The notes beneath the pieces are model-generated. The model was not told the origin of the DNA and did no database searches. It saw only the letters and a list, made by a program, of their open reading frames with translations. Position numbers and translations under genes: made by a program. From Candidatus Uhrbacteria bacterium CG10_big_fil_rev_8_21_14_0_10_48_16 (lineage in GTDB: Bacteria > Patescibacteriota > Patescibacteriia > UBA9934 > GWF2-40-263): a stretch of DNA of 64,000 nt. The stretch is from contig PFEU01000018.1 of NCBI GenBank assembly GCA_002793515.1, forward strand, positions 32,203-96,202. Reading direction: 5' to 3'. This document shows, piece after piece, positions 1 to 64,000 of the stretch (positions are counted from its first letter, which is position 1; the number at the start of each line of letters is the position of its first letter).

Positions 1-58
1 AAATGAATGCCGATGCATTCATTCAAGGATATGGCGATATCCACGGAGCGGTGCTGAT

Positions 59-1585
59 CTAAGACTCACGTGACGCCATCACCCCCACGGGTTGCTTTGC
101 CGAGAAAATCTCTTCAATAAAAACAGTACTGCTTGAAACGTGCTGTTTTTTTAATGGAAGGAATGGGATTAAAAAGAGGAGGTACCCGAGCCCGATTGGA
201 TGATTTAAGTACGGGGAGAAAAAATGTGTCGCGAAGAGGAAGACAATCCCTGTCACCAGCGCATGGCCAAGCCAGGCTTGTTGGGTCCAGGTATACGCCC
301 AAAGACGCCGTGTAAGCTCGTAGCCGGCGAATAAGAATCCAATGGGTCCAAGAACCCCCATCTTCAGCCACAGCTCAAGCCAGCCCCATTCCATCGACAC
401 CGTCGTCCACATTCCATCGGGGTTAATCTCACGAGCCCGAGGATCATCTGTCTCAAACGTCACAGACTTCCCGAACCCGTGGCCCAGAAGCGGACTTTCA
501 AAAATCTCGTTCAACATAGGAGTCAAAAGATTCCATCGACTCGAGATTCCTACATCTTGTGAATCGGTTGTCCGATCTTTTAGGGAGTGCATCAGAGAAG
601 CACCTGTCAATCCTTTTCCTGGGAATGGAAACAGCGCGATGGAAACAAGAAGAAAAATACTCAAAGCAACGGTGAGAAACCCAAATCCCGTAAAACGAAC
701 CACCGTCTTGAATGAAGGTTTTACGGATCGATACAAGAGGACAAGAAGGAACACAACAGCAATGAAGAGTCCTACCCAAAAACTTCTGGAAAGCGCGAGG
801 AGAACAACCGCAAAAACAACAGCTCCAAGACCGATGATCCATCCCTTTTTCTGCGCGACACCTGTCATTGCCAAGAGAATCCACCCAAACAAAATCGTGA
901 ATACCTGCGACTGAAGAAAAATTCGATAGGCTCCTCCATCAAGTGCCGTAATCTCAGCCACACGGAGATCGCGAAAGAAGTAATACGTCACCTGCAGGAT
1001 TCCCTCCCCAAAATGGGAGAAAATAAATAGGAGAACAAAAGACAATCCCGCGACCCAAAGCGCCCCCGCCGTAAGAATCTGAAGAAGCTCATGACGATGC
1101 GTGTGCGTCCAAGAAATACTGAGAATCGGAAGCAGATACAATAAATAGAGATACGCATTCCCATCAGAAAATACCGCTGAAGGATCTCGAGACAGAACCC
1201 CAATGATGAGTCCAACAAAAGCGGCGAGTACGAGAAACACAAAGATTTGTGCTCGGCCGTCTTTCAGCACTGGCTTATAGCGTTTTGTGAGCCACCCAAT
1301 CCCCCACCCTGTCATGACCCCAGCAAAGATGGCCATCCGTAACGACACGGTAAATCCAGAGACATCTGTTTGCACAAGGACTCCGTGCGGATTACTAAAG
1401 AGTTCAATGAAGACAAGATAAAGTGCTTTGTCGGGGTGTTTGTACGAAAGGTAAACGCTTGCAAGAGCAATAATCCCCAAGATCATTCCTGAAAATGAGG
1501 AAAGGTATCCTATCAGTCCGAGGACATACAACCCTCCGATCACGAGAAGGGCACGCCAAAATGTATGAGAGAAAAACTGAGACAT
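59..1585 (-). CDS. O-antigen ligase (Wzy_C/WaaL)-like polytopic membrane protein
   Basis: 508 aa with many hydrophobic helices and a large periplasmic loop; sits in a polysaccharide locus next to glycosyltransferases and a flippase. The family call is from topology and context, not a strict motif. Confidence 0.45.
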   Translation of the reverse strand: MSQFFSHTFWRALLVIGGLYVLGLIGYLSSFSGMILGIIALASVYLSYKHPDKALYLVFIELFSNPHGVLVQTDVSGFTVSLRMAIFAGVMTGWGIGWLTKRYKPVLKDGRAQIFVFLVLAAFVGLIIGVLSRDPSAVFSDGNAYLYLLYLLPILSISWTHTHRHELLQILTAGALWVAGLSFVLLFIFSHFGEGILQVTYYFFRDLRVAEITALDGGAYRIFLQSQVFTILFGWILLAMTGVAQKKGWIIGLGAVVFAVVLLALSRSFWVGLFIAVVFLLVLLYRSVKPSFKTVVRFTGFGFLTVALSIFLLVSIALFPFPGKGLTGASLMHSLKDRTTDSQDVGISSRWNLLTPMLNEIFESPLLGHGFGKSVTFETDDPRAREINPDGMWTTVSMEWGWLELWLKMGVLGPIGFLFAGYELTRRLWAYTWTQQAWLGHALVTGIVFLFATHFFSPYLNHPIGLGYLLFLIPFLPLKKQHVSSSTVFIEEIFSAKQPVGVMASRES

Positions 1586-1589
1586 ACCG

Positions 1590-2501
1590 TTACCGAGGTT
1601 TAATAATGGAAGTCACGACGCTCATACACCAGAAGATCGGTTCGCCGAGGAGAAAGATCATACCACCCCACACCCCATAGTGCTTAAACATGTATCGACG
1701 AATGCTTCGACGAAGCATGGCTTGCTTCTTGATCGTCGCCACACGGTCAAAACTCGCTCCTTTTTTGTGCTTTGTATGAATATCTGAAAAATAGCGCACA
1801 CGCCAACCAGCATCCTTCGCCCGCTGGCAATAATCAACCTCCTCATACCACATGAAAAATCCGTCATCGAGAAGCCCAATCTCATCCAACACCTCACGTC
1901 GGATACAGAAGAATGCGCCCATCACTTGATCTACGTCGGCGGACTGCGTGTAGTCAAAATCACGCATAAGCCAGCGCTTCAGCGGGGGGAGATTTGGAAA
2001 TGGATGGTTCAGCTTGAGAAGAAGGAGAATCTGATCGCAAGGTTTGGGGAAAGACCAGACACAGTCTTGTTGAGACCCATCCATATTCTGTAAGGAAATT
2101 CCTCCGATTCCGACCTCAACATGTGTAATCATCTTTGCTTCAATCTGATCGAGCGCGTTATCTTCAAAAAGAATGTCTGGATTCACTAAAACCACGTAAT
2201 CACCGGTTGCGTTCTTGATGGCAAGATTACACCCACCGGCAAATCCAAGATTCTCCTTGCTTATAATCAGATGAACCTGAGGGAAGCGACGCACAAGTTC
2301 ATCCGTTGAATCCCCTGACCCGTTCTCCACGACAAACACCTCAATTTCTTCTTTAGTATGATAGGCGAACAAGGACTCCAGCATCTTAAGCGTGTAGTCC
2401 ATGGTTTTATAGTTGACGGTAACGGTAGAGATCATAGGTGATGTTTGGTTACGATCACGGCGCGTGATGCCTGATAATCTTTCATGCGTTTGGGCATCCA
2501 C
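1590..2501 (-). CDS. glycosyltransferase family 2
   Basis: N-terminal GT-A fold signature (VTVNYKT...VVENGSGDSTDE) with DxD-like acidic motifs. Confidence 0.7.
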   Translation of the reverse strand: MDAQTHERLSGITRRDRNQTSPMISTVTVNYKTMDYTLKMLESLFAYHTKEEIEVFVVENGSGDSTDELVRRFPQVHLIISKENLGFAGGCNLAIKNATGDYVVLVNPDILFEDNALDQIEAKMITHVEVGIGGISLQNMDGSQQDCVWSFPKPCDQILLLLKLNHPFPNLPPLKRWLMRDFDYTQSADVDQVMGAFFCIRREVLDEIGLLDDGFFMWYEEVDYCQRAKDAGWRVRYFSDIHTKHKKGASFDRVATIKKQAMLRRSIRRYMFKHYGVWGGMIFLLGEPIFWCMSVVTSIIKPR

Positions 2502-3136
2502 CCGAGACGGTTCCAGGGAATGTTGTACATCATCTTCGGCATCCAGGTTGAGAGTGCGGGGCGCCCAGTCTCCACAAGAATGCGATACAGTCGTTCATCG
2601 ACAAATATCCCCTTCTTCCCTTGCTCAGACATCGTGAGCCAGAGGTCCCAATCCTGAAAGCGTTTAAGAGCTGGATCAAAGCCAGGAAAGTCTCCTCGAC
2701 GAATAAGCGATGACGTATGGATGTAGTTATTGATTCGCAAGGCCTTTGGATCAAATGTCTTTCCTTGAAACAAGGTCTTCCCCCAGAAAAACGATGCATA
2801 CGCCCAAGACGCATCAGGATGCCCGTTCAATGCCCTCTCGAGAGACTCAAGCATACACGACTCCCCCACCACATCCGCATCCCAAAAGATAACGAGGTCC
2901 CCGGTCGATTCTGCGAACCCAGCATTTCGAGCCATGGGAGCTCCTTGGTTTGCTTGATAGAGATAGGTGATATCAGGCATGTAAGGCTTGAGCACTTCTT
3001 TTGTTCGATCCGTTGACCCATCATCCACGACTATAATCTCGTTTGGTAATCGACTCTGAGCCTTAACCGAATCAAGGACACGAGGTAGTGTCTTTGCATG
3101 CTGATAGGTGGGAATGATGACAGATATTCGATTCAT
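2432..3136 (-). CDS. glycosyltransferase family 2
   Basis: ISVIIPTYQ...EIIVVDDGSTDRT is a classic GT2 N-terminus; the 3' end overlaps the start of the downstream GT2, suggesting an operon. Confidence 0.75.
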   Translation of the reverse strand: MNRISVIIPTYQHAKTLPRVLDSVKAQSRLPNEIIVVDDGSTDRTKEVLKPYMPDITYLYQANQGAPMARNAGFAESTGDLVIFWDADVVGESCMLESLERALNGHPDASWAYASFFWGKTLFQGKTFDPKALRINNYIHTSSLIRRGDFPGFDPALKRFQDWDLWLTMSEQGKKGIFVDERLYRILVETGRPALSTWMPKMMYNIPWNRLGWMPKRMKDYQASRAVIVTKHHL

Positions 3137-4227
3137 AGATACGGATCGAGTTTACTCATCTGTGTTTGGCATAGGAATTGCTTCGCGTGTTCACGCGCCT
3201 GCTGAGAAAATGCCGTTCGCAGTTCCGTGTCACGATAGAGAGCCAGAATCGCGTTCGCAAGTTCTTGCTCCGAATCGTTCTGCAATAGAATTCCGGTCTC
3301 CCCATGAATAACCGCCTCATCAACCCCTTCGATCGATGTACTAATAGACGGGAGTCCCTGCTGACCAGCTTCAATGAATACGAGTCCAAACCCTTCTTTA
3401 TCAATAGGGTCTTTTGAGACAGGTTCTACGAAGACATCGGACTGCGCATACAAAGTTGTCCGCTCCTGATCTGTCACAGCACCATGAAAGATCACCTGTT
3501 CACCAATTCCAAGCGTCTCCACCATCGACCTGAGCGTCTCTTCCATCGGACCGGTCCCAACGATGTGATACGTGAAAGCACGAAGCTCCCCTGTTCCCTT
3601 GAGATGCGCAAGTGCATTTAACACATGCGCGTGCCCCTTTCGCTCTACAAGACGACTGACCGTAAGAAGCTGAAACGTCTCTACATCTGTCTTTTCCTGA
3701 ACAGGCGCAACAATCTCATTCACACAGGGGTACACAACCAAAACCTCTTTTACCCCATAGATTTGGGCAACTTCTCGTGCCAATGCCTGAGAATTCGCAA
3801 CAACAAGATGAGCCCCGTTCAACACCTTACGACTGAGATTTAATTTCCTCGCAGAAGACTGTGCCAAACGCACATCCATCCCATGGACAAACACCACATA
3901 AGGAACGCGTGTGAACATTTTTGCGATCCAGGCGGCTGATCCTATGGGAAGCACATGGCTCGTTAAGATCATGTCGTAACGCGCACGATACTTCCAGAGA
4001 TACTGAACCGTCTTCAGCCAGCGTGGCCACATCCATGTACTCAGGAGCGGTGCACGATAAATGGGATAGCCCGCCGTGGGATCAAACGTGTTCCATAGAG
4101 GATTCGGGTCTGTAAGTACCTCAATTCGATCTTGTAGATGATTTGCAACGGCCTTCAAATAGCGAGCTACCCCTCCCTCTTTGGGTGGGAAATCTGGAGT
4201 CACAAGGAGAATCTTTTTTCCATTCAT
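3133..4227 (-). CDS. glycosyltransferase family 4 (GT-B fold)
   Basis: C-terminal EGFGLVFIEAGQQGLP nucleotide-sugar binding motif typical of GT1/GT4; 364 aa. Confidence 0.7.
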   Translation of the reverse strand: MNGKKILLVTPDFPPKEGGVARYLKAVANHLQDRIEVLTDPNPLWNTFDPTAGYPIYRAPLLSTWMWPRWLKTVQYLWKYRARYDMILTSHVLPIGSAAWIAKMFTRVPYVVFVHGMDVRLAQSSARKLNLSRKVLNGAHLVVANSQALAREVAQIYGVKEVLVVYPCVNEIVAPVQEKTDVETFQLLTVSRLVERKGHAHVLNALAHLKGTGELRAFTYHIVGTGPMEETLRSMVETLGIGEQVIFHGAVTDQERTTLYAQSDVFVEPVSKDPIDKEGFGLVFIEAGQQGLPSISTSIEGVDEAVIHGETGILLQNDSEQELANAILALYRDTELRTAFSQQAREHAKQFLCQTQMSKLDPYL

Positions 4228-5648
4228 ATATTGCGAACGTACGTAAGATCCGACATCTTCAAAGATTTAGTCAAAACGAGCGCTCCAAGATAGACGAGTC
4301 CACCGATAGGAATCACCACTACCCATCCAACCACGGGTTTCAATCCAATTACCACAGCAAGCATCAGCAACCCACTCATGTAAATGGGGAGAATCGTTTT
4401 AAGAAGTACTCTAAGGGAAAAGCTCGGAAGCACAGAACGGACAAAATAGAGACCCGCAAGGAACATGAAGATAAAGCTTACAAGTGCCGCATACACCGCT
4501 CCAAGGATTGCTATGTGAGGAATCAACACAGCGTTGAACACAATATTTATCACCATAGTCAAACCCATAATGGCTGTCTTTGTCGATTGTCGCCCAGAAG
4601 CATTTAACAGAGCACCAATAGGAAAATCGAGAAAAATTGGGATAAGGACAAATATAAGCATCTGCAAGACAACCCCTGCCTCAAGATAATCCTCTCCCGC
4701 TAAAAGAACCGCATCAGGAGCAATGGCATAAATACCAAAAACGATCGGTGCAGAAAGGATCGCCATATACCACATCGAACGCATCAATATGCGCACCAAG
4801 GCTGACTCATCCTTCCCTACCACGGCACTCATCCCTGGGTATAAAGCGGCAATGAATGCGAGAGGAAGAAACTGAAAGGCATAGGTAAACTTATACGCAA
4901 TAGCATAGAGTCCGACCGCTGTGAGATCGAGCATCTTAGAGATAAAGATGGAATCAACATAGGAGTAGACTTTGACAAAGATTGCGGCGAGGGCAAAGGG
5001 AAAAGCGGTTTTTAGAAACCAAAGCGTTTGCGACTTGGACCACGTCGGCAAAAAAACGCGCCATCCAAGTCGTTTTGCGACTTGTACCCCTGCCACGCAG
5101 ACATTGATAAAGCTTCCTCCCATCAATGCCATAATGAGAAGCGGAAGCGAAGGATACAGCCAAAGGACAAGACCCCCAATCAATGCGGTCATCCCCATAC
5201 TCACAAACACTCCAACGGCCTCATATTGAAGGGCTTGAAAACCCCTGAGGACTCCATAGAGAAAGACCTGAAACGCATCTAGCAACAAGACCGCACAAGC
5301 CAACCAAATGAGGAATTGAATCTCTGGATCATATTGAAGAATGTATCCAGATACGATCGCTCCAAGAATGGCGAGGACGATCAAAGGGAATTTCAATCCA
5401 AGAGCGTAAGAAACGAGCTCTCCTGCTCGATTCTTATTTTTAGCTACTTCACGAATAACCACTGAGGTGATCCCAAAATCCGCAACCACAGAGAAAATGA
5501 CTGTGATCGAAATCGCCAAGAAATATTGTCCCGTTGCGTCTGGCGCCATGATTCTGGCGAGGAACAAAAAGTAGACAAAAGCGATTAACTTTTGTCCAAC
5601 AGAGGCGGCGGTTAAATAGAGGGTATTTTTCGCTACTCGATCAGTCAC
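4224..5648 (-). CDS. polysaccharide/oligosaccharide flippase (Wzx, MOP superfamily)
   Basis: 474 aa with about 12-14 TM helices and the N-terminal pattern of Wzx-like flippases; context with GTs and ligase. Confidence 0.6.
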   Translation of the reverse strand: MTDRVAKNTLYLTAASVGQKLIAFVYFLFLARIMAPDATGQYFLAISITVIFSVVADFGITSVVIREVAKNKNRAGELVSYALGLKFPLIVLAILGAIVSGYILQYDPEIQFLIWLACAVLLLDAFQVFLYGVLRGFQALQYEAVGVFVSMGMTALIGGLVLWLYPSLPLLIMALMGGSFINVCVAGVQVAKRLGWRVFLPTWSKSQTLWFLKTAFPFALAAIFVKVYSYVDSIFISKMLDLTAVGLYAIAYKFTYAFQFLPLAFIAALYPGMSAVVGKDESALVRILMRSMWYMAILSAPIVFGIYAIAPDAVLLAGEDYLEAGVVLQMLIFVLIPIFLDFPIGALLNASGRQSTKTAIMGLTMVINIVFNAVLIPHIAILGAVYAALVSFIFMFLAGLYFVRSVLPSFSLRVLLKTILPIYMSGLLMLAVVIGLKPVVGWVVVIPIGGLVYLGALVLTKSLKMSDLTYVRNI

Positions 5649-5674
5649 ACAGGACTATTGTAATGGATTTTCGC

Positions 5675-5712
5675 GAAAAGAAAAAGAAAATCCGCCAGTC
5701 TGATGGCGGAGC
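5675..5712. terminator. hairpin (TCCGCCA-gtctga-TGGCGGA) flanked by an A/T tract; terminator for the minus-strand GC-rich ORF
   Basis: Perfect 7-bp stem seen directly; the U-tract lies on the minus-strand transcript. Confidence 0.5.
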
Positions 5713-5736
5713 GTTGATGTTGGAGTTGGGAGCGTG

Positions 5737-6732
5737 CTACTCGTCTTCGAACTCCTCGGGGTCCTCAATCTCGACGATCGGGGACTTCGTGTGATGTCCT
5801 CGCCGAGCGAGTTCTGCCAGATCGACGGGCTTGAGGTCGACGAGATCCGGAGCGGCCATCATGGTGAGACCTTCTCCACCACCTTCCCGCAGACCCGCCA
5901 TCAGATTCTGGAGCGGATCCAGACCGAGGTTGGTGTGCCCTACCCGATCGAGGTCGTAGCCGAAGTCCCTGAGCTGACCAGAGACGAAGGCGTCCTGTGC
6001 GTACGTCGCCTTCCAGAGGCTGTGCAGGAGCTCGCCGAAGTACGTGTCGACGATCGTGATCAGCTGATCCCAGTGATCTCCGCCCGATTCCCACGGATCC
6101 ACCTCGGGGATGGGTTCGGTGGGCATGGTGGGATCTGAGGAGTATCCATGCTCATGCAGGTAGTGCTTGATCTTGGCGAATGGCCAGTTCTTGGCCTTCC
6201 ACATGTCCCATTCGTGGTGAAGTCGGGACGTAGAACTTCCCCGGGTGGGAAGCACTCCACGAACGCCTTCCTTGGTGACAACACCCATCATCTCGACGAA
6301 GGTTCCCTCGCGAGGAGGAGCGAGGACTGAGAGAGCTTGGCAACCCTTCTTGAGCCGACCGCTCGCGTCGTAGCGAACGTCGAGGCCTCCCTCCGCACTC
6401 GGAACGAACTTCGGGGCGGGCACATCGAGCGCACCCATCATGGTTCGGTTTATCCTCTTGGCGAAGAGACGCCTGAGGGTCGTCTCCGTGGCCGGGCTGA
6501 CCAGGAATTCCCAGCGGTCGGTGATGATGCCGGGGGTGATCTCCTGCTTCGTGACCGTCAGGCGGACACTCAGCGTGGCGGGAACGAGGAGCCCTCCGGG
6601 CTCCAGTCGGACCGTTCCGATTCCGAGCCTGCGGGCGAGATCGAGATCGTACTTGATCTCCTTTCGCCCACTGGATGCCTCGACCTGAGGTCGAAGCGAG
6701 ACCCTTGCGATGTGAACGGGGGGTTGAGTCAT
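5737..6732 (-). CDS. hypothetical protein, GC-rich insertion (about 60% GC vs about 46% backbone)
   Basis: Long ORF with strong coding periodicity. The ORF-track start at 6753 is a TTG. A canonical SD (GAAGGAGGTG) precedes the ATG at 6732, so MTQPPVHIARV... is the likely N-terminus. No family recognised. Confidence 0.5.
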   Translation of the reverse strand: MTQPPVHIARVSLRPQVEASSGRKEIKYDLDLARRLGIGTVRLEPGGLLVPATLSVRLTVTKQEITPGIITDRWEFLVSPATETTLRRLFAKRINRTMMGALDVPAPKFVPSAEGGLDVRYDASGRLKKGCQALSVLAPPREGTFVEMMGVVTKEGVRGVLPTRGSSTSRLHHEWDMWKAKNWPFAKIKHYLHEHGYSSDPTMPTEPIPEVDPWESGGDHWDQLITIVDTYFGELLHSLWKATYAQDAFVSGQLRDFGYDLDRVGHTNLGLDPLQNLMAGLREGGGEGLTMMAAPDLVDLKPVDLAELARRGHHTKSPIVEIEDPEEFEDE

Positions 6733-6780
6733 GTGTTCACCTCCTTCGCGCAAAATTTAAGCATAAATAGGAAACAAAGT

Positions 6781-6808
6781 CAAAGCCAGGGAGTAATCCC
6801 TGGCTTTG
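6781..6808. terminator. perfect hairpin CAAAGCCAGGGA-gtaa-TCCCTGGCTTTG, bidirectional terminator downstream of rpsI
   Basis: 12-bp perfect stem with a 4-nt loop and flanking A/T runs. Confidence 0.6.
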
Positions 6809-6825
6809 AAAATTGAATTGATTGT

Positions 6826-7230
6826 TTATCGCTTTGACCACTGTCCTGAACGTCGAGCTGACTTCTTTCCTGGCTTTTTTCGCTCCTTCACTCGTGGATC
6901 ACGAGTCACGAATCCGGCTTTCTTGAGTGTTGCTCGAAATTCTGGATTGAACTCCATGAGCGCTCGAGTGATTCCCAACCGGATAGCATCAGCCTGTCCG
7001 TGGATTCCACCTCCTGTCACATGCACGGTAATATCGAAAACGTTATCCATCCCTGTTTCACGAAGCGGAGCCTTTACCGCCTGTTGCATGATTTCGATTG
7101 GCAAGTATTCTTCTAACTCGCGCTCAAAAATCTTGATAGATCCAGATCCACCATTATGTAGACGAACACGAGCAACGGCTTGCTTTCGTCGTCCGATGGC
7201 TTCAATATATTTGATTTCGTTGGTACTCAT
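6826..7230 (-). CDS. rpsI: 30S ribosomal protein S9
   Basis: 134 aa with the basic C-terminal ...KKPGKKSARRSGQWSKR end characteristic of S9; follows rplM. Confidence 0.93.
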   Translation of the reverse strand: MSTNEIKYIEAIGRRKQAVARVRLHNGGSGSIKIFERELEEYLPIEIMQQAVKAPLRETGMDNVFDITVHVTGGGIHGQADAIRLGITRALMEFNPEFRATLKKAGFVTRDPRVKERKKPGKKSARRSGQWSKR

Positions 7231-7235
7231 ATCAG

Positions 7236-7595
7236 CTAGTTCGTTACGACAAGACGCTTTAGACGCTCGTTGCGGTGCTTGTTCTTTGGAAGCATACGAG
7301 ATACCGCTCGTCGAAGAACTTCACCAGGATCTTCATTCCAAACCTTACTCATTTTTTTCTCACGCAACCCTTGCGCGTATTCTGTGTGGTGATAATAAAC
7401 TTTTTGATCCATTTTCTTTCCCGTGACAACCATTTTGCTTGCATTGAGAACCTGAACATGATCTCCATCATCAATGTGAGGAGTGTAGGTAGACTTGTGC
7501 TTTCCAATCAAAAGTCTTGCAATCTCTGTGGCGAGACGACCAGGAGCTTTTCCTTCCGCATCAAGTGTGTGAATTTCTCGTGACATAACATTCAT
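7236..7595 (-). CDS. rplM: 50S ribosomal protein L13
   Basis: 119 aa L13-like sequence; conserved rplM-rpsI pair. Confidence 0.9.
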   Translation of the reverse strand: MNVMSREIHTLDAEGKAPGRLATEIARLLIGKHKSTYTPHIDDGDHVQVLNASKMVVTGKKMDQKVYYHHTEYAQGLREKKMSKVWNEDPGEVLRRAVSRMLPKNKHRNERLKRLVVTN

Positions 7596-7598
7596 AAA

Positions 7599-7949
7599 CT
7601 AGACAAGTTCAATCTGAACCATATCAGCCCCATCGTTCTTACGAGGTCCGATGTTGATGATTCTTGTATATCCACCTGGACGATTCTCGTAACGTACAGC
7701 GAGAACATCGAAAATTTTGTTGACAGGATGATCGGTGTAGAAAAAACTAAGAAGCTTTCGTCGAGAAGCAAGTGTCTGTGTTTTTCCAGAAGTGATAGCC
7801 TTTTCCACGAGAGGCTTGACCGCCTTTGCTTTCGCTTGGGTGGTGGTTACCTTTTCATGCAAAATGACACTTGCGGCAAGATTTCTAAGCAAGGCTTCTC
7901 GAGGAGCCTTCTCTCTTCCCAATTTTGTCTCTTTCTTTCGATGACGCAT
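7599..7949 (-). CDS. rplQ: 50S ribosomal protein L17
   Basis: 116 aa, MRHRKK...LGR...RNLA...YTRI L17 signature; directly downstream of rpoA. Confidence 0.9.
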   Translation of the reverse strand: MRHRKKETKLGREKAPREALLRNLAASVILHEKVTTTQAKAKAVKPLVEKAITSGKTQTLASRRKLLSFFYTDHPVNKIFDVLAVRYENRPGGYTRIINIGPRKNDGADMVQIELV

Positions 7950-7955
7950 ATAATT

Positions 7956-8708
7956 CTATTCCTCCGAAATTTCAGCCGTCCCAGCTTCTTCAAATGATTC
8001 AGCAGGTAAAGATGATGCCTGATTATTTGTCAAAATTGAGAAGTAGTCAATAAGAATCTTTGCAGACTCCTCAACTGCTTCCTTTGGAGTAATTGTTCCG
8101 TCTGTCTCTATATTCATGATCAACCGGTCGTAGTTGGTAATTTCACCAACACGTGTATTCTCAACTCGGTAGCCTACATTTCGTACAGGAGAGAACAGCG
8201 CATCGATTGAAATCGTTCCGAGATCTCGATTTTCTTCATTCGCTCGATCCTCACTTGTTGTATATCCACGCCCTCTTCGAACTGTGAGCTCCATCTCTAA
8301 TGAAGCACTATCCTCTGTAATTGTTGCGAGAACGAGGTCTGTATTGATGATTTCAACATCCGCATTTGGGGCAATATCTCCAGCGGTAACAACCTTTGAT
8401 CCGGAAACACTCAACGTAAGCTTTACTGGTTCGTCGGAAAAACATTTAAGACGAAGGGACTTGATATTAAGGATCATCTCGAGAGCATCTTCCTTCACTC
8501 CCTTTACCGCCTGAAACTCGTGGTTAACTCCCTTAATTTTGACAGCTGTGACAGCAGCTCCCGGAAGCGTTGATAAAAGGACACGTCGTAACGCGTTTCC
8601 TAAGGTTGTCCCGTATCCATAAAAACAAGGGTCAATGGTAAGAACGCCCTCATTTGCGCGTTCACCGTCCTCGTATTGAATACGTGATGGAAGAAGAATG
8701 TTCTCCAT
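7956..8708 (-). CDS. rpoA: DNA-directed RNA polymerase alpha subunit (N-terminal domain only, no alpha-CTD)
   Basis: 250 aa matching the alpha-NTD dimerisation/assembly domain; the ORF ends 7 nt before rplQ with no room for a CTD. Confidence 0.85.
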   Translation of the reverse strand: MENILLPSRIQYEDGERANEGVLTIDPCFYGYGTTLGNALRRVLLSTLPGAAVTAVKIKGVNHEFQAVKGVKEDALEMILNIKSLRLKCFSDEPVKLTLSVSGSKVVTAGDIAPNADVEIINTDLVLATITEDSASLEMELTVRRGRGYTTSEDRANEENRDLGTISIDALFSPVRNVGYRVENTRVGEITNYDRLIMNIETDGTITPKEAVEESAKILIDYFSILTNNQASSLPAESFEEAGTAEISEE

Positions 8709-8732
8709 ACTGGAAAGATTTAAAAATGATGA

Positions 8733-9347
8733 TTATCGAGAGTAAAACTCAACGATGAATGTTGGATCAAAACCTTGTTTGAGATCCTCGCCTTCTGGGA
8801 TCGCTGTAATCTTTCCAGTCATGGTCTTCTCATCTCGTGAAATCCAGCTTGGGAGAGTTCCCAGATTCATAGCCTCAGGGATTACTTTGATAATACCCTT
8901 TTCAACCTTTGAAGCCTTCACGGTAATCACATCACCTACGGACACAATAAAGGATGGAATATCAACACGCGCACCATTTACCTGAATAAATCCATGACTA
9001 ACCATCTGACGAGACTGTCGGCGAGTTCTTGCCCAACCGAGTCGGTAAATCACGTTATCAAGTCTGGTTTCAAGAAGTTGAACGAGGTTTTCAGCTGTAT
9101 TGCCTTCTCTTCGTGTTGCTTTCTCGAAATATCCAGCAAATTGCTTCTCCATCACCCCGTAAATCGCCTTCGCTTTCTGCTTTTCTTTTAATTGTTCACC
9201 AAAAGAAGAGAGTCGTGGACGACGACGAGCCTGTTTCGGACCATGTACACCAGGTGGATATGGACGTCGTTTAACGTACTTTTCCTTACCTAAAGTAATG
9301 CCTAATCGGCGAGAGAGTTTTACAATGGGAGTTCGCTTCGTTGCCAT
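8733..9347 (-). CDS. rpsD: 30S ribosomal protein S4
   Basis: 204 aa, LSRRLG...EKQ...YG...S4 domain; operon position between rpsK and rpoA. Confidence 0.9.
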   Translation of the reverse strand: MATKRTPIVKLSRRLGITLGKEKYVKRRPYPPGVHGPKQARRRPRLSSFGEQLKEKQKAKAIYGVMEKQFAGYFEKATRREGNTAENLVQLLETRLDNVIYRLGWARTRRQSRQMVSHGFIQVNGARVDIPSFIVSVGDVITVKASKVEKGIIKVIPEAMNLGTLPSWISRDEKTMTGKITAIPEGEDLKQGFDPTFIVEFYSR

Positions 9348-9350
9348 ATT

Positions 9351-9749
9351 CTAGACGCGACGTGGTTTAGGTTGACGACAGCCGTTATGTGGAAGAGGAG
9401 TGATGTCCTTAATAGCAAGAACCTGAAATCCATTTGCGTTAAGCGCACGGATTGCAGAGTCACGACCTGATCCGACTCCTTTTACAAAGACGTTAAGTTC
9501 TTTCAAACCTGTATCTTTTACCCGTTCAGCAGCATTCTTTACGACAATACTTGCTGCATAGGGAGTAGACTTCTTTGGTCCTTTAAATCCACAGTTTCCT
9601 GCGCTTGACCATCCAAGTGCATTTCCATTCAAGTCCGTAAGGGTCACAATCGTATTGTTATACGTTGACTGAATATAAGCACAGCCCTGTGACACTTGTC
9701 GGGCGACTTTTTTCTTTGCACGTGATTTTGAGTTGCTCTGAACAGCCAT
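9351..9749 (-). CDS. rpsK: 30S ribosomal protein S11
   Basis: C-terminal ...TPLPHNGCRQPKPRRV and GSGRDSAIRAL motifs of S11. Confidence 0.92.
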   Translation of the reverse strand: MAVQSNSKSRAKKKVARQVSQGCAYIQSTYNNTIVTLTDLNGNALGWSSAGNCGFKGPKKSTPYAASIVVKNAAERVKDTGLKELNVFVKGVGSGRDSAIRALNANGFQVLAIKDITPLPHNGCRQPKPRRV

Positions 9750-9754
9750 AAAGT

Positions 9755-10141
9755 TTAGGTCTTTGTAAGAGTTCGACGTCCACTACCAGTTGTTTTACGG
9801 ACATTTCCACGAACCGTTCGTGAATTGGATTTAGTTCGTTGACCTCGAGATGGCAACCCTTTTGTATGTCGAGACCCACGATAAGAAGAAATTTCCTTTA
9901 AGCGCTTAATGCTGGATGTTTTATCTCTACGCAAATCCCCTTCGAGTCGATAATTTTTCTCAAGGATTGTTCGTAGACTGTTTACTTGATCATCTGAAAG
10001 ATCCTTTGTCCGAATCGTTTCATCAATACCGGCTTCTTTGAGAACCTTTTTTGATGTGGTCAGACCGACACCAAAAACATAGGTCAAAGCAATGACGATG
10101 TGTTTATCCATTGGAATGTTGACTCCTGCAATACGTGCCAT
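9755..10141 (-). CDS. rpsM: 30S ribosomal protein S13
   Basis: [10 protein letters not shown]... N-terminus canonical for S13. Confidence 0.92.
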
Positions 10142-10146
10142 ATGTT

Positions 10147-10260
10147 TTACCCTTGTCGTTGTTTATGACGTGGATTTTTACAAATAACAACGACACGGCC
10201 TTCGCGTCGAAGAACTTTGCAATCGCGACAAATTTTCTTTGCTGATGATCGTACTTTCAT
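10147..10260 (-). CDS. rpmJ: 50S ribosomal protein L36
   Basis: Not in the ORF track (under 60 aa). Minus-strand translation gives [37 protein letters not shown], 37 aa with a Zn-ribbon CxxC...C...H; located between infA and rpsM as expected. Confidence 0.85.
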
Positions 10261-10296
10261 AATCATAAACGTCATCGAAACGATCGATGACGTTTG

Positions 10297-10518
10297 CTAA
10301 AATCGATAAACGACACGACCCTTTGTAAGGTCGTATGGACTGATCTCAACCTTCACGTCATCGCCTGGAAGAATTCTGATACGAAACTTTCGCATTTTTC
10401 CAGACAAGTGACCTGTGATGATCTGTCCGTTTTCTAGTTTTATTTTGAACTTTGCGGCAGGTAGAAGCTCTTCTACCGAGCCCCGCATCTCAATGAAATC
10501 TTTTGTCGTCTTTGCCAT
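10297..10518 (-). CDS. infA: translation initiation factor IF-1
   Basis: [15 protein letters not shown]...S1-like IF-1 sequence; the upstream 10 codons of the track ORF are probably not translated. Confidence 0.9.
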
Positions 10519-10673
10519 AGTGAAATAACGACAGAATTCTAGCATCAATTGCCAGAATCGGCAAGAAATAGTGGAGATTTAAGGCGCCGGTATTGTACTG
10601 ATGCGAGCCTTTGTTGTCAAGAATCTCTCCGTGGATAAATAAAAGGACGAAATTCCTTTTAGTTTAGCCAAAT

Positions 10674-12563
10674 TTATTCCAAAACCGCTTTAATTCTTCT
10701 AACCCCACTTGATGCTGATTCTTCTTTTGAAATCTTAAAGTGACCCAAAATACCGGTATGCTCTACATGCGGACCACCACAAACTTCTTTGCTATAAGAA
10801 CCACCCGTTGCTTCATCCCCAATAAAATACACTTTGATCTGATCTCCGAGCTCTGAATATTTATCCTCAAATAACCCGATTGCCCCTCGTTCTTTTGCTT
10901 GTTCAAGCGAAAGCATTTCAAAATGCACTAATAAATCCTTTTCAATTTGCTGATTCACAAGATCTTCAACAGCTTGAATTTGTTCCTGCGTCATCTTCTC
11001 AGCGTGTGAAAAATCAAAACGCAAGCGATCTGAGGTGATGTTTGAACCTTTCTGCTCTACATGCTCCCCTAGTACAGTGCGAAGAGCCTGATGAAGCATA
11101 TGGGTTGCGGTATGAAGTTTTACGGTCGCATCAGAATGATCCGCAAGACCACCAGCAAACTTTTGTGTAGAACCAGACCGAGAGAGGTCTTGATGCTTTC
11201 GAAACTCTTCCATGAAGATCGTTCGATCAACATGCTGACCTTGTTCTTCTGCCATTTCTTCACTCAGCTCTATAGGAAATCCATACGTTGAGTAAAGAAT
11301 AAACGCATCTTCTCCAGAAATCTTTCCTTTTTGTGAGAACATCTTTTCAAATTCACGTTCTCCTTTTAGAAGCGTTTTTGAGAACTTCTCCTCCTCGCGT
11401 GCGAGCTCTTCGAGAATTCGATCTTCTTTTTGCTTCAAATGAACATAATCCTTCTGGTACTCCCTTATATATAAACTCCCTATCTCAGAAACAAAGGCCG
11501 TATCGATCCCGAGTTTTTTTCCAAATCGGACGGCACGCCGAATTAAACGACGAACAAAATATCCTTGATCCTTATTCGAAGGGAAGACATCATCTCCAAT
11601 GAGAAACGTGGCCGCACACACATGATCAAGAATCACTCGCATCGAACGGGTAATCTCAGGACTTGATTCATAGGATGCGGATGAGAGGCTCTCAAGAGCC
11701 TCTTTTGCCGTTTGAAACGCATCGACCGCAAAAATATCTGGATTCCCATTGAGCGCAGCAGCGATACGGATAAGTCCTCCTCCAAAATCAACATTTTTCT
11801 GCGGAAGCCGTTCAAAACCATCTTCTGTCTTCTTATACTCCATGAAAACATTATTCCCGATCTCTAAAAATCTCCCACAGTCACAATTTACATGACAAGG
11901 AAGGTCTTTGAACTCAGAACGTTCATGTATACCTAAATCCATTCCAAAATCCCAAAACATCTCCGAATCAGGACCACCAGGCTCTCCCACAGGCATCTTG
12001 TCTGGAGTTCCGGAACGAGACCACCAATTCTTTGTCTCATCGTAGTAAAAGATTCGTCCGCCCTGCATCCCGTCACGCTCAGAAAAATCCACATCCAATG
12101 CCTCTATTCCCACATCGGAAAAAACCTTTTTCCAAATTCCTACAGCTTCTTCGTCTTTTGAAATCTGTGCATTCCCTCGGAATACAGTCACGTATAAATT
12201 TTGTGGATCTAATCCAATCGTTTGAGTCAAAAACTCAAACATCCATGGAATTTGTTCCTCCTTGAAGTAATCTCCAAGCGACCAATTTCCAAGCATCTCA
12301 AAAAATGTCGTGTGTCGATTATCTCCAACCTCCTCAATATCCTGAGAGCGAAAGCACTTCTGTGAATCGGCAAGTCTCACACCTTGTGGATGTGCTTCAC
12401 CAAGGAGATACGGAACCATTGGTTGCATTCCAGATCCGGTAAAAAGTGTTGTTGGATCATTCTCAGGAAGAAGCGAGGCAGATGGAATCACAACATGCCC
12501 ACGCTCCTCAAAGAATTTCAGGTATTTCGTTCGAATTTCGTGTATCGTCATAGCAGTACGCAT
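10674..12563 (-). CDS. alaS: alanine--tRNA ligase (short form, 629 aa)
   Basis: Class II aaRS N-terminus (FFEERGH...LLPENDPTTLFTGSGM...FRSQDIEEVGDNRHTTFFEMLGNWS) and editing-domain HxxxH (HTATHMLHQALR). Confidence 0.85.
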   Translation of the reverse strand: MRTAMTIHEIRTKYLKFFEERGHVVIPSASLLPENDPTTLFTGSGMQPMVPYLLGEAHPQGVRLADSQKCFRSQDIEEVGDNRHTTFFEMLGNWSLGDYFKEEQIPWMFEFLTQTIGLDPQNLYVTVFRGNAQISKDEEAVGIWKKVFSDVGIEALDVDFSERDGMQGGRIFYYDETKNWWSRSGTPDKMPVGEPGGPDSEMFWDFGMDLGIHERSEFKDLPCHVNCDCGRFLEIGNNVFMEYKKTEDGFERLPQKNVDFGGGLIRIAAALNGNPDIFAVDAFQTAKEALESLSSASYESSPEITRSMRVILDHVCAATFLIGDDVFPSNKDQGYFVRRLIRRAVRFGKKLGIDTAFVSEIGSLYIREYQKDYVHLKQKEDRILEELAREEEKFSKTLLKGEREFEKMFSQKGKISGEDAFILYSTYGFPIELSEEMAEEQGQHVDRTIFMEEFRKHQDLSRSGSTQKFAGGLADHSDATVKLHTATHMLHQALRTVLGEHVEQKGSNITSDRLRFDFSHAEKMTQEQIQAVEDLVNQQIEKDLLVHFEMLSLEQAKERGAIGLFEDKYSELGDQIKVYFIGDEATGGSYSKEVCGGPHVEHTGILGHFKISKEESASSGVRRIKAVLE

Positions 12564-12591
12564 TCTACAAAAGGGTTGATATCACGTCCAA

Positions 12592-14199
12592 TTAATTATC
12601 GGGTATGACTTCCTGAGGAGAAGACTGACGCATGGTACTGCGTTTAAAGCCTGCAAAGAACTTCGATTGTTCCTCTATACGCAACATCCAACCCATAAAC
12701 ACATAGACGAGCAAGCCGGCACCTCCAGCCAAAAACCCTTGAAGAAATACTCCCATAAAACTTTCGAGCGACAGGAACGATACGACAACCGGTTTTAACA
12801 ACTGCATCACAAAACCAGAAAGCATTCCTGAAATAGCGATTTTAAATACGACTGGAAGAATCGTAGATTCATTTAGAGTCCCCATACGTTGTCTGAGTGT
12901 GATCCAAAGAAGGAGCGCATTGATTGTCGAGGCAACAGAATACGCCATAGCGAGTGCTATCACACCAAAAGCATCTTTCAATAGAAACGCACTCAGAACT
13001 CCTATTAATGCAGAAACCACCGCAACCACAAGTGGGGTAATTGTATCGTGAAGCGCATAGAAGGCTCTTGCTAAGAGAAACACGAGCGATTGTGGAATGA
13101 ACGTTAGGGCAAAGAACGCGAGTGTGTCCGCCGTCGCGATGGTTGCCACCCAATCAAAAGCTCCAGCGCCAACGACCACCCGAACGATTTGAGCCCGCAT
13201 GATAAGAAAAAGGAGCGTCATGGGAACTAACAGGTACAAAAGCTGTCGTGTCGTCCCAGCAATAACTCGGATAAATTCCTCAAAATTCTTTTTATCTGCG
13301 AGTTCAGAAAGCGTTGGGAAAACGGCAATAGCAAAGGAAACTCCAATAATACCAACGGGGAAAAACTCAATATTATACGCAAACTGAAATACGGTAAGAC
13401 TTCCAGCCACAAACGTTGAGGCAATCACGGTCAACAAGATAAACATGAGCTGATTAACCGCAATTCCTATCGTTCGAGGACCCATCAACTTGGCCATTTT
13501 CACCACATCCTTCGAGCGAAGATCAAAAACAAATCGATACCGATATTCCGTATCTTTCAATCCTACAATCTGGACGAGTAAGTGAATGAAGGCTCCTAAC
13601 ACAACCCCCCAGGCGAGACCGACTGGCCCCATGAAATCAACCAACCAGAAAGCTCCTATGATAATTCCTACATTATAAAAAATCGGAGCCAGGGCGTAGA
13701 GGAAAAACTTTTTTAGACTCTGCAAAACAGATCCATAAATCATCGAGATCGCAAGGAACACCTGACCTAAAAACATGACACGCATGAATGATGCAACGCG
13801 AACTTGCTTGAACTCTTGAAACCCAGGAGCAACAACTTCGGAAAGTGGCCCAGAAAATAAGATAAGCAATATCGAGCTGACTACGACGATTCCACCGATC
13901 AAATGCACCGTGTTATTGGCAAACGCCCACGCCTTCTCTTTTCCTAAAGGATGATTGTAATGGGAAAGAAAGATCGGAATAAAACTGGCCGATAAAGCTC
14001 CAACAACAATCAAGCTAAACAATAAATCCGGAATCTTAAATGCCGCATAATAGACATCGAGCGTATCCCCCGCCCCAAACGCCCCTGCCAGAATACGATC
14101 TCGGATAAACCCGACGATCCGACTCATAAACGAAAGGACGCCCACAATCGTTGCGGCGCCTATAATCGTCTTTGATTCTTTTTGGATAAATCTCAACAT
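12592..14199 (-). CDS. murJ: lipid II flippase MurJ (MviN)
   Basis: SRIVGFIRDRILAGAFGAGDTLDVYYAAFKIPDLLF N-terminal signature, 14 TM; likely start is at MLRFIQKE, not the track start. Confidence 0.8.
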   Translation of the reverse strand: MLRFIQKESKTIIGAATIVGVLSFMSRIVGFIRDRILAGAFGAGDTLDVYYAAFKIPDLLFSLIVVGALSASFIPIFLSHYNHPLGKEKAWAFANNTVHLIGGIVVVSSILLILFSGPLSEVVAPGFQEFKQVRVASFMRVMFLGQVFLAISMIYGSVLQSLKKFFLYALAPIFYNVGIIIGAFWLVDFMGPVGLAWGVVLGAFIHLLVQIVGLKDTEYRYRFVFDLRSKDVVKMAKLMGPRTIGIAVNQLMFILLTVIASTFVAGSLTVFQFAYNIEFFPVGIIGVSFAIAVFPTLSELADKKNFEEFIRVIAGTTRQLLYLLVPMTLLFLIMRAQIVRVVVGAGAFDWVATIATADTLAFFALTFIPQSLVFLLARAFYALHDTITPLVVAVVSALIGVLSAFLLKDAFGVIALAMAYSVASTINALLLWITLRQRMGTLNESTILPVVFKIAISGMLSGFVMQLLKPVVVSFLSLESFMGVFLQGFLAGGAGLLVYVFMGWMLRIEEQSKFFAGFKRSTMRQSSPQEVIPDN

Positions 14200-14203
14200 G
14201 CAT

Positions 14204-15355
14204 CTATTGTCTCTTTTTCTTTCCGAGGGCAACAAAGAACCCAATCCCAACCAGTAACAGCACCACAAGAAGGGCGAGTGAAACGAGAATGATCGTATTC
14301 TCTAGGTGAAAGAATGGGACGAAAACAGTCGTTGTTTCATTTGAGACGATTCCTGCCCCATCGGTCATAGTCAATGTTACCGTATACGCACCAGAAGAAT
14401 TGTAGGTGTGCTGAACAGACGACTTTGAAGAAGTCACACCATCTCCAAAATCCCACACATAAACCATGGACGTATCTAGTACGGAGAGAACATCAAACGT
14501 GAATGTATTCCAATCATCCTGCCCGTATCTGAAAATCGCATTTGGTGAGATATGGATTTCCTCTAAGACAAGGGCTTCTTTTTCTTCAGGAACATTTGCC
14601 TCTACACGTTCTGGCTCGGATGAACTTTCTTTGATTGATTTTGCGACCTCCTCAACAATCCTTTTAAACGCGTCCGTGCTTGGGACTTCGGCTTTCGCCT
14701 GCTCCGGTGAATCTTCCGTCGTCACTTCAATCTCCGTCCTCTGCGGATCATTTGGATAGGCATCGTCTGAATCATCAACTCCATCTCCGTCTGAATCCAC
14801 CGTTGTAGGACTTGTGTGCAATTCTGCTTCTACCTCATCAGAAATCCCATCATTATCATCATCAGGATCACACGCATCCCCTTGGCCGTCCCCATCTGTA
14901 TCAAGTTGAGAAGCATTTGAAACAGAAATACAATTATCCTCATCATTCGCAACTCCATCTCGATCATCATCTATGATCGGATAGAGAATTTGTGTCACGG
15001 CGGAATCGTTCGCCATATTAACATCCGTCGGATCCGTCCCTCGAATCATGGCGAGGATATTAAACTTACTGGATGGAACAATAAAATCAACATAAACCTC
15101 TTCAGGATTTCCATCCTTGAGAAGTGATATGACCACCGGGTCATCAAGAAGCGTTGCTCCCTGATAGAACGAAACGTATCCGGAAACATCTTCATCTCCA
15201 ACGTTATTGACGGTTGCATAAATTCGAACCTGGTCACCGGCGACCAATGGATCGTGTGAAAAAAAGATATCTGTCTGACCGATCGCAAGATCCGCTGTGG
15301 CATGAGCGGGATAAGGGAAAAAAGCGAGAGCGATAATGAAAAGGAATCGTTTCAT
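14204..15355 (-). CDS. secreted surface protein with thrombospondin type-3 (Ca-binding) repeats, a PKD-like domain and a C-terminal TM anchor
   Basis: Signal peptide; repeated DxDxDGxxDxxD motifs (DTDGDGQGDACDPDDDNDGISD, DSDGDGVDDSDD); C-terminal hydrophobic helix plus KKKRQ. Confidence 0.6.
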   Translation of the reverse strand: MKRFLFIIALAFFPYPAHATADLAIGQTDIFFSHDPLVAGDQVRIYATVNNVGDEDVSGYVSFYQGATLLDDPVVISLLKDGNPEEVYVDFIVPSSKFNILAMIRGTDPTDVNMANDSAVTQILYPIIDDDRDGVANDEDNCISVSNASQLDTDGDGQGDACDPDDDNDGISDEVEAELHTSPTTVDSDGDGVDDSDDAYPNDPQRTEIEVTTEDSPEQAKAEVPSTDAFKRIVEEVAKSIKESSSEPERVEANVPEEKEALVLEEIHISPNAIFRYGQDDWNTFTFDVLSVLDTSMVYVWDFGDGVTSSKSSVQHTYNSSGAYTVTLTMTDGAGIVSNETTTVFVPFFHLENTIILVSLALLVVLLLVGIGFFVALGKKKRQ

Positions 15356-15909
15356 AAAATAACGGAGTCACCAGTTTGGATCCACTGTGGCGCTGCCTCA
15401 TCTTTTGTGAGGTGAAACGCCGGAATAAAAGTAGGATGAACACGCACCACCACATGATCGAACATCATCTGCTCGCGATCCTTCACACGAAGTGAGATCA
15501 CATCATGATGAGAAATGTTGAGCTCCTTTGCCATCTGAGGAGAAAGGTGAAGATGACGAATCGGAATGATGGTACTCGCTTTTGCACGAACCTCGCCAAA
15601 GTCAGTCTTAAGGATCACGGATGCAGAACGATCAAGATCCCCTGAAATGCGCAAAGGGGCATTGACCCCAATCGCAAAGGCGTCACTTGAAGAAAGTTCA
15701 ACTTGGGTATGACTTCGCACAGGGCCTATGACACACACTTTTTCAAACGTCCCAGATGGACCATGAATCGAAACCGTTTGTTTAGCAACAAATTGATTTC
15801 TTTGATCAATCACCGTACTTGTCTCGAGATCCGTCGATTGAAAAAGGATCAGTGCATCAGCCTCAGATACATGCACGTGTCGATGCTGTACTACGATAGG
15901 AATCGTCAT
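15352..15909 (-). CDS. PduL/EutD-like phosphate propanoyl/acetyl-transferase family protein
   Basis: Two repeated RH(V/L)H(V/L)S motifs (QHRHVHVSEADA; IRHLHLSPQMA) typical of the PduL double domain. Confidence 0.5.
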   Translation of the reverse strand: MTIPIVVQHRHVHVSEADALILFQSTDLETSTVIDQRNQFVAKQTVSIHGPSGTFEKVCVIGPVRSHTQVELSSSDAFAIGVNAPLRISGDLDRSASVILKTDFGEVRAKASTIIPIRHLHLSPQMAKELNISHHDVISLRVKDREQMMFDHVVVRVHPTFIPAFHLTKDEAAPQWIQTGDSVIL

Positions 15910-15910
15910 A

Positions 15911-16828
15911 TCAACTTCGAGAACGTCTGAGAATAACAAGAACCACCAAAGCCATCCCAACAAGCCCAAACACGTAGAACAGACCTACGATCTTTGCGTC
16001 TGAAGCATAGGGAAGCCATGGAACATTCATTCCATAGAATCCTGCGATCAAGGTTGGAACCATAAGGGATGCTGAAACAACGGTAAGCAACGTCACAACC
16101 TCATTCGTGCGATGTGACAAAAGGGCTTCATTCACGTCAAAAAGTCCATCAACAATCAATTTAAGATTGTCTGCTGCCATCCAGATCGTATCCAAAATAT
16201 CTTGAACATCATCAAAATACAGTGTCATGTCGTCTGAAATAAAGCTACGCTTCATGTTCATGAGACTGGAAAGAATTGTTCGTTGAGGATCAATCACATG
16301 ACGAAGAAACAAAATGTTTCTTCGCGCATGGCCCAAATCAACGGTGATTTTCTTATCGTGTCGTTTTTCAATGGCTTGTTCGAGACGACGCACTTCTAGG
16401 GTAAGGTTCGAGACCAGAGATACAGAATCACGAAATACTTCTGCCAGAATCTTATGAAGACAAAAGGCTGTCCCGTGTCCTAAAATCGATGAACGAAATT
16501 TCGCACTTTTCTCCATGCGTTCTGCAAAAGCCTCGAGAGCTGGAATGGGGGTATGTGTAATCGTCACAAGCCCTTCTGTACTCAAAAAGACGTACAGTTC
16601 CTCTCCAAATAAGTACCCCGTCTCTGAATCGATCATCGGGATATGAAACACAAAGAAGATGTAGTGTTTGTATGGATCCATCTTTGAAATTGGGGTCTCT
16701 GCACGAATGTCCTCGTAATCAAGATGATGAAATTTAAAACGTCCTTGAAGTTCTTCAAGATCTACATCTGTGACATGACCAATGTGATGCCAGTTGAGTC
16801 CTTTTGATTCAAGAATGATTGCCCCCAT
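15911..16828 (-). CDS. corA: magnesium/cobalt transporter CorA
   Basis: C-terminal two TM helices with the YGMNV (GMN) motif. Confidence 0.8.
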   Translation of the reverse strand: MGAIILESKGLNWHHIGHVTDVDLEELQGRFKFHHLDYEDIRAETPISKMDPYKHYIFFVFHIPMIDSETGYLFGEELYVFLSTEGLVTITHTPIPALEAFAERMEKSAKFRSSILGHGTAFCLHKILAEVFRDSVSLVSNLTLEVRRLEQAIEKRHDKKITVDLGHARRNILFLRHVIDPQRTILSSLMNMKRSFISDDMTLYFDDVQDILDTIWMAADNLKLIVDGLFDVNEALLSHRTNEVVTLLTVVSASLMVPTLIAGFYGMNVPWLPYASDAKIVGLFYVFGLVGMALVVLVILRRSRS

Positions 16829-16832
16829 AGAT

Positions 16833-17555
16833 TTACGTTTGTTTTTTATCCTTTGTTTTTGCGTGACCAAACGTATACCGAAACTTGTTATGTCGGATGG
16901 GACCCAAAAAGGCGAGGTGTAACTCTGCTAAGAGGTACTTGATCGCAATATTCATCCGCCCGTCACGATCTAGGCGTCGAATCGATACGGGAATTTTTGT
17001 TGAACGTAAAAATCCAAAAGTCCCGGCCTCTGAAGCACGTCTTGCATAATCATGATCCTCACAAAACAACACTGTTTCATCAAATCCTCCAATAGACTCA
17101 TGAAGGCTTCGACGCACGAGCATACAAAATCCAGGAGCGTGCGGATAAACCGAACCCCATGCCCGTGCATAGGTGTTGTACGCCTTATGTAAAAAATGAT
17201 CGATGAACTGATCAGAAAGTGGAAACACGTCACACGTCGCTAAGTCCAATTTCTTTTCCAACATCTCTCCAACCGCTTTCTCTAAAAATTCAGGATCACG
17301 AAGCTCCACATCTGCATCAAGGAATAATAGGAATTCTGTAGAAGCCTCACGTGCCCCTGCATTTCGCCCAAAGGAAATAAGTCCACCCTCTACGACCCTC
17401 GCATTAAACGAACGAGCAAGATCACGTGTGGCATCTGACGACTGCGCATCTGAAACAATAATTTCGACAGGTTGTAGTGTCTGCCTATGGATCGATGCAA
17501 GAAGTCGAGGGAGAGACTCTTCTTCGTTTTTTGTCGGAATAATGATAGTCAACAT
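16833..17555 (-). CDS. glycosyltransferase family 2
   Basis: MLTIIIPTKNEEESLPRLL...EIIVSDAQSSDATRD GT2 N-terminus. Confidence 0.7.
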   Translation of the reverse strand: MLTIIIPTKNEEESLPRLLASIHRQTLQPVEIIVSDAQSSDATRDLARSFNARVVEGGLISFGRNAGAREASTEFLLFLDADVELRDPEFLEKAVGEMLEKKLDLATCDVFPLSDQFIDHFLHKAYNTYARAWGSVYPHAPGFCMLVRRSLHESIGGFDETVLFCEDHDYARRASEAGTFGFLRSTKIPVSIRRLDRDGRMNIAIKYLLAELHLAFLGPIRHNKFRYTFGHAKTKDKKQT

Positions 17556-17565
17556 CGCACCTATT

Positions 17566-18015
17566 TTAGCGTGCCTTTCTTGTCAAAGCAAACAGCGCGA
17601 TCCCCGTAGCGACCGAGACGTTTAATGATTGTTTTTTTCCAGGCATGTCTATTTCGATGTACGCATCGCAGGCGTCTAAAATCTCTTGTTCGATTCCATC
17701 GACTTCATTTCCCAGGATAAGGGCGATTGGACGATCTGTGTGGAACGAATCGATTGAAACACTCCCCTTCCTGTTCTCTAATGCCACAATGACATACCCC
17801 TTCTTCGTTAATTCTGTGAGAACGTTTCGCACATCTTCTGTGTACTCCCATGGCACACGGTGTTCAGAGCCAAGGGAGACCTTTGCAATTTCTTTTCGAG
17901 GAGGAGTCCCGCTAAATCCGGTTAAATAAAGCTTTTCAATCGCAAAGACGTCGCAGGACCGGAAAATCGATCCGACGTTATGAAGCGAGCGTATATTGTG
18001 TGCAATCACGATCAT
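17566..18015 (-). CDS. SpoU/TrmH-family RNA 2'-O-methyltransferase (TrmL-like)
   Basis: 149 aa; SPOUT knot motifs (HNVGSIFRSCDVF...LILGNEVDGI...VSVATGIALF). Confidence 0.75.
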   Translation of the reverse strand: MIVIAHNIRSLHNVGSIFRSCDVFAIEKLYLTGFSGTPPRKEIAKVSLGSEHRVPWEYTEDVRNVLTELTKKGYVIVALENRKGSVSIDSFHTDRPIALILGNEVDGIEQEILDACDAYIEIDMPGKKQSLNVSVATGIALFALTRKAR

Positions 18016-18056
18016 ACCTTGAAATAAATGAGGAAAGAGCGTAGTCTTCCACCGTT

Positions 18057-19187
18057 ATGTCTATGTTGTGTCCTCACAAAGAGGTATGTGGATCCTGTTC
18101 TTGGTCCCATATCCCCTATCAAAAACAATTGAATCAGAAACTCTCTGATATCAACGGTTCTTTTGCCTTAAAAGATCTCGATTTGACGTGCCAAACCATT
18201 CTACCATCTCCGGTCACAGAACATTATCGAAACCGAATGGATTTCGTGATTGATTTCGAAGGACGGGTTGGTATGCGTGAAAAAGGAAAGTGGTGGAAGG
18301 TTATTGATGGTCACACCTGTTTCCTGGCAGATGCTTCCATTGAAAGGCTTTTTACCCACGTGCGAAGCTGGACAAAAACAGCAGGTCTCAGCTTCTACGA
18401 TCGAAAAGCGCATACAGGACTTTTACGCTACGCCGTTATTCGAGCCACACGCTCTGGCGAAACACTGATCAATATCGTCACTTCAACTCCTGCAACGGAA
18501 GAAGAAACGCTCTTCGTCCGTACAGCTCTCCAATCCCTTGCCACCGTGACAGGCGCAACAACACTCATCTGGTCACAAAATACGACCATCACCGATGTCA
18601 GTTACGGAGATATTCTTGAAACCATCTCAGGGCCAGGATACATCCAAGAAATAATCAGAGGATCAACATTTCGTATTAGCCCAAACGCCTTCTTTCAGAC
18701 CAACTCCCATGGCGCTGAACTGCTTCTAGATACCGTAGACGAATTCTGTGGCGATCTGAAAGGAAAAACCCTTCTTGATCTCTATTGTGGCTCTGGATTC
18801 TTTTCCATTGCCTTGGCCGGTCAAGCACAAAAAACGATCGGGATTGAAATGGTGGAGGAGGCCATTGCGGATGCTCGTATCAACGCAACCCTCAATCAGG
18901 TCGATGTCGCATTTCACGATGCGAAAACAGAAGATTTTGATTGGAAACAATTTCGTGCGGATGTTGTCATCCTTGATCCTCCTCGAAGTGGGATGCATGA
19001 TAAGGCACTTGCGGACATCCTTGCCACTCCTCCAAAAGAGATCGTGTACGTCTCCTGTAACTTCAAAAACTTTGCCCGAGAGATGGTACAATTACAGAGA
19101 ATCTATCACGTAGACAACATGCGAGCGATCGATATGTTCCCCCACACCCCACATGTTGAACTCGTTTCTAAACTTACTCGCAAATAA
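18057..19187 (+). CDS. 23S rRNA (uracil-5)-methyltransferase RumA/RlmD family
   Basis: N-terminal 4Cys cluster (CPHKEVCGSCSW), SAM motif LLDLYCGSGFFS, catalytic VVILDPPRSG. Confidence 0.8.
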   Translation: MSMLCPHKEVCGSCSWSHIPYQKQLNQKLSDINGSFALKDLDLTCQTILPSPVTEHYRNRMDFVIDFEGRVGMREKGKWWKVIDGHTCFLADASIERLFTHVRSWTKTAGLSFYDRKAHTGLLRYAVIRATRSGETLINIVTSTPATEEETLFVRTALQSLATVTGATTLIWSQNTTITDVSYGDILETISGPGYIQEIIRGSTFRISPNAFFQTNSHGAELLLDTVDEFCGDLKGKTLLDLYCGSGFFSIALAGQAQKTIGIEMVEEAIADARINATLNQVDVAFHDAKTEDFDWKQFRADVVILDPPRSGMHDKALADILATPPKEIVYVSCNFKNFAREMVQLQRIYHVDNMRAIDMFPHTPHVELVSKLTRK

Positions 19188-19191
19188 TCGT

Positions 19192-20043
19192 ATGCCTAAA
19201 TCTGGATTCGTCGTCATGATTGGTCGTTCAAATGTTGGGAAATCAACATTAATGAACTCCATCGTAGGTTCAAAAATCGCCATCACGACCCCAAAGCCTC
19301 AAACCACACGACTTCCCATTCAAGGGATCGTGACACGTGACAAAGGTCAGATGGTGTTTGTTGATACTCCTGGAATTCTAAAAGGTGCAAAGGACATGCT
19401 CTCAAAACGTCTTGCAGATTCCGTGCGCGCATCGCTTGAGGATGTGGATGTTATTGCCTACATTGTCGATCCAACGCGAGAAATTGGCCAAGAGGAACGA
19501 GAGGTCATGCGTATGATTGAATCCATTGATAAGCCGAAGGTTCTCGTCATTAACAAAATCGATCTCGAACACAAACCGTTTATCGACTTTTACCGCGATC
19601 TCTCAGAAAACTATACAGCGACCATTGAAGTATCCGCTCTCAGAGGAACCCATGTTCACACACTCATTGACAAATTTTATGAGTTTCTTCCAGAAGGTGT
19701 GTATTACTACCCTGAACATCAACTCACAAACATGCCCAACAAGACATGGTTGGCGGAATTGATCCGTGAAAAGTTGTTTCTACGCTTGCGCCAGGAGCTT
19801 CCCTACACCACACATGTCGAAGTGACGGAAGTCGAAGAGCGGGAAAACGGGATGATGTATGTTGCGGGAACCATCTTTACCACCGAAGAACGTTATAAGA
19901 GCATGATTATTGGTAAGGGTGGCCGAGGCATTCGTGAGATTGGACAATCCACCAGAAAAGAACTTGAAGCGGTGATGGGAACAAAGGTGTTTCTCGACCT
20001 CACGGTGGAAGTAGATGCCTATTGGATGAACCGATTCGAATAA
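19192..20043 (+). CDS. era: GTPase Era
   Basis: KSGFVVMIGRSNVGKSTLMN G1, DTPG G3, NKID G4 and C-terminal KH domain; the ATG sits 5 nt after the rumA stop. Confidence 0.9.
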   Translation: MPKSGFVVMIGRSNVGKSTLMNSIVGSKIAITTPKPQTTRLPIQGIVTRDKGQMVFVDTPGILKGAKDMLSKRLADSVRASLEDVDVIAYIVDPTREIGQEEREVMRMIESIDKPKVLVINKIDLEHKPFIDFYRDLSENYTATIEVSALRGTHVHTLIDKFYEFLPEGVYYYPEHQLTNMPNKTWLAELIREKLFLRLRQELPYTTHVEVTEVEERENGMMYVAGTIFTTEERYKSMIIGKGGRGIREIGQSTRKELEAVMGTKVFLDLTVEVDAYWMNRFE

Positions 20044-20062
20044 GATGACGAAAAGGCCCTAA

Positions 20063-20090
20063 GAAAAAACGAGCTACTCGCTCGTTTTTT
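20063..20090. terminator. bidirectional terminator AAAAAACGAGC-tactc-GCTCGTTTTTT
   Basis: Perfect hairpin with A-tract and T-tract, between convergent genes. Confidence 0.6.
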
Positions 20091-21063
20091 GATTAATCTG
20101 TGTAATCTCATACCCGCCAAATCCCTGAACAATCCCATCCCTACTTAGAAGTTCAAGATTCCCTTGTGACAACGGCGTGAGTTGAATTTTGAGAATGATT
20201 GGATTTTCTGGATTAGCTAAAATTTTATAGCTCGCAAAAGCATTCTTCGCTTCTACCACCTGAACGGTGGTTTTCACCCCATCAACCAACAACGTATAGT
20301 CACCCCATTTTGGATTCGCTTCAAGCCGAGAAAGAGAATTACTTTCTAAAGCTGTTTCTTCCGTCACGCCTGTTTCTTCTTCTCCAGATTCTTCAGAGGA
20401 AGAAGGGAGAAATGGGGTGATGAATGATGAAACTGAATCCATAAACGACTCAACCTCATCTGTAACGGCTTCGACCTTCATGAGTGATTCATCAAACAAC
20501 CCGAGACTCACCGTGGTTGATCGCGTGTTAACAAGCTCATCGAAATGATTACGTGCCAACCAGATGAGCGATGACTCAACCACCCCACCCTCTCCAATGG
20601 GCCAAGCCGATGGAAGCATGAGCGTATCCGCACTCGCTAATACGTGGCTTGAAAGAGTTCCTTCAACGATTTCTTGTTCATAGGTCGGTTCAGGAGGTTC
20701 TGGAATCTCCAATCCAACAGGAGATTGAGCATAGAGTGCATCATACTCGGCTTTTTCTTGCTTTGAGGCCTCTGTCTCAACATCGGTTGCAATCGTCCAG
20801 GAGAGAGCAACTCGTTCTCCTGAAACCCACTCGACAATCATCACGTCTCGCACTTCTTCCTCTCCTCCAAACCACCCAACAAGCGTCCCTCCGACTCCCA
20901 ACACCGTTGGTCTCACCATCACATGTGACCCATTCGCAAGCGTAAGTGAGTTCGCCGCTTCCTCTGGACTCATGATCGAGACAGGAGTCGTAACACATCC
21001 TGAGCCTATAAAAACGAAGGCGAGAAATCCTGTTACGAACATCCATCTCGAATGGTGAAACAT
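20074..21063 (-). CDS. hypothetical lipoprotein
   Basis: N-terminal signal with lipobox-like IGSGC; acidic, low-complexity Ser/Glu-rich C-terminal half. Confidence 0.4.
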   Translation of the reverse strand: MFHHSRWMFVTGFLAFVFIGSGCVTTPVSIMSPEEAANSLTLANGSHVMVRPTVLGVGGTLVGWFGGEEEVRDVMIVEWVSGERVALSWTIATDVETEASKQEKAEYDALYAQSPVGLEIPEPPEPTYEQEIVEGTLSSHVLASADTLMLPSAWPIGEGGVVESSLIWLARNHFDELVNTRSTTVSLGLFDESLMKVEAVTDEVESFMDSVSSFITPFLPSSSEESGEEETGVTEETALESNSLSRLEANPKWGDYTLLVDGVKTTVQVVEAKNAFASYKILANPENPIILKIQLTPLSQGNLELLSRDGIVQGFGGYEITQINQKTSE

Positions 21064-21072
21064 ATTGATTGT

Positions 21073-21342
21073 TTATTCTTCTGTTAATTCTTTTCCTTGT
21101 GCCCACGCACGAACCCGTTCCTCTGGAGCTGAACCACAGATAAACTGATCATTTTTTGAGTTGTAAAAATACGGAACCCCTCCACATCTGCCCTTATCGA
21201 CTCCTTCAAGTTGCTTGGCATGTTCTTCATTATGCCACGTCTCGAGCTTTGTAATCTCTATCCCTTCCTGTATGAGTGTATCAACAAGAGGCATCATATC
21301 ATGACAGTGCGGACATTCTTCTCCGTAGTAAAAAAACAGCAT
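21073..21342 (-). CDS. glutaredoxin/thioredoxin-fold protein (CPHC active site)
   Basis: MLFFYYGEECPHCHDM... about 90 aa thioredoxin fold; upstream track codons probably untranslated. Confidence 0.55.
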   Translation of the reverse strand: MLFFYYGEECPHCHDMMPLVDTLIQEGIEITKLETWHNEEHAKQLEGVDKGRCGGVPYFYNSKNDQFICGSAPEERVRAWAQGKELTEE

Positions 21343-21402
21343 AACGTGAGATGATAAGTAATAAAGTAGGATTAAATCCTTAATACCTGCTAGAATCTTA
21401 TC

Positions 21403-22005
21403 ATGCTCCAAAAGATTCTCACAGCCGTCCTGTTCGTAGCGATTCTTGGCTTGCTTGTTGCCCAGCGTTTTTTTTCGATTGAAACTCCCCTCCCCACTCG
21501 AATTACGGCCGTTCATGGTGAAAGCCTGTATCACATCGACGCACTCCTCGAACGAGGACAATCCATCACGACTTCTGATGAATACCTTTCCTTTTATATT
21601 GGAAGTGACACACAGATCTATATGGCACCTCGAACACGCATCGAGTTAGCAAGAACATACGAAAGCGAACTTGAACTTCGATTCACAAAAGGACGAATCG
21701 TTGTCGTCGCCGACTCGCATACGCCTGTAACGATCAAGACAAACCATACACATCATCGGGTTTACCAAGACTCAGCATCCTTTATCAACTATGACTTTCT
21801 CGAGACGATCCACATCATCCCCCTAACGGGATACATCCAGACAACCATCGATTCCACTGGAGAGAGCCTTCTTACTCCTGAAGCCCTGTCCATCCACGAA
21901 ACAGATCCTGTCACCGTCGAGACGATTCAAGTAAACCTCCTCGCTGGAGATGCAACAGATTTCTATCAATGGACCGAAATCTTTCCAGACTTGATTACTC
22001 AATAA
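21403..22005 (+). CDS. hypothetical membrane-anchored protein
   Basis: N-terminal TM helix, no recognisable domain. Confidence 0.35.
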   Translation: MLQKILTAVLFVAILGLLVAQRFFSIETPLPTRITAVHGESLYHIDALLERGQSITTSDEYLSFYIGSDTQIYMAPRTRIELARTYESELELRFTKGRIVVVADSHTPVTIKTNHTHHRVYQDSASFINYDFLETIHIIPLTGYIQTTIDSTGESLLTPEALSIHETDPVTVETIQVNLLAGDATDFYQWTEIFPDLITQ

Positions 22006-23074
22006 TCCCCCCACCTAACACTTTCTCTCCAGCATACAAAACAATCGACTGTCCTGGAGTGACCGCGCGCTGAGGCTCATGAAATGTCACCTCGATTTGA
22101 TCATCAGAAAGTGACGTAATGGTGCATTCCTGAGAGGTTTGTCGATAGCGGATGCGAGCAAGACACGCGTACGGAGCCGTTGGTTTTTCAAACCAGTTCA
22201 ACTGAGAAGCCGTAAGGCTTTTTTTGAATAGTGCGGGATGATAATTACTTGAAACGACGAGCTCATTTGTCTCCACACGTTTCTCAACGACATAATAAGG
22301 CGTCCCTCCCCCAATCCCGAGTCCTTGGCGCTGACCAAACGTGTAGAACGCAAGACCCTCATGGGTCCCAATAACCTCTCCATCAACAGTCACCACGTTT
22401 CCAGGATTTTTTGGGAGACGTTCCTGCAAAAAGGTGCGCATATCAACTTCTCCCACAAAACAGATTCCTGTTGAATCCTTTTTGTCTGCGACCTCTAACC
22501 CGTGTTCTTTGGCCTTCTTTCTGACCTCAGACTTCTCCATCTCTCCGATCGGGAAGAGCACACGTGAAACAACCTCAGGGTTCATGGCCCAAAGAAAATA
22601 GCTCTGGTCCTTGTTGGTATCTAGACCGGTGTACAGCATCCCGTCGATTGAACGTGCGTAATGGCCGGTTGCCACGAAGTCACATTTCAATCGATCTGCT
22701 TCTTTCATGAATCGATCAAACTTAATGTACTTATTGCACATCACATCTGGGTTCGGTGTTCGTCCTGCCTCAAATTCGCGAAACATACTTTCCACAACAT
22801 CCCGTCGATATTCTTCTTCAAAATCAAATGTGACAAACGGGATTCCCAGCTTTGCTGCCACACGTGCCGCATCTCGACGTTCTTCCTTCCATCCACACTC
22901 TTTAAATTCCTCTCCGACCTGTTCCTCATCGGTTGATCGAGGTCCGCAAACGGATCCTGACCAATTCTTCATAAATGCCCCAATGACCTCATACCCCTGC
23001 TCAATCAAAAGAATGGCAGACACACTTGAGTCCACCCCTCCTGACATTCCGAGTAAGACTTTTTGCTTGTTCAC
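21995..23074 (-). CDS. mnmA: tRNA-specific 2-thiouridylase
   Basis: PP-loop LGMSGGVDSSV, catalytic cysteines, C-terminal barrel. Confidence 0.85.
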   Translation of the reverse strand: MNKQKVLLGMSGGVDSSVSAILLIEQGYEVIGAFMKNWSGSVCGPRSTDEEQVGEEFKECGWKEERRDAARVAAKLGIPFVTFDFEEEYRRDVVESMFREFEAGRTPNPDVMCNKYIKFDRFMKEADRLKCDFVATGHYARSIDGMLYTGLDTNKDQSYFLWAMNPEVVSRVLFPIGEMEKSEVRKKAKEHGLEVADKKDSTGICFVGEVDMRTFLQERLPKNPGNVVTVDGEVIGTHEGLAFYTFGQRQGLGIGGGTPYYVVEKRVETNELVVSSNYHPALFKKSLTASQLNWFEKPTAPYACLARIRYRQTSQECTITSLSDDQIEVTFHEPQRAVTPGQSIVLYAGEKVLGGGIIE

Positions 23075-23085
23075 AGAGATCGAAC

Positions 23086-24393
23086 CTACCTGATATCCTC
23101 AAATTTGCCAACATCCTCACGTAAGATAAAAAAATCTGTGAACTGGAGTTTTTCGTTATATTTCTGCAACAGATCAGAATACTGAAAGATCGGAACAAGC
23201 GTATGCCCATGAATGGTTTTCTTCTTTACATAGATCTTTTGCGCTTTCTCTGGACCTTCTCCTAAATGCGTTAGTTCTTTTTGAATCGTGTGGGTAAACC
23301 ACCGAACCCCGTTCGCATCACATAACTGCTTTAGCTCCTCAAGCGTCTTTTGATCCTCTTCTACAACCATGTCATGGAGGCGCAAGAGACGTCTTGCTGT
23401 AAGACGTCGCATGAGATGGACCGACCAGTAATGTTGATCGTTTCGTGAAGCCTCAAACAATTGCTCAATGACCGCCCCATCATGAAGGGCCGTATAGGCA
23501 TAGGGGTCCGTTGGAATAACCAGATTGATTTCCTTTTGGATAATGGCTTGCTCAAGATAGTGTGTGAAGCCTGCTTTTGTCTTATGGCAATACACTTGAT
23601 CGATCATGTGATATCGCGCAAGAAGCAAATCTTCAAAGGCACGAACTCCGTTCTCAGAAATTGTGAATACAAGCTCATCCTCACGCTCCTCAACTCCCAT
23701 ACTTGAAATAAGCCAGTCGATATCATACTGCCCATACGCCACCCCACAGTAATAGCTATCGCGAAGAAGGTAATCCATTCGATCGCAATCCACTTCTCCA
23801 GACACCAGCCCTTTCAAAACTTTTTGTAGACTTGGAACTTTTTCGCTCCGTGCGTTTAGCCACGCGGAGGGCTTGGCATCTGCATGAACCAGCGAACAAA
23901 TATCTTGTGCCATCTCTTCTGAGAGGATCCCTTCCTTTGCGAGCGTTTGAATCAAAAGAACACTGTAATCCTCATGCACAGCCTGACGATTCTCTGGAGT
24001 TCCTCGCCACCACGTCCAATTGATCGGAAGGGTCTCGAGTTTTGGAAAGACAATTTCTGACGCATGAGAAAAGGGTCCGTGCCCAATATCATGAAGAAGT
24101 CCCGCAAGCCGAACACGTGTACGAAGTTCGTTAAGCTCATCTGAACTCAAACGTTCTCGAAAAATATTCGAACTACTCGTTATGCGACCAAACAATCTTC
24201 CCGCCACATGCATCGCCCCAAGGGCATGCGTAAAACGATCATGGAGGGCTCCTGGATAGACATACGATTGGATGAACCCTAGTTGAGAAATAAAGCGTAA
24301 TCTCTGAAAAAACGGATGATCAATGATCTTCCGTTCAAAGGCATCAAATGAAATTCGTTTATGAATGGGGTCTCGAAGTTCGTAGGAGCTCAT
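23086..24393 (-). CDS. HD-domain phosphohydrolase (dNTP triphosphohydrolase-like)
   Basis: HD motif (RFTHALGAMHVAG...LLHDIGHGPFSH). Confidence 0.7.
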   Translation of the reverse strand: MSSYELRDPIHKRISFDAFERKIIDHPFFQRLRFISQLGFIQSYVYPGALHDRFTHALGAMHVAGRLFGRITSSSNIFRERLSSDELNELRTRVRLAGLLHDIGHGPFSHASEIVFPKLETLPINWTWWRGTPENRQAVHEDYSVLLIQTLAKEGILSEEMAQDICSLVHADAKPSAWLNARSEKVPSLQKVLKGLVSGEVDCDRMDYLLRDSYYCGVAYGQYDIDWLISSMGVEEREDELVFTISENGVRAFEDLLLARYHMIDQVYCHKTKAGFTHYLEQAIIQKEINLVIPTDPYAYTALHDGAVIEQLFEASRNDQHYWSVHLMRRLTARRLLRLHDMVVEEDQKTLEELKQLCDANGVRWFTHTIQKELTHLGEGPEKAQKIYVKKKTIHGHTLVPIFQYSDLLQKYNEKLQFTDFFILREDVGKFEDIR

Positions 24394-24399
24394 AGATCC

Positions 24400-25197
24400 C
24401 TAGCTTAGCAGGAGGATCGCCATACCGACAACTATCCGAAACACCGATAACTCCGCAAAACTATAACGCTTCAGAAAAACAAGAAGAAATCTCACGGTGA
24501 GGTAAGCACTGATCATCGCAACCATGAACCCCACAAGGAGTGGCATCGCCTCGATCACCTGTTCTCCACGTGCCACACTCCCGAGTTTCAAAAAGCCTGC
24601 GGCAGCAATAGTTGGAATGGCTAATAAAAACGAAAACCGAGCAGCGGTCTCACGAGAAAGTCCCGTTGCAAGCCCCGCGGTGATGGTTATTCCTGAACGT
24701 GAGGTTCCAGGGATAAGTGCGATGACTTGAGCAAGACCAATCATAATCGCACGCTTTAACCCAACATCTTGTGGTCGATCCTTTTTTGTTTTGGCGTATC
24801 GGTCAACAAGATACAAAACAACTCCCCACACAATAAACGACCACGCAACAACGGTCGCAGAACGAAATTCAACCTCAAGAATATTCTGCACAAGATAGCC
24901 GATCGCCATGACAGGAATGGTCGCAAGAACGATCCAGACCGCAAGTTTACGCCAAGCAACCGATGCGTGATCCTTTGCTGGAACAAGAAGCGCGAGACTC
25001 ATCGCCTTCACCTCTGGCCACAGAGCCACAACAATGGCCAAAAGGGACGCAATGTGAAGAAAGGCATCAAACGCAAGACTTTGCACCTGCCAACCGAAAA
25101 ATTCGGGAATCAAAATCAAAAAGCCTGAACTTGAAATGGGAAGAAACTCGGTAATCCCTTGAACCAATCCCAAAATGACCGCTTGAAAAATAGTCAT
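24400..25197 (-). CDS. uppP: undecaprenyl-diphosphatase
   Basis: GITEFLPISSSGFL and PGTSRSG BacA motifs. Confidence 0.85.
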   Translation of the reverse strand: MTIFQAVILGLVQGITEFLPISSSGFLILIPEFFGWQVQSLAFDAFLHIASLLAIVVALWPEVKAMSLALLVPAKDHASVAWRKLAVWIVLATIPVMAIGYLVQNILEVEFRSATVVAWSFIVWGVVLYLVDRYAKTKKDRPQDVGLKRAIMIGLAQVIALIPGTSRSGITITAGLATGLSRETAARFSFLLAIPTIAAAGFLKLGSVARGEQVIEAMPLLVGFMVAMISAYLTVRFLLVFLKRYSFAELSVFRIVVGMAILLLS

Positions 25198-25200
25198 AGT

Positions 25201-27438
25201 TTACTCAAAACGAATGGTTTGCCCTGTCTTTAAACTTCCTGATTGCGTTGTGGGTTTTGACTCCTGCGGTGCTGGAGCTGATTCCCTAACCGGTTGTTTT
25301 GGGGTCACGACTGGTGCCGGGCGATCAGAGGGTGATTTCGAGACTATAGGGCGTTGTGATCCAACAGATGGTTCTGGTGTCGTCCTGGCCGGGGCTGTTG
25401 TTCCTGTTTGCGCAGACGTAACCCCTCTTGAAGCATCAGGTGATTTTCGTTTCCGTTTGCGCTTGCGTTTCGTTGGATCCGATGATGTCTGAGACGGACC
25501 CGAGGGATCTGGACGTGTCTCCCCTCTTCTCTTTGCTCGAATCTTCTCAAGACAGTTCTGACAAAATAGGGGTCTTGATGGATCAAGCTTTACTCCAGCA
25601 CTAAACAGCGTGGCGCAATCAGAGCAGGTATATTCGTACGAATCTTTTTGTTTCTCTGTTGTGACTGACGGAACAGGAACAGGTTCCTTCCGTTCTTGTT
25701 TGACTGGTACAGGAATCGGCTCTGGGTCCAGAATGCGCTCAACAATAACGGTCGGCTCTCCCTCAACCGCTGGTTCGACACGAACTTCTTCCCTTGTCTC
25801 CCTTTCCGGTTTCACTAACGAACCAAGACTAATGGAAGGTTCATCAGGAAGTCGTTCGATGCTTGCTCCTTCTGACGGGCTCGGTGATTTCTCAACCTGT
25901 TTCGTTTCAGCACGACTTGCTCCACTCCGATCTGATGTTTTCCCCTTTTTCCCTTTACGTTCCTCTCGAACAATCGTAATACAATCATCACAATAGATAG
26001 GCCGAGATCGATCCAGTTCCACAGGAAGAACCACTTCCGTGTTACATCGCGTACAGTTATATTCAAACCTTGGTTTTCCGCCTGATGCTTGCGTGCTTGC
26101 CTGTTTCTTTTGTTCCGCGACCTTCATCATCTCATCCACATCCGCATTCGCCATCCCACTCCAAACAAGAATCTTGTCTTCAATCGCAGAACGTGGTTGA
26201 GCATACCGTTCTCGAGAGATCTTAATGACTTTTTGTGCTGAATTTGTGATCTGCGCAATAGGAGGAAGAGTGATGGCCGAAAATGGTTGGCTTGTCACCC
26301 CATCGATCAACAGCTTGATGTAGATATTATATTTTGGCAGGTTGATAATGTCCTCTGGGGTAAATCGTGGCATGAACTCTGCCTCCATAAACATGGCGTC
26401 CGGTGAACCTACACGAAACGTAATCATGGTTCCTACGTTTCCAAATACGGCATCACGTACCGGCTCTGTGAGCTGGGCAATATACTGGTGCGCCATAGTC
26501 AAACACAGACGATACTTTCGTGCCTCAGACAAAATACTGGCAAATGACTCAACCGCAAAGTTTTGAAATTCGTCGACGTAGAGGTAAAAATCCAATCGCT
26601 GATCTTCAGGAATATCCACACGTTCCATGGCAGCAAGTTGAATTTTCGTAATGACCAATCCACCCAACAACCGCGAATTATCCTCTCCAATACGACCTTT
26701 TGAAAGGTTAATAATGAAAATCTTTTCGGTATCCATGATCTCACGGATATTGATCGTTGATTTCACCTGCGCCACGATATTTCGAATCACTCCTGCAGAC
26801 AAGAACTGACCGATCTTATTTTGAATGGCCGCCGTTGCTTCGGTCGCATACTTTTCTGTCCAACTTGCAAACTCTGTCACCCAAAACTGTTTCACCACAG
26901 GATCCTTCACATTTCCCACCATCCGCTTTCGATATTCTGCATCCGACATCATGCGATTAATTCCAAGCATGGTCTGACCCTGGTTATCCAAAAGGGCCAA
27001 CAACGTATTGTTGAGAATGTACTCCATTCGACTAGACCACATGTTCTCCCAAATTTTTGCGAAGACCGCCATCATTCCCGATGCCACAAGATGCTTATGG
27101 CGCTCATCTACCGCCTCGAGAATATTGAATCCAACCGGATATTCAAGGTCAGCCGGGTTGAAATACACCACATCATTTAACCGCCAACTTGGGATGAAAT
27201 CGATCAATTTTTCAGCGGTGTCTCCATGTGGATCCACATAACAACACCCATGCCCTGCGTAGATATCAGACAGCGTAAGATTTTCAAGCAGAACACTCTT
27301 TCCCATACCTGTCTTTCCAATCACATACATGTGACGGCGTCGGTCGTCCGTTTTGATTCCAAACTTCGTCATCTGATTTCGGAAGTTTGTTTTCGCGAAG
27401 TAATTTACTTCGTTCTCGTGATCATGATTATATGACAT
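25201..27438 (-). CDS. TraD/VirD4-like (type IV coupling protein family) P-loop ATPase with two C-terminal zinc-ribbon repeats and a basic low-complexity tail
   Basis: Walker A YVIGKTGMGKS, Walker B LYVDEFQNF, ...HQY...; two CxxC...CxxC modules (CTRCNTE...CDDC; CSDCAT...CQNC); K/R/P/S-rich tail. Confidence 0.6.
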   Translation of the reverse strand: MSYNHDHENEVNYFAKTNFRNQMTKFGIKTDDRRRHMYVIGKTGMGKSVLLENLTLSDIYAGHGCCYVDPHGDTAEKLIDFIPSWRLNDVVYFNPADLEYPVGFNILEAVDERHKHLVASGMMAVFAKIWENMWSSRMEYILNNTLLALLDNQGQTMLGINRMMSDAEYRKRMVGNVKDPVVKQFWVTEFASWTEKYATEATAAIQNKIGQFLSAGVIRNIVAQVKSTINIREIMDTEKIFIINLSKGRIGEDNSRLLGGLVITKIQLAAMERVDIPEDQRLDFYLYVDEFQNFAVESFASILSEARKYRLCLTMAHQYIAQLTEPVRDAVFGNVGTMITFRVGSPDAMFMEAEFMPRFTPEDIINLPKYNIYIKLLIDGVTSQPFSAITLPPIAQITNSAQKVIKISRERYAQPRSAIEDKILVWSGMANADVDEMMKVAEQKKQASTQASGGKPRFEYNCTRCNTEVVLPVELDRSRPIYCDDCITIVREERKGKKGKTSDRSGASRAETKQVEKSPSPSEGASIERLPDEPSISLGSLVKPERETREEVRVEPAVEGEPTVIVERILDPEPIPVPVKQERKEPVPVPSVTTEKQKDSYEYTCSDCATLFSAGVKLDPSRPLFCQNCLEKIRAKRRGETRPDPSGPSQTSSDPTKRKRKRKRKSPDASRGVTSAQTGTTAPARTTPEPSVGSQRPIVSKSPSDRPAPVVTPKQPVRESAPAPQESKPTTQSGSLKTGQTIRFE

Positions 27439-27446
27439 GTGAATAT

Positions 27447-29189
27447 CTAGATAGGTAAATTTGGAGGGACGCTCTCTGAATCCTCTTCGGAACGTCCTTC
27501 TGAAATAGATGGTTCCACTAATCCCTGGAGCGGATCTATGTCTTCGTGCGGAGATAGCTCTTGTTCTTCTTCGACGTACCTTTCTCGCTCATCTTCAATC
27601 GTTGAAACATGTTGTTTAATCGGAGAATGAATGCGTGGAAGCGATTTTACCTGTTGCTCATCAGAAAGAGGCGCAAACGCAATCCCTGGAGGCACAAATA
27701 ACCCATCGTCTAGATCGTGAATCCCTTGATCGATCGGCATTCCCTGAGCCGCTTCTTCTCTCGCACGCCCCATACCGGACAATGTCTCTTCCAAAAAGGT
27801 AATCGGCAAGCCTGTCGGTGGTTCGGCACGTTTGGATTCGCTCTTTTTCACAAGTGGAGCCTTCATCGTAATCGTTGGGAAGTGCCACAGCGTCGCAAGT
27901 TCTTCCACATTCAAAAACACAGGAGTTGCTCCAACCCCCCAACTTCGATTCTGATACGCACTCATGAGCCGATGTTGTTTTTTTGTATACACCCAGCGCA
28001 TCCAGAAATAATCATCCTTCGGAACCTGAGGAATATAGAGCGTAAACTTATTGAAGTTCAAATGGGAATATGCACTAAACACTCCTTTCACAATGGCCGT
28101 TCGTTCTACTTTTACAAACGCATTCTTCTGCGCAACATATAACACACGGACCTTCACTCCATGACCCACCTTTGTTGCTTTTGTGAGAATGGCTTCAGCT
28201 TCATCTTTTTGTGGCAACGTAATCTTAAACGCTTTCCATGGATCATCTTCTCCTGCAGGAACGTTTGTTCCAAGAAGGTTGCTTAAATCGATTCCCGTTG
28301 CATGCTCTAACAATCCTGCAGGCCAAGAAACCGTTGAATTGAGTGTTCCAAGAAACGCACTCTGTTTCGGCTTATCCTCATCTCCATACACCTTCCGAAC
28401 ATAATCAACGCTTTTCTTTTGCCAGTCATTACTTGATGGTTGGACCAAAAACTGAATCCAGAAATGTTCTCCTGCACGCATTTTAGCGAGCTGTTCAAGC
28501 GTAAGTCCCAACGGATCTTTAATTTCCTGAGTCATTCGATCCTCAAAATCAACATATGTCCGAATAGGAAACATCTGGTTTTTATCAAGAGTCACCTCTG
28601 CTCCCCACATTTCGTGTGTGTCGTTTGGAAACTCGTTTGGAAACTTATTCGCATAATCTTCCACCTCTGAAATTTCAGCTTCAGGGTAATGCGCATAAAT
28701 TCCTGCTTCAACCACATCTCGAAATCGCGTCTGGGTTCGAACCAAAAACTGAATATACCCTTCCGTAGAAACAATCTCGAATGAGAATACCGGGTGAAGC
28801 TTTCCGTAAATCCAATGCTCCTTCCAGGTAATGGTCGACTTCGCTGCATACAAAGAAGCAAAGAGATTCTCCAACGCTTTTGGCGTCTGTTCTGTCATGC
28901 TTGGAACATCAATTGCGAGAATCGTGAATTTCAATTTCCCAACAAAAATTCCACGACGGTAGTTTAACCACATTTCTCGAAACCCCCATCCGAGCGTAAG
29001 CGCAATTGGAATCCACCCAAACCAAATGAGCAGATCAAAAAGAATGAGATCAATCGGTTGAGCAAAGAACGAGACGTTACCTGAAACCGTCTCAGTTGCT
29101 TGGCTTACGATGGGGATGGCAAGCAAAGGTAGCATAAAGATAAACCCATTGTAGCAAAAAACTGGGTTCTCACCCAGTCTTTTATTCAC
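27447..29189 (-). CDS. membrane protein of unknown function, partner of the TraD-like ATPase
   Basis: Three N-terminal TM helices then a large soluble domain and acidic C-terminus; 9-nt gap to the ATPase gene, suggesting an operon. Confidence 0.4.
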   Translation of the reverse strand: MNKRLGENPVFCYNGFIFMLPLLAIPIVSQATETVSGNVSFFAQPIDLILFDLLIWFGWIPIALTLGWGFREMWLNYRRGIFVGKLKFTILAIDVPSMTEQTPKALENLFASLYAAKSTITWKEHWIYGKLHPVFSFEIVSTEGYIQFLVRTQTRFRDVVEAGIYAHYPEAEISEVEDYANKFPNEFPNDTHEMWGAEVTLDKNQMFPIRTYVDFEDRMTQEIKDPLGLTLEQLAKMRAGEHFWIQFLVQPSSNDWQKKSVDYVRKVYGDEDKPKQSAFLGTLNSTVSWPAGLLEHATGIDLSNLLGTNVPAGEDDPWKAFKITLPQKDEAEAILTKATKVGHGVKVRVLYVAQKNAFVKVERTAIVKGVFSAYSHLNFNKFTLYIPQVPKDDYFWMRWVYTKKQHRLMSAYQNRSWGVGATPVFLNVEELATLWHFPTITMKAPLVKKSESKRAEPPTGLPITFLEETLSGMGRAREEAAQGMPIDQGIHDLDDGLFVPPGIAFAPLSDEQQVKSLPRIHSPIKQHVSTIEDERERYVEEEQELSPHEDIDPLQGLVEPSISEGRSEEDSESVPPNLPI

Positions 29190-29199
29190 CCCCTCCTCG

Positions 29200-30090
29200 T
29201 TACTTTTTCTTTCGCAATTCCCAAGCTACTAAGAGTGGGCTCGCAAGAAAAATAGATGAGTAGGTTCCCACACCGATTCCGATCATAAGGGCACAGGCAA
29301 ACGGACGTGTACTGTCTCCCCCAAAAAGGAAGATGGCGAGTAATGCAAGAATGGTTGTCAAACTTGTGTTTATAGATCGCGTGATCGTTTGTTCAATACT
29401 GACCTCAACCGTTTCTTCAAACGTATCCCCCACACGCTTCAACAAGTTTTCTCGTGTTCGATCAAAGACCACCACGGTATCGTTAATGGAGTACCCGAGA
29501 ATCGTCAAAATAGCAGCCACAAACGCGGTTCCGATCTCCCATCCATAAACATATCCGAGAACGGAAAAGGCTCCCACGGTAATAACGACGTCATGAAACG
29601 CCGCAAAAATCGTTAAGAATCCATATTTCCACGAGGCAACAGGCTCTGTCACTTTTCGGAATGCCCAAGCAATATACAACCCGATTAAGAGAAGCGTCAC
29701 AACAATCCCCGTTGTAGCCGTTCGTCGAAGCTCTTCCCCAACAACCGGCCCGATCGAGTCAAAACGAAGTTCCTCCACTTCCCCAATCTGTCCTTCAAGA
29801 GCGGTAAGAAGTGTTTGGTGTTCTTCTTCTGTAAGATCTTCTGTGCGAATAATGAGACCTTGTTCACCACTGGCTTGAATGCTCAAGTTTGTGTAGCCCA
29901 CGTCTGCCATGGACACCCGAACTTCCTCGGCTTGAACAGGTTGTTGCACTTCAACCTCCAAAAGACTTCCTCCAGTGAAATCAATTCCGAAGCGTAATCC
30001 AATGAATGCCACAGCGAGAATGCTCGAGAGCACCAAAACTCCTGAAAGGACAAACCACGTATTTCGATTAGCAATAATATTGATCTTCAT
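29200..30090 (-). CDS. secF: protein translocase subunit SecF
   Basis: SecF TM architecture and motifs; follows secD. Confidence 0.85.
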   Translation of the reverse strand: MKINIIANRNTWFVLSGVLVLSSILAVAFIGLRFGIDFTGGSLLEVEVQQPVQAEEVRVSMADVGYTNLSIQASGEQGLIIRTEDLTEEEHQTLLTALEGQIGEVEELRFDSIGPVVGEELRRTATTGIVVTLLLIGLYIAWAFRKVTEPVASWKYGFLTIFAAFHDVVITVGAFSVLGYVYGWEIGTAFVAAILTILGYSINDTVVVFDRTRENLLKRVGDTFEETVEVSIEQTITRSINTSLTTILALLAIFLFGGDSTRPFACALMIGIGVGTYSSIFLASPLLVAWELRKKK

Positions 30091-30091
30091 A

Positions 30092-32146
30092 CTATGATCG
30101 TTTAACACCAAAAAGGATTGGTTTGCGCATCCCCTTCCAGAACAACAGCGACTTCAGATAGACACGTGAGACGGTGATGGCCGTGAACATGCTGAGAATC
30201 ACACCGATCGACAGTGTAAGAGCAAACCCTCGAATAAAGCTAGAACTGAACCAATACAGAACTCCAGCAGCAATCAGCGTCGTAATGTTTCCATCACGAA
30301 TGGCCGTCCATGCCCGCTTAAATGCCTCATCAACCGCAGAGATAAAATCCCGGCCAGAGGCATACTCTTCCTTGAACCGTTCAATAATGAGCACGTTTGC
30401 ATCAACCGCAATTCCAAGGGAAAGGACGAGACCCGCAATCCCAGCCAACGTGATCGTCACACCGAACAGGCGATACGCGGCCAAGTTCAGGAACGCAAAG
30501 AGGATTAACGCGATCATCGCAACAAGACCAGGAAGCCGGTAGAAGGCCACCATATAAAGACCGACAAGCAAGAACCCAAAAAGGGCTGCAACAATACTCT
30601 TCTCAAGCGAAACTGATCCAAGTGTTGGTCCAACGGTTTGTTGAGAAAGAAGGTCCACAGGCACAGGAAGAGCTCCTGCATTCAAGCGTTGCGCCAAGAG
30701 TTTCGCTTCTTCCACGGTAAAATCTCCGGTGATGACCGCTCGTCCGCCGTAAATGGCTTGTTGAACTACCGGCGTTGAAATCGCTTCTCCATCCAGGAAG
30801 ATAGCGATCGGCTCGCCCACATGTTCTTCCGTGAGTTGCGCAAATAACTCTCCCCCTTCTGTATTGAACGTCAATGCCACATAGGCCCCACCGGTGTTTT
30901 GATCGAACTCAACACCTGCTCGCTCAAGATACTTTCCAGATAATTCTGTATTGATCCATGGGGATGGGGCTGGAACGATGTCATAAATATCACTCAGTGG
31001 CATGAGAATCCTCTGAATGGTGTACGCAGGGGCGGTCCGTTGATCGCTCTTATAGATCAAATGATATCCAAACTCTGTGAGGACCGGACTCGAAATCTCT
31101 CCCACCTCCAATCCACCAGCAGCAAGTCCAAACGATGCCACGTAGCGGTCAGCGGTAGACCATCCAAGCTCCCCGCTATTGGAAAGAACAGATGGGTCTG
31201 TTGAATATTGCTGAGCAAGTTCTGCGAAGTTTTCTGCCGTGACCTGCTCTTTTACCTCATTAATCTGAATGGATGCCTCAATTTCTGAAATACCACTTGT
31301 ACATCCAGTCGTGCCCTCAAAACAAATGAGGATGTGCGATAGAAGCATTTCTGTTTGTTCTCCGGCACTCAAGTATTTGAAAACACTGACTCCATCATCA
31401 TTCTCCAATAAGTTCCCGTTCACCTGTCCTGGATAGAGTCCCCGTTGCTGAATCAAAACGAAGTAATCAAAGAAGTAGGAATCCGCCGTAATGTTCTCAA
31501 AAATTCCCTTTGAGACATCCTTATCTTTCTCGATACTAAACTCAGAAACAAGCGCATCGAAATCCTCTCCCGCAAGGGCACGGCTCAACACCGTATTTGC
31601 AATGGCGCGTTCTTCTATATTGCGTGTCTCAAGAAGAGCGAGCTCTTCTTCTGTTGGATCTTCTTCAAGCTCCTGTCCAGGCTCCTTAAATTCAAGAACA
31701 GGCGTTTCTCCAATCAGATCAATGGCATCAGACACATCCAACACTCCTGCGAGTTCAATAATGATGCGATAGGTTCCTCCGGTGGTAGTTGTCTGCACAA
31801 CCGGCTCAGACACACCAAATGCATTGACTCTACGCTCAATCACATCACGCACGCCCTCAAGGGCCTCAACACGATCTTCCTCAGGAATCTGAGACATGTC
31901 TGCTTCGTAAATGAGATGTGTCCCCCCTTGAAGGTCAAGACCGAGTCTAAATGGCTCCTCAGAAACCGTTGGTGGAAGCCAACCTGTCTTTGCTTGAACA
32001 AACTCCGCCCCCTGATTCCATACACCAGGAAACCCATAGAACCCCATGACCAGGGTTGCGATGAGTGCTACGACAGCAAAAAATCGAGGTTTCCACGTGC
32101 TTGGCTGAACTTTTTTTATCTTTTTCTTTAATTTCCAGGTTTGCAT
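30092..32146 (-). CDS. secD: protein translocase subunit SecD with an inserted PpiC/parvulin-type PPIase domain
   Basis: SecD N- and C-terminal TM bundles. The periplasmic region contains SHILICFEG...SNSGELGWSTADRYVASFG...ISSPVLTEFGYHLIY, matching the parvulin His/GxLGW/GYH signature. Confidence 0.8.
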   Translation of the reverse strand: MQTWKLKKKIKKVQPSTWKPRFFAVVALIATLVMGFYGFPGVWNQGAEFVQAKTGWLPPTVSEEPFRLGLDLQGGTHLIYEADMSQIPEEDRVEALEGVRDVIERRVNAFGVSEPVVQTTTTGGTYRIIIELAGVLDVSDAIDLIGETPVLEFKEPGQELEEDPTEEELALLETRNIEERAIANTVLSRALAGEDFDALVSEFSIEKDKDVSKGIFENITADSYFFDYFVLIQQRGLYPGQVNGNLLENDDGVSVFKYLSAGEQTEMLLSHILICFEGTTGCTSGISEIEASIQINEVKEQVTAENFAELAQQYSTDPSVLSNSGELGWSTADRYVASFGLAAGGLEVGEISSPVLTEFGYHLIYKSDQRTAPAYTIQRILMPLSDIYDIVPAPSPWINTELSGKYLERAGVEFDQNTGGAYVALTFNTEGGELFAQLTEEHVGEPIAIFLDGEAISTPVVQQAIYGGRAVITGDFTVEEAKLLAQRLNAGALPVPVDLLSQQTVGPTLGSVSLEKSIVAALFGFLLVGLYMVAFYRLPGLVAMIALILFAFLNLAAYRLFGVTITLAGIAGLVLSLGIAVDANVLIIERFKEEYASGRDFISAVDEAFKRAWTAIRDGNITTLIAAGVLYWFSSSFIRGFALTLSIGVILSMFTAITVSRVYLKSLLFWKGMRKPILFGVKRS

Positions 32147-32260
32147 AGAGAAAAAATATAACGGCGGTAGTGTATGCGATTGAAGGCTTGATCGCAAGTG
32201 GACAACCATTGACGAAGTTCTCTGTAAATGATCTGATAGCCCCTAACCACGGGAGAAATC

Positions 32261-33550
32261 ATGCCATTGTTCAGCCCGGACAGGTGGGTGTATGACCCAC
32301 GCCATCCAGCGACAGTGCTGGATCAGCTCCCGAGGGAGCTCTTTCCACACACGACCACCGCAGATCTCATCGCACACCTTCGTATGGGCGGTGGAAAGTC
32401 CCTCGGGCTTTCCCTGTGTGAGATTCTGACGCACGGATCGGAACACTTCCGCGTCCCAGACTGGCTCTCGTTGCCTGGAACCTATGCGTGGCACCAGCCA
32501 ATCCCTGCCACAACTCAATGGCTCTCTAGCAGAGAGGGTCAACTCAAGGTCCGTAGCTCGACTCGACGGGAAGACTGGCTCACAGGTCAGAGCGGTGAAC
32601 AACACTCGAGGACCGTGAAGGATCTCACGCGAGCACTCCACCATGCGAGCGAGGTCTCCGGTGGGCAACACCCAGTCGTCCTTCAGGATTTTGTCGAAGG
32701 GATCGGGATCGTCGTCGACCTCGCCTACAGCCAGATCCTGGGACAACCGATTGCTCGGGTCTCGACGGGAAGAGAGTGGAAACGCGATTGTGGAGAGCAA
32801 ATCTTCACGTCCGCCACACGGGATCACGAAGGCAGACACGAGATCATCGACCCAATCAGCGGAACCTATCTTCTGGACCGCACAACGGGACATCTCTTCG
32901 AAGGGTCGTGCCTAAGACTTCCTCTTCAGGAGATCGTTGGCGAACTCTGGGAACGCGTTAACGCATTCGGTATCACCTTCGGGGTGCAGTGCGAAATCGT
33001 GGTTCATCCAGACGCTCCAGAAATCTGGTGGCTTGTCCAAATCCGACCCTCCCCTGATCGAGTCCGATCCCACGGGATCAACCTGGAACCCCTTCCAGGG
33101 GCAATGATCACGACCCCTGCAGTGAGTCGAGCGTTCGACCATCGTGGGCTCGCGACCTGTACCACCCCCGAGTCATACACCTGGTTGTTCAACGCATCAA
33201 CCGGAGGTATCACCGACACCATCGAGAGAGAGGGGTGGGAATTCCGTCCCTCAAACATCCTTATCTGGCACAAAGATCCAATCCCTGACTTCGACTCCTG
33301 GATGCTTGAGATGGCATTCACGGTCGGGGTGAAGGTCCAGATCACGAGACGAGTGATCGTCATCAGTACCACCCATAGTGGAATCAACGCACGCGTCCTC
33401 ATGCCCGAACAAAGCGATGTCACCTCACTCGGAGGAATCATCGCCGTCCCTGACGGGCTCCATGACCAACTCGTGCATGAGCTCCAAGGACAGGACAAGG
33501 TCATTCACGCGATCTCCGACGGTCTCGTCGGACAAGTCGCACTCCTCTAA
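32261..33550 (+). CDS. stand-alone PPDK_N / PEP-utilising enzyme ATP-grasp (nucleotide-binding) domain protein; GC-rich insertion
   Basis: MGGGKSLGLSL...KVRSSTRREDWLTGQSGEQ matches the GGK...VRSSAxxED...AGQ signature of the PEP synthase/PPDK N-terminal domain; no phospho-His or PEP-binding domain; about 61% GC. Confidence 0.55.
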   Translation: MPLFSPDRWVYDPRHPATVLDQLPRELFPHTTTADLIAHLRMGGGKSLGLSLCEILTHGSEHFRVPDWLSLPGTYAWHQPIPATTQWLSSREGQLKVRSSTRREDWLTGQSGEQHSRTVKDLTRALHHASEVSGGQHPVVLQDFVEGIGIVVDLAYSQILGQPIARVSTGREWKRDCGEQIFTSATRDHEGRHEIIDPISGTYLLDRTTGHLFEGSCLRLPLQEIVGELWERVNAFGITFGVQCEIVVHPDAPEIWWLVQIRPSPDRVRSHGINLEPLPGAMITTPAVSRAFDHRGLATCTTPESYTWLFNASTGGITDTIEREGWEFRPSNILIWHKDPIPDFDSWMLEMAFTVGVKVQITRRVIVISTTHSGINARVLMPEQSDVTSLGGIIAVPDGLHDQLVHELQGQDKVIHAISDGLVGQVALL

Positions 33551-33608
33551 ACCCATTTCTGGGTTTTTTTCTTTCTAAAAACCACTGGATGATTCCAGTG
33601 GTTTTTCT
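33549..33608. terminator. tandem hairpins AAACCCA-tttc-TGGGTTTTTTT and AAAAACCACTGG-atgatt-CCAGTGGTTTTT (bidirectional)
   Basis: Two perfect stems with U-tracts between convergent genes. Confidence 0.6.
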
Positions 33609-33609
33609 C

Positions 33610-34494
33610 TTACCAAGAACTGCTTGCCCCTCCTCCTCCGGAAGATCCTCCTCCAAATCCCCCTCCACCACCGAATCCTCCTCCAGAAGAACTTCCCCCA
33701 CCCGAACTCCACCAACCTCCCCCACTCCGCTTTCTTCCTTTTGGAAACGTACTGACCGAAAGAATCTTATGGAGAAATAAGGTGAACGGCACATTAATCA
33801 CCCAGGCAATCCAATCATTTCCAACACTCAACAACAAGAAAAAGGCAAGGATGGGAAGAATGGGAAATTTCTGGATTCGCGTTCGAAGATCTCTCTTAAG
33901 TGAGGCGTAAATAGCAGAGATAAAAACGAACATGAAATAGACGATAAATCCCACAACAACACTCGCAATGAAGACGGAATCCTCTTCCTCCTCCAAGGGT
34001 TGTGCGAACCCATACTCATCAGCTTCTGCTTGAATTTCTCGCGTGAGCTCATCAATGGAAAAATTAATCCCCATCTCATAGTCTCCCTCTTTGAAGTACG
34101 GAATGGCAATGGCATTCAAAATGGCAATCGAGTCTGCGTCTGTGATACGCCCCTCAAGACCATATCCTACCTCAATCCGTGCGACTCGATCCTCATACAC
34201 CACAAGGAACAACACGCCATTGTCTGATTCGTTTTGTCCAATCCCCCACGTACGAAATACCTCATTTGCATAAGACTCTAGATCTTCATCCTCAAGCGTA
34301 TTGATCGTGAGAACCCCAATTTCAGCTGTGGTCACTTCTTCCAATTGTGTAAGTTTTTGGATGAGCTCTGTTTCAAATTCAGGAGATAAAATTTCCGCCT
34401 GATCTAACACATACTCCTGAGGGGCGGCTGGAACGTTGAGCGCAAAAACCTGCAACGGAAGAAAAAGGAGCACGGCGACCAAATAGCGTTTCAT
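33610..34494 (-). CDS. TPM-domain protein (TLP18.3/Psb32/MOLO-1 phosphatase family) with a Gly-rich tail
   Basis: Signal peptide; TPM core (LTINTLEDEDLESYANEVFRTWGIG...GVLFLV...RIEVGYGLEG); C-terminal GGGFGGGG low-complexity. Confidence 0.75.
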   Translation of the reverse strand: MKRYLVAVLLFLPLQVFALNVPAAPQEYVLDQAEILSPEFETELIQKLTQLEEVTTAEIGVLTINTLEDEDLESYANEVFRTWGIGQNESDNGVLFLVVYEDRVARIEVGYGLEGRITDADSIAILNAIAIPYFKEGDYEMGINFSIDELTREIQAEADEYGFAQPLEEEEDSVFIASVVVGFIVYFMFVFISAIYASLKRDLRTRIQKFPILPILAFFLLLSVGNDWIAWVINVPFTLFLHKILSVSTFPKGRKRSGGGWWSSGGGSSSGGGFGGGGGFGGGSSGGGGASSSW

Positions 34495-34497
34495 AGT

Positions 34498-35094
34498 CTA
34501 GAACTCAAACTCAACGATCGGCGCGACTTCGGTTCCCTCAGCAGACTCAAAGTATGGGTAGGCAATAAATCCAAACATGCCTGCAACAAAACGACCAGGA
34601 ATGAGCTGAATAGCGGTGTTATATAAACGGACGAGATCGTTGTAATCTTTTCGAGCGACCGCAATACGATTCTCTGTTCCTTCAAGCTGAGATTGAAGCG
34701 CGACAAAGTTTTCGGTTGCTGTCACAGCTGGGTACGCTTCCATGGTCACAAGCAATCGAGATAACGCTGAGTCAAAGGAATTTGATGCGGAAATTTGATC
34801 TTCACGTGTCGCCGTCGAACTTGATTGTGTATTCAACCAATTTGTACGAGCTTCTGTCACTTCGACAAGAAGACTTTTCTCGAATCCCGCCGCTCCTTCC
34901 ACCGTTGCCACCAATTGAGGAATCAGATCGGCACGACGTTGATACTGCGTTTCGACTTGGGCCCATCCGCTGTCCGCACTGGTCCGAAGGGTCACAAACT
35001 CGTTATAGGTTCCAACAAGCCAAAAGACGACCGCAAGACCGATAAGGCCTAACACGCACAGAATGATCAGCGAAAGAGATAGTTGTTTCTTCAT
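34498..35094 (-). CDS. lemA: LemA family protein
   Basis: N-terminal TM then YNEFVTLRTSADSGWAQVETQYQRRADLIPQLV LemA core; likely start is MKKQLSL (the track ORF has a spurious 108-aa extension). Confidence 0.8.
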   Translation of the reverse strand: MKKQLSLSLIILCVLGLIGLAVVFWLVGTYNEFVTLRTSADSGWAQVETQYQRRADLIPQLVATVEGAAGFEKSLLVEVTEARTNWLNTQSSSTATREDQISASNSFDSALSRLLVTMEAYPAVTATENFVALQSQLEGTENRIAVARKDYNDLVRLYNTAIQLIPGRFVAGMFGFIAYPYFESAEGTEVAPIVEFEF

Positions 35095-35462
35095 AAAGGA
35101 GATAAAGACGAATAAAGATAATAGAGCATACTTAACTGAAGAAGAACGATGACCCACACAATCAACTGAAATGCTGTTTTTCGACTTTTGTGACGAAGGG
35201 TATACATCGCGGTCACCATTCCAACAGAACCCCCTAATACGGTCATGAGAAACAACGAACGTTCTGAAAGTCGTCGACCGGATTGCACGGCCTGAATCTT
35301 GTCGATCATCATCACGAGATAGGTAGATACATTTAACCCGAATATCGCAACGAGCGGAAGAGGAAAGGGATAGACCATCTGGATCCCAAACCCAAGAAGA
35401 ACAGCGAGGACGAAACACATCAGAAGCCCCTTCTGGTCCACTGGTCGTAAAAGTGATGACAT
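35091..35462 (-). CDS. DUF1294-family small membrane protein
   Basis: RRLSERSLFLMTVLGGSVGMVTAMYTLRHKSRK matches the DUF1294 R-x-E...GG...RHK(T/S)xK signature; overlaps the lemA start by 4 nt. Confidence 0.6.
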   Translation of the reverse strand: MSSLLRPVDQKGLLMCFVLAVLLGFGIQMVYPFPLPLVAIFGLNVSTYLVMMIDKIQAVQSGRRLSERSLFLMTVLGGSVGMVTAMYTLRHKSRKTAFQLIVWVIVLLQLSMLYYLYSSLSPL

Positions 35463-35469
35463 AGAATGA

Positions 35470-36672
35470 CTAAGGATCTAAACGAAGAGTCGGTTCACCC
35501 GTTGGAGAAGGATCATCAAATTCATACTTATCAGGCCAATTGGTTTTCGAACGCAAGAGACGCAAGAGATTCCGTGACGTTTCATCTCCCATAAATTCAG
35601 GTTCAGAACTAAGCTCGATCCGATCCGTGATTCCAAGAATTTTTGCAATACCATTCACGGTCCTTTCGAAATTCACGGCATTGAGCAAATCACTCACCTC
35701 TCTTCGATCAACCCACGTTCGGTAATCACGCACTCTCTCTACCGCCTTTCGCGCCCCAGTCCATTCATTCCTTGCATAAGGATCAAGGAATACATATTTC
35801 CATTCTCCCGTCTCATCTTTATAAATACGGACATTCCCCCCTCCTGCGAGATCTAACATCTCATGTGATTTGTCCGTAAATGCAATAATCTTTTGGATCA
35901 ACTCTTTAAATACACGTGCAAGCTTTGGATCGGTTTTCGCTTTTTCGATAAGTCGAACCGTTCCTACATGGAGGAAGCGAGAAAAGAGCTTAAAGTCTAT
36001 TTCCCCTTCAGCCGACTGTATCATTTGATTCAGTCGTGCATAATCGGCGGGAGCGATATTAAACCGTTCAACATATCGGAAACCCAGGGAATGCGAGTCT
36101 GGATTCTCTCCGTCTTCTTTTTCGTTTTTCGCCATCTCGGGTATAGGTTTTTGATATCGAATAATGGTTGGAATCAATACAGGCTCTTTCGGAGCATAAT
36201 CCTCCAATTCCAGCTCCTGTAAAACCAATCGAGTAATCTCTGGAGTAACAGGAACATCTCGAATCACACCTCGAGATCTTAAAATGGTCTCTTTTGGAAA
36301 AAACCGTCCGAGTTTCCGGAAGAACGCTCGTTCACGCGCAAGACCATCCTCCATGTGCTCCCGGTCAAGACGCGCGTCCTCTATCCGATTCTCCTCTTGT
36401 ATCATTCTGTCTACAGGGTCGGGATTCAAATAGTCACGTTGAGCAAGAGCCTCTCTGATAATCCCTCTGCGAAGAAAATGCATCTGCGCTTTTATTAGAA
36501 GGTCTCGGTACGCTCCTTCCTTTCCTTCTTTTTGCTTCACACGAAAAACAATATGTTCCCCTCCAGAACCTGCAAACTCAAGTTCCCCAAGTCCAGGTTG
36601 TTTGCTTCGTTCTTCCGTATACGTTCTCGCAACCTCAGGGATACGTTCAATAAGTGGTCGTTCTTCGCTCAT
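35470..36672 (-). CDS. hypothetical protein with possible protein-kinase-like fold
   Basis: Gly-rich loop GSGGEHIVFRV, LLIKAQ (VAIK-like Lys), HEMLDLAGGGNVRIY (HxD...N catalytic-loop-like), FLDPYA (DFG-like). Motif-level inference only. Confidence 0.35.
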   Translation of the reverse strand: MSEERPLIERIPEVARTYTEERSKQPGLGELEFAGSGGEHIVFRVKQKEGKEGAYRDLLIKAQMHFLRRGIIREALAQRDYLNPDPVDRMIQEENRIEDARLDREHMEDGLARERAFFRKLGRFFPKETILRSRGVIRDVPVTPEITRLVLQELELEDYAPKEPVLIPTIIRYQKPIPEMAKNEKEDGENPDSHSLGFRYVERFNIAPADYARLNQMIQSAEGEIDFKLFSRFLHVGTVRLIEKAKTDPKLARVFKELIQKIIAFTDKSHEMLDLAGGGNVRIYKDETGEWKYVFLDPYARNEWTGARKAVERVRDYRTWVDRREVSDLLNAVNFERTVNGIAKILGITDRIELSSEPEFMGDETSRNLLRLLRSKTNWPDKYEFDDPSPTGEPTLRLDP

Positions 36673-36723
36673 ACATCAAAATTCAACATCGTTCTTCAAA
36701 AATTCTATCACAAACGCCAGAAG

Positions 36724-37314
36724 TTAGGTGGCTTGAACTTCTTCCAGCATTTCCAATGTCTTCTTCAACGGAAGACCCATCAGGGCTTCCAATTCCCCAT
36801 CAATATGCACGTAGGGTCTAAACAATGGATGATCAGCAGCGAGACCTCCGGCAAAATGGAACGCTTCGCCTGACTCAACAAATGTTTCGATGTTCTCCTG
36901 CGGAATCGGATCAAAAGTAACGGCTACTTCTTCAATCGCATAGACACGCTTTCCGTTTGCGGTATTGCAGACAACCGTCGCAGACGTAGCAACCTGAGGA
37001 GTCGACGCATAGGTCGCAATAAACGCATATGCCTCTTCCTTGCTCGCCGGCTTTTCTCGAACCTCTCCATCAACCACCATCACCTGATCCGAGCAAATGA
37101 TCACCGCTTGTCCGGTCACTTGCTCAAGCACCGCATCCATTTTTGCTTGAGCGATAGCGCGCACTAACTCACGTGGGTCATCTCGGCGAATGGCGCGTTC
37201 ATCAATATCCGGTGAGATCACCGAAAACACCATTCCCATCTCTTCTAACACCGCTTTTCGACTCGGAGAACTTGATCCTAAAATAAGATTCATAAAATGT
37301 GTTAATAGTTCCAT
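36724..37314 (-). CDS. maf: Maf-like nucleoside triphosphate pyrophosphatase
   Basis: ILGSSSPSRKAVLEEMG...Maf signature. Confidence 0.8.
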   Translation of the reverse strand: MELLTHFMNLILGSSSPSRKAVLEEMGMVFSVISPDIDERAIRRDDPRELVRAIAQAKMDAVLEQVTGQAVIICSDQVMVVDGEVREKPASKEEAYAFIATYASTPQVATSATVVCNTANGKRVYAIEEVAVTFDPIPQENIETFVESGEAFHFAGGLAADHPLFRPYVHIDGELEALMGLPLKKTLEMLEEVQAT

Positions 37315-37344
37315 TACTCTATCATAAAACCGCCCGAAGGCGGT

Positions 37345-37680
37345 CTAGTGAAGCTTTCTTCCAAGGGGAATTTCTTTTTCTGGCATGACAAGGATAACGT
37401 TGTCGTTCTCATCAGTGCATCCCAGTGTAAGCACTTCCGATTTGTGCGGACCGATCTGCTTAGGTTCGAAGTTCACGACCGCCATCACCTGCTTCCCAAC
37501 CAACTCTGGCCCCTCATAGTTGGGAGCAAGCTTAGCGAGTGATTTCTTTGTTCCAATCACAGGACCGAAATCGATCTGAAGAATATGTGTCGAGTATCGT
37601 CCCTCAGGAAATGGCTCAACCGATAACACTTGGCCAACTCGAATATCAACGTTTTCAAACTCTTCGTAAGTAATGGTCAT
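37345..37680 (-). CDS. tRNA-binding domain protein (CsaA/Trbp111/EMAP-like OB fold)
   Basis: IRVGQVLSVEPFPEG...K...L...VDFG OB-fold tRNA-binding signature. Confidence 0.7.
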   Translation of the reverse strand: MTITYEEFENVDIRVGQVLSVEPFPEGRYSTHILQIDFGPVIGTKKSLAKLAPNYEGPELVGKQVMAVVNFEPKQIGPHKSEVLTLGCTDENDNVILVMPEKEIPLGRKLH

Positions 37681-37700
37681 ATGATCTTGGGTCGAACATC

Positions 37701-40430
37701 TCACACTCCATGACACTTCTTATACTTCTTTCCTGATCCACAAGGGCAGGGTTCATTTCGTCCGACTTTTGGTTCCTCTGAGACCGTTCTCTCGAGACCA
37801 TTGTCACTCGTCTTCTTGGCTCCCTGAAGTGTCACCCCCGCTCGTTGGAACACAGATTTTCCAAGCTCTACTTGGACTTTCATGTCTACCGCGTGCTTGG
37901 CGTACTTAAAGAAGGTTTGCGTAATTTCTGTGTTGATAGACCCAAGTAACTGATGGAAAATGTTGTACCCCTCCTTTTTATATTCGACGAGAGGATCTCG
38001 TTGACCGTATCCCTGAAGACCAATCCCTGTTCGCAACGCGGTCATGGATGCGAGATGATCAATCCAGAGCATGTCGATCGCTCGCAAAAGAACTCCGCGC
38101 TCAATCGCATACACACTCTTCTTATCTTCAAACACGTCATACAACGAATCATACTGTGTTCGAATAAGATCCATGATCGTTCCAATCACCTCCGAGCGCC
38201 CTTGAGCAAGCTCTTCTTTGTCTTTTGTCGCCTCATGGCCAATCTGGGAAAGTTCTGCTTTCTGTTGGTCACTCAATGCGACGATCGTATGAACCGATTC
38301 CACAATCTCTTTCACATCCCAACTTCCGGCTGGACCCATTTCCGAAGAATGGAACAACACAATCTGTTCAACCTCTCCTTCAATAATATCAAGGATGCGA
38401 TCTCGCAATTTCTCTGGTTCATGAGCAAAAGTCTCAAGCACTTCACGACGACGCGCGTAAATAATCTCACGATGCTTGTTCAACACATCATCGTATTCAA
38501 GCAAGTGCTTACGCGAATCAAAGTGATGTCCCTCCACACGTGTCTGTGCCTTCTCAATAGAACTTGAAATCATCTTTGCCTCAATCGCCTGATCCTCTGG
38601 AATGCCAAGACGATCCATCATGCCCTTAGCTCGATCCGAACCAAAAATACGCATGAGACCATCCTCCATAGAGAGATAGAACTGCGTGTATCCAGGATCA
38701 CCTTGTCGACCTGAGCGTCCTCGCAACTGATTATCAATACGTCGTGAGTCATGACGCTCTGTTCCGATCACATGCAATCCCCCGAAGGCAACTACTTCGG
38801 TTTCCTCTTCCTTGGTTGAAGGATTCCCCCCGAGTTTAATGTCAACTCCTCGCCCTGCCATGTTTGTCGCAATCGTCACAGATCCCTTTCGTCCAGCCTG
38901 CGCAATGATCTCTCCTTCTCGCGTATGGTTCTTCGCGTTCAACACTTCGTGACGGATTCCAGACTTGGTAAACAGTTGGGACAAAATCTCGTTTTTATCA
39001 ACACTCACCGTTCCAATTAAGACTGGCTGACCCTTCTCTTGATAGGCTTTTACATCCCGAGCAAGGGCGAGGAATTTCCCAGCCTCGGTCTTATACACGC
39101 GATCCTGAGCGTCCACGCGAGCAATAGGTTTGTTCGTCGGAATCTCGACCACTTCGAGATTGTAAATTTTTCCAAACTCTTCGGCTTCGGTTGCCGCTGT
39201 TCCCGTCATTCCTGAAAGTTTGTGGTACATGCGGAACAAGTTCTGGAAGGTAATCGTTGCCATGGTTCGGCTCTCGTTCTTGATCTCCACGCCCTCTTTC
39301 GCCTCAATCGCCTGATGAATTCCTTCTGAAAACCGACGTCCTTGCATGAGGCGTCCCGTAAACTCATCAACGATAAGCACCTCTCCATCTTTCACCACGT
39401 AATGCACGTCACGCTGGTAGTTTGCACGCGCACGCAAGGCGGTGTCGGCAAAACGTTGATAGATGCCTTGATCGATCGCATAGAGATTTTCAATCCCCAA
39501 CGCTCGCTCGATCTTCTCAATCCCCGCTTCCGTGAGCGTGGAAGCGCGCATCTTCTCATCGATGTTGAAATCCTCCTGCTCCTTAAGGGTGGTGGCGATC
39601 TGCGCAAACCGCACATACAAGTCATTCGATTTTTCTGCGGGAGCTGAGATAATCAACGGCGTTCGAGCTTCATCGATTAAAATAGAGTCGATTTCATCAA
39701 TGATCGCATAGTGAAGTTCACGCATGACACATTGATCAAGAGTCGGCGCCATGTTGTCACGAAGATAATCGAATCCAAACTGATTGTTGGTTCCGTACGT
39801 AATGTCTGCGTCATACGCTGTTTTTCGATCACAGGGACGCAGATAATCTTCACGAACCGCAAAACTTCCTTTTTGATCCCGCTCTTTATCTGCACGTGCT
39901 TCTTCTGTGCTTCCTTCTTCGTGTCTAAAAGAGGGATCATAGATAAGCCCCCCATCTTGTTGGATACAACTAACACTCATGCCAAGAAAATCAAACACTT
40001 GCCCCATCCATACAGCGTCACGTCGAGCCAAATAGTCGTTCACGGTCACAAGATGACACCCCTGTCCTCGAAGCGCATTGGTATATAACGCAAGAGTTGC
40101 GGTGAGTGTTTTTCCTTCACCGGTACGCATCTCCGCAATCTGACCGCGATGCATCACAAGACCCCCAATCAACTGAACATCATAATGCCGTTGACCGAGC
40201 GTACGTTTCGCTGCTTCGCGAACGACCGCAAAAGCCTCATGAACAAGATCATCCAGCACCGCCCCTTCTGAAAGTCGTTGTTTGAACTCGCTCGTTTTTG
40301 CCTTGAGTTCCTCGTCCGTGAGTCCTTGGACGGATGCTTCAAGCGCATTAATCTTCACGACATCTTTATCGAGTTCTCCTAACAGTTTTTTATTTGGATC
40401 TCCGAAAAGAACCTTTAAGATCTTTGACAT
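37701..40430 (-). CDS. secA: preprotein translocase ATPase SecA
   Basis: 909 aa; DEAD-like motor motifs, C-terminal Zn finger [14 protein letters not shown]. Confidence 0.95.
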
Positions 40431-40463
40431 ACGCGCACGATTATCCTATTTTTCAGCGGAAAA

Positions 40464-40498
40464 AGCAAACAACGGGGATTCACCCCCGTTGTTTTTTC
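40464..40498. terminator. bidirectional terminator AACAACGGGG-attcac-CCCCGTTGTTTTTT
   Basis: 10-bp perfect stem plus T-tract. Confidence 0.6.
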
Positions 40499-40845
40499 TA
40501 TTTTTTATCTGGTCGTTCTGCTCGCTTGTGCTTATCGGTTAATTTATCTTTATACCCTTTGAGTTGTCTTCGAATCTGATCCCGAGCCACTACAATGGCA
40601 TGATAGAGATCTTCTTCTTCGGTCGTCGCACGCAATTCACTCCCTGGGACATGTAATTGAAATTCCGCTTTATAGTAAGGTCCTTTCAAGTGATGTTTCG
40701 TGGATTTTCCTACTTCTACCCTTAATTCTGCTGTTGGTTCAAATCCCTTTGTGAGTCTCTCAAGCGCTTGTGATTGAGAGATCACACGAGATTTAATCGC
40801 ATCTGTAAGAGGGATGTTTGTGCCCTTGATTGAGATAATTCGCAT
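40498..40845 (-). CDS. hpf: ribosome hibernation promoting factor (RaiA/HPF)
   Basis: 115 aa with the HPF beta-alpha-beta-beta-beta-alpha pattern and a basic C-terminus. Confidence 0.8.
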   Translation of the reverse strand: MRIISIKGTNIPLTDAIKSRVISQSQALERLTKGFEPTAELRVEVGKSTKHHLKGPYYKAEFQLHVPGSELRATTEEEDLYHAIVVARDQIRRQLKGYKDKLTDKHKRAERPDKK

Positions 40846-40851
40846 AAGATC

Positions 40852-41814
40852 TTAAAAGCCTACATACATTATTTCCTCCTGTAATAGGATACCATATTCA
40901 TTCCGAGCACGCGTCTTAATGAGCGCTACGAGTTGCCCCACATCATCAGCGGTGGCTGAATCGACATTGAGCACAAAATTTCCATGAACCTCACTGACTT
41001 GGGCGCCTCCAATCTTCATTCCCTTGAGATCTAGTTGATCAATGAGCCAACCAGCAGAAAGATGCCGTTGCGACTGCATCTCTAAAGGTATATCGAGTTT
41101 ATCCTTAAGTCGTTGCAGTTCTTCGTCGCTTTGGATCTCATAATTTTTAAACATACATCCCGCTGAGCCCGCCCCAAGAGGTTGAGAAGTTTTTCGCTTC
41201 ATCAATTTGTCATCAATCTCCATTTTCAGTTCCGTCGCATCCCCTTCTTCAAGTTCAAATACGACGGAAAGCACAATGTCCTGTGAATGCTTAATCGCTG
41301 ACTCGCGGTATCCAAATTTCAAATCTTCTTTTTTCAACTCAATCACTTCTCCGTCACGAAGAACATCTACGCTCACCAGATAATCCTTCATCTCCCCGCC
41401 AAAGCACCCAGCATTCCCACGCACCCCTCCCCCGATGGTTCCCGGAAGGGTGATCGCCCAAGAGAGACCTTTGAGTCCCAGCATGGATGTTGCGCGTGCA
41501 AGAGCTGAAGCAAGTACCCCTGCGTCTGATCGTACACGCGTTCCTTGAATTTCATACGTCCGCATGGCCATTTTAATCATGATGCCATCAAACCCTTTAT
41601 CTGACACAAGGATGTTTGATCCTCCGCCAAACACAAACGTTTGCACGTGTTCTCTTTTTGCGAGTTCAAGGACGCTCTTGATCTCTTCGATGGAACGGAC
41701 CTCGACAAACCATTTCGCAGGGCCTCCAATACGAAAATTCGTATGCTTCCCCATGGGTTCTTGTTCCGTAACGCGCGCCCCAACAATTTCTTGAAGTTGT
41801 TCTGTGATCGTCAT
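40852..41814 (-). CDS. murB: UDP-N-acetylenolpyruvoylglucosamine reductase
   Basis: FAD-binding GGGSN motif and MurB C-terminal domain. Confidence 0.85.
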   Translation of the reverse strand: MTITEQLQEIVGARVTEQEPMGKHTNFRIGGPAKWFVEVRSIEEIKSVLELAKREHVQTFVFGGGSNILVSDKGFDGIMIKMAMRTYEIQGTRVRSDAGVLASALARATSMLGLKGLSWAITLPGTIGGGVRGNAGCFGGEMKDYLVSVDVLRDGEVIELKKEDLKFGYRESAIKHSQDIVLSVVFELEEGDATELKMEIDDKLMKRKTSQPLGAGSAGCMFKNYEIQSDEELQRLKDKLDIPLEMQSQRHLSAGWLIDQLDLKGMKIGGAQVSEVHGNFVLNVDSATADDVGQLVALIKTRARNEYGILLQEEIMYVGF

Positions 41815-43181
41815 ACAAGTTTTCGAGCCAGGGTATCGATGTCTCCTGCCCCCATGATCAGTAACACATCCCCTGGTTTTACAAGGTCACGAAGCATGTT
41901 TTCTGCTTCGTGAAAGTCTTTTGCAAAAAGAGCTTTTTTCCCAGAATCTTTTGCTTGAATCGCCTTTACAAGATCTTGTGAACTCACCTCATGATCCTCA
42001 TTGCGTCCAGCCACATCATAAATCTCGTGTACGATCAGTACATCTGCAAGAGGAAGGGCTTCAACGAACTCAGAAAATAATTTCTTGGTGCGATCATGTT
42101 GATGCGGTTGGTAACAAAGCACTACGCGACGCCCAGGAAAAAATTCACGGACAGCCTGAACCGTTTGAGCAATCGCACTTGGATGATGTCCGTAATCTGA
42201 AATGACATCCACTTCTTTCCACACGCCGACTCGCTCAAACCGGCGCCAGATTCCAGAAAAGGTTTGAAGAGCTTGACGACACGTCTCGAAAGGGACTCCG
42301 AGTTCCATGGCCGCACTTGTTGCTGCCAACGCATTCATCACATTGAACTCCCCTGGAATGCGCAACGCCAATTCACCCATACGCACATCCGAGACTTCTT
42401 TTCGATACACAGACACCCGTTGCACTCCCGCTTCTGTCACTCGATCACGTCCGGAATAGTCTGTGTCGATCCCCATGCCAAATCCAATTCCACGCTTCAA
42501 CTCGATCGCCTTTGTTCCAGCATCCATGGCGTTATAGATTGTCATGCCATTTCCCTGAAGTTTGTTTACGAACGTCTGGAATGTCTCTTGAATGTGTTCA
42601 AGATCGCGATAATAATCGAGGTGATCTTCCTCAATATTTGTCAGGACAATCATTTCCGGTTCTAGGTGCATCATGTTTGCTCGATACTCGCACCCTTCCA
42701 CCACAAAGAAACGCCCTTTTCCAAAACGGATATTCCCTTCTTCAAAACCTGGCACGAGTGAACCCACCAATACCGTCGGATCATATCCGGCTTCAACCAA
42801 CATGAGCCCGAGCATTGCTGTTGTCGTACTTTTCCCATTCGTTCCTGTCACCACAATCGTGGAGAACGATTTCGAAATTTCTCCAAGCACCTCAAAATTG
42901 AGTCGATCTGGAATACCTCGATCTCGAGCAAGCGAGCGTTCGACATTTGTTTCTGGAACAGCCGAAGAGTAAATAAGCAGATCCACATCTTCTGAGAGAT
43001 TCGAATCCGCATGACCAGAGAAAATTTTTGCTCCCCGAACCTCAAGATCGTGCGTCATGGCAGTTAATTCGATATCCGAACCACTTATGCGAACGCCTTC
43101 ATGAAGAAACCATTTTGCCAGGGCAGACATCCCAATGCCTCCAATTCCCACAAAATGAACGTGTTTATACGATTGAAACAT
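41811..43181 (-). CDS. murC: UDP-N-acetylmuramate--L-alanine ligase
   Basis: HFVGIGGIGMSALA, GTNGKSTT; start probably MFQSYKHVHF (track start is TTG further upstream). Confidence 0.85.
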   Translation of the reverse strand: MFQSYKHVHFVGIGGIGMSALAKWFLHEGVRISGSDIELTAMTHDLEVRGAKIFSGHADSNLSEDVDLLIYSSAVPETNVERSLARDRGIPDRLNFEVLGEISKSFSTIVVTGTNGKSTTTAMLGLMLVEAGYDPTVLVGSLVPGFEEGNIRFGKGRFFVVEGCEYRANMMHLEPEMIVLTNIEEDHLDYYRDLEHIQETFQTFVNKLQGNGMTIYNAMDAGTKAIELKRGIGFGMGIDTDYSGRDRVTEAGVQRVSVYRKEVSDVRMGELALRIPGEFNVMNALAATSAAMELGVPFETCRQALQTFSGIWRRFERVGVWKEVDVISDYGHHPSAIAQTVQAVREFFPGRRVVLCYQPHQHDRTKKLFSEFVEALPLADVLIVHEIYDVAGRNEDHEVSSQDLVKAIQAKDSGKKALFAKDFHEAENMLRDLVKPGDVLLIMGAGDIDTLARKLV

Positions 43182-43259
43182 ACAAGAACAGTCTATCATA
43201 TCGATCCTGCGTAAACGATATAGACTCCATACAAAAGAAAAAGCGCCGACCAAAGAGGT

Positions 43260-44576
43260 CTAGCGCAGGATGGGGTGTATGCCGTGGGTGTTCACCGTGC
43301 GTGATACCCAGGTCAGGATCTGTTCGTCATGGACCGTGGTCCACACGACTCCTCCGTCGGAATCCATGTGGAGGTTCCAGGCAAGGGGAACTGCCGTCCC
43401 TCGATGCCCGCGGAAGTGTGGGACGTCGTAGATACCTTCGTGTTGGATGTGGGCTTGGATGCGACCATCGTTGCCGAGAAGGACCTCACGGACCTCCGTT
43501 CCAGCCGTTGGTGTCCAGTCGACGTTTGAGCCGACGAATCGACTCGTCGCGAAGCGTCTGCGAGCAGGATCCTGGATGATTCCTGCGACGACAGACAGTT
43601 CGTCTGGTGACCAAGCGACGGTTGCGGGGTCCAGGGTGAAGGACCCTTCGTGGATGACTTCCCCGGTACTGAGCGTCAGTCGACGCACATCCGGAGATGC
43701 TCCGCGGGGATGCGTGAGCATCAGGAGCGTTCCCCCCTTGGGAGAGGACCACACGCCGTGGAACTCCCCATCGATTGAAATCCGTTCAGGCTCTTCGCCG
43801 AACGCTCGACGGTTGAGCTCGACGAGCCAGGACTGCGTCCCGCGGTTGACCGCGAGCATCAGTCGGCCCTGCCAACGGACGAGCCCTGCTGAACGCTGAG
43901 CGTCCCCAGGGTTGACCTGAAGGAAGGAGGTGGCTCCGTGCTCCGTAGCCTGGTAGGCGTAGAGAAGCCCACCGAATGACTCAAGCACACACAGCGTGTC
44001 TTCTTCGCAGACGCGCACGGTTGCCCAAGCATCGACCGGCCAAAGTCCCCACGAGGTGAGGTACAGCTTCTGACCGGGATGCTGTGCAGACGTTCCGACA
44101 GGAACGCGGTTGGGCCGTGGGCCCACAGCGAATTCCAGTCGATCGAGTCGGTGAAGGAACTGACTTGCGTCTTGCGTGAGACGCCAGACTCCCGGCGGAT
44201 GACCTTCCACCCTTCCCCAGACGAGGAGGTCTTCACTCCCCACCCTGAGGATCCGTGTCCCACTTGCTCCCGGCCCGAAGGGACTAAGGAATGCGGGACC
44301 CACCGGACCGAAGGTGGAGTGATAGACGCGCTCGCCAGCAGGATAGGTGCGAATGACTTGTCCGATGAAGAGACCACAGGAACTTGCAACGAGCTGATCC
44401 CCGGAGATCAGCTGAAGAATTCTCAGCGGGGTAGCGGTCTCTGGGATATCGCCGACGCGGATCATCTCCCCCGTGAAGTCGGGGGTGTTCATCCGTACGA
44501 CGTGACTCCGGGGAGGAATCGTGGATTGATGCACGGGAACCTCCATTCTCAGTGGCACACAAGATCGTGTGGTCAT
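43260..44576 (-). CDS. hypothetical protein, GC-rich insertion (about 62% GC)
   Basis: 438-aa ORF with Trp/Gly-rich repeats suggestive of a beta-rich fold; no motif recognised; followed on its transcript by the hairpin GCGCcGACC-aaaga-GGTCtaGCGC plus U-tract at 43236-43270. Confidence 0.4.
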   Translation of the reverse strand: MTTRSCVPLRMEVPVHQSTIPPRSHVVRMNTPDFTGEMIRVGDIPETATPLRILQLISGDQLVASSCGLFIGQVIRTYPAGERVYHSTFGPVGPAFLSPFGPGASGTRILRVGSEDLLVWGRVEGHPPGVWRLTQDASQFLHRLDRLEFAVGPRPNRVPVGTSAQHPGQKLYLTSWGLWPVDAWATVRVCEEDTLCVLESFGGLLYAYQATEHGATSFLQVNPGDAQRSAGLVRWQGRLMLAVNRGTQSWLVELNRRAFGEEPERISIDGEFHGVWSSPKGGTLLMLTHPRGASPDVRRLTLSTGEVIHEGSFTLDPATVAWSPDELSVVAGIIQDPARRRFATSRFVGSNVDWTPTAGTEVREVLLGNDGRIQAHIQHEGIYDVPHFRGHRGTAVPLAWNLHMDSDGGVVWTTVHDEQILTWVSRTVNTHGIHPILR

Positions 44577-44736
44577 CTAAACCTAGCGATTTTCTGCCCC
44601 GTTGTCAATGCTCAGAGCACGACGTAGAATAGAGAATACACGGTAGGGATAAACCTCCAACTGACACCAAAACCTATGTTGTAATAAGAAAGACATGAAA
44701 ACGGACTTAATCCATGTCTTTTTATGTACAACACCT

Positions 44737-45978
44737 ATGAACATCTCTACCTTTGATCCAGATCTCTCTACCGCCCTCAACAAAGAACTTGCTCGCCAAC
44801 AAGAAGGCCTCGAAATGATTCCTTCTGAAAACTTCGTTTCCCCAGCCGTTCTTGAGGCACTGGGATCGATCGCCACAAATAAGTATTCTGAGGGGTACCC
44901 AGGAAAGCGCTATTACGGAGGCTGTCAAGAAATCGACGTCATCGAACAACTGGCGATCGATCGTGCAAAAAAACTTTTTAATGCAGAGCACGTAAATGTT
45001 CAACCCCTTTCTGGGGCTCCAGCGAACCTTGCGGCGTATGTCGCTCTTGTCCCTCCCGGTGGAACGATTCTTGGAATGGACCTCTCACATGGAGGACATC
45101 TCACCCATGGACATCCGGTCACTCACATCGCAAAAGTCTGGAACTTCATTCGCTATAAAACCACACCTGAAGGGCTTATCGATTACGACGAAATCGAGCG
45201 CATGGCGCGCGAACATAAGCCAAATTTGATCCTTGTTGGATATTCTGGATACTCCCGTGAAATCGATTACGCACGCATCAAACGCATTGCCGATGAGGTC
45301 GGATCGCTCACCATGGCGGACATGGCCCACATCGCTGGGCTTATTGCTGCAGGAGAAATGAATAATCCTGTTCCAATTTTTGACGTTGTTACGACGACAA
45401 CACATAAAACCTTGAGAGGACCACGAGGAGGAATGATTCTCTGTAAAAAAATCCATAAAAAAGCCATCGACAAAGCCGTCTTCCCAGGACTTCAAGGGGG
45501 GCCTCATGAGAACGTCATTGCAGCGAAGGCCATTGCGTTTAAAGAAGCGATGCTTCCAGAGTTTAAAACATACGCTCAACAAATTAAGAAGAACGCAAAA
45601 GTGCTCGAGGGAGTTTTTCAGTCACGCGGATACAATCTCATGTTTGGCGGAACGGATAATCACCTCCTTCTGGTTGATGTGACCCCGAAAGGCGTGACTG
45701 GTCAACAAGCTGAAATTGCGCTCGATAAGGCTGGAATCACCGTCAATAAAAACATGATTCCAGATGACCCTCGATCCCCAATGGATCCATCAGGAATCCG
45801 ACTTGGAACTCCCGCTGTGACCACACGGGGAATGAAGGAGGAGGAGATGAAGCAGATCGGTGTCTGGATGGACGAGGCGATAACGATGTGGCAAGACGAT
45901 GCAAAACTCGAAACCATCCGCCAGGAAGTAAAAACCATGACCAACCGTTTTCCGCTTTATCCAGACTTGACGTACTAA
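44737..45978 (+). CDS. glyA: serine hydroxymethyltransferase
   Basis: PLP motif ...TTTTHKTLRGPRGG..., MIPSENF N-terminus. Confidence 0.9.
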   Translation: MNISTFDPDLSTALNKELARQQEGLEMIPSENFVSPAVLEALGSIATNKYSEGYPGKRYYGGCQEIDVIEQLAIDRAKKLFNAEHVNVQPLSGAPANLAAYVALVPPGGTILGMDLSHGGHLTHGHPVTHIAKVWNFIRYKTTPEGLIDYDEIERMAREHKPNLILVGYSGYSREIDYARIKRIADEVGSLTMADMAHIAGLIAAGEMNNPVPIFDVVTTTTHKTLRGPRGGMILCKKIHKKAIDKAVFPGLQGGPHENVIAAKAIAFKEAMLPEFKTYAQQIKKNAKVLEGVFQSRGYNLMFGGTDNHLLLVDVTPKGVTGQQAEIALDKAGITVNKNMIPDDPRSPMDPSGIRLGTPAVTTRGMKEEEMKQIGVWMDEAITMWQDDAKLETIRQEVKTMTNRFPLYPDLTY

Positions 45979-45989
45979 ACACAAACACC

Positions 45990-46127
45990 CCTCAGGGCTG
46001 TCTCAAAACTCGCGATCTCGACTTTCACGGGCGCCCGTCGACCCCACTCTCCCTACGTTTAGTAGGGTTCGTGGGGATCGACAGCCCGTTCAAGCCGATC
46101 TCATCGAGTTTTGAGACAGCCCCCTCA
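45990..46127 (+). mobile_element. MITE-like 128-bp element with perfect 18-bp terminal inverted repeats (GGGCTGTCTCAAAACTCG / CGAGTTTTGAGACAGCCC) and a 5-bp direct duplication CCTCA, inserted into the glyA terminator
   Basis: TIR-L 45995-46012, TIR-R 46105-46122; CCTCA at 45990-45994 and 46123-46127. Removing the element and one CCTCA copy restores CACCCC-tcac-GGGGTG-TTTTTT, a canonical terminator. The interior is GC-rich with nested palindromes (CGGGCGCCCG; CCCTAC-gttta-GTAGGG). Confidence 0.55.
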
Positions 46128-46141
46128 CGGGGTGTTTTTTG

Positions 46142-46738
46142 TTACAACGATTTTATAAACGCTTTCAGTTTCTCAAATGCTCGACCGCGGTGACTGAGAC
46201 GATTTTTTTCTTCGTCTGTCATTTGAGCAAATGTCTGATCAAATCCAGATGGTTGAAAGATGACGTCGTAAGGAAGTTTTGAACGAGGCGTTCCTCGTGG
46301 CTCAACAATCACCTCTCCCTCCACCAATCCTTCAAACGTCCATGATTCATGTTGGGGAGATACGAGCGCGGCCACCGAATGAAATGTCGCTCCACGCTTT
46401 CCCTCTTCCACACCCCTCAGTTGCTCAAGGGTGTGCTTGATCAGTTGTTCATCACTCGCCCCTTCTCCTGCCCAACGCGCGGTATAGACTCCCGGTCGGC
46501 CATCAAGCGCATCAATCGTGATGCCTGAATCATCCGCCACTGCCCACTCTCCCGTTTGCTGAGTCACAAACTGCGCCTTCTTAAGCGCGTTCTCGACAAA
46601 GGTTGTTCCATCCTCCACAACATCATCCATGACCCCTACTTCCTCTGCACTCAAAACCTCAACTCCTGCATCCGCAAAAAGCTGTTGAAGCTCTTTTATC
46701 TTCCCCACATTATGAGTCGCAAATATCAATCGTTTCAT
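46142..46738 (-). CDS. rdgB: non-canonical purine NTP pyrophosphatase (RdgB/HAM1)
   Basis: FATHNVGKIKEL...Ham1 motifs. Confidence 0.85.
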   Translation of the reverse strand: MKRLIFATHNVGKIKELQQLFADAGVEVLSAEEVGVMDDVVEDGTTFVENALKKAQFVTQQTGEWAVADDSGITIDALDGRPGVYTARWAGEGASDEQLIKHTLEQLRGVEEGKRGATFHSVAALVSPQHESWTFEGLVEGEVIVEPRGTPRSKLPYDVIFQPSGFDQTFAQMTDEEKNRLSHRGRAFEKLKAFIKSL

Positions 46739-46782
46739 ATTGAAAAATAGTATAACAAATGCTACTCTTCTCGTCGTTAACT

Positions 46783-47619
46783 ATGGCAAAACTCCTTGAT
46801 GGAAAAGCGCTTGGTCTTCGTATTCGCGAAAAGATCAAGTCCCGTATTGAAACGCTCCCAAGTCAACCTGGCTTAGGAGTGATTTTAGTTGGAAACGATC
46901 CGGCCTCGCACTTGTATGTGAGTCTCAAACAACGTGCATGTGAAGAAGCGGGCATTCATTTTGAAGTCTTCCTCTATCCGTCTAGCACACTTGAAGAAGA
47001 TTTGATTGAAAAAGTTCATGAGCTTAACGCTCGAACAGACATCAACGGTATTTTGGTACAACTCCCCCTTCCTTCGCAAAGCGCAGACCGTGTCATTGCC
47101 GTCATCGATCCTCTCAAAGATGTTGATGGATTTCATCCAAAAAATCTTGAACGTCTACGTCGAGGAGAACCCTGCATCGCTTCCGCTGTTGCCCTCGGTG
47201 TCATGCGTCTTATCCGCGAAGCGGTGGGCGAAGGAGCTCTCCCTCCAAACGCGCTGATTGTTTCCTCTCCTCTTTTTGCCGAGCCCCTCAAACTTCTTCT
47301 TCAAGAGGGAGGCGTTGCGACAGACGTGACCCCAGCCGAAGACTCAGAGCTCGCAAGCAAAACACGATCGGCGGATATTCTGATTGTCGCAGAAGGAATG
47401 CCAAAATTGATTACCGGCGACATGGTTAAACCCGGGGCGATTATGATTGATGTTGGAACCACTCGCATAGATGAAGGTTTGGTTGGAGATATAGACTTTG
47501 ATTCCGTCGAACCCATCGTGAGCGCCATCACTCCTGTCCCTGGAGGCGTTGGTCCCATGACCGTCGCTATGCTCCTCGTGAATATTCTCAAAGCCTACAC
47601 ACTCCAACAACAGGATTGA
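46783..47619 (+). CDS. folD: bifunctional methylenetetrahydrofolate dehydrogenase/cyclohydrolase
   Basis: LLDGKA...GxxSxLYV...FolD N-terminus, Rossmann GRSxxVG-like motif. Confidence 0.88.
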   Translation: MAKLLDGKALGLRIREKIKSRIETLPSQPGLGVILVGNDPASHLYVSLKQRACEEAGIHFEVFLYPSSTLEEDLIEKVHELNARTDINGILVQLPLPSQSADRVIAVIDPLKDVDGFHPKNLERLRRGEPCIASAVALGVMRLIREAVGEGALPPNALIVSSPLFAEPLKLLLQEGGVATDVTPAEDSELASKTRSADILIVAEGMPKLITGDMVKPGAIMIDVGTTRIDEGLVGDIDFDSVEPIVSAITPVPGGVGPMTVAMLLVNILKAYTLQQQD

Positions 47620-47684
47620 CGACTTAGTGTTTTCTGTGTAGGTTTGCTTGTTCGTGAGACTCCCTCGCGACCTGACCAACCCCC

Positions 47685-48038
47685 ATGGAGGACACCGTGC
47701 TCATTCTTCACTCTCCTGGTAAGGCACAGCGCCGATTCCGGACGACCATTCTCGATGGCGATCGCTCGCTCGGGCTCTTCTTGAAGGAAGAGGGACGTCT
47801 CCAGGGCTTCCTGGAGATCAACGCTTCCACTCCCGTGAGCGCCCTCGCCCATCTGGTGCGACGGTGGGCAAAGGCCCATGACATCAGTCGGTGGTTCACC
47901 ACCAAGATGATCACCATGGTCGAGGAGGAATTCGAGACGCTGACCGAACTCCAGAAGCACGGCCCCGACATCAGCCTCGGCTGGTTCGGAAGCGACACCG
48001 ATCGCAGGCCCCCCGAGATCTACGAGACCATCCACTAG
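47685..48038 (+). CDS. small hypothetical protein, GC-rich insertion
   Basis: 117 aa, about 62% GC; followed by two hairpin terminators. Confidence 0.35.
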   Translation: MEDTVLILHSPGKAQRRFRTTILDGDRSLGLFLKEEGRLQGFLEINASTPVSALAHLVRRWAKAHDISRWFTTKMITMVEEEFETLTELQKHGPDISLGWFGSDTDRRPPEIYETIH

Positions 48039-48123
48039 CGACCACGTCGCTCCACGCATACCGACGAACCACTCGTCGGCTCTCCCCCCACCTTCTCGGT
48101 GGGTTTTACTTTATTTGCGAATC

Positions 48124-48151
48124 AAAAAACAGCCCTTTCGAGCTGTTTTTG
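48124..48151. terminator. bidirectional terminator AAAAACAGC-cctttcga-GCTGTTTTTG (plus upstream hairpin CCCACC-ttctc-GGTGGGTTTT at 48089-48110)
   Basis: Stems and U-tracts seen directly. Confidence 0.55.
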
Positions 48152-48154
48152 TAT

Positions 48155-48550
48155 TTAGACGGTTGTGGGAGAGCGATGCGCCGCAAGACCTCCTACAAGA
48201 ATCGCGACGAGATTGATCCAGTTTACATTGATGGTATTGAGATTCAGAATGCTTTGCCACGTTGCTCCATACACAGGTCCCACCAGAAGCACCGAGAAAA
48301 AGAACATCAGAATCATCCATCCAAATGCGGTGACGAACCGAGCCGTCCAATCATTTCGTGCCTTTCGAAAATAAAGATAACTCACCAGCAATGCCCACAG
48401 AGGGGTAAACACATTCCCTGCGATAAAAAGAAGTGGATGCGTTGTCACTTGATAGACCGTGACGAGGATGAGTGAACCGGGATACCAAACAATAAAGAAC
48501 AGCGCAAAAAACCCGACCCAGCGTTTGTTTAGAATTGATCGTACCTCCAT
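48155..48550 (-). CDS. small integral membrane protein
   Basis: 4 TM helices; no family recognised. Confidence 0.4.
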   Translation of the reverse strand: MEVRSILNKRWVGFFALFFIVWYPGSLILVTVYQVTTHPLLFIAGNVFTPLWALLVSYLYFRKARNDWTARFVTAFGWMILMFFFSVLLVGPVYGATWQSILNLNTINVNWINLVAILVGGLAAHRSPTTV

Positions 48551-48556
48551 AGGATT

Positions 48557-49732
48557 CTATCTTATCAAAGTTGTGAAAACCTCCAAAATAATTCCTCCAC
48601 TGAATACCGTAATAATAATCCAAGTGAGCGGAGCGGGAAAGTTAATACAGTGGTGTTCTCTGCAGAGTCCCTTGCGACGAAGCGACCAGTAGGTCAGGGC
48701 CACCAAAATTCCGAGGAACCCTCCAAAGACTCCTCCAACAAATCCAATAATATGAATGAACTCGCGCATCCCAAGGGCGAACAGTAGAATTGGAACGGCG
48801 CTTACCAATAACCAGGAAAGTCGGTGCTTGAGATGAAAATCAAATTTAAAGGTATTCAGGAGTTCAATTCCTAGAACCATGTAAATCGAAAGGATGGTCA
48901 GTGTTCCCAATACCGTCGCTACCACAAGAAACGTTTCTCCTAGATACGGGACAAGACCGTCAAACGCGGAACTCGTCGTTTCACTTCCTGTTACTCCGAC
49001 AACCGCAAACGCAAACAAGGCGTAGAGCGATAAAACAATCGTCATCGCAACGATAATCACGGATGCAAGTTGGCGTTTGTGTTTTTTCCCAAGAACATCT
49101 TTGAGTTCCGGGACAATCCCCATCCCTGCCAGTGAGAACAAAATCACTCCGTACGGAGTAAACGCCTGGGAAACATTGAGTGTGGTGTAATGCGCAAAAG
49201 AAATTTCAGGAATGCTTGCAAGAACAATAAAGGTAAAAAGAAAGAGGAGGGCGAGAACAACAAGATATTCAATCTTAGACGCGAACGTTAATCCTCCATA
49301 AATCAAGAGCGTTCCAATCCCCGCCACAACATACGAATAGACCGCGACCTCTCCTCCAAGCACCGGAGACAACAACAAGTGGAGGAAGGTTCCCCCAACG
49401 ACCATGTAGGCCAACATCGCCCCCCAGATTCCTAGTCCAAGTGCGGTAAGCGTAATCCATTTCCACAAGGGACCAACATACATCTCCACATACGCGACAA
49501 GTCTGTGGTGACCTGGAGTTTGTACAACAACCTCTCCCAACATGAGCTGAAGCGTCACCAAAATTCCTCCAATAAAAAGAAGCTCTAGGAGCCCCAATCC
49601 GAAACCACTTTGGGCAAACGCATACGGCAACCCAAAAACACCGACACCGATAATGGCGCCGATCATCATTCCGACAGAACGTAGAAATGGACGATTTGGA
49701 TGAATCATGAAGAATCCACAGGTTACTGACAA
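48557..49732 (-). CDS. amino-acid permease (aromatic/serine transporter-like, 11 TM)
   Basis: GAIIGVGVFGLPYAFAQSG N-terminal motif typical of Trp/Tyr/Ser permease-type transporters. Confidence 0.55.
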   Translation of the reverse strand: MSVTCGFFMIHPNRPFLRSVGMMIGAIIGVGVFGLPYAFAQSGFGLGLLELLFIGGILVTLQLMLGEVVVQTPGHHRLVAYVEMYVGPLWKWITLTALGLGIWGAMLAYMVVGGTFLHLLLSPVLGGEVAVYSYVVAGIGTLLIYGGLTFASKIEYLVVLALLFLFTFIVLASIPEISFAHYTTLNVSQAFTPYGVILFSLAGMGIVPELKDVLGKKHKRQLASVIIVAMTIVLSLYALFAFAVVGVTGSETTSSAFDGLVPYLGETFLVVATVLGTLTILSIYMVLGIELLNTFKFDFHLKHRLSWLLVSAVPILLFALGMREFIHIIGFVGGVFGGFLGILVALTYWSLRRKGLCREHHCINFPAPLTWIIITVFSGGIILEVFTTLIR

Positions 49733-49740
49733 ATTATAAC

Positions 49741-51288
49741 ATGGATCCGCTTGCGCTGACTGCTTCTCATGCTACTATGCCCTCATCTATGGCCGGACAA
49801 GAACGCATCCCTCCACAAAATCTTGAAGCAGAGCAATCATTGCTTGGATCGCTTCTGATTGATAAGGACGCCATGATTAAAATTGGAGATCGTACAACGC
49901 CTGACGATTTCTACCGAGACTCGCATCGACACATTTTTGAAGCCATGATGCAACTCTACGAGCATCATGACCCAATCGACATCCTTTCTCTTGGAAACCG
50001 ACTTGAAGAACAGGGGCTCCTTCAACGCGTGGGTGGACGCGCGTATCTTGTCGAGCTTTCCAATACGGTTCCTACGTCCGCAAACGTCGCGCACTACGCA
50101 GACATCATTCAAAAGAAGGCAACGCTTCGACGCATCCTGACAGCCGCAACGGAAATTACCCGTATTGGATATGCAGAAGAGGAAGATGTTGAAGCAAGTC
50201 TCGATCAAGCCGAACGAGCCCTCTTTGGTGTTTCAGAAAAGTTCAACAAGAATACCTTTGTTCATATTAAGTCCGTGTTACATGATGCGTTTGATCGCAT
50301 CGATGAACTGCATCGTGACCGCGGAAAGTTGCGGGGAGTCGCAACCGGATACCGAGAGCTCGACGCGCTGTTAGCAGGATTTCAAAAATCGGACCTCATC
50401 ATCTTGGCGGCTCGACCTTCTGTGGGAAAAACGTCGTTTGCCTTGGATATTGCTCGGCAAATTGGCGTGTCTACAAAGGTTCCTGTTGGCTTCTTCTCCC
50501 TCGAAATGAGCAAAGAACAGCTTGTCGATCGTATGATTTGTGCGCAGGCAAACGTCGATCTTTGGAAACTTCGCACCGGACGTCTTTCTGATCGAGATGA
50601 TGATTTCCCTCGTATTGGAACCGCTCTCGGACAGCTCTCGGAAGCTCCGATCTTCATCGATGACGCAGCGGGACTGAACATTATGCAATTGCGTACCAAA
50701 GCGCGCCGTCTCAAAAATGAGCATGGTCTTGGGGTCCTCATGGTTGACTACCTGCAGTTGATGGAAGGACGCACAAGTAAAGGATCTGACAACCGTGTCC
50801 AAGAGGTTTCAGAAATTTCTCGGGGACTCAAAATGATTGCGAAGGAACTTAATATTCCTGTCCTCGCGCTCGCACAGCTTTCTCGTGCGGTAGAACAAAC
50901 CAAACCGGCAATCCCTCGACTTTCTCACTTGCGAGACTCCGGTTCTATCGAACAAGACGCCGATGTGGTGATGTTCATTTATCGAAAGTCTGCTGATCGT
51001 GGCTATCGCCCAGAGGATATTCCCCCTGAAGAAGCGAACATCGCCGAGATTCATATCGCCAAACATCGAAACGGTCCAACAGGAATGGTTCGTCTCTTCT
51101 TTGATAAGACACGCGCATCATTTCAGAATCTTGAGTTGCGTCCTGGCTCAGCGCCACCTCCACCAGCGGATGACAATTCAAGTGGATTTGCTCCTCTTGC
51201 TCGACCACAGCATTCCACTCCCCTAGCTCCACCACCCATCGATCCTAATCCACATATTGAATCGTCCCCTACAGGTGCGGTAAACTAG
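49741..51288 (+). CDS. dnaB: replicative DNA helicase DnaB (with Pro-rich C-terminal extension)
   Basis: PQNLEAEQSLLGSLL N-terminus, Walker A ARPSVGKTSFAL, RecA-like motifs. Confidence 0.9.
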   Translation: MDPLALTASHATMPSSMAGQERIPPQNLEAEQSLLGSLLIDKDAMIKIGDRTTPDDFYRDSHRHIFEAMMQLYEHHDPIDILSLGNRLEEQGLLQRVGGRAYLVELSNTVPTSANVAHYADIIQKKATLRRILTAATEITRIGYAEEEDVEASLDQAERALFGVSEKFNKNTFVHIKSVLHDAFDRIDELHRDRGKLRGVATGYRELDALLAGFQKSDLIILAARPSVGKTSFALDIARQIGVSTKVPVGFFSLEMSKEQLVDRMICAQANVDLWKLRTGRLSDRDDDFPRIGTALGQLSEAPIFIDDAAGLNIMQLRTKARRLKNEHGLGVLMVDYLQLMEGRTSKGSDNRVQEVSEISRGLKMIAKELNIPVLALAQLSRAVEQTKPAIPRLSHLRDSGSIEQDADVVMFIYRKSADRGYRPEDIPPEEANIAEIHIAKHRNGPTGMVRLFFDKTRASFQNLELRPGSAPPPPADDNSSGFAPLARPQHSTPLAPPPIDPNPHIESSPTGAVN

Positions 51289-51294
51289 AACCCT

Positions 51295-51606
51295 ATGTTC
51301 AACAAACTCAAACACATCAAGGATCTAAAAAAACAGGGAAAGGTCATGCAGAATGAGCTTGCCAGTGTCGTGCATGAAGGATCTTCCGCGCATGGAAAGG
51401 TAAAAATAGTCGTGAACGGAAATCGAGACCTTGTGGAAGTCACTATTGATCCAGAATTTCTCTCTGACGCAAAGAAGCTCGAAGAAGCGATTAAGAGCGC
51501 CTGGAAAGATGCAACAGGGATGAAGTTTCAAATGAAGCTCGCAAAGAAAATGCAGGATATGGGCGGACTCGACATGCTAAAAAACCTAGGGGGAGGTGGA
51601 GAATAG
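51295..51606 (+). CDS. ybaB: nucleoid-associated protein YbaB/EbfC
   Basis: 103 aa, GKVKIVVNGNRDLVEVTIDPEFL signature. Confidence 0.85.
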   Translation: MFNKLKHIKDLKKQGKVMQNELASVVHEGSSAHGKVKIVVNGNRDLVEVTIDPEFLSDAKKLEEAIKSAWKDATGMKFQMKLAKKMQDMGGLDMLKNLGGGGE

Positions 51607-52213
51607 ACCTGTGCGTCGGTTCCCTGAACCTATTTCAAATCTTGTCGCGGCGTTTGCGCGACTTCCTGGCGTAGGGCCAAAGACGGCCCTACGTTATGTT
51701 TTTTATCTTCTTCAACAACCAAAATTCGATCTCGACGTGATGGCACGCGCACTCACACAACTCGGAGAGCGCATTCAAACCTGCTCCCGATGTTACACCT
51801 ACACAGAAAGCGAAACGTGTGAGATTTGTTTGGATCCAAAGCGTGATCCCTCTCTCTTGTGTGTCGTCGAAGAAGCACGCGACATCTCCACGATCGAAGC
51901 GACTGGAATGTATTCTGGGTTCTATCATGTCCTCGGGGGAACCCTGAATCCCATCGAAGGCATGACGCCCGACACCATCCGCTTGCGCCAGCTTAAGGCT
52001 CGATTAGAGACGAGTCCGGACGTAAAGGAAATCATCCTCGCCCTCTCTCCCACCGCACACGGAGAAGCCACCATCATGTTCATCCAAAAACAACTTGCCT
52101 CCCCTGGTCGCACCATGACGCGCCTCGCCCGAGGACTCCCACTCGGTGCCACCCTCGAATTCGCCGATGAAGTAACCCTCACTGACGCGCTCAAAGGAAG
52201 AAAGAAACTTTAA
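51596..52213 (+). CDS. recR: recombination protein RecR
   Basis: HhH LPGVGPKTA, C4 Zn finger CSRC...CEIC, Toprim. Confidence 0.9.
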   Translation: MENRPVRRFPEPISNLVAAFARLPGVGPKTALRYVFYLLQQPKFDLDVMARALTQLGERIQTCSRCYTYTESETCEICLDPKRDPSLLCVVEEARDISTIEATGMYSGFYHVLGGTLNPIEGMTPDTIRLRQLKARLETSPDVKEIILALSPTAHGEATIMFIQKQLASPGRTMTRLARGLPLGATLEFADEVTLTDALKGRKKL

Positions 52214-52299
52214 TTCTGGTCGATGGTGACAACGAGAGTGTTGCCTAAAATAAAACGCACGCTGTTCGTGTTTCGACGAGGCGTGCGCCGTGGGTGGAC

Positions 52300-52665
52300 T
52301 CAGAGATGCGATGCGGGTGTGCTGTTCTCCTTCTCGAAAGTTGTGGGGACGTACCCCACCAGGATCATGCCCTCCGAGCACGTGAGAATATGCTCCTCAT
52401 GCGGGGAAAACATGAACATGACAGGAGCCTGGAGCTCACGCTCCTGAACACCGTCGACCTGTGTCCAGGTTCGAACCCGGCACCGCCCCTGGATGAGGAA
52501 GAACCCTTCCGCATGGGGATGGGAGTGGTTGCCCAGTTGCACTCCATCCTTCTGTGTGATGAGTACTTTCCCCTCCACCGTGTGCGGAAAATCCGCAGAA
52601 GGACGGAACGCTGTCAGCGTCCGCCTCTCGTCCGTATGACTGTCTGCCACAGGGAATATCTCCAT
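52300..52665 (-). CDS. cupin-domain protein, GC-rich (about 60%)
   Basis: Cupin motifs G(x)5HxH...E and P-G-x-x-H-x-H-x-N (HSHPHAEGFFLIQGRCRV; FMFSPHEEH); strong SD AAGGAAGGAA before the ATG. Confidence 0.55.
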   Translation of the reverse strand: MEIFPVADSHTDERRTLTAFRPSADFPHTVEGKVLITQKDGVQLGNHSHPHAEGFFLIQGRCRVRTWTQVDGVQERELQAPVMFMFSPHEEHILTCSEGMILVGYVPTTFEKENSTPASHL

Positions 52666-52973
52666 GTCGTTCCTTCCTTATTTTAGTTTTTTGACTAAAT
52701 TCAACGTACAACAATTAGGCCCGTATGTCAATCGAACGAGAGGAAAGACTGATTTAAAATAACCCATAATATAAGGAGAAAGCGATATGTTCTGTGCCTT
52801 CCATCTAAATTCTGTACTGGAAACTGCAAGCCTGAGGCGGTAACATAGATTTGTTGTGATGTGAAACTAATGCTCCAAACCTTCACGCCTTTCAATTGTT
52901 TTTTGCACAACAAAGGGATACACGGTTTGGGTCTCAGTTCAGGTCTCACCCCTCCGTAAACCATTCGAGATTC

Positions 52974-53010
52974 ACTGCAAACGACATTAGACAATTATCG
53001 CGCGTTAAGC
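52974..53010 (+). repeat. partial attC-like site 0 (ACTGCAAACGACATTAGAC...GTTAAGC) upstream of the first cassette ORF
   Basis: Shares the ACTGCA...(A/G)(A/C)(C/T)(G/A)TTAG(A/C)(C/T) pattern with sites A-C; GTTAAGC fits GTTRRRY. Confidence 0.25.
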
Positions 53011-53042
53011 GAAACAAGTGTGAACATCATATAATTCGATCT

Positions 53043-53822
53043 ATGTTTGGATTACTACGTTTTGAATATTACCTAGCAGGCAGACAGCTATGGTTTAGTA
53101 AAGCTGGACACTTATACTCTCCAAAACTAATGCTTGGCTATGCAATTGAGACAAGTCTTAAACATGGCCTTTTAATTATTGAGGATGCAGGAGTCAGCTT
53201 GGACCAAGATGCAAAAAGTATCCGAGGTAAAAGTCATGATTTAAAAGAGCTACTAAGCACATGTGTTAGATATAATCTCTTCTCAACAATAGATACTTCG
53301 GACGACTTTTTGGACTTTGCTACCAAAGGACTCAACAGCCGATATCCAAAACATATACGAGATAATTTTGATGAAGCTAGCAACAGAGATCCTTATTTAC
53401 TCACAATTAATGTTGGAGAAACTATAGGATACTATGATGATTTAATGCTCAAACTTGATGATGAAATCTGGTCTATAACAAATAAACCAGAATTTTCTGT
53501 TGGATTTCGTGGATCATCACAGGCAAGTTCAGCCACAGGGAAAATATTTTTTCATTGTAACCTTCCTGCAATGCAGAGACTTAAAAAGTACCATGCAACC
53601 GTATCAGAACATAGATCTCATCACGTTAGTGATATTGAATCACTGAATAAGGGGGAGGAATTTTTGTGGAAATATGAAGACCGGTCAACGATAAGTAAAT
53701 CTACTTCTTATGACTCATCAACATTCAAATATAAAAGTGTTGAAGAGACAGAGATTACACTTCACGATGGAACTAAAATTATTGATTATGGTCCGCAACT
53801 AAAAATGTGGTTTCACATTTAA
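53043..53822 (+). CDS. cassette ORF A: hypothetical protein (AT-rich island)
   Basis: 259 aa from MFGLLRFEYYLAG...; the track ORF begins at 52896 but would cross attC-like site 0; no SD; about 35% GC. Confidence 0.4.
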   Translation: MFGLLRFEYYLAGRQLWFSKAGHLYSPKLMLGYAIETSLKHGLLIIEDAGVSLDQDAKSIRGKSHDLKELLSTCVRYNLFSTIDTSDDFLDFATKGLNSRYPKHIRDNFDEASNRDPYLLTINVGETIGYYDDLMLKLDDEIWSITNKPEFSVGFRGSSQASSATGKIFFHCNLPAMQRLKKYHATVSEHRSHHVSDIESLNKGEEFLWKYEDRSTISKSTSYDSSTFKYKSVEETEITLHDGTKIIDYGPQLKMWFHI

Positions 53823-53826
53823 CTAC

Positions 53827-53883
53827 GCCTAACACTGCATATCCAAAATACTAGCTACTTCGGATCATGCAGAAACGTTAGAT
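53827..53883 (+). repeat. attC-like site A (57 bp): GCCTAAC-ACTGCATATCC...GGATcATGCAG-aaac-GTTAGAT
   Basis: The ends match the integron attC core consensus (RYYYAAC and GTTRRRY) exactly; the internal imperfect palindrome CTGCAT-ATCC / GGAT-c-ATGCAG carries one unpaired base. Confidence 0.5.
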
Positions 53884-53915
53884 ACCATACACCTTACCAA
53901 TTAAAGAAGAAAAAC

Positions 53916-54410
53916 ATGCAGGATTTACTCGAACAAATAGAAAAAGGGCTTGAGGCTAATCTTTATTACTTATCACTTTTTGTAGCCTTGGCTATTCCAG
54001 ATATATGTGGAGCAATTGACGCATCGGATGGCGAAGCTTCAAAAGCAAAATATATAAAATGGTTCGATGAACACTTACAAACCAAATATAGCACTTCGTT
54101 TAATGGTGAACTTTGCTATTATTTTAGGTGCTCGCTTCTTCATCAAGGTTCATCTCAACATTCGAAAAGTAGATACAAACGAATAATGTTCATTGAACCA
54201 GACAGAAGCATAAGAATTCATCGAAGTATTATGAATGATGCTTACTTCATAGACGTAAAAGACTTTTGTAATGATATGGTCGAAGCCTGCAAAGGATGGC
54301 TGCAAAAAGTGGAAACGACACCTTTATTCCAAACAAATTCTATTAAATTTATAATGCGTTATCCTCAAGGCCTCAAACCTTATGTTAGCGGAGTTCCAGT
54401 AATCGGCTGA
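53916..54410 (+). CDS. cassette ORF B: HEPN-like protein (Rx4H motif)
   Basis: 164 aa; N-terminal helix LYYLSLFVALAIPDICGAI and ...YYFRCSLLHQGS containing R-x4-H as in HEPN RNase domains; motif-level only. Confidence 0.4.
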   Translation: MQDLLEQIEKGLEANLYYLSLFVALAIPDICGAIDASDGEASKAKYIKWFDEHLQTKYSTSFNGELCYYFRCSLLHQGSSQHSKSRYKRIMFIEPDRSIRIHRSIMNDAYFIDVKDFCNDMVEACKGWLQKVETTPLFQTNSIKFIMRYPQGLKPYVSGVPVIG

Positions 54411-54416
54411 CACAGC

Positions 54417-54503
54417 ACTTAACACTGCATAAACGGTTACGCTTCATTTCTTTCCGCTTCGCCCATATTGATTCGCAACATCAGATATACGCAGACGTTA
54501 GCT
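54417..54503 (+). repeat. attC-like site B (87 bp): ACTTAAC-ACTGCATAAACG...ATATACGCAGAC-GTTAGCT
   Basis: The 5' end matches RYYYAAC; the 3' GTTAGCT is one mismatch from GTTRRRY; imperfect palindrome CTGCATA / TACGCAG with an extra G. Confidence 0.45.
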
Positions 54504-54608
54504 AAACTATCTCTTTTCTTTTTTAAACCATCCCTCCTTCACTAAGACTATAACAAACAAATACCAAATTATTTAAAAACTTAGTGAACGTCTTTTTTTA
54601 TCAATAAT

Positions 54609-54991
54609 ATGATGAAAGTAGAGTTTAAAAAATCTAAATTGCATGGCATTGGTATTTTCGCCATGGCTGATATTCAAGCTGATGAAATTATTGAAATCTG
54701 TCCAATAATAATGTTGAATGCAAAAGATACAAACGAGATCGATAAAACACATTTGTATGATTATTATTTCAGTTGGAGAGAACAAGGTTCTGCAATTTCT
54801 TTAGGATATGCTCACTCTATAATCATTCTTACGAACCCAATGCTAAATACGATAAAGATTTTGTAAACAATCGGATTGTTTTTACATCAGTTAAAACAGT
54901 TAAAAAGGGCGAAGAAATTACTGTGAATTACAATGGAGATCCTGATAAGAAAGAAAAGGTTTGGTTTGAAAAATCAGAATTGAATAGCTAA
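54609..54991 (+). pseudogene. cassette ORF C: SET-domain lysine methyltransferase interrupted by a +/-1 frameshift near 54808-54815
   Basis: Frame 1 gives the N-SET part (KSKLHGIGIFAMADIQADEIIEICPIIML...); the downstream frame gives LYNHSYEPNAKYDKDFVNNRIVFTSVKTVKKGEEITVNY, the NHSCxPN/ELxxxY SET core. The two halves overlap in DNA at ...ggatatgctcactctataatcat..., consistent with a single-base indel. Confidence 0.6.
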
Positions 54992-55053
54992 AGTGAACTC
55001 CAAGCTTGCTCCGTTTCACTCTGCAAAACACCGCAAATACTGAAATGTTAGCT
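54986..55053 (+). repeat. attC-like site C (68 bp): AGCTAAAG...CTGCAAAACACCGCAAATACTGAAAT-GTTAGCT
   Basis: The 3' end GAAATGTTAGCT is nearly identical to sites A (GAAACGTTAGAT) and B (AGACGTTAGCT); the 5' AGCTAAA pairs with the 3' TTAGCT. Confidence 0.4.
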
Positions 55054-55311
55054 GAAATATGTATACCCTAGAATTATCAAACCCTATGAAGTTTGAGATA
55101 ATTTATCTAAACGAGTAAACACACATCACATCATATAAGACACATAAAAAACTTCCGATGTTGGTTATGTTTTGTATAAGAAAAGCCCCGAGTGAAGTCG
55201 AGCAGTGGCTCTTCTCCACGCGGGGCGCGTGTCATCACACCGGTTCGACCTAGCTCATGCGTCCACTAGACGATGACTCCTCGGTCGAGTTGGTGTGGGG
55301 ATGTGGGTTGT

Positions 55312-55899
55312 CTACCCGTTGGCGTCCGCCTTGCTGGGAGCGTCGTGCTCGGCGAGGACGTCGTCCCAGGTGCTGAGGAAGATCTCGCCCATGTCGGGTC
55401 GGTAGATCAGGGCGTGCGTGGTCCAGAACTCGAGCGAGTCCTGGCGCTCGTTGGTATCGGGCTTGGTGTTGCACGGCTCGTTGGGAGCGATCACGCCCGG
55501 GTAGCAGGTGACGAGCATGAACTCATCAAGGAAGACCTTCTTGCCATCCTCCCACTTGAACTTCGGCTGAACGACGACGACCAAGGTCGAGACGTCCGGG
55601 ATGCTGTTCGTCGGGAGGAGGAGGACTCGACTGGGGCCCTTGCGCGGGCCCCGACGGACGAACTGGAGCTCCTCGTTGGTGTGAGAAGCGAGGGTGGTGA
55701 CCAGCGTCGCCGGAGCGATCGACCGGCCCATCTGGACCTCGAAGGCCTTCTTGTCCGTCACGTTGGTCAGGTCGAGTCCCCCGATGCATCCCTCGAAGAG
55801 GACGACCAGGTTCTCGTCTCGTGCCCAGTACTCCTGGGCGTTGGGGTAGGGAAAGACGGATGAACCGTCACGGGTCGTGTAAACGTCACCGAGAGGCAT
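55312..55899 (-). CDS. hypothetical protein, GC-rich insertion (about 62% GC)
   Basis: Likely start is MPLGDVYTT preceded by the SD GGAGGG; the track start at 55971 overlaps a terminator hairpin; followed on its transcript by the hairpin CGCGCCCCG...CGGGGC plus U-tract near 55200-55250. Confidence 0.35.
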   Translation of the reverse strand: MPLGDVYTTRDGSSVFPYPNAQEYWARDENLVVLFEGCIGGLDLTNVTDKKAFEVQMGRSIAPATLVTTLASHTNEELQFVRRGPRKGPSRVLLLPTNSIPDVSTLVVVVQPKFKWEDGKKVFLDEFMLVTCYPGVIAPNEPCNTKPDTNERQDSLEFWTTHALIYRPDMGEIFLSTWDDVLAEHDAPSKADANG

Positions 55900-55950
55900 G
55901 AAGCCCTCCTGTCCTCGACCAGGGATTGGCGAGAGACAAACCAAGGTATC

Positions 55951-55990
55951 AAAAAACAGGCCCTTTGTCAATGCATAGGCCTGTTTTCTT
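55951..55990. terminator. bidirectional terminator ACAGGCC-(15 nt loop)-GGCCTGTTTTCTTT
   Basis: 7-bp GC-rich stem with T-tracts on both strands, downstream of the ABC exporter. Confidence 0.5.
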
Positions 55991-55995
55991 TCCTT

Positions 55996-57774
55996 TTACT
56001 CCAGGAATCCGCCGGCTTGGATCTCCCACAACTTCTTGTAGATATTGGTCTTCTTTTTAAGAAGTTGATCGTGTGTGCCGGAATCAACAACTTGACCTTC
56101 ATCGATCACGAGAATGCGATCCATCTTCATGATGGTCGACAGACGATGCGCAATGACAATGGTGGTTTTTCCTTTCATCAGCTCCTCAAGCGCTTGCTGG
56201 ATCAGCAACTCAGATTCTGAATCAAGACTGGAGGTAGCCTCATCAAGGACAAGAATTGGTGCGTTCTTGAGAATGGCTCGAGCAATGGCAATCCGCTGAC
56301 GCTCTCCCCCCGACAACTTTACCCCACGCTCTCCCACGAAGGTTTCATAGCCTTGGGAAAGACTCTCAATAAACTCATGAGCGTGTGCCTTTTTCGCGGA
56401 TTCAATCACCTCTTCATCTGTCGCGTCTCTTCGTCCGTACCGAATATTTTCCATCACAGTTCGATGGAACAAGATCGGTTCCTGAGGAACAAGAGCAAGA
56501 TTTTCACGCAGACTCTCCTGCGTGACCTTTGCGATGTTTTGGTTCCCGATGAGGATCTTTCCTCTCTCCACATCATAGAAGCGGAACAGAAGTTTTGTGA
56601 TGGTCGACTTCCCCGCCCCAGAAGGACCCACCAACGCGATTTTTTCTCCTGACTCAATAACAAGATTCATGTCACGAAGAATACGCCGAGTCTTATTGAA
56701 GCTAAAAAAGACATTCTGAAACTCAATCCTTCCTGTTTGAACTTGAAGTTCTTTCGCTGTTCGCGCATCTTTAATCTCGATAGGCATCTGAAGAATCTCC
56801 ACCATCTCATCTGCATCCGCCAGTGCGGTAAACACACGACGAACCGCACGACCAAAGTCCCAAATCTTCATGAAAATTCCAATGAGATATCCTTGAATCA
56901 ATGCAAAGTCTCCAATGGTGAGCACGCCTTGTTGCCAAAGTTTCACCGCGTAATACATGATGATAAACTCAATGGCAAACATGAACGCGGATTGAAATGC
57001 TTCAAGAATCTCGGCAAGATTCCACGTGAACGTATTGGATCTTCGAAGTCGCTCCGTGACCTCTTTGTACAATGTTTTCTCGAAGCCTTTTCCCGTAAAC
57101 AACTTAACCGTCACGGCATTGGTAATAGAATCTGCAGCGATTCCTGTTGCTTCGGAATCAATCGCGGCGCGTCTGAAATCATACTTAAGCTTCCATCGTG
57201 CATAGAGAATATTAAACACCATGAACGACACGACCCACACAAGAAGAATCAGGGCCAAGAAGGTACTGCGCGTTGCCAGCACAATCAAATTCCCCGTAAG
57301 AACGATGGTCAGAGGAATAAAGTGATACTGAATCTGATCGGCTACATCCTCAAACGATCGCGAGAGTCGACTCACTTTTCTCACCAATGACCCAGCGAAA
57401 TTGTTAGAAAAGAATTTGTACGAATGTTCATGCAGATGTGCCAACGAGGTCTGTTCTAGATCTGCCATCATGCGTGGCTGAAACCAGTTACTGATCAGAT
57501 TTGATACACGCCACATCACCCACATTCCCCCATGTATGACCGCCACAATAATCAATGTCCCTACAAGAAGCGATGGAAGCTGATCTGGATCAGCAGGAAG
57601 ATCACCGGAGAGCAGATCGAAAAATCGCTTGTAGAACAGTGGAGCGATCACGTCGAGAATATTTGAAATCCCAATCAAGAAGAGAATCAAAAAGAGACGT
57701 CCTTTATATCGACGCGCATGTTCCCAATACACTTTGAGAATTTGACGTGTTTGAATTTTTTCTGTGTTTTTCAT
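55996..57774 (-). CDS. ABC transporter permease/ATPase fusion (MsbA/exporter type)
   Basis: 6 TM N-domain; Walker A GPSGAGKST, signature LSGGERQR, Walker B ILVLDEATS. Confidence 0.85.
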   Translation of the reverse strand: MKNTEKIQTRQILKVYWEHARRYKGRLFLILFLIGISNILDVIAPLFYKRFFDLLSGDLPADPDQLPSLLVGTLIIVAVIHGGMWVMWRVSNLISNWFQPRMMADLEQTSLAHLHEHSYKFFSNNFAGSLVRKVSRLSRSFEDVADQIQYHFIPLTIVLTGNLIVLATRSTFLALILLVWVVSFMVFNILYARWKLKYDFRRAAIDSEATGIAADSITNAVTVKLFTGKGFEKTLYKEVTERLRRSNTFTWNLAEILEAFQSAFMFAIEFIIMYYAVKLWQQGVLTIGDFALIQGYLIGIFMKIWDFGRAVRRVFTALADADEMVEILQMPIEIKDARTAKELQVQTGRIEFQNVFFSFNKTRRILRDMNLVIESGEKIALVGPSGAGKSTITKLLFRFYDVERGKILIGNQNIAKVTQESLRENLALVPQEPILFHRTVMENIRYGRRDATDEEVIESAKKAHAHEFIESLSQGYETFVGERGVKLSGGERQRIAIARAILKNAPILVLDEATSSLDSESELLIQQALEELMKGKTTIVIAHRLSTIMKMDRILVIDEGQVVDSGTHDQLLKKKTNIYKKLWEIQAGGFLE

Positions 57775-57791
57775 AAAAGAAAATCGCCGGG

Positions 57792-58112
57792 TTAAGCGGC
57801 GATTTTTTCAATCTTGACTCGAGTGAATGGCTGTCTGTGCCCAACGTTTCGTCGGTATCGAGACTTTGACTTATACTTGATAACCGAGACTTTGTCCGCT
57901 CGATCATGCTCAAGAATTGTCGCCGACACTTTTGCGCCGCTAAGAATTGGTGTTCCAATTTGTGTTGCTGTTCCTTCATCATCAGAAACAAGAAGCACAT
58001 CAAAATTGATGGTTGCTCCTACTTCTGATTCAAGCTTTTCAATCTTAAGCTCCTGTCCTTCACGGACGATGTACTGCTTCCCCCCTGCTTTAATGACGGC
58101 GAATGTTGCCAT
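57792..58112 (-). CDS. rplU: 50S ribosomal protein L21
   Basis: MATFAVIKAGGKQYIVREGQELKIEKL...L21 signature. Confidence 0.9.
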   Translation of the reverse strand: MATFAVIKAGGKQYIVREGQELKIEKLESEVGATINFDVLLVSDDEGTATQIGTPILSGAKVSATILEHDRADKVSVIKYKSKSRYRRNVGHRQPFTRVKIEKIAA

Positions 58113-58189
58113 ATCGAGTGTTCCGCGGTTCCTTCAAGCCATAAGGCAAGCGTGTACCAGCGATTTCGTTAAGTAATAACGGGGGTATT

Positions 58190-58645
58190 CTACTGACTGA
58201 CGACTCGTATGTCAAGAATATCACCCATTTTTACAGAATGGCTGTTGATAAACCCAGCAGAAACCTCTAAAACCGCATCTACGGGAGCGGGAGACGTATA
58301 CACCGTCACGACAGGGTCCTCAGGCTGTGCATCCTCGACAAATCCAATAACCTCCCCCTCAAGCAACCAGATAATGTCGATGGGAAAGTTCATCTCCTTC
58401 ATCCAATAGCGCTGGATCTCACGCGTCTCATGAAGAAACAGAAGTCCTTCGCGCTCCTCTAGGTGCTCGCGTCCAGACAAACCCTGAACGCGTTCCGCAT
58501 GCTCATCAGCAATATCAACCACGACTTCTGCTCCATTGGGAAACACAACGATGGATCGTTCCGTCTCAGGGGCTTGAGACGAGCGGAGGGACAACACTCC
58601 CATCACCCCAAGAATAAAAAAGATGGGAAGGATGAGTTTACGCAT
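58190..58645 (-). CDS. DUF192 domain secreted protein
   Basis: Signal peptide; ...QGLSGRE...LLFLHE...MKEMNFPIDIIWL matches the DUF192 pattern. Confidence 0.55.
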   Translation of the reverse strand: MRKLILPIFFILGVMGVLSLRSSQAPETERSIVVFPNGAEVVVDIADEHAERVQGLSGREHLEEREGLLFLHETREIQRYWMKEMNFPIDIIWLLEGEVIGFVEDAQPEDPVVTVYTSPAPVDAVLEVSAGFINSHSVKMGDILDIRVVSQ

Positions 58646-59672
58646 GTCGATCTTTTTGTACGAGGAGCAATGCCCCAAGTCCCATGATGAGCGAGAGGAT
58701 CAAGAGTGCCACAAGCTTCTCCTGACTCTGAAGAAACAACGCGCTCACACCGAACGCCGTCGCAATCGTTACATAGAGAAGAACAATCGGCGTCTGACCC
58801 CATCCGAGTTTTAGAAGGCGATGATGCAGATGCTTTTTGTCTCCTTTGAATATTCGTGAAAATCCTCCTTCTTGTAATCGACGACTGACCACCCAGATAG
58901 CATCTAGAAGAGGAATTCCTAAAACAAGAAGCGCCGTTGCAACTTTCCCTCCCGAAATCACGGCAAGGACTCCCAACATATATCCCACAAAGACACTCCC
59001 TCCTTCTCCGAGAAAAATGGAAGCGGGATGGATGTTCCAAAAAAGAAAACCGACATATGCCCCAAGCGTCACCACAGAAAGGAGGGCGACGTCCGGCTGA
59101 AAATACATTGATGTCAATGATAACAATAGAATCATCAAGGCTCCAACACTTGTGACAGACGTAGCGAGACCATCGAGGCCATCGAGAAATTTTGTTGTGT
59201 ACATGACCACCAGCAACCAGATAAATACCAGAATATTTGATTGCCACGATGTGAGGATGAGCACGCCTCCAAACGGATTTGTGAGCTTGTCTACCTCGAT
59301 TCCAAACCCGATCGCGACACAGGTCGCGAGGACCGGAGCGATAATCGCTGTTCGTGGCGGGAGCTCGTATCGGTCATCTAAAAACCCCCCTATCATCAGA
59401 ATACATCCCCCGAGAATCACTCCGATATAATGATTCACGGTAATGGCTCCAGATGTCAGAAGGTCTCCGGAAGCGAGGATCCCGATCGTCGTTACAGCAA
59501 TGGCGAGGAAAATGGCTATTCCCCCGAGCTGGGCCACGGGACGCTGATGAATCTTCCTCGAGATAGTCGGCTTATCAATGATATTAAAACGAATCGCCAA
59601 TCGTCTGACGACAATCGTTAGAGAAAATGAGAGGACAAATGAGAGGGCTCCCCAGAGAATAAGCGTGGTCAT
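58638..59672 (-). CDS. polyprenyl-phosphate N-acetylhexosamine-1-phosphate transferase (WecA/MraY family)
   Basis: 10-11 TM; cytoplasmic-loop motifs including LDDRYEL (DDxxE-like) and NxxNxxDGxDGL-like FLDGLDGLATSV. Confidence 0.7.
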   Translation of the reverse strand: MTTLILWGALSFVLSFSLTIVVRRLAIRFNIIDKPTISRKIHQRPVAQLGGIAIFLAIAVTTIGILASGDLLTSGAITVNHYIGVILGGCILMIGGFLDDRYELPPRTAIIAPVLATCVAIGFGIEVDKLTNPFGGVLILTSWQSNILVFIWLLVVMYTTKFLDGLDGLATSVTSVGALMILLLSLTSMYFQPDVALLSVVTLGAYVGFLFWNIHPASIFLGEGGSVFVGYMLGVLAVISGGKVATALLVLGIPLLDAIWVVSRRLQEGGFSRIFKGDKKHLHHRLLKLGWGQTPIVLLYVTIATAFGVSALFLQSQEKLVALLILSLIMGLGALLLVQKDRHA

Positions 59673-62314
59673 AATTCAACCCCCTTTTCAATACGAATCT
59701 TTCCACCTGCCTCAAGAACAATCCTATCGCGCCGTCTGACGTTTCCTTCCAGAAGCGCATTTGCAATCGCGTTATCAACCTCTTCTTGAACCAGACGTCT
59801 CAGTGGTCGTGCGCCAAACTTAGGATCAAAGCCACGCTCAGCCAGCTCTGCCACGGCTGACTCCTCTGCCGTAAATCCAATCCCTTTTGGTTCCAAGCGG
59901 GTCGCAACAGCAGACATGAAGATCTTGGTTATCTCCTTTACATCGTCCGGGGTAAGTGGCTTAAAGACGATAATTCCATCAAAACGGTTTAAGAATTCAG
60001 GTCGATAAATCCCCTGAAGTTCTTCTTCGATTAACTGCGTCTTGATTGTCTCCATGGAATCTCCTCGAGCGACTGCGTCTTGAATGTACTGAGTTCCTGC
60101 GTTCGAAGTTGAAATAACAATGGTATTTGTAAAATCAATCGTGCGTCCCACGGAATCCGTTAGACGACCATCTTCAAATACCTGAAGGAATACATTGAGA
60201 ATATCAGGATGCGCCTTTTCGAGTTCATCCAGAAGCACGATGGCAAACGGCTGTTTACGCACCGCCTCTGTCAATAGCCCTCCTTGGTTTGACCCGGGAG
60301 CTCCAAGAAGCCGATTAATACTCGACGCTTCTTGATACTCAGACATGTCCATGCGGATCATCATGTTCTCATCACCGAAATAGGTTTCAGCCACGGTCTT
60401 TGCCAGCTCCGTCTTTCCCACACCTGTCGGACCAAGAAAAAGGAAGGTCGCGATTGGGCGCCCCTGCGAACGCAAATCTGTGCGAGCCCGTCGAAGAGCG
60501 GAAGCTACCGCCTTAACGGCTTCATCCTGACCAATCACGCGTCCATGCATCTTATCTTCCAATGAAAGTAGCTTGTCCTTTTCATCTTCGGCAACGGACA
60601 TGGTTGGAATCCCTGTTTTTGAGCTCACAATCGAGGCAACATCCTCCCCGGTCACAAGCGCATCTTCTCCCTTTGTTTTTGAAACTTGAAGACCGGCTTC
60701 TCGAGCCACCTCAATCGCTTTCTTTGGAAGATACGTTTCATGCATGTAGCGATCTGAAAGAGTCACCGCTTTCTCAACCGCTTCATAAGTAAAAATCACA
60801 TTATGTTCGTACTCGATGCTTCCAATTTTTGACTGAAGCATGTGAATCGCAGATTCCTGATCTGGCTCAAGCAGATCCACCTTTTGAAACGACCGTCCTA
60901 AAATAGAGCGCTCAACAAGACGTGTGTATGCCTGCGAAGTGGTTGTGGCAATCGCGAACGTCCCACTTCGAGAGAGGAAATCGACAAGCGTTGCTCCAAG
61001 ATCCGTGGCCTCTGTGGTTCCCTGTGCCACAAGCTGATCAATGTCCGTAATCGCGAGAATAATATTTCGAGAACGAGCGACTTCAGAAAAAATTTGCAAG
61101 AGTCGCTCCTGTGCCTGTGAGGGATTCGCTCCGGAGACAAGATGCGGGATGGAAATGCGAACCAGGCGCCGATCCTGAAGAATCTTCGGAACTTCTTCTC
61201 TGACCATCAGGTCCGCAATCCCGGCGAGGACCGTGGATTTTCCAACCCCCTCTGGCCCCACAAGAACGACACTTTGACGTCCGCCTTCAATGACGCGAAA
61301 AATTTCTTCTACCTGTGACTCTCGATCAATCATCATTGGCAGGCGCCCACTCACGGCGGCAGTTGTCAGATCTTCTGAGACCGCATCAAGCATAGGAGTG
61401 GCGATACTCGTCATTGCGCGGTTCATCGGACCTGTTGGTTTATACATGGCGGCCTTGCGAGATTGTTTGTAACGCTCACGCATGTTCTCATGAATCCGCA
61501 ACCAGGCAATCATGTTATGAAACTTCGTCTCGTCGACACCCTTATCAAGGAACAATTCTCGAATAAATGCATCTTGCTCATACACCCCCGCAAAAATCTC
61601 GAGGGAACTTATCTCGCTTCGATCTTCGGATACCGCCCGACGAAATGCTTCGAGAAACACACGCTCTCCTTCCAAAGATAAACGTGGGGGCTTCCCAAGC
61701 TCTCTGGTTTGAAGACGGCGTCCAACAGCGTCTTGCAAATCCGCAAAAGAAAGACCTAAACGTCCGAAGACGACCGAGACATCCGAAGCATCTATGGTTC
61801 CGACAAAAATATGAAGGAGTTCGACATTCTTGTGACCAAATTTTGTTGCGAGCTCAAACGCCCGTTCGATCGAGGCGGTCGCGTCCGCAGAAAATAGATC
61901 CGCAAGATTCACATGTGTCCCCTCGCTTTGAAACGACACAACCTCTGGAACCTCCTCTGATCCTGTTGGCATGACGGCCGAGAGCGTTCCTACAAGCGAC
62001 TGATGGAAGTAAAGAAACGCCACAAATAACCCTGTGGCATACAGAAAGACTCCCGTCCATGAAGGGTCAACCCAAAACGCACTCGTCAACACCGAAGAAA
62101 ATCCTTGTACAAACAACAGAACGAGCGTGATCAATCCTGCCACCACCAACTTTCCAAACGCCACTCCACTTAACAGTTTTGAGGCCGAGAGTCGAGCGGA
62201 ACGTTCTCGAACATGTTCCTCGTCCATAAACGCCGACCAGGAGTAGCTCTTTCCATCAAGTTGTACTTCAAATTCTGGCATAGCGTTACAGAACACCAAT
62301 AAGATGTGAAACAA
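59669..62314 (-). CDS. Clp/Hsp100-family double-AAA+ ATPase (ClpC-like) with N-terminal transmembrane segment
   Basis: Two AAA modules (VLVGPEGVGKST...; FLFLGPTGVGKTELAK...), Clp_N repeat (ELLHIFVGTID...); residues about 30-110 contain 2-3 hydrophobic helices. Confidence 0.75.
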   Translation of the reverse strand: MFHILLVFCNAMPEFEVQLDGKSYSWSAFMDEEHVRERSARLSASKLLSGVAFGKLVVAGLITLVLLFVQGFSSVLTSAFWVDPSWTGVFLYATGLFVAFLYFHQSLVGTLSAVMPTGSEEVPEVVSFQSEGTHVNLADLFSADATASIERAFELATKFGHKNVELLHIFVGTIDASDVSVVFGRLGLSFADLQDAVGRRLQTRELGKPPRLSLEGERVFLEAFRRAVSEDRSEISSLEIFAGVYEQDAFIRELFLDKGVDETKFHNMIAWLRIHENMRERYKQSRKAAMYKPTGPMNRAMTSIATPMLDAVSEDLTTAAVSGRLPMMIDRESQVEEIFRVIEGGRQSVVLVGPEGVGKSTVLAGIADLMVREEVPKILQDRRLVRISIPHLVSGANPSQAQERLLQIFSEVARSRNIILAITDIDQLVAQGTTEATDLGATLVDFLSRSGTFAIATTTSQAYTRLVERSILGRSFQKVDLLEPDQESAIHMLQSKIGSIEYEHNVIFTYEAVEKAVTLSDRYMHETYLPKKAIEVAREAGLQVSKTKGEDALVTGEDVASIVSSKTGIPTMSVAEDEKDKLLSLEDKMHGRVIGQDEAVKAVASALRRARTDLRSQGRPIATFLFLGPTGVGKTELAKTVAETYFGDENMMIRMDMSEYQEASSINRLLGAPGSNQGGLLTEAVRKQPFAIVLLDELEKAHPDILNVFLQVFEDGRLTDSVGRTIDFTNTIVISTSNAGTQYIQDAVARGDSMETIKTQLIEEELQGIYRPEFLNRFDGIIVFKPLTPDDVKEITKIFMSAVATRLEPKGIGFTAEESAVAELAERGFDPKFGARPLRRLVQEEVDNAIANALLEGNVRRRDRIVLEAGGKIRIEKGVEL

Positions 62315-62660
62315 ATCCGATGACGCTCACAGGGAGCAGGAAGACGTACACAACGGCCAAAATTCCAGCGACAACTGTCCAGAGCAACACCCCAAGAGAC
62401 CGCGCGAGCAACACAAAGAATCGCACAATAAAACTAATCAGACGTCCTGTGATAGATGCATCTCCATACATCGGCACAAAGAGATTCTTTGACCACACAT
62501 CCACCCCGAAATATCTGACACTTTCTGCAACGGAATGCAAAAGTTTCCCAAACGTCTGTTTAAGACCAGTGGTGTACCACCACAAAGGCAACCGTCCAAG
62601 TTCTTTCATCGACTCTAGAACGGCCGTCTTAAAAATCAGAACATTCGAGGGTTTTGTCAT
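62286..62660 (-). CDS. small membrane protein
   Basis: 124 aa, 2-3 TM; overlaps the clpC-like start. Confidence 0.3.
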   Translation of the reverse strand: MTKPSNVLIFKTAVLESMKELGRLPLWWYTTGLKQTFGKLLHSVAESVRYFGVDVWSKNLFVPMYGDASITGRLISFIVRFFVLLARSLGVLLWTVVAGILAVVYVFLLPVSVIGFVSHLIGVL

Positions 62661-62688
62661 GTCATTATAATATCACAAAAACCGCCCG

Positions 62689-63903
<1,215 letters not shown>

Positions 63904-64000
63904 TCATTTGGTGGCAAGGCCATCACCCTCCAAAGTGGGGACGAAGTCCTCATCGAATGTCCGAACGGTCGGGCGTGGCTGATGCTCCTCTTCGGTGTGC

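Follow-up and report, generated by a model that had tools for sequence, protein, structure and literature searches.

Two AT-rich genes in a short cassette array

The DNA that we analyzed, called the window here, is a stretch of 64,000 nucleotides from a Candidatus Uhrbacteria MAG (CG10_big_fil_rev). Two neighboring genes on its forward strand, ORF A (positions 53043 to 53822; 259 aa) and ORF B (53916 to 54410; 164 aa), are separated by a 93-nt spacer. Their products match COV05_04160 and COV05_04165 at NCBI with 100% identity, both of which are annotated as hypothetical proteins. A preliminary description of this DNA placed the ORFs at these positions and characterized them as AT rich and without Shine-Dalgarno sequences, and this agrees with our data. 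The GC content is 0.30 to 0.38 across positions 53000 to 55000, compared with about 0.45 to 0.56 in the flanks and about 0.48 in the genome, and direct reading of the sequence revealed no AGGAGG-type ribosome-binding site upstream of either start codon. A promoter/terminator scan gave no excess of sigma-70-type promoters, with the caveat that promoter and ribosome-binding-site scans are uncalibrated for candidate phyla radiation (CPR) bacteria. ORF A and ORF B are real, foreign genes in a low-GC island.

The spacer between the two genes contains an attC-type site (53827 to 53883, forward strand), a 57-nt imperfect palindrome with the R''-L''...L'-R' layout. Its outer arms are R'' GCCTAAC (53827 to 53833) and R' GTTAGAT (53877 to 53883), and its inner arms, ACTGCAT and ATGCAG, are complementary. 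On its bottom strand, the site forms a bulged hairpin of -10.1 kcal/mol (z = -4.11) that none of 200 shuffled sequences equaled, and the site was also detected by an attC-pattern scan. ORF A therefore has the makeup of a gene cassette, that is, an ORF followed by an attC with RYYYAAC...GTTRRRY core sites and an imperfect hairpin with extrahelical bases. A core-site-like GTTAAGC of the GTTRRRY type, read directly at 53004 to 53010 (forward strand) and located 33 nt 5' of the ORF A start, is a possible left boundary of this cassette; the sequence upstream showed no partner arm complementary to it.

A second, weaker attC-like site was found by pattern match 3' of ORF B (54417 to 54503, forward strand; R'' ACTTAAC and R' GTTAGCT). 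It resembles a site in a related array described below (L006, 8098 to 8195) and has an exact 12-nt sequence, TAACACTGCATA, in common with the site in the spacer. Since its fold is no better than that of shuffled sequences (z = 0.14), we consider it a degenerate or long-loop site. ORF B thus conforms to the cassette structure in part: its site has the core sites and TAACACTGCATA but folds at the level of shuffles. Farther downstream lies a third cassette-like unit consisting of a frameshifted SET-domain gene (54609 to 54991, forward strand; GC content of 0.30). The gene is split into overlapping ORFs (54609 to 54866 and 54773 to 54991), and both halves have Pfam SET matches. It is followed by half an attC-like site (55027 to 55060, forward strand; GTTAGCT at 55047 to 55053) with 71% identity to the 3' half of the site at 54417 to 54503. 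This third site also folds no better than shuffles, and together the SET gene and the half-site look like a decaying third cassette.

Pfam searches of the ORFs flanking the array and of 30 further ORFs in the window identified housekeeping genes or unknowns and no integrase or other tyrosine recombinase. A complete integron, with an IntI tyrosine recombinase and an attI site beside the array, was therefore not seen among these ORFs, which makes the element CALIN-like. The best explanation for the region from 53.0 to 55.1 kb is a short, CALIN-like, integron-type cassette array in the Candidatus Uhrbacteria chromosome. The array may be a decayed relic, because no integrase was found and the second and third attC sites fold like shuffled sequences.

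Two other ORFs in the window stand out by their base composition. A 219-aa ORF on the reverse strand (55312 to 55971) abuts the AT-rich array and has a GC content of about 0.59. It weakly resembles phrog_23674 (E = 3.3e-6), had no match in Pfam, NCBIfam, or PADLOC, and is apparently another foreign gene with a base composition opposite to that of the array. A 438-aa ORF on the same strand (43260 to 44576) lies inside a patch with a GC content of 0.61 to 0.62 (43500 to 44500) in a genome that is otherwise at about 0.48. No Pfam family covers it, and it too may have been acquired horizontally.

ORF B recurs in other arrays without ORF A

The closest homolog of ORF B has 85% amino acid identity and is found in several other metagenome assemblies (loci L006 to L009). 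There it is the first unit of an array that lacks ORF A and has three or more additional attC-like sites, including two strong hairpins (z = -2.55 and -4.89). Its neighbors are genes for a YgjV-like protein, a methyltransferase, and PPDK. In a nucleotide alignment of the window with L006, identity of about 85% extended from the GTTA at 53877 to ACTTAACA at 54424 (window 53877 to 54424; L006 5960 to 6510), and the sequences outside this stretch were unrelated. As the homology begins and ends at core sites, the mobile unit is ORF B alone, and the same cassette occupies different arrays with its boundaries at core sites. Judged by eye, the nucleotide differences between the window and L006 fall mostly on third codon positions, which suggests that ORF B is under purifying selection.

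The rest of the downstream attC is wholly different between the two arrays, measuring 85 nt in the window and 131 nt in L006. The same ORF B is thus tied to different attC sites, unlike what the classical model of a cassette as an ORF plus its own attC predicts. A gene for a small cupin lies just upstream of the array on the reverse strand in the window (52300 to 52665) and likewise in L006 (5351 to 5743). We considered a conserved cupin anchor beside both arrays and rejected it, as BLASTP showed no relationship between the cupins (E = 22) and the intergenic regions could not be aligned; the presence of a cupin beside both arrays reflects either coincidence or a recurrent type of cargo.

Textbook attC sites were found within about 10 to 20 nt of the stop codon of ORF B homologs in a Nitrospirae MAG (L012), a cyanobacterium (L030), a Chloroflexi MAG (L039), and a Desulfobacterales MAG (L066). 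A directly following attC was thus observed at 4 of 120 ORF B loci, whereas the background rate, taken over 982 kb, would give about 1. The reverse complement is not a valid control for such a scan because attC sites are near-palindromes. In the Desulfobacterales MAG, a clean four-site attC array (L066, 476 to 3377) carries the ORF B homolog as a 0.6-kb single-gene cassette, and in the Nitrospirae MAG the homolog is a single-gene cassette in a clean two-site array (L012, 565 to 1252). These two arrays are useful references for the ORF B family.

Relatives of ORF A were absent from all 120 ORF B loci (tblastn), and relatives of ORF B were absent from all five ORF A loci. The two genes do not form one unit of transcription or mobility: an attC lies in their spacer, and the homology with L006 begins at the GTTA of this site. 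We also clustered the two genes on either side of each ORF B homolog. The only conserved neighbors were those shared by phage contigs of a single, closely related set; among diverse genome loci there was no recurrent cluster, and the strand of the neighbors was random (55:54). The 141 immediate neighbors were mostly unrelated housekeeping genes, with a handful of mobile or defense genes (transposases, GIY-YIG, resolvase, Pycsar-type TIR, AbiEi, and Cas1), so that the defense-island context of the family is weak. The only small recurring neighbor was an FmdB-like zinc-ribbon protein (110 to 125 aa; MPIYEYxCxxC...), which is absent from the window. It is encoded directly downstream of the ORF B homolog and on the same strand at four deltaproteobacterial or planctomycete loci (L029, 3969 to 4328; L047, 3311 to 3688; L061, 4516 to 4848; L062, 4504 to 4836) and may be a sub-clade-specific partner.

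ORF B belongs to a large family with invariant Asp, Arg, and His residues

ORF B matched phrog_18591, whose function is not annotated, over its full length (PHROGs; E = 5.8e-39) and had no match in Pfam, NCBIfam, or PADLOC. In a profile search against sequences clustered at 50% identity, 2,900 cluster representatives reached E <= 0.001, and 1,829 reached E <= 1e-10. Most members are single-domain proteins of about 160 to 190 aa, and Pfam revealed no fused domains in ten longer ones (226 to 336 aa). We found neither a Pfam entry nor a literature description for the family. Its members come from many bacterial phyla and, among archaea, from Pacearchaeota and Bathyarchaeota MAGs; others are on 34 IMG/VR contigs, in 43 cultured phage records (35 from Arthrobacter phages), and on 12 plasmids. 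In temperate Arthrobacter phages such as GlobiWarming (L126, 4001 to 4510), the homolog adjoins the integrase gene near the immunity repressor. Copies on IMG/VR contigs sit within the lysis module, where they are flanked by the holin and endolysin genes and are encoded on the opposite strand. Both the integrase/repressor side and an opposite-strand position in the lysis module are typical sites of accessory genes expressed during lysogeny. The phage homologs (including those at L097, 3992 to 4498, and L114, 4001 to 4507) are all annotated as hypothetical, and a family match in E. coli phage ECP1 lacks any annotation. The family is of accessory or mobile character, and the positions in temperate phages and lysis modules count toward this.

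The suggestion that ORF B is a HEPN RNase was originally based on an N-terminal hydrophobic helix and on the motif FRCSLLH as a match to the Rx4-6H signature. Both features are present. The hydrophobic stretch covers residues 16 to 34 (mean Kyte-Doolittle value of 1.83), and FRCSLLH occupies residues 70 to 76, with R71 at 54126 to 54128 and H76 at 54141 to 54143. The bare pattern is frequent among genes of the window, which average 0.31 Rx4H and 0.64 Rx4-6H sites per 164 aa, with at least one site in 35 of 58 genes; an Rx4H match on its own therefore means little. The match in ORF B gains weight from the invariance of R71 and H76 across its family, seen in 40 close members and in 43 diverse ones. 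In the alignment of these 43 sequences, which reaches down to 25% identity, columns L25, P28, D29, W49, R71, H76, and W128 do not vary, so that the only invariant polar residues are the Asp, the Arg, and the His. D29 is part of the segment PDICGA and is encoded at 54000 to 54002. At least 90% of the members have Cys at position 72, whereas the residue expected after the HEPN motif Arg is Asn, Asp, or His. A zinc-binding CCHH reading of CYxFRCSLLHQGSSQH was rejected, as C67 and C118 are less than 90% conserved in the diverse alignment.

The AlphaFold model of ORF B (pLDDT of 88.8) has helices at residues 2 to 13, 17 to 25, 27 to 35, 43 to 61, and 64 to 77, followed by three strands (89 to 113) and two more helices (114 to 132 and 136 to 146). 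In HEPN domains, the Rx4-6H motif ends helix 3 and runs into the loop before helix 4, and an acidic residue is contributed by helix 2 (PMC3710099). In the model, R71 and H76 close the helix spanning residues 64 to 77, ahead of a loop and the beta insert, so that the motif is at a helix end, and the conserved acidic residue D29 lies upstream of the motif in the helix spanning residues 27 to 35. The hydrophobic segment is modeled at a pLDDT of about 95 as a kinked helix (17 to 25 and 27 to 35) inside the bundle, carrying D29, and is thus probably buried and not a membrane anchor. Because of its three-stranded insert, the model is not the all-alpha bundle that the preliminary description had expected; the insert might act as a sensor in this family.

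None of 40 family members matched a HEPN family in Pfam at E values up to 10, and two sequence profiles of the family found no HEPN protein in the PDB. A match of the PDB profiles between Cel6A and the PDICGA helix was short and was rejected as spurious. A Foldseek search of the PDB with the ORF B model gave no match (best E value of 2.7). The case for ORF B as a HEPN protein is therefore mixed: the layout of the invariant R71, H76, and D29 speaks for it, and the absence of a sequence match, the Cys at position 72, and the beta insert speak against it. By sequence, ORF B is not demonstrably a HEPN member; the placement of its motif and a weak similarity in fold make it plausibly HEPN-like, with D29, R71, and H76 as a candidate HEPN-like catalytic triad.

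ORF A has a predicted HEPN fold

ORF A had been described as a protein with no recognizable domain. This holds for the sequence libraries, as Pfam, NCBIfam, and PADLOC gave nothing. ORF A itself did not reach the gathering threshold of PF05168, and a Pfam HEPN match was obtained for one of eight homologs, at an E value of 0.029 that is too weak to reach the threshold. It does not hold for the predicted structure, in which the N-terminal domain (about residues 1 to 150) clearly has the HEPN fold. Going by the models, ORF A is the better-supported HEPN-fold protein of the two, which the preliminary description missed.

An alignment of 17 members showed an invariant R100-Y-P (53340 to 53348) at the end of the helix spanning residues 87 to 100. 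E36, K40, and H65 (the last encoded at 53235 to 53237) were conserved in at least 90% of these members, and no conserved His was present four to six residues after R100. In the AF0298 (PDB 2hsb) family and in AbiV, a His N-terminal to the motif accompanies the motif Arg, and the motif His is gone (PMC3710099). The site in ORF A, made up of E36, H65, and R100-Y-P, is a HEPN variant of this AF0298/AbiV type, with R100 kept, the motif His absent, and H65 upstream. The C-terminal extension of about 110 aa could be a sensor or a regulator. The low-confidence segments of the model are residues 113 to 123, 211 to 220, and 234 to 259.

The ORF A family comprises 17 proteins in a collection of 5.8 billion sequences, and we found no relatives in phage or plasmid collections. 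In three other contexts, the gene downstream of the ORF A relative codes for a DUF4238 protein, a 151-aa protein, or a thioredoxin, and no conserved partner was evident across them. A nucleotidyltransferase gene was not found adjacent to ORF A. The hhalign comparison of the two families indicated no relationship (probability of 0.9%), and as judged from sequence, ORF A appears to be a rare protein unrelated to ORF B.

Relation to known HEPN systems and proposed function

HEPN proteins have been known as integron cargo since 2013, and their role in phage defense was validated in 2024 to 2026; neither ORF is linked to the families concerned by sequence. The 'Integron cassette HEPN' family (PDB 3jrt), described by Anantharaman et al. 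in 2013, was proposed to be a stress-induced RNase (PMC3710099), and it represents HEPN-type integron cargo, as ORF A and ORF B plausibly do. Esos and Taranis are single-gene HEPN cassettes of Vibrio cholerae integrons that confer phage resistance (bioRxiv 10.1101/2024.07.02.601686), and a V. mimicus cassette with an AbiU2 domain is likewise a single-gene phage defense (bioRxiv 10.64898/2026.03.17.712381). ORF B has no Pfam match to AbiU2 or Abi_C, and we liken it to Esos and Taranis by description only. HEPN-MNT type II/VII toxin-antitoxin systems (SO_3166/SO_3165, PDB 5yep; and 7ae2) include an MNT partner, which is missing at ORF A and ORF B; the tyrosine of their RX4HXY motif is absent from ORF B (RCSLLHQG), and unlike these gene pairs, ORF A and ORF B are split by an attC. 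The canonical HEPN motif also has a polar residue after the Arg, in contrast to the Cys of ORF B with its beta insert. Among prophage genes, HepS is a validated single-gene HEPN defense protein.

We somewhat favor, as the explanation of the whole locus, two separate HEPN-like cassettes in which ORF B is a self-contained RNase effector. By analogy with validated single-gene HEPN cassettes, the most likely role would be that of stand-alone RNase-type stress or abortive-infection effectors. The mechanism that we propose for ORF B draws on Esos, Taranis, the V. mimicus AbiU2 cassette, and HepS. ORF B would be a stand-alone, metal-independent endoribonuclease with D29, R71, and H76 arranged as in the HEPN site, and like other HEPN proteins it would probably be a dimer. 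It would be held inactive until a stress or phage cue appears; once triggered, it would cleave RNA (tRNA, rRNA, or mRNA) and thereby cause growth arrest, making it a single-gene abortive-infection or dormancy effector. A free-standing RNase toxin that lacks an antitoxin would have to inhibit itself in some way, and for ORF B such self-inhibition is putative. On the separate parts of this proposal, we see about even chances of ORF B being a HEPN-type RNase and offer a role in phage defense more tentatively. Rather doubtful is the broader view that the very widespread ORF B family as a whole represents undescribed stand-alone HEPN-like RNases that serve as single-protein abortive-infection or dormancy switches on minimal 0.6-kb cassettes and reach even the reduced genomes of CPR bacteria.

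Alternative explanations

The locus was originally of interest as a possible two-component toxin-antitoxin or abortive-infection module in which the HEPN toxin would be ORF B and its partner or antitoxin ORF A. The genes do lie next to each other in the same orientation, with 93 nt between them, and share an AT-rich, foreign character; moreover, both turned out to be HEPN-like, and two-gene HEPN systems such as HEPN-MNT do exist. Proximity in a cassette array gives no support to a functional link between two genes, however, and here a recombination site splits them, the closest relatives of ORF B are single-gene cassettes without ORF A, and co-occurrence is nil in both directions (0 of 120 and 0 of 5 loci). 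ORF A is also neither a nucleotidyltransferase nor any known type of antitoxin, and the sizes of the families are mismatched (17 proteins for ORF A and about 2,900 clusters for ORF B). The pair hypothesis is thus not supported, and we regard such a module as highly improbable; ORF A and ORF B are very probably independent single-gene cassettes that became neighbors by chance.

As independent cassettes, they could still be inert relics of a decayed array, neither expressed nor functional in this host. Such a view fits with the lack of an integrase among the window ORFs scanned, the shuffle-level folding of the site after ORF B and of the third site, the frameshift in the SET gene, and the scans that showed neither a sigma-70-type promoter excess nor a ribosome-binding site, although these scans are uncalibrated for CPR bacteria. 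It fits less well with the state of the genes themselves: both ORFs are intact, full length relative to their families, and retain all invariant residues, and ORF B is 85% identical to its homolog in several other metagenome assemblies. We consider inert relics improbable. Another possibility concerns the fold of ORF B, which could be a small helical bundle of a non-HEPN kind, either a metal-binding or DinB-like enzyme or a phage accessory or regulatory protein. The conserved Arg, His, and Asp would then bind a ligand or a metal, and only there do we retain the CCHH idea. We judge such a protein unlikely. Two separate HEPN-like cassettes, with ORF B as a self-contained effector, remain our preferred reading.

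Implications

The finding is a plausible variation on the published theme of HEPN proteins in integron cassettes. We found little literature on integrons in CPR bacteria or Patescibacteria. Should ORF B prove to be an active RNase effector, a large unannotated family would join the catalog of single-gene HEPN defense and dormancy proteins, and attC arrays would be shown to stock such genes in CPR bacteria.

Follow-up and report, generated by a model that had tools for sequence, protein, structure and literature searches.

The small SET-domain gene downstream of recR in this Candidatus Uhrbacteria genome is very probably a recently inactivated pseudogene, a passenger in a decaying, integrase-less cassette array. 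A single G is missing from the codon of a near-invariant glycine, Gly68 of the motif LGYGS(L/I)YNHS, and the coding sequence is consequently spread over two overlapping reading frames (Table 1). The host is an uncultured groundwater bacterium of the CPR (Patescibacteria) with a tiny genome, and exact look-ups of the flanking proteins (PJE76532-PJE76539, locus tags COV05_041xx) returned entries named Candidatus Uhrbacteria. The window, to which all positions refer, is the whole 64,000-nucleotide stretch of DNA that was analysed.

Table 1. Features in and around the broken SET gene, in order of position within the window.
Feature	Position	Strand	Remarks
dnaB	49741-51288	+	
ybaB	51295-51606	+	
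recR	51596-52213	+	
Strain-variable mosaic island, recR to ABC-transporter gene	52244-55990		right edge inferred from GC shift
Cupin gene	52300-52665	-	GC 0.57
259-aa ORF, first low-GC cassette	53043-53822	+	NCBI hypothetical protein COV05_04160
attC ending the 259-aa ORF cassette	53825-53883	+	GCCTAAC...GTTAGAT; well-formed
164-aa ORF, cassette upstream of SET	53916-54410	+	NCBI hypothetical protein COV05_04165
Degenerate attC-like site of the preceding cassette	54415-54503	+	ACTTAAC...GTTAGCT; R' core is the SET cassette 5' boundary
SET cassette	54498-55047	+	550 bp, GC about 0.29-0.33; between the G/TT points of two GTTAGCT cores
Broken SET gene	54609-54991	+	last + strand cassette
ORF1, N-terminal SET part	54609-54866	+	85 aa; 84 aa from second ATG at 54612
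ORF2, C-terminal SET part	54773-54991	+	72 aa; -1 frame relative to ORF1
Lesion	54810-54811	+	one G gone from the GGN codon of Gly68 (tat g-c tca)
C-terminal SET part after the lesion	54812-54991	+	SLYNHSYEPN...GEEITVNYNG...VWF; TAA at 54989-54991
attC remnant 3' of SET	54985-55053	+	L'-R'-like end ...ACTGAAATGTTAGCT
High-GC ORF	55312-55971	-	GC 0.63
ABC transporter gene	55996-57774	-	
rplU	57792-58112	-	

The two ORFs match consecutive parts of one SET domain. ORF1 alone aligns with positions 1-43 of the Pfam SET model (E 6e-5) and ORF2 alone with positions 63-105 (E 5e-9), a match in two halves that is far beyond chance. Adding one base beside G54810, which turns tat g-c tca into tat ggc tca, yields a repaired protein of 127 aa that reads SLGYGSLYNHSYEPN across the lesion and spans PF00856 from end to end (positions 1-105 of 105, 64.2 bits against a cut-off of 22.4, E 1.7e-17). 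Alignment of the repaired protein to 48 intact homologues is ungapped and keeps all 18 invariant columns, 11 of which lie downstream of the lesion (S69, Y71, N72, H73, N78, E103, N107, Y108, N109, W119 and F120). The SET motifs are present as G13-I-G15, N72-H73-S74...P77-N78 and E103...Y108; the NHS aligns with the NHS of the chlorella-virus protein vSET (1n3j), and Y108 with vSET Y105, which we take, from the vSET literature, to be the catalytic tyrosine. The ORF coordinates and SET description given in an earlier note on this DNA were correct, and the alignment to PF00856 after frame repair that it had proposed retains the catalytic residues (NHSxxPN and Tyr108). The gene would thus encode a minimal SET-domain protein lysine methyltransferase of about 125 aa, of the small prokaryotic and viral type, with methylation as its predicted activity; it encodes no signal peptide or extra domain.

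At the codon level, intact homologues read '...tct tta ggt tat ggt tca ata tat aat cat...' where the window reads '...tct tta gga tat g-c tca ctc tat aat cat...', and all five homologues compared as DNA have GGN at the Gly68 position. The missing G falls inside the interval 54808-54815 in which the earlier note had placed a single-base indel, which is thereby confirmed; the site is a GG dinucleotide, with no homopolymer run. Because one G is lost in the Gly68 codon, translation from the ATG at 54609 or 54612 goes off-frame after residue 67, and ORF1 consists of authentic residues 1-67 followed by 17 out-of-frame residues and a stop codon (54864-54866). The -1 frame that holds ORF2 is free of stops from 54761, and no single uninterrupted frame encodes the SET domain: ORF1 closes at 54866, short of the NHS motif and the catalytic tyrosine. 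The resulting product of 84-85 aa retains the GxG strand region at its N-terminus but neither the NHSxxPN pseudoknot motif nor the catalytic tyrosine, and would be unable to methylate.

A one-base indel flanked by two perfectly conserved halves is also what a sequencing or assembly error is expected to look like, in which case the organism would have an intact SET gene of 127 codons from which the consensus dropped one G. The same deletion recurs, however, in contigs from three independent assembly pipelines: ten fetched full loci and one short contig (L104) match the window at 100% identity where they cross the lesion, and the contigs that span it come from ENA megahit (3 assemblies), JGI (5 metagenomes plus L012/L104) and Logan (2 runs). 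The truncated ORF1 product is itself present in public protein collections (P0086, 84 aa; P0146, 85 aa), and P0086 is recorded on at least 23 contigs in ENA, JGI and Logan. An intact allele was found neither among 5.8 billion protein clusters, where the best full-length match is 78% identical, nor in the JGI contig collection, where a DNA pattern allowing 0 or 1 extra base recovered the deleted form only; the site, moreover, is not of the homopolymer kind. An exact DNA search of the lesion region against GTDB species genomes, in which the source genome is not a species representative, gave no match. With 11 identical assemblies, independent at the contig level, a random sequencing or assembly error is excluded for practical purposes, and we regard this explanation, one of three that the earlier note had proposed, as highly improbable.

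The lesion-bearing contigs show 99.86-100% identity; L001, L013 and L014 differ by one or a few SNPs outside the lesion. Since they all derive from one nearly clonal population, they document a single mutational event. The short contig L104 (JGI Ga0210028_1096314, 1-617) begins with a poly-G stretch and has a MurF-like ORF fused in frame to SET at 54667; this fusion is almost certainly an assembly chimera, and the contig still carries the deleted allele.

Alternatively, the shift could be programmed, with -1 ribosomal frameshifting or transcriptional slippage yielding the whole SET enzyme in active form. The downstream frame has no stops and keeps all invariant residues, and the required shift is in the common direction (-1), as this explanation would need. 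Yet the permissible interval for a shift from ORF1 to ORF2 (54761-54866) holds no X_XXY_YYZ slippery heptamer, and its sole homopolymer, TTTT at 54859, lies past the NHS motif, so that neither a heptamer nor an A/T run occurs at the site defined by homology. No stimulatory RNA structure was found downstream either, since 54812-54900 folds at -7.8 kcal/mol (z 0.15 against shuffles). Nor do relatives share the shift: the 48 aligned homologues are all unshifted, single ORFs, the five checked in DNA included, and the shift is seen in one clonal population only. A programmed frameshift, also among the explanations proposed earlier, is therefore extremely doubtful.

Equally hard to credit is a split but functional gene whose two polypeptides reassemble into an active SET fold. 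Both halves are intact reading frames, as such an arrangement would require, but ORF2 could start only at a TTG (54773), it has no in-frame ATG ahead of the NHS motif, and neither a ribosome-binding nor a promoter signal can be recognised for it, which makes a two-polypeptide enzyme unlikely; a scan for sigma-70 promoters performed at chance (7 found against 6.9 expected). The break also falls inside the LGYGS-NHS segment, which belongs to the pseudoknot that makes up the SET active site, and no other split homologue occurs among the best 120 of 2219 relatives.

Among the three explanations proposed earlier, the evidence favours a genuine pseudogene, and several features suggest that the inactivation is recent. 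Against the ten closest homologues, the part after the lesion is 72.8% identical and the part before it 75.5%, and the downstream half has no stop codon, although stops are frequent by chance at about 30% GC. A half that is still open, keeps its invariant residues and has diverged no further than these values indicate points to a deletion that is recent relative to the divergence of the family, and we infer that the frameshift is young on that scale. An undecayed C-terminal half would also be expected under continued selection on a product that is still expressed, which counts against the pseudogene.

The broken gene lies in a strain-variable region between recR and the ABC transporter gene. 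In a 94%-identical relative (L015), synteny extends to 52243, 30 bp past the recR stop, and beyond that point stands an unrelated low-GC dehydrogenase-like gene; because the relative differs immediately after recR, the region is an insertion hot spot that varies between strains. The three + strand cassettes have a GC content of 0.29-0.39 compared with about 0.47 for the genome, and two - strand high-GC genes (57% and 63%) flank these cassettes. In composition the island is a mosaic with at least three sources of DNA. Neither the 259-aa and 164-aa ORFs nor the high-GC ORF matches a Pfam or NCBIfam family. A terminator-like hairpin at 55202-55187 accompanies the high-GC ORF.

Elsewhere in the window, a near-perfect palindrome of about 150 nt (45985-46135) separates the convergent SHMT and Ham1/ITPase genes. 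Its single-strand DNA fold has an energy of -49.4 kcal/mol (z -10.3), about 119 nt of it are absent from L015, where the alignment jumps from 46001 to 46121, and nothing in Rfam matches it. It has the look of a palindromic insertion resembling a MITE, or of a bidirectional terminator of very large size. The 64-kb window holds no tRNA gene, and no Rfam family reaches its gathering threshold there.

The earlier note had also placed the SET gene in a putative cassette, and the window contains one statistically clear attC site that bears on this claim. The bottom strand of 53825-53883 forms an R-box/L-box hairpin with one extrahelical G (-10.1 kcal/mol, z -4.1), and none of 200 shuffles was as stable. 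As Rfam has no attC family, we used a home-made covariance model built from 7 sites on two contigs that carry relatives (L098 and L100); long attC sites were centre-trimmed before model building, and all window sequences were excluded to avoid circularity. This model scored 53825-53883 at 33.7 bits (E 1e-6), its only significant match on both strands of the 64 kb.

The sites that flank the SET gene itself are degenerate. Two GTTAGCT cores (54497-54503 and 55047-55053) bracket the gene at a distance of 550 nt, and the 34 nt that end at each core form a direct repeat with 71% identity (D1, upstream copy 54477-54510). The upstream core, 105 nt before the ATG, fits the G/TTRRRY core sequence and marks the 5' boundary of the SET cassette. 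The site to which it belongs, 54415-54503, ranks fifth with the covariance model (11 bits, E 2.5), in the expected place and on the expected strand, a score that is not significant alone; it has no stable fold, and its 3' half is similar to an attC that lies upstream of SET in L098. Downstream, 54985-55053 folds no better than shuffles (z 0.14) and has no covariance-model match, and we read it as a degenerate or truncated attC; the SET-specific 3' flank CTTGCTCCGTTTCACT (55005-55020), here joined to the L'-R'-like end, is common to the window SET copy and intact relatives, including L016. No foldable attC was found at the 3' end of the SET ORF. A candidate for the first boundary of the array at about 52955-53011 (GTTAAGC) has no fold and no model match and was left unassigned, and a loose attC scan (AAC/GTT cores, at least 6/7 pairing, fold of -8 kcal/mol or lower) was discarded as non-specific, with about 94 matches per strand.

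The clustered sites in the window thus comprise one significant match, one weak match and one remnant, and tblastn searches with IntI1 and with the L100 recombinase found no integrase in the 64 kb. The array is at best a decaying, integrase-less one that, with one clear attC, would fall short of the formal two-attC criterion for a CALIN. Since the flanking sites are not significant and no integrase lies in the 64 kb, the cassette status of this SET copy rests partly on its cassette-borne relatives.

In several of those relatives the SET gene is found in arrays with different neighbours. A 73%-identical homologue (P0009) lies on a contig of small same-strand ORFs (L105, JGI Ga0558720_00756), where at least 11 attC matches, four of them outside the training set, follow one another on one strand over 11.5 kb at about 30% GC (4906-16452). 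The 78%-identical homologue (P0001) follows GNAT, HAD and AAA_18 ORFs in an array of small ORFs that share one strand; as the nearest intact homologue, it provides the intact copy in a relative for which the earlier note had called. A third homologue (P0003, in L100) is intact and directly follows an attC (E 6.5e-11) and a 111-aa ORF. In L016, L100, L096, L106 and L108, similarity among the SET loci starts exactly at a GTTAAAT core, with unrelated DNA upstream, which is the signature of site-specific insertion at G/TT.

Two further features of these arrays were observed. Many cassettes, in L105 and also in L098, L016, L106 and L108, have a conserved sequence of 35-60 nt just 5' of R'', namely AACTCTCGCTCCTAAGGTCGCTCGCCCTAACGGGTC, or AACTTGCTCCGTTTCACTTCG...GGGTC. 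In L100, a XerA-like tyrosine recombinase gene (2086-2912, - strand) is divergent from the 111-aa ORF, attC and SET and is split by a frameshift in a poly-A run; its product matches NF040815 at 228 bits and TIGR02249 at 205 bits, below the cut-off of 265, and is without an IntI insert.

It is quite unlikely, though less so than any of the rival accounts of the frameshift, that the gene is a pseudogene whose surrounding repeats are not integron attC sites, in an ordinary horizontally acquired islet with terminator-like hairpins. The window does hold only one significant site, a loose scan for R''/R' cores with hairpins is non-specific alone, and no IntI lies in the window or within 20 kb of the L105 array, where no tyrosine recombinase of any kind was found over that distance. 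The sole recombinase near the SET gene in a relative is XerA-like and does not reach the integron-integrase cut-off, and none of the loci examined yielded an IntI with the integron-specific insert. On the other hand, the sites combine inverse RYYYAAC...GTTRRRY cores with an imperfect stem that has an extrahelical base and a length of 57-103 nt, they share one orientation and follow small same-strand ORFs at their 3' ends, consecutively so in L105, and the points at which homology between SET loci breaks coincide exactly with the GTT core. The cassette setting claimed earlier is supported with reservations: the attC at 53825-53883 and the cassette-borne relatives speak for it, while the degenerate flanking sites and the lack of an integrase in the 64 kb speak against it.

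Read as a pseudogene in a decaying array, the locus suggests the following course of events. The SET gene would have arrived as an integron-type gene cassette, a step for which the sites and relatives described above provide partial evidence, and would have been inserted directly downstream of recR within a short array of three low-GC cassettes. Decay of its own attC may have immobilised this copy. The loss of a single G from the Gly68 codon has left a truncated product that would be inactive, and the dispensable passenger gene would now be in the process of being lost through mutation.

The array resembles a CALIN, a cluster with two or more attC sites that lacks an integron integrase (Cury et al. 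2016, PMC4889954). As in a CALIN, small, promoterless-looking ORFs in one orientation are each followed by an attC-like site with no integrase near, the composition is foreign to the host, and the location varies between strains. It differs in that the window holds one statistically clear attC where two are required, and the sites that flank SET are degenerate. No complete integrons were found in very small genomes, the size class of the CPR (Cury et al., PMC4889954). The IntegronFinder 2.0 paper names neither Patescibacteria nor CPR, and neither Patescibacteria/CPR nor methyltransferase cassettes are mentioned in the study of archaeal integron arrays by Ghaly et al. (2022, PMC9668308).

Bacterial SET proteins had been called rare in the earlier note, a view that our searches contradict. 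A protein search with the repaired SET sequence returned 2219 relatives, and with one genome per GTDB species at least 596 SET loci were found, among them loci in Saprospiraceae, Lewinellaceae, Methanosarcina, Methanomicrobiaceae, Acidimicrobiia, Nomurabacteria, Uhrbacteria, Saccharibacteria and a Bacillus; on these counts, small prokaryotic SET proteins are not rare. Among the best 120 of the 2219 relatives, nearly all are single-domain SET proteins of 113-144 aa (the best are 78% identical and have 125 aa), with source names that include Patescibacteria, Paceibacterota, Woesearchaeota and Nanoarchaeia. The occurrence of close homologues in both Patescibacteria and DPANN-type archaea (Woesearchaeota, Nanoarchaeia) fits cross-domain cassette traffic, given the integron arrays described from archaea. 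The covariance model found no attC near SET in 80 GTDB loci (Saprospiraceae, Methanosarcina and others), so that carriage on cassettes characterises the close Patescibacteria-type subfamily and not the family at large.

Of the solved structures, the nearest are those of Schizosaccharomyces pombe Set7 (5h6z) and PBCV-1 chlorella-virus vSET, with E-values of 1.6e-23 and 2.5e-20, respectively, for the family profile and 2.9e-16 and 5.7e-16 for the repaired protein alone. Like vSET, Set7 and Go1-SET, the Uhrbacteria protein consists of a SET domain alone, of about 120-130 aa, with GxG, NHSxxPN and ...EITxxY motifs; unlike them, it is encoded by a frameshifted copy and is predicted to be inactive. 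Methanosarcina genomes contain homologues that are 44-49% identical and appear to belong to the group of Go1-SET, a grouping by similarity. The passage of PMC3980110 that cites Manzur and Zhou (2005) states that Methanosarcina mazei Go1-SET methylates the chromatin protein MC1-alpha in vitro. CPR bacteria are expected to have neither histones nor MC1. Legionella RomA/LegAS4, Chlamydia NUE and Bacillus anthracis BaSET share the SET catalytic domain; these pathogen effectors, unlike the Uhrbacteria protein, are larger, secreted and aimed at host histones, and the match of our SET sequence to AnkI/LegAS4 is weak and partial (14.8 bits against a cut-off of 550).

In itself the frameshift carries little weight, being an ordinary stage in the decay of a horizontally acquired gene that the host can do without; the dead SET copy adds to an enzyme family that is already known, and the genetic element that carries it is likewise of a known kind. 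For annotation, the two ORFs are better treated as one pseudogene than as two hypothetical proteins.

More speculatively, CPR bacteria with genomes of about 1 Mb could maintain and exchange integron-type cassettes that are serviced by XerA-like recombinases or in trans, with the SET cassette circulating between CPR bacteria and DPANN archaea and the window representing an immobilised, mutating end state; the evidence for this scenario, which we consider improbable, is a recognisable attC family with at least 11 sites on one contig. No description of integron cassettes in Patescibacteria/CPR was found in the literature searched, and attC-type arrays in ultra-small CPR genomes, without a canonical integron integrase at the loci examined, merit a dedicated survey. 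For the SET family, travel on cassettes within the Patescibacteria subfamily provides a concrete route to its patchy distribution.
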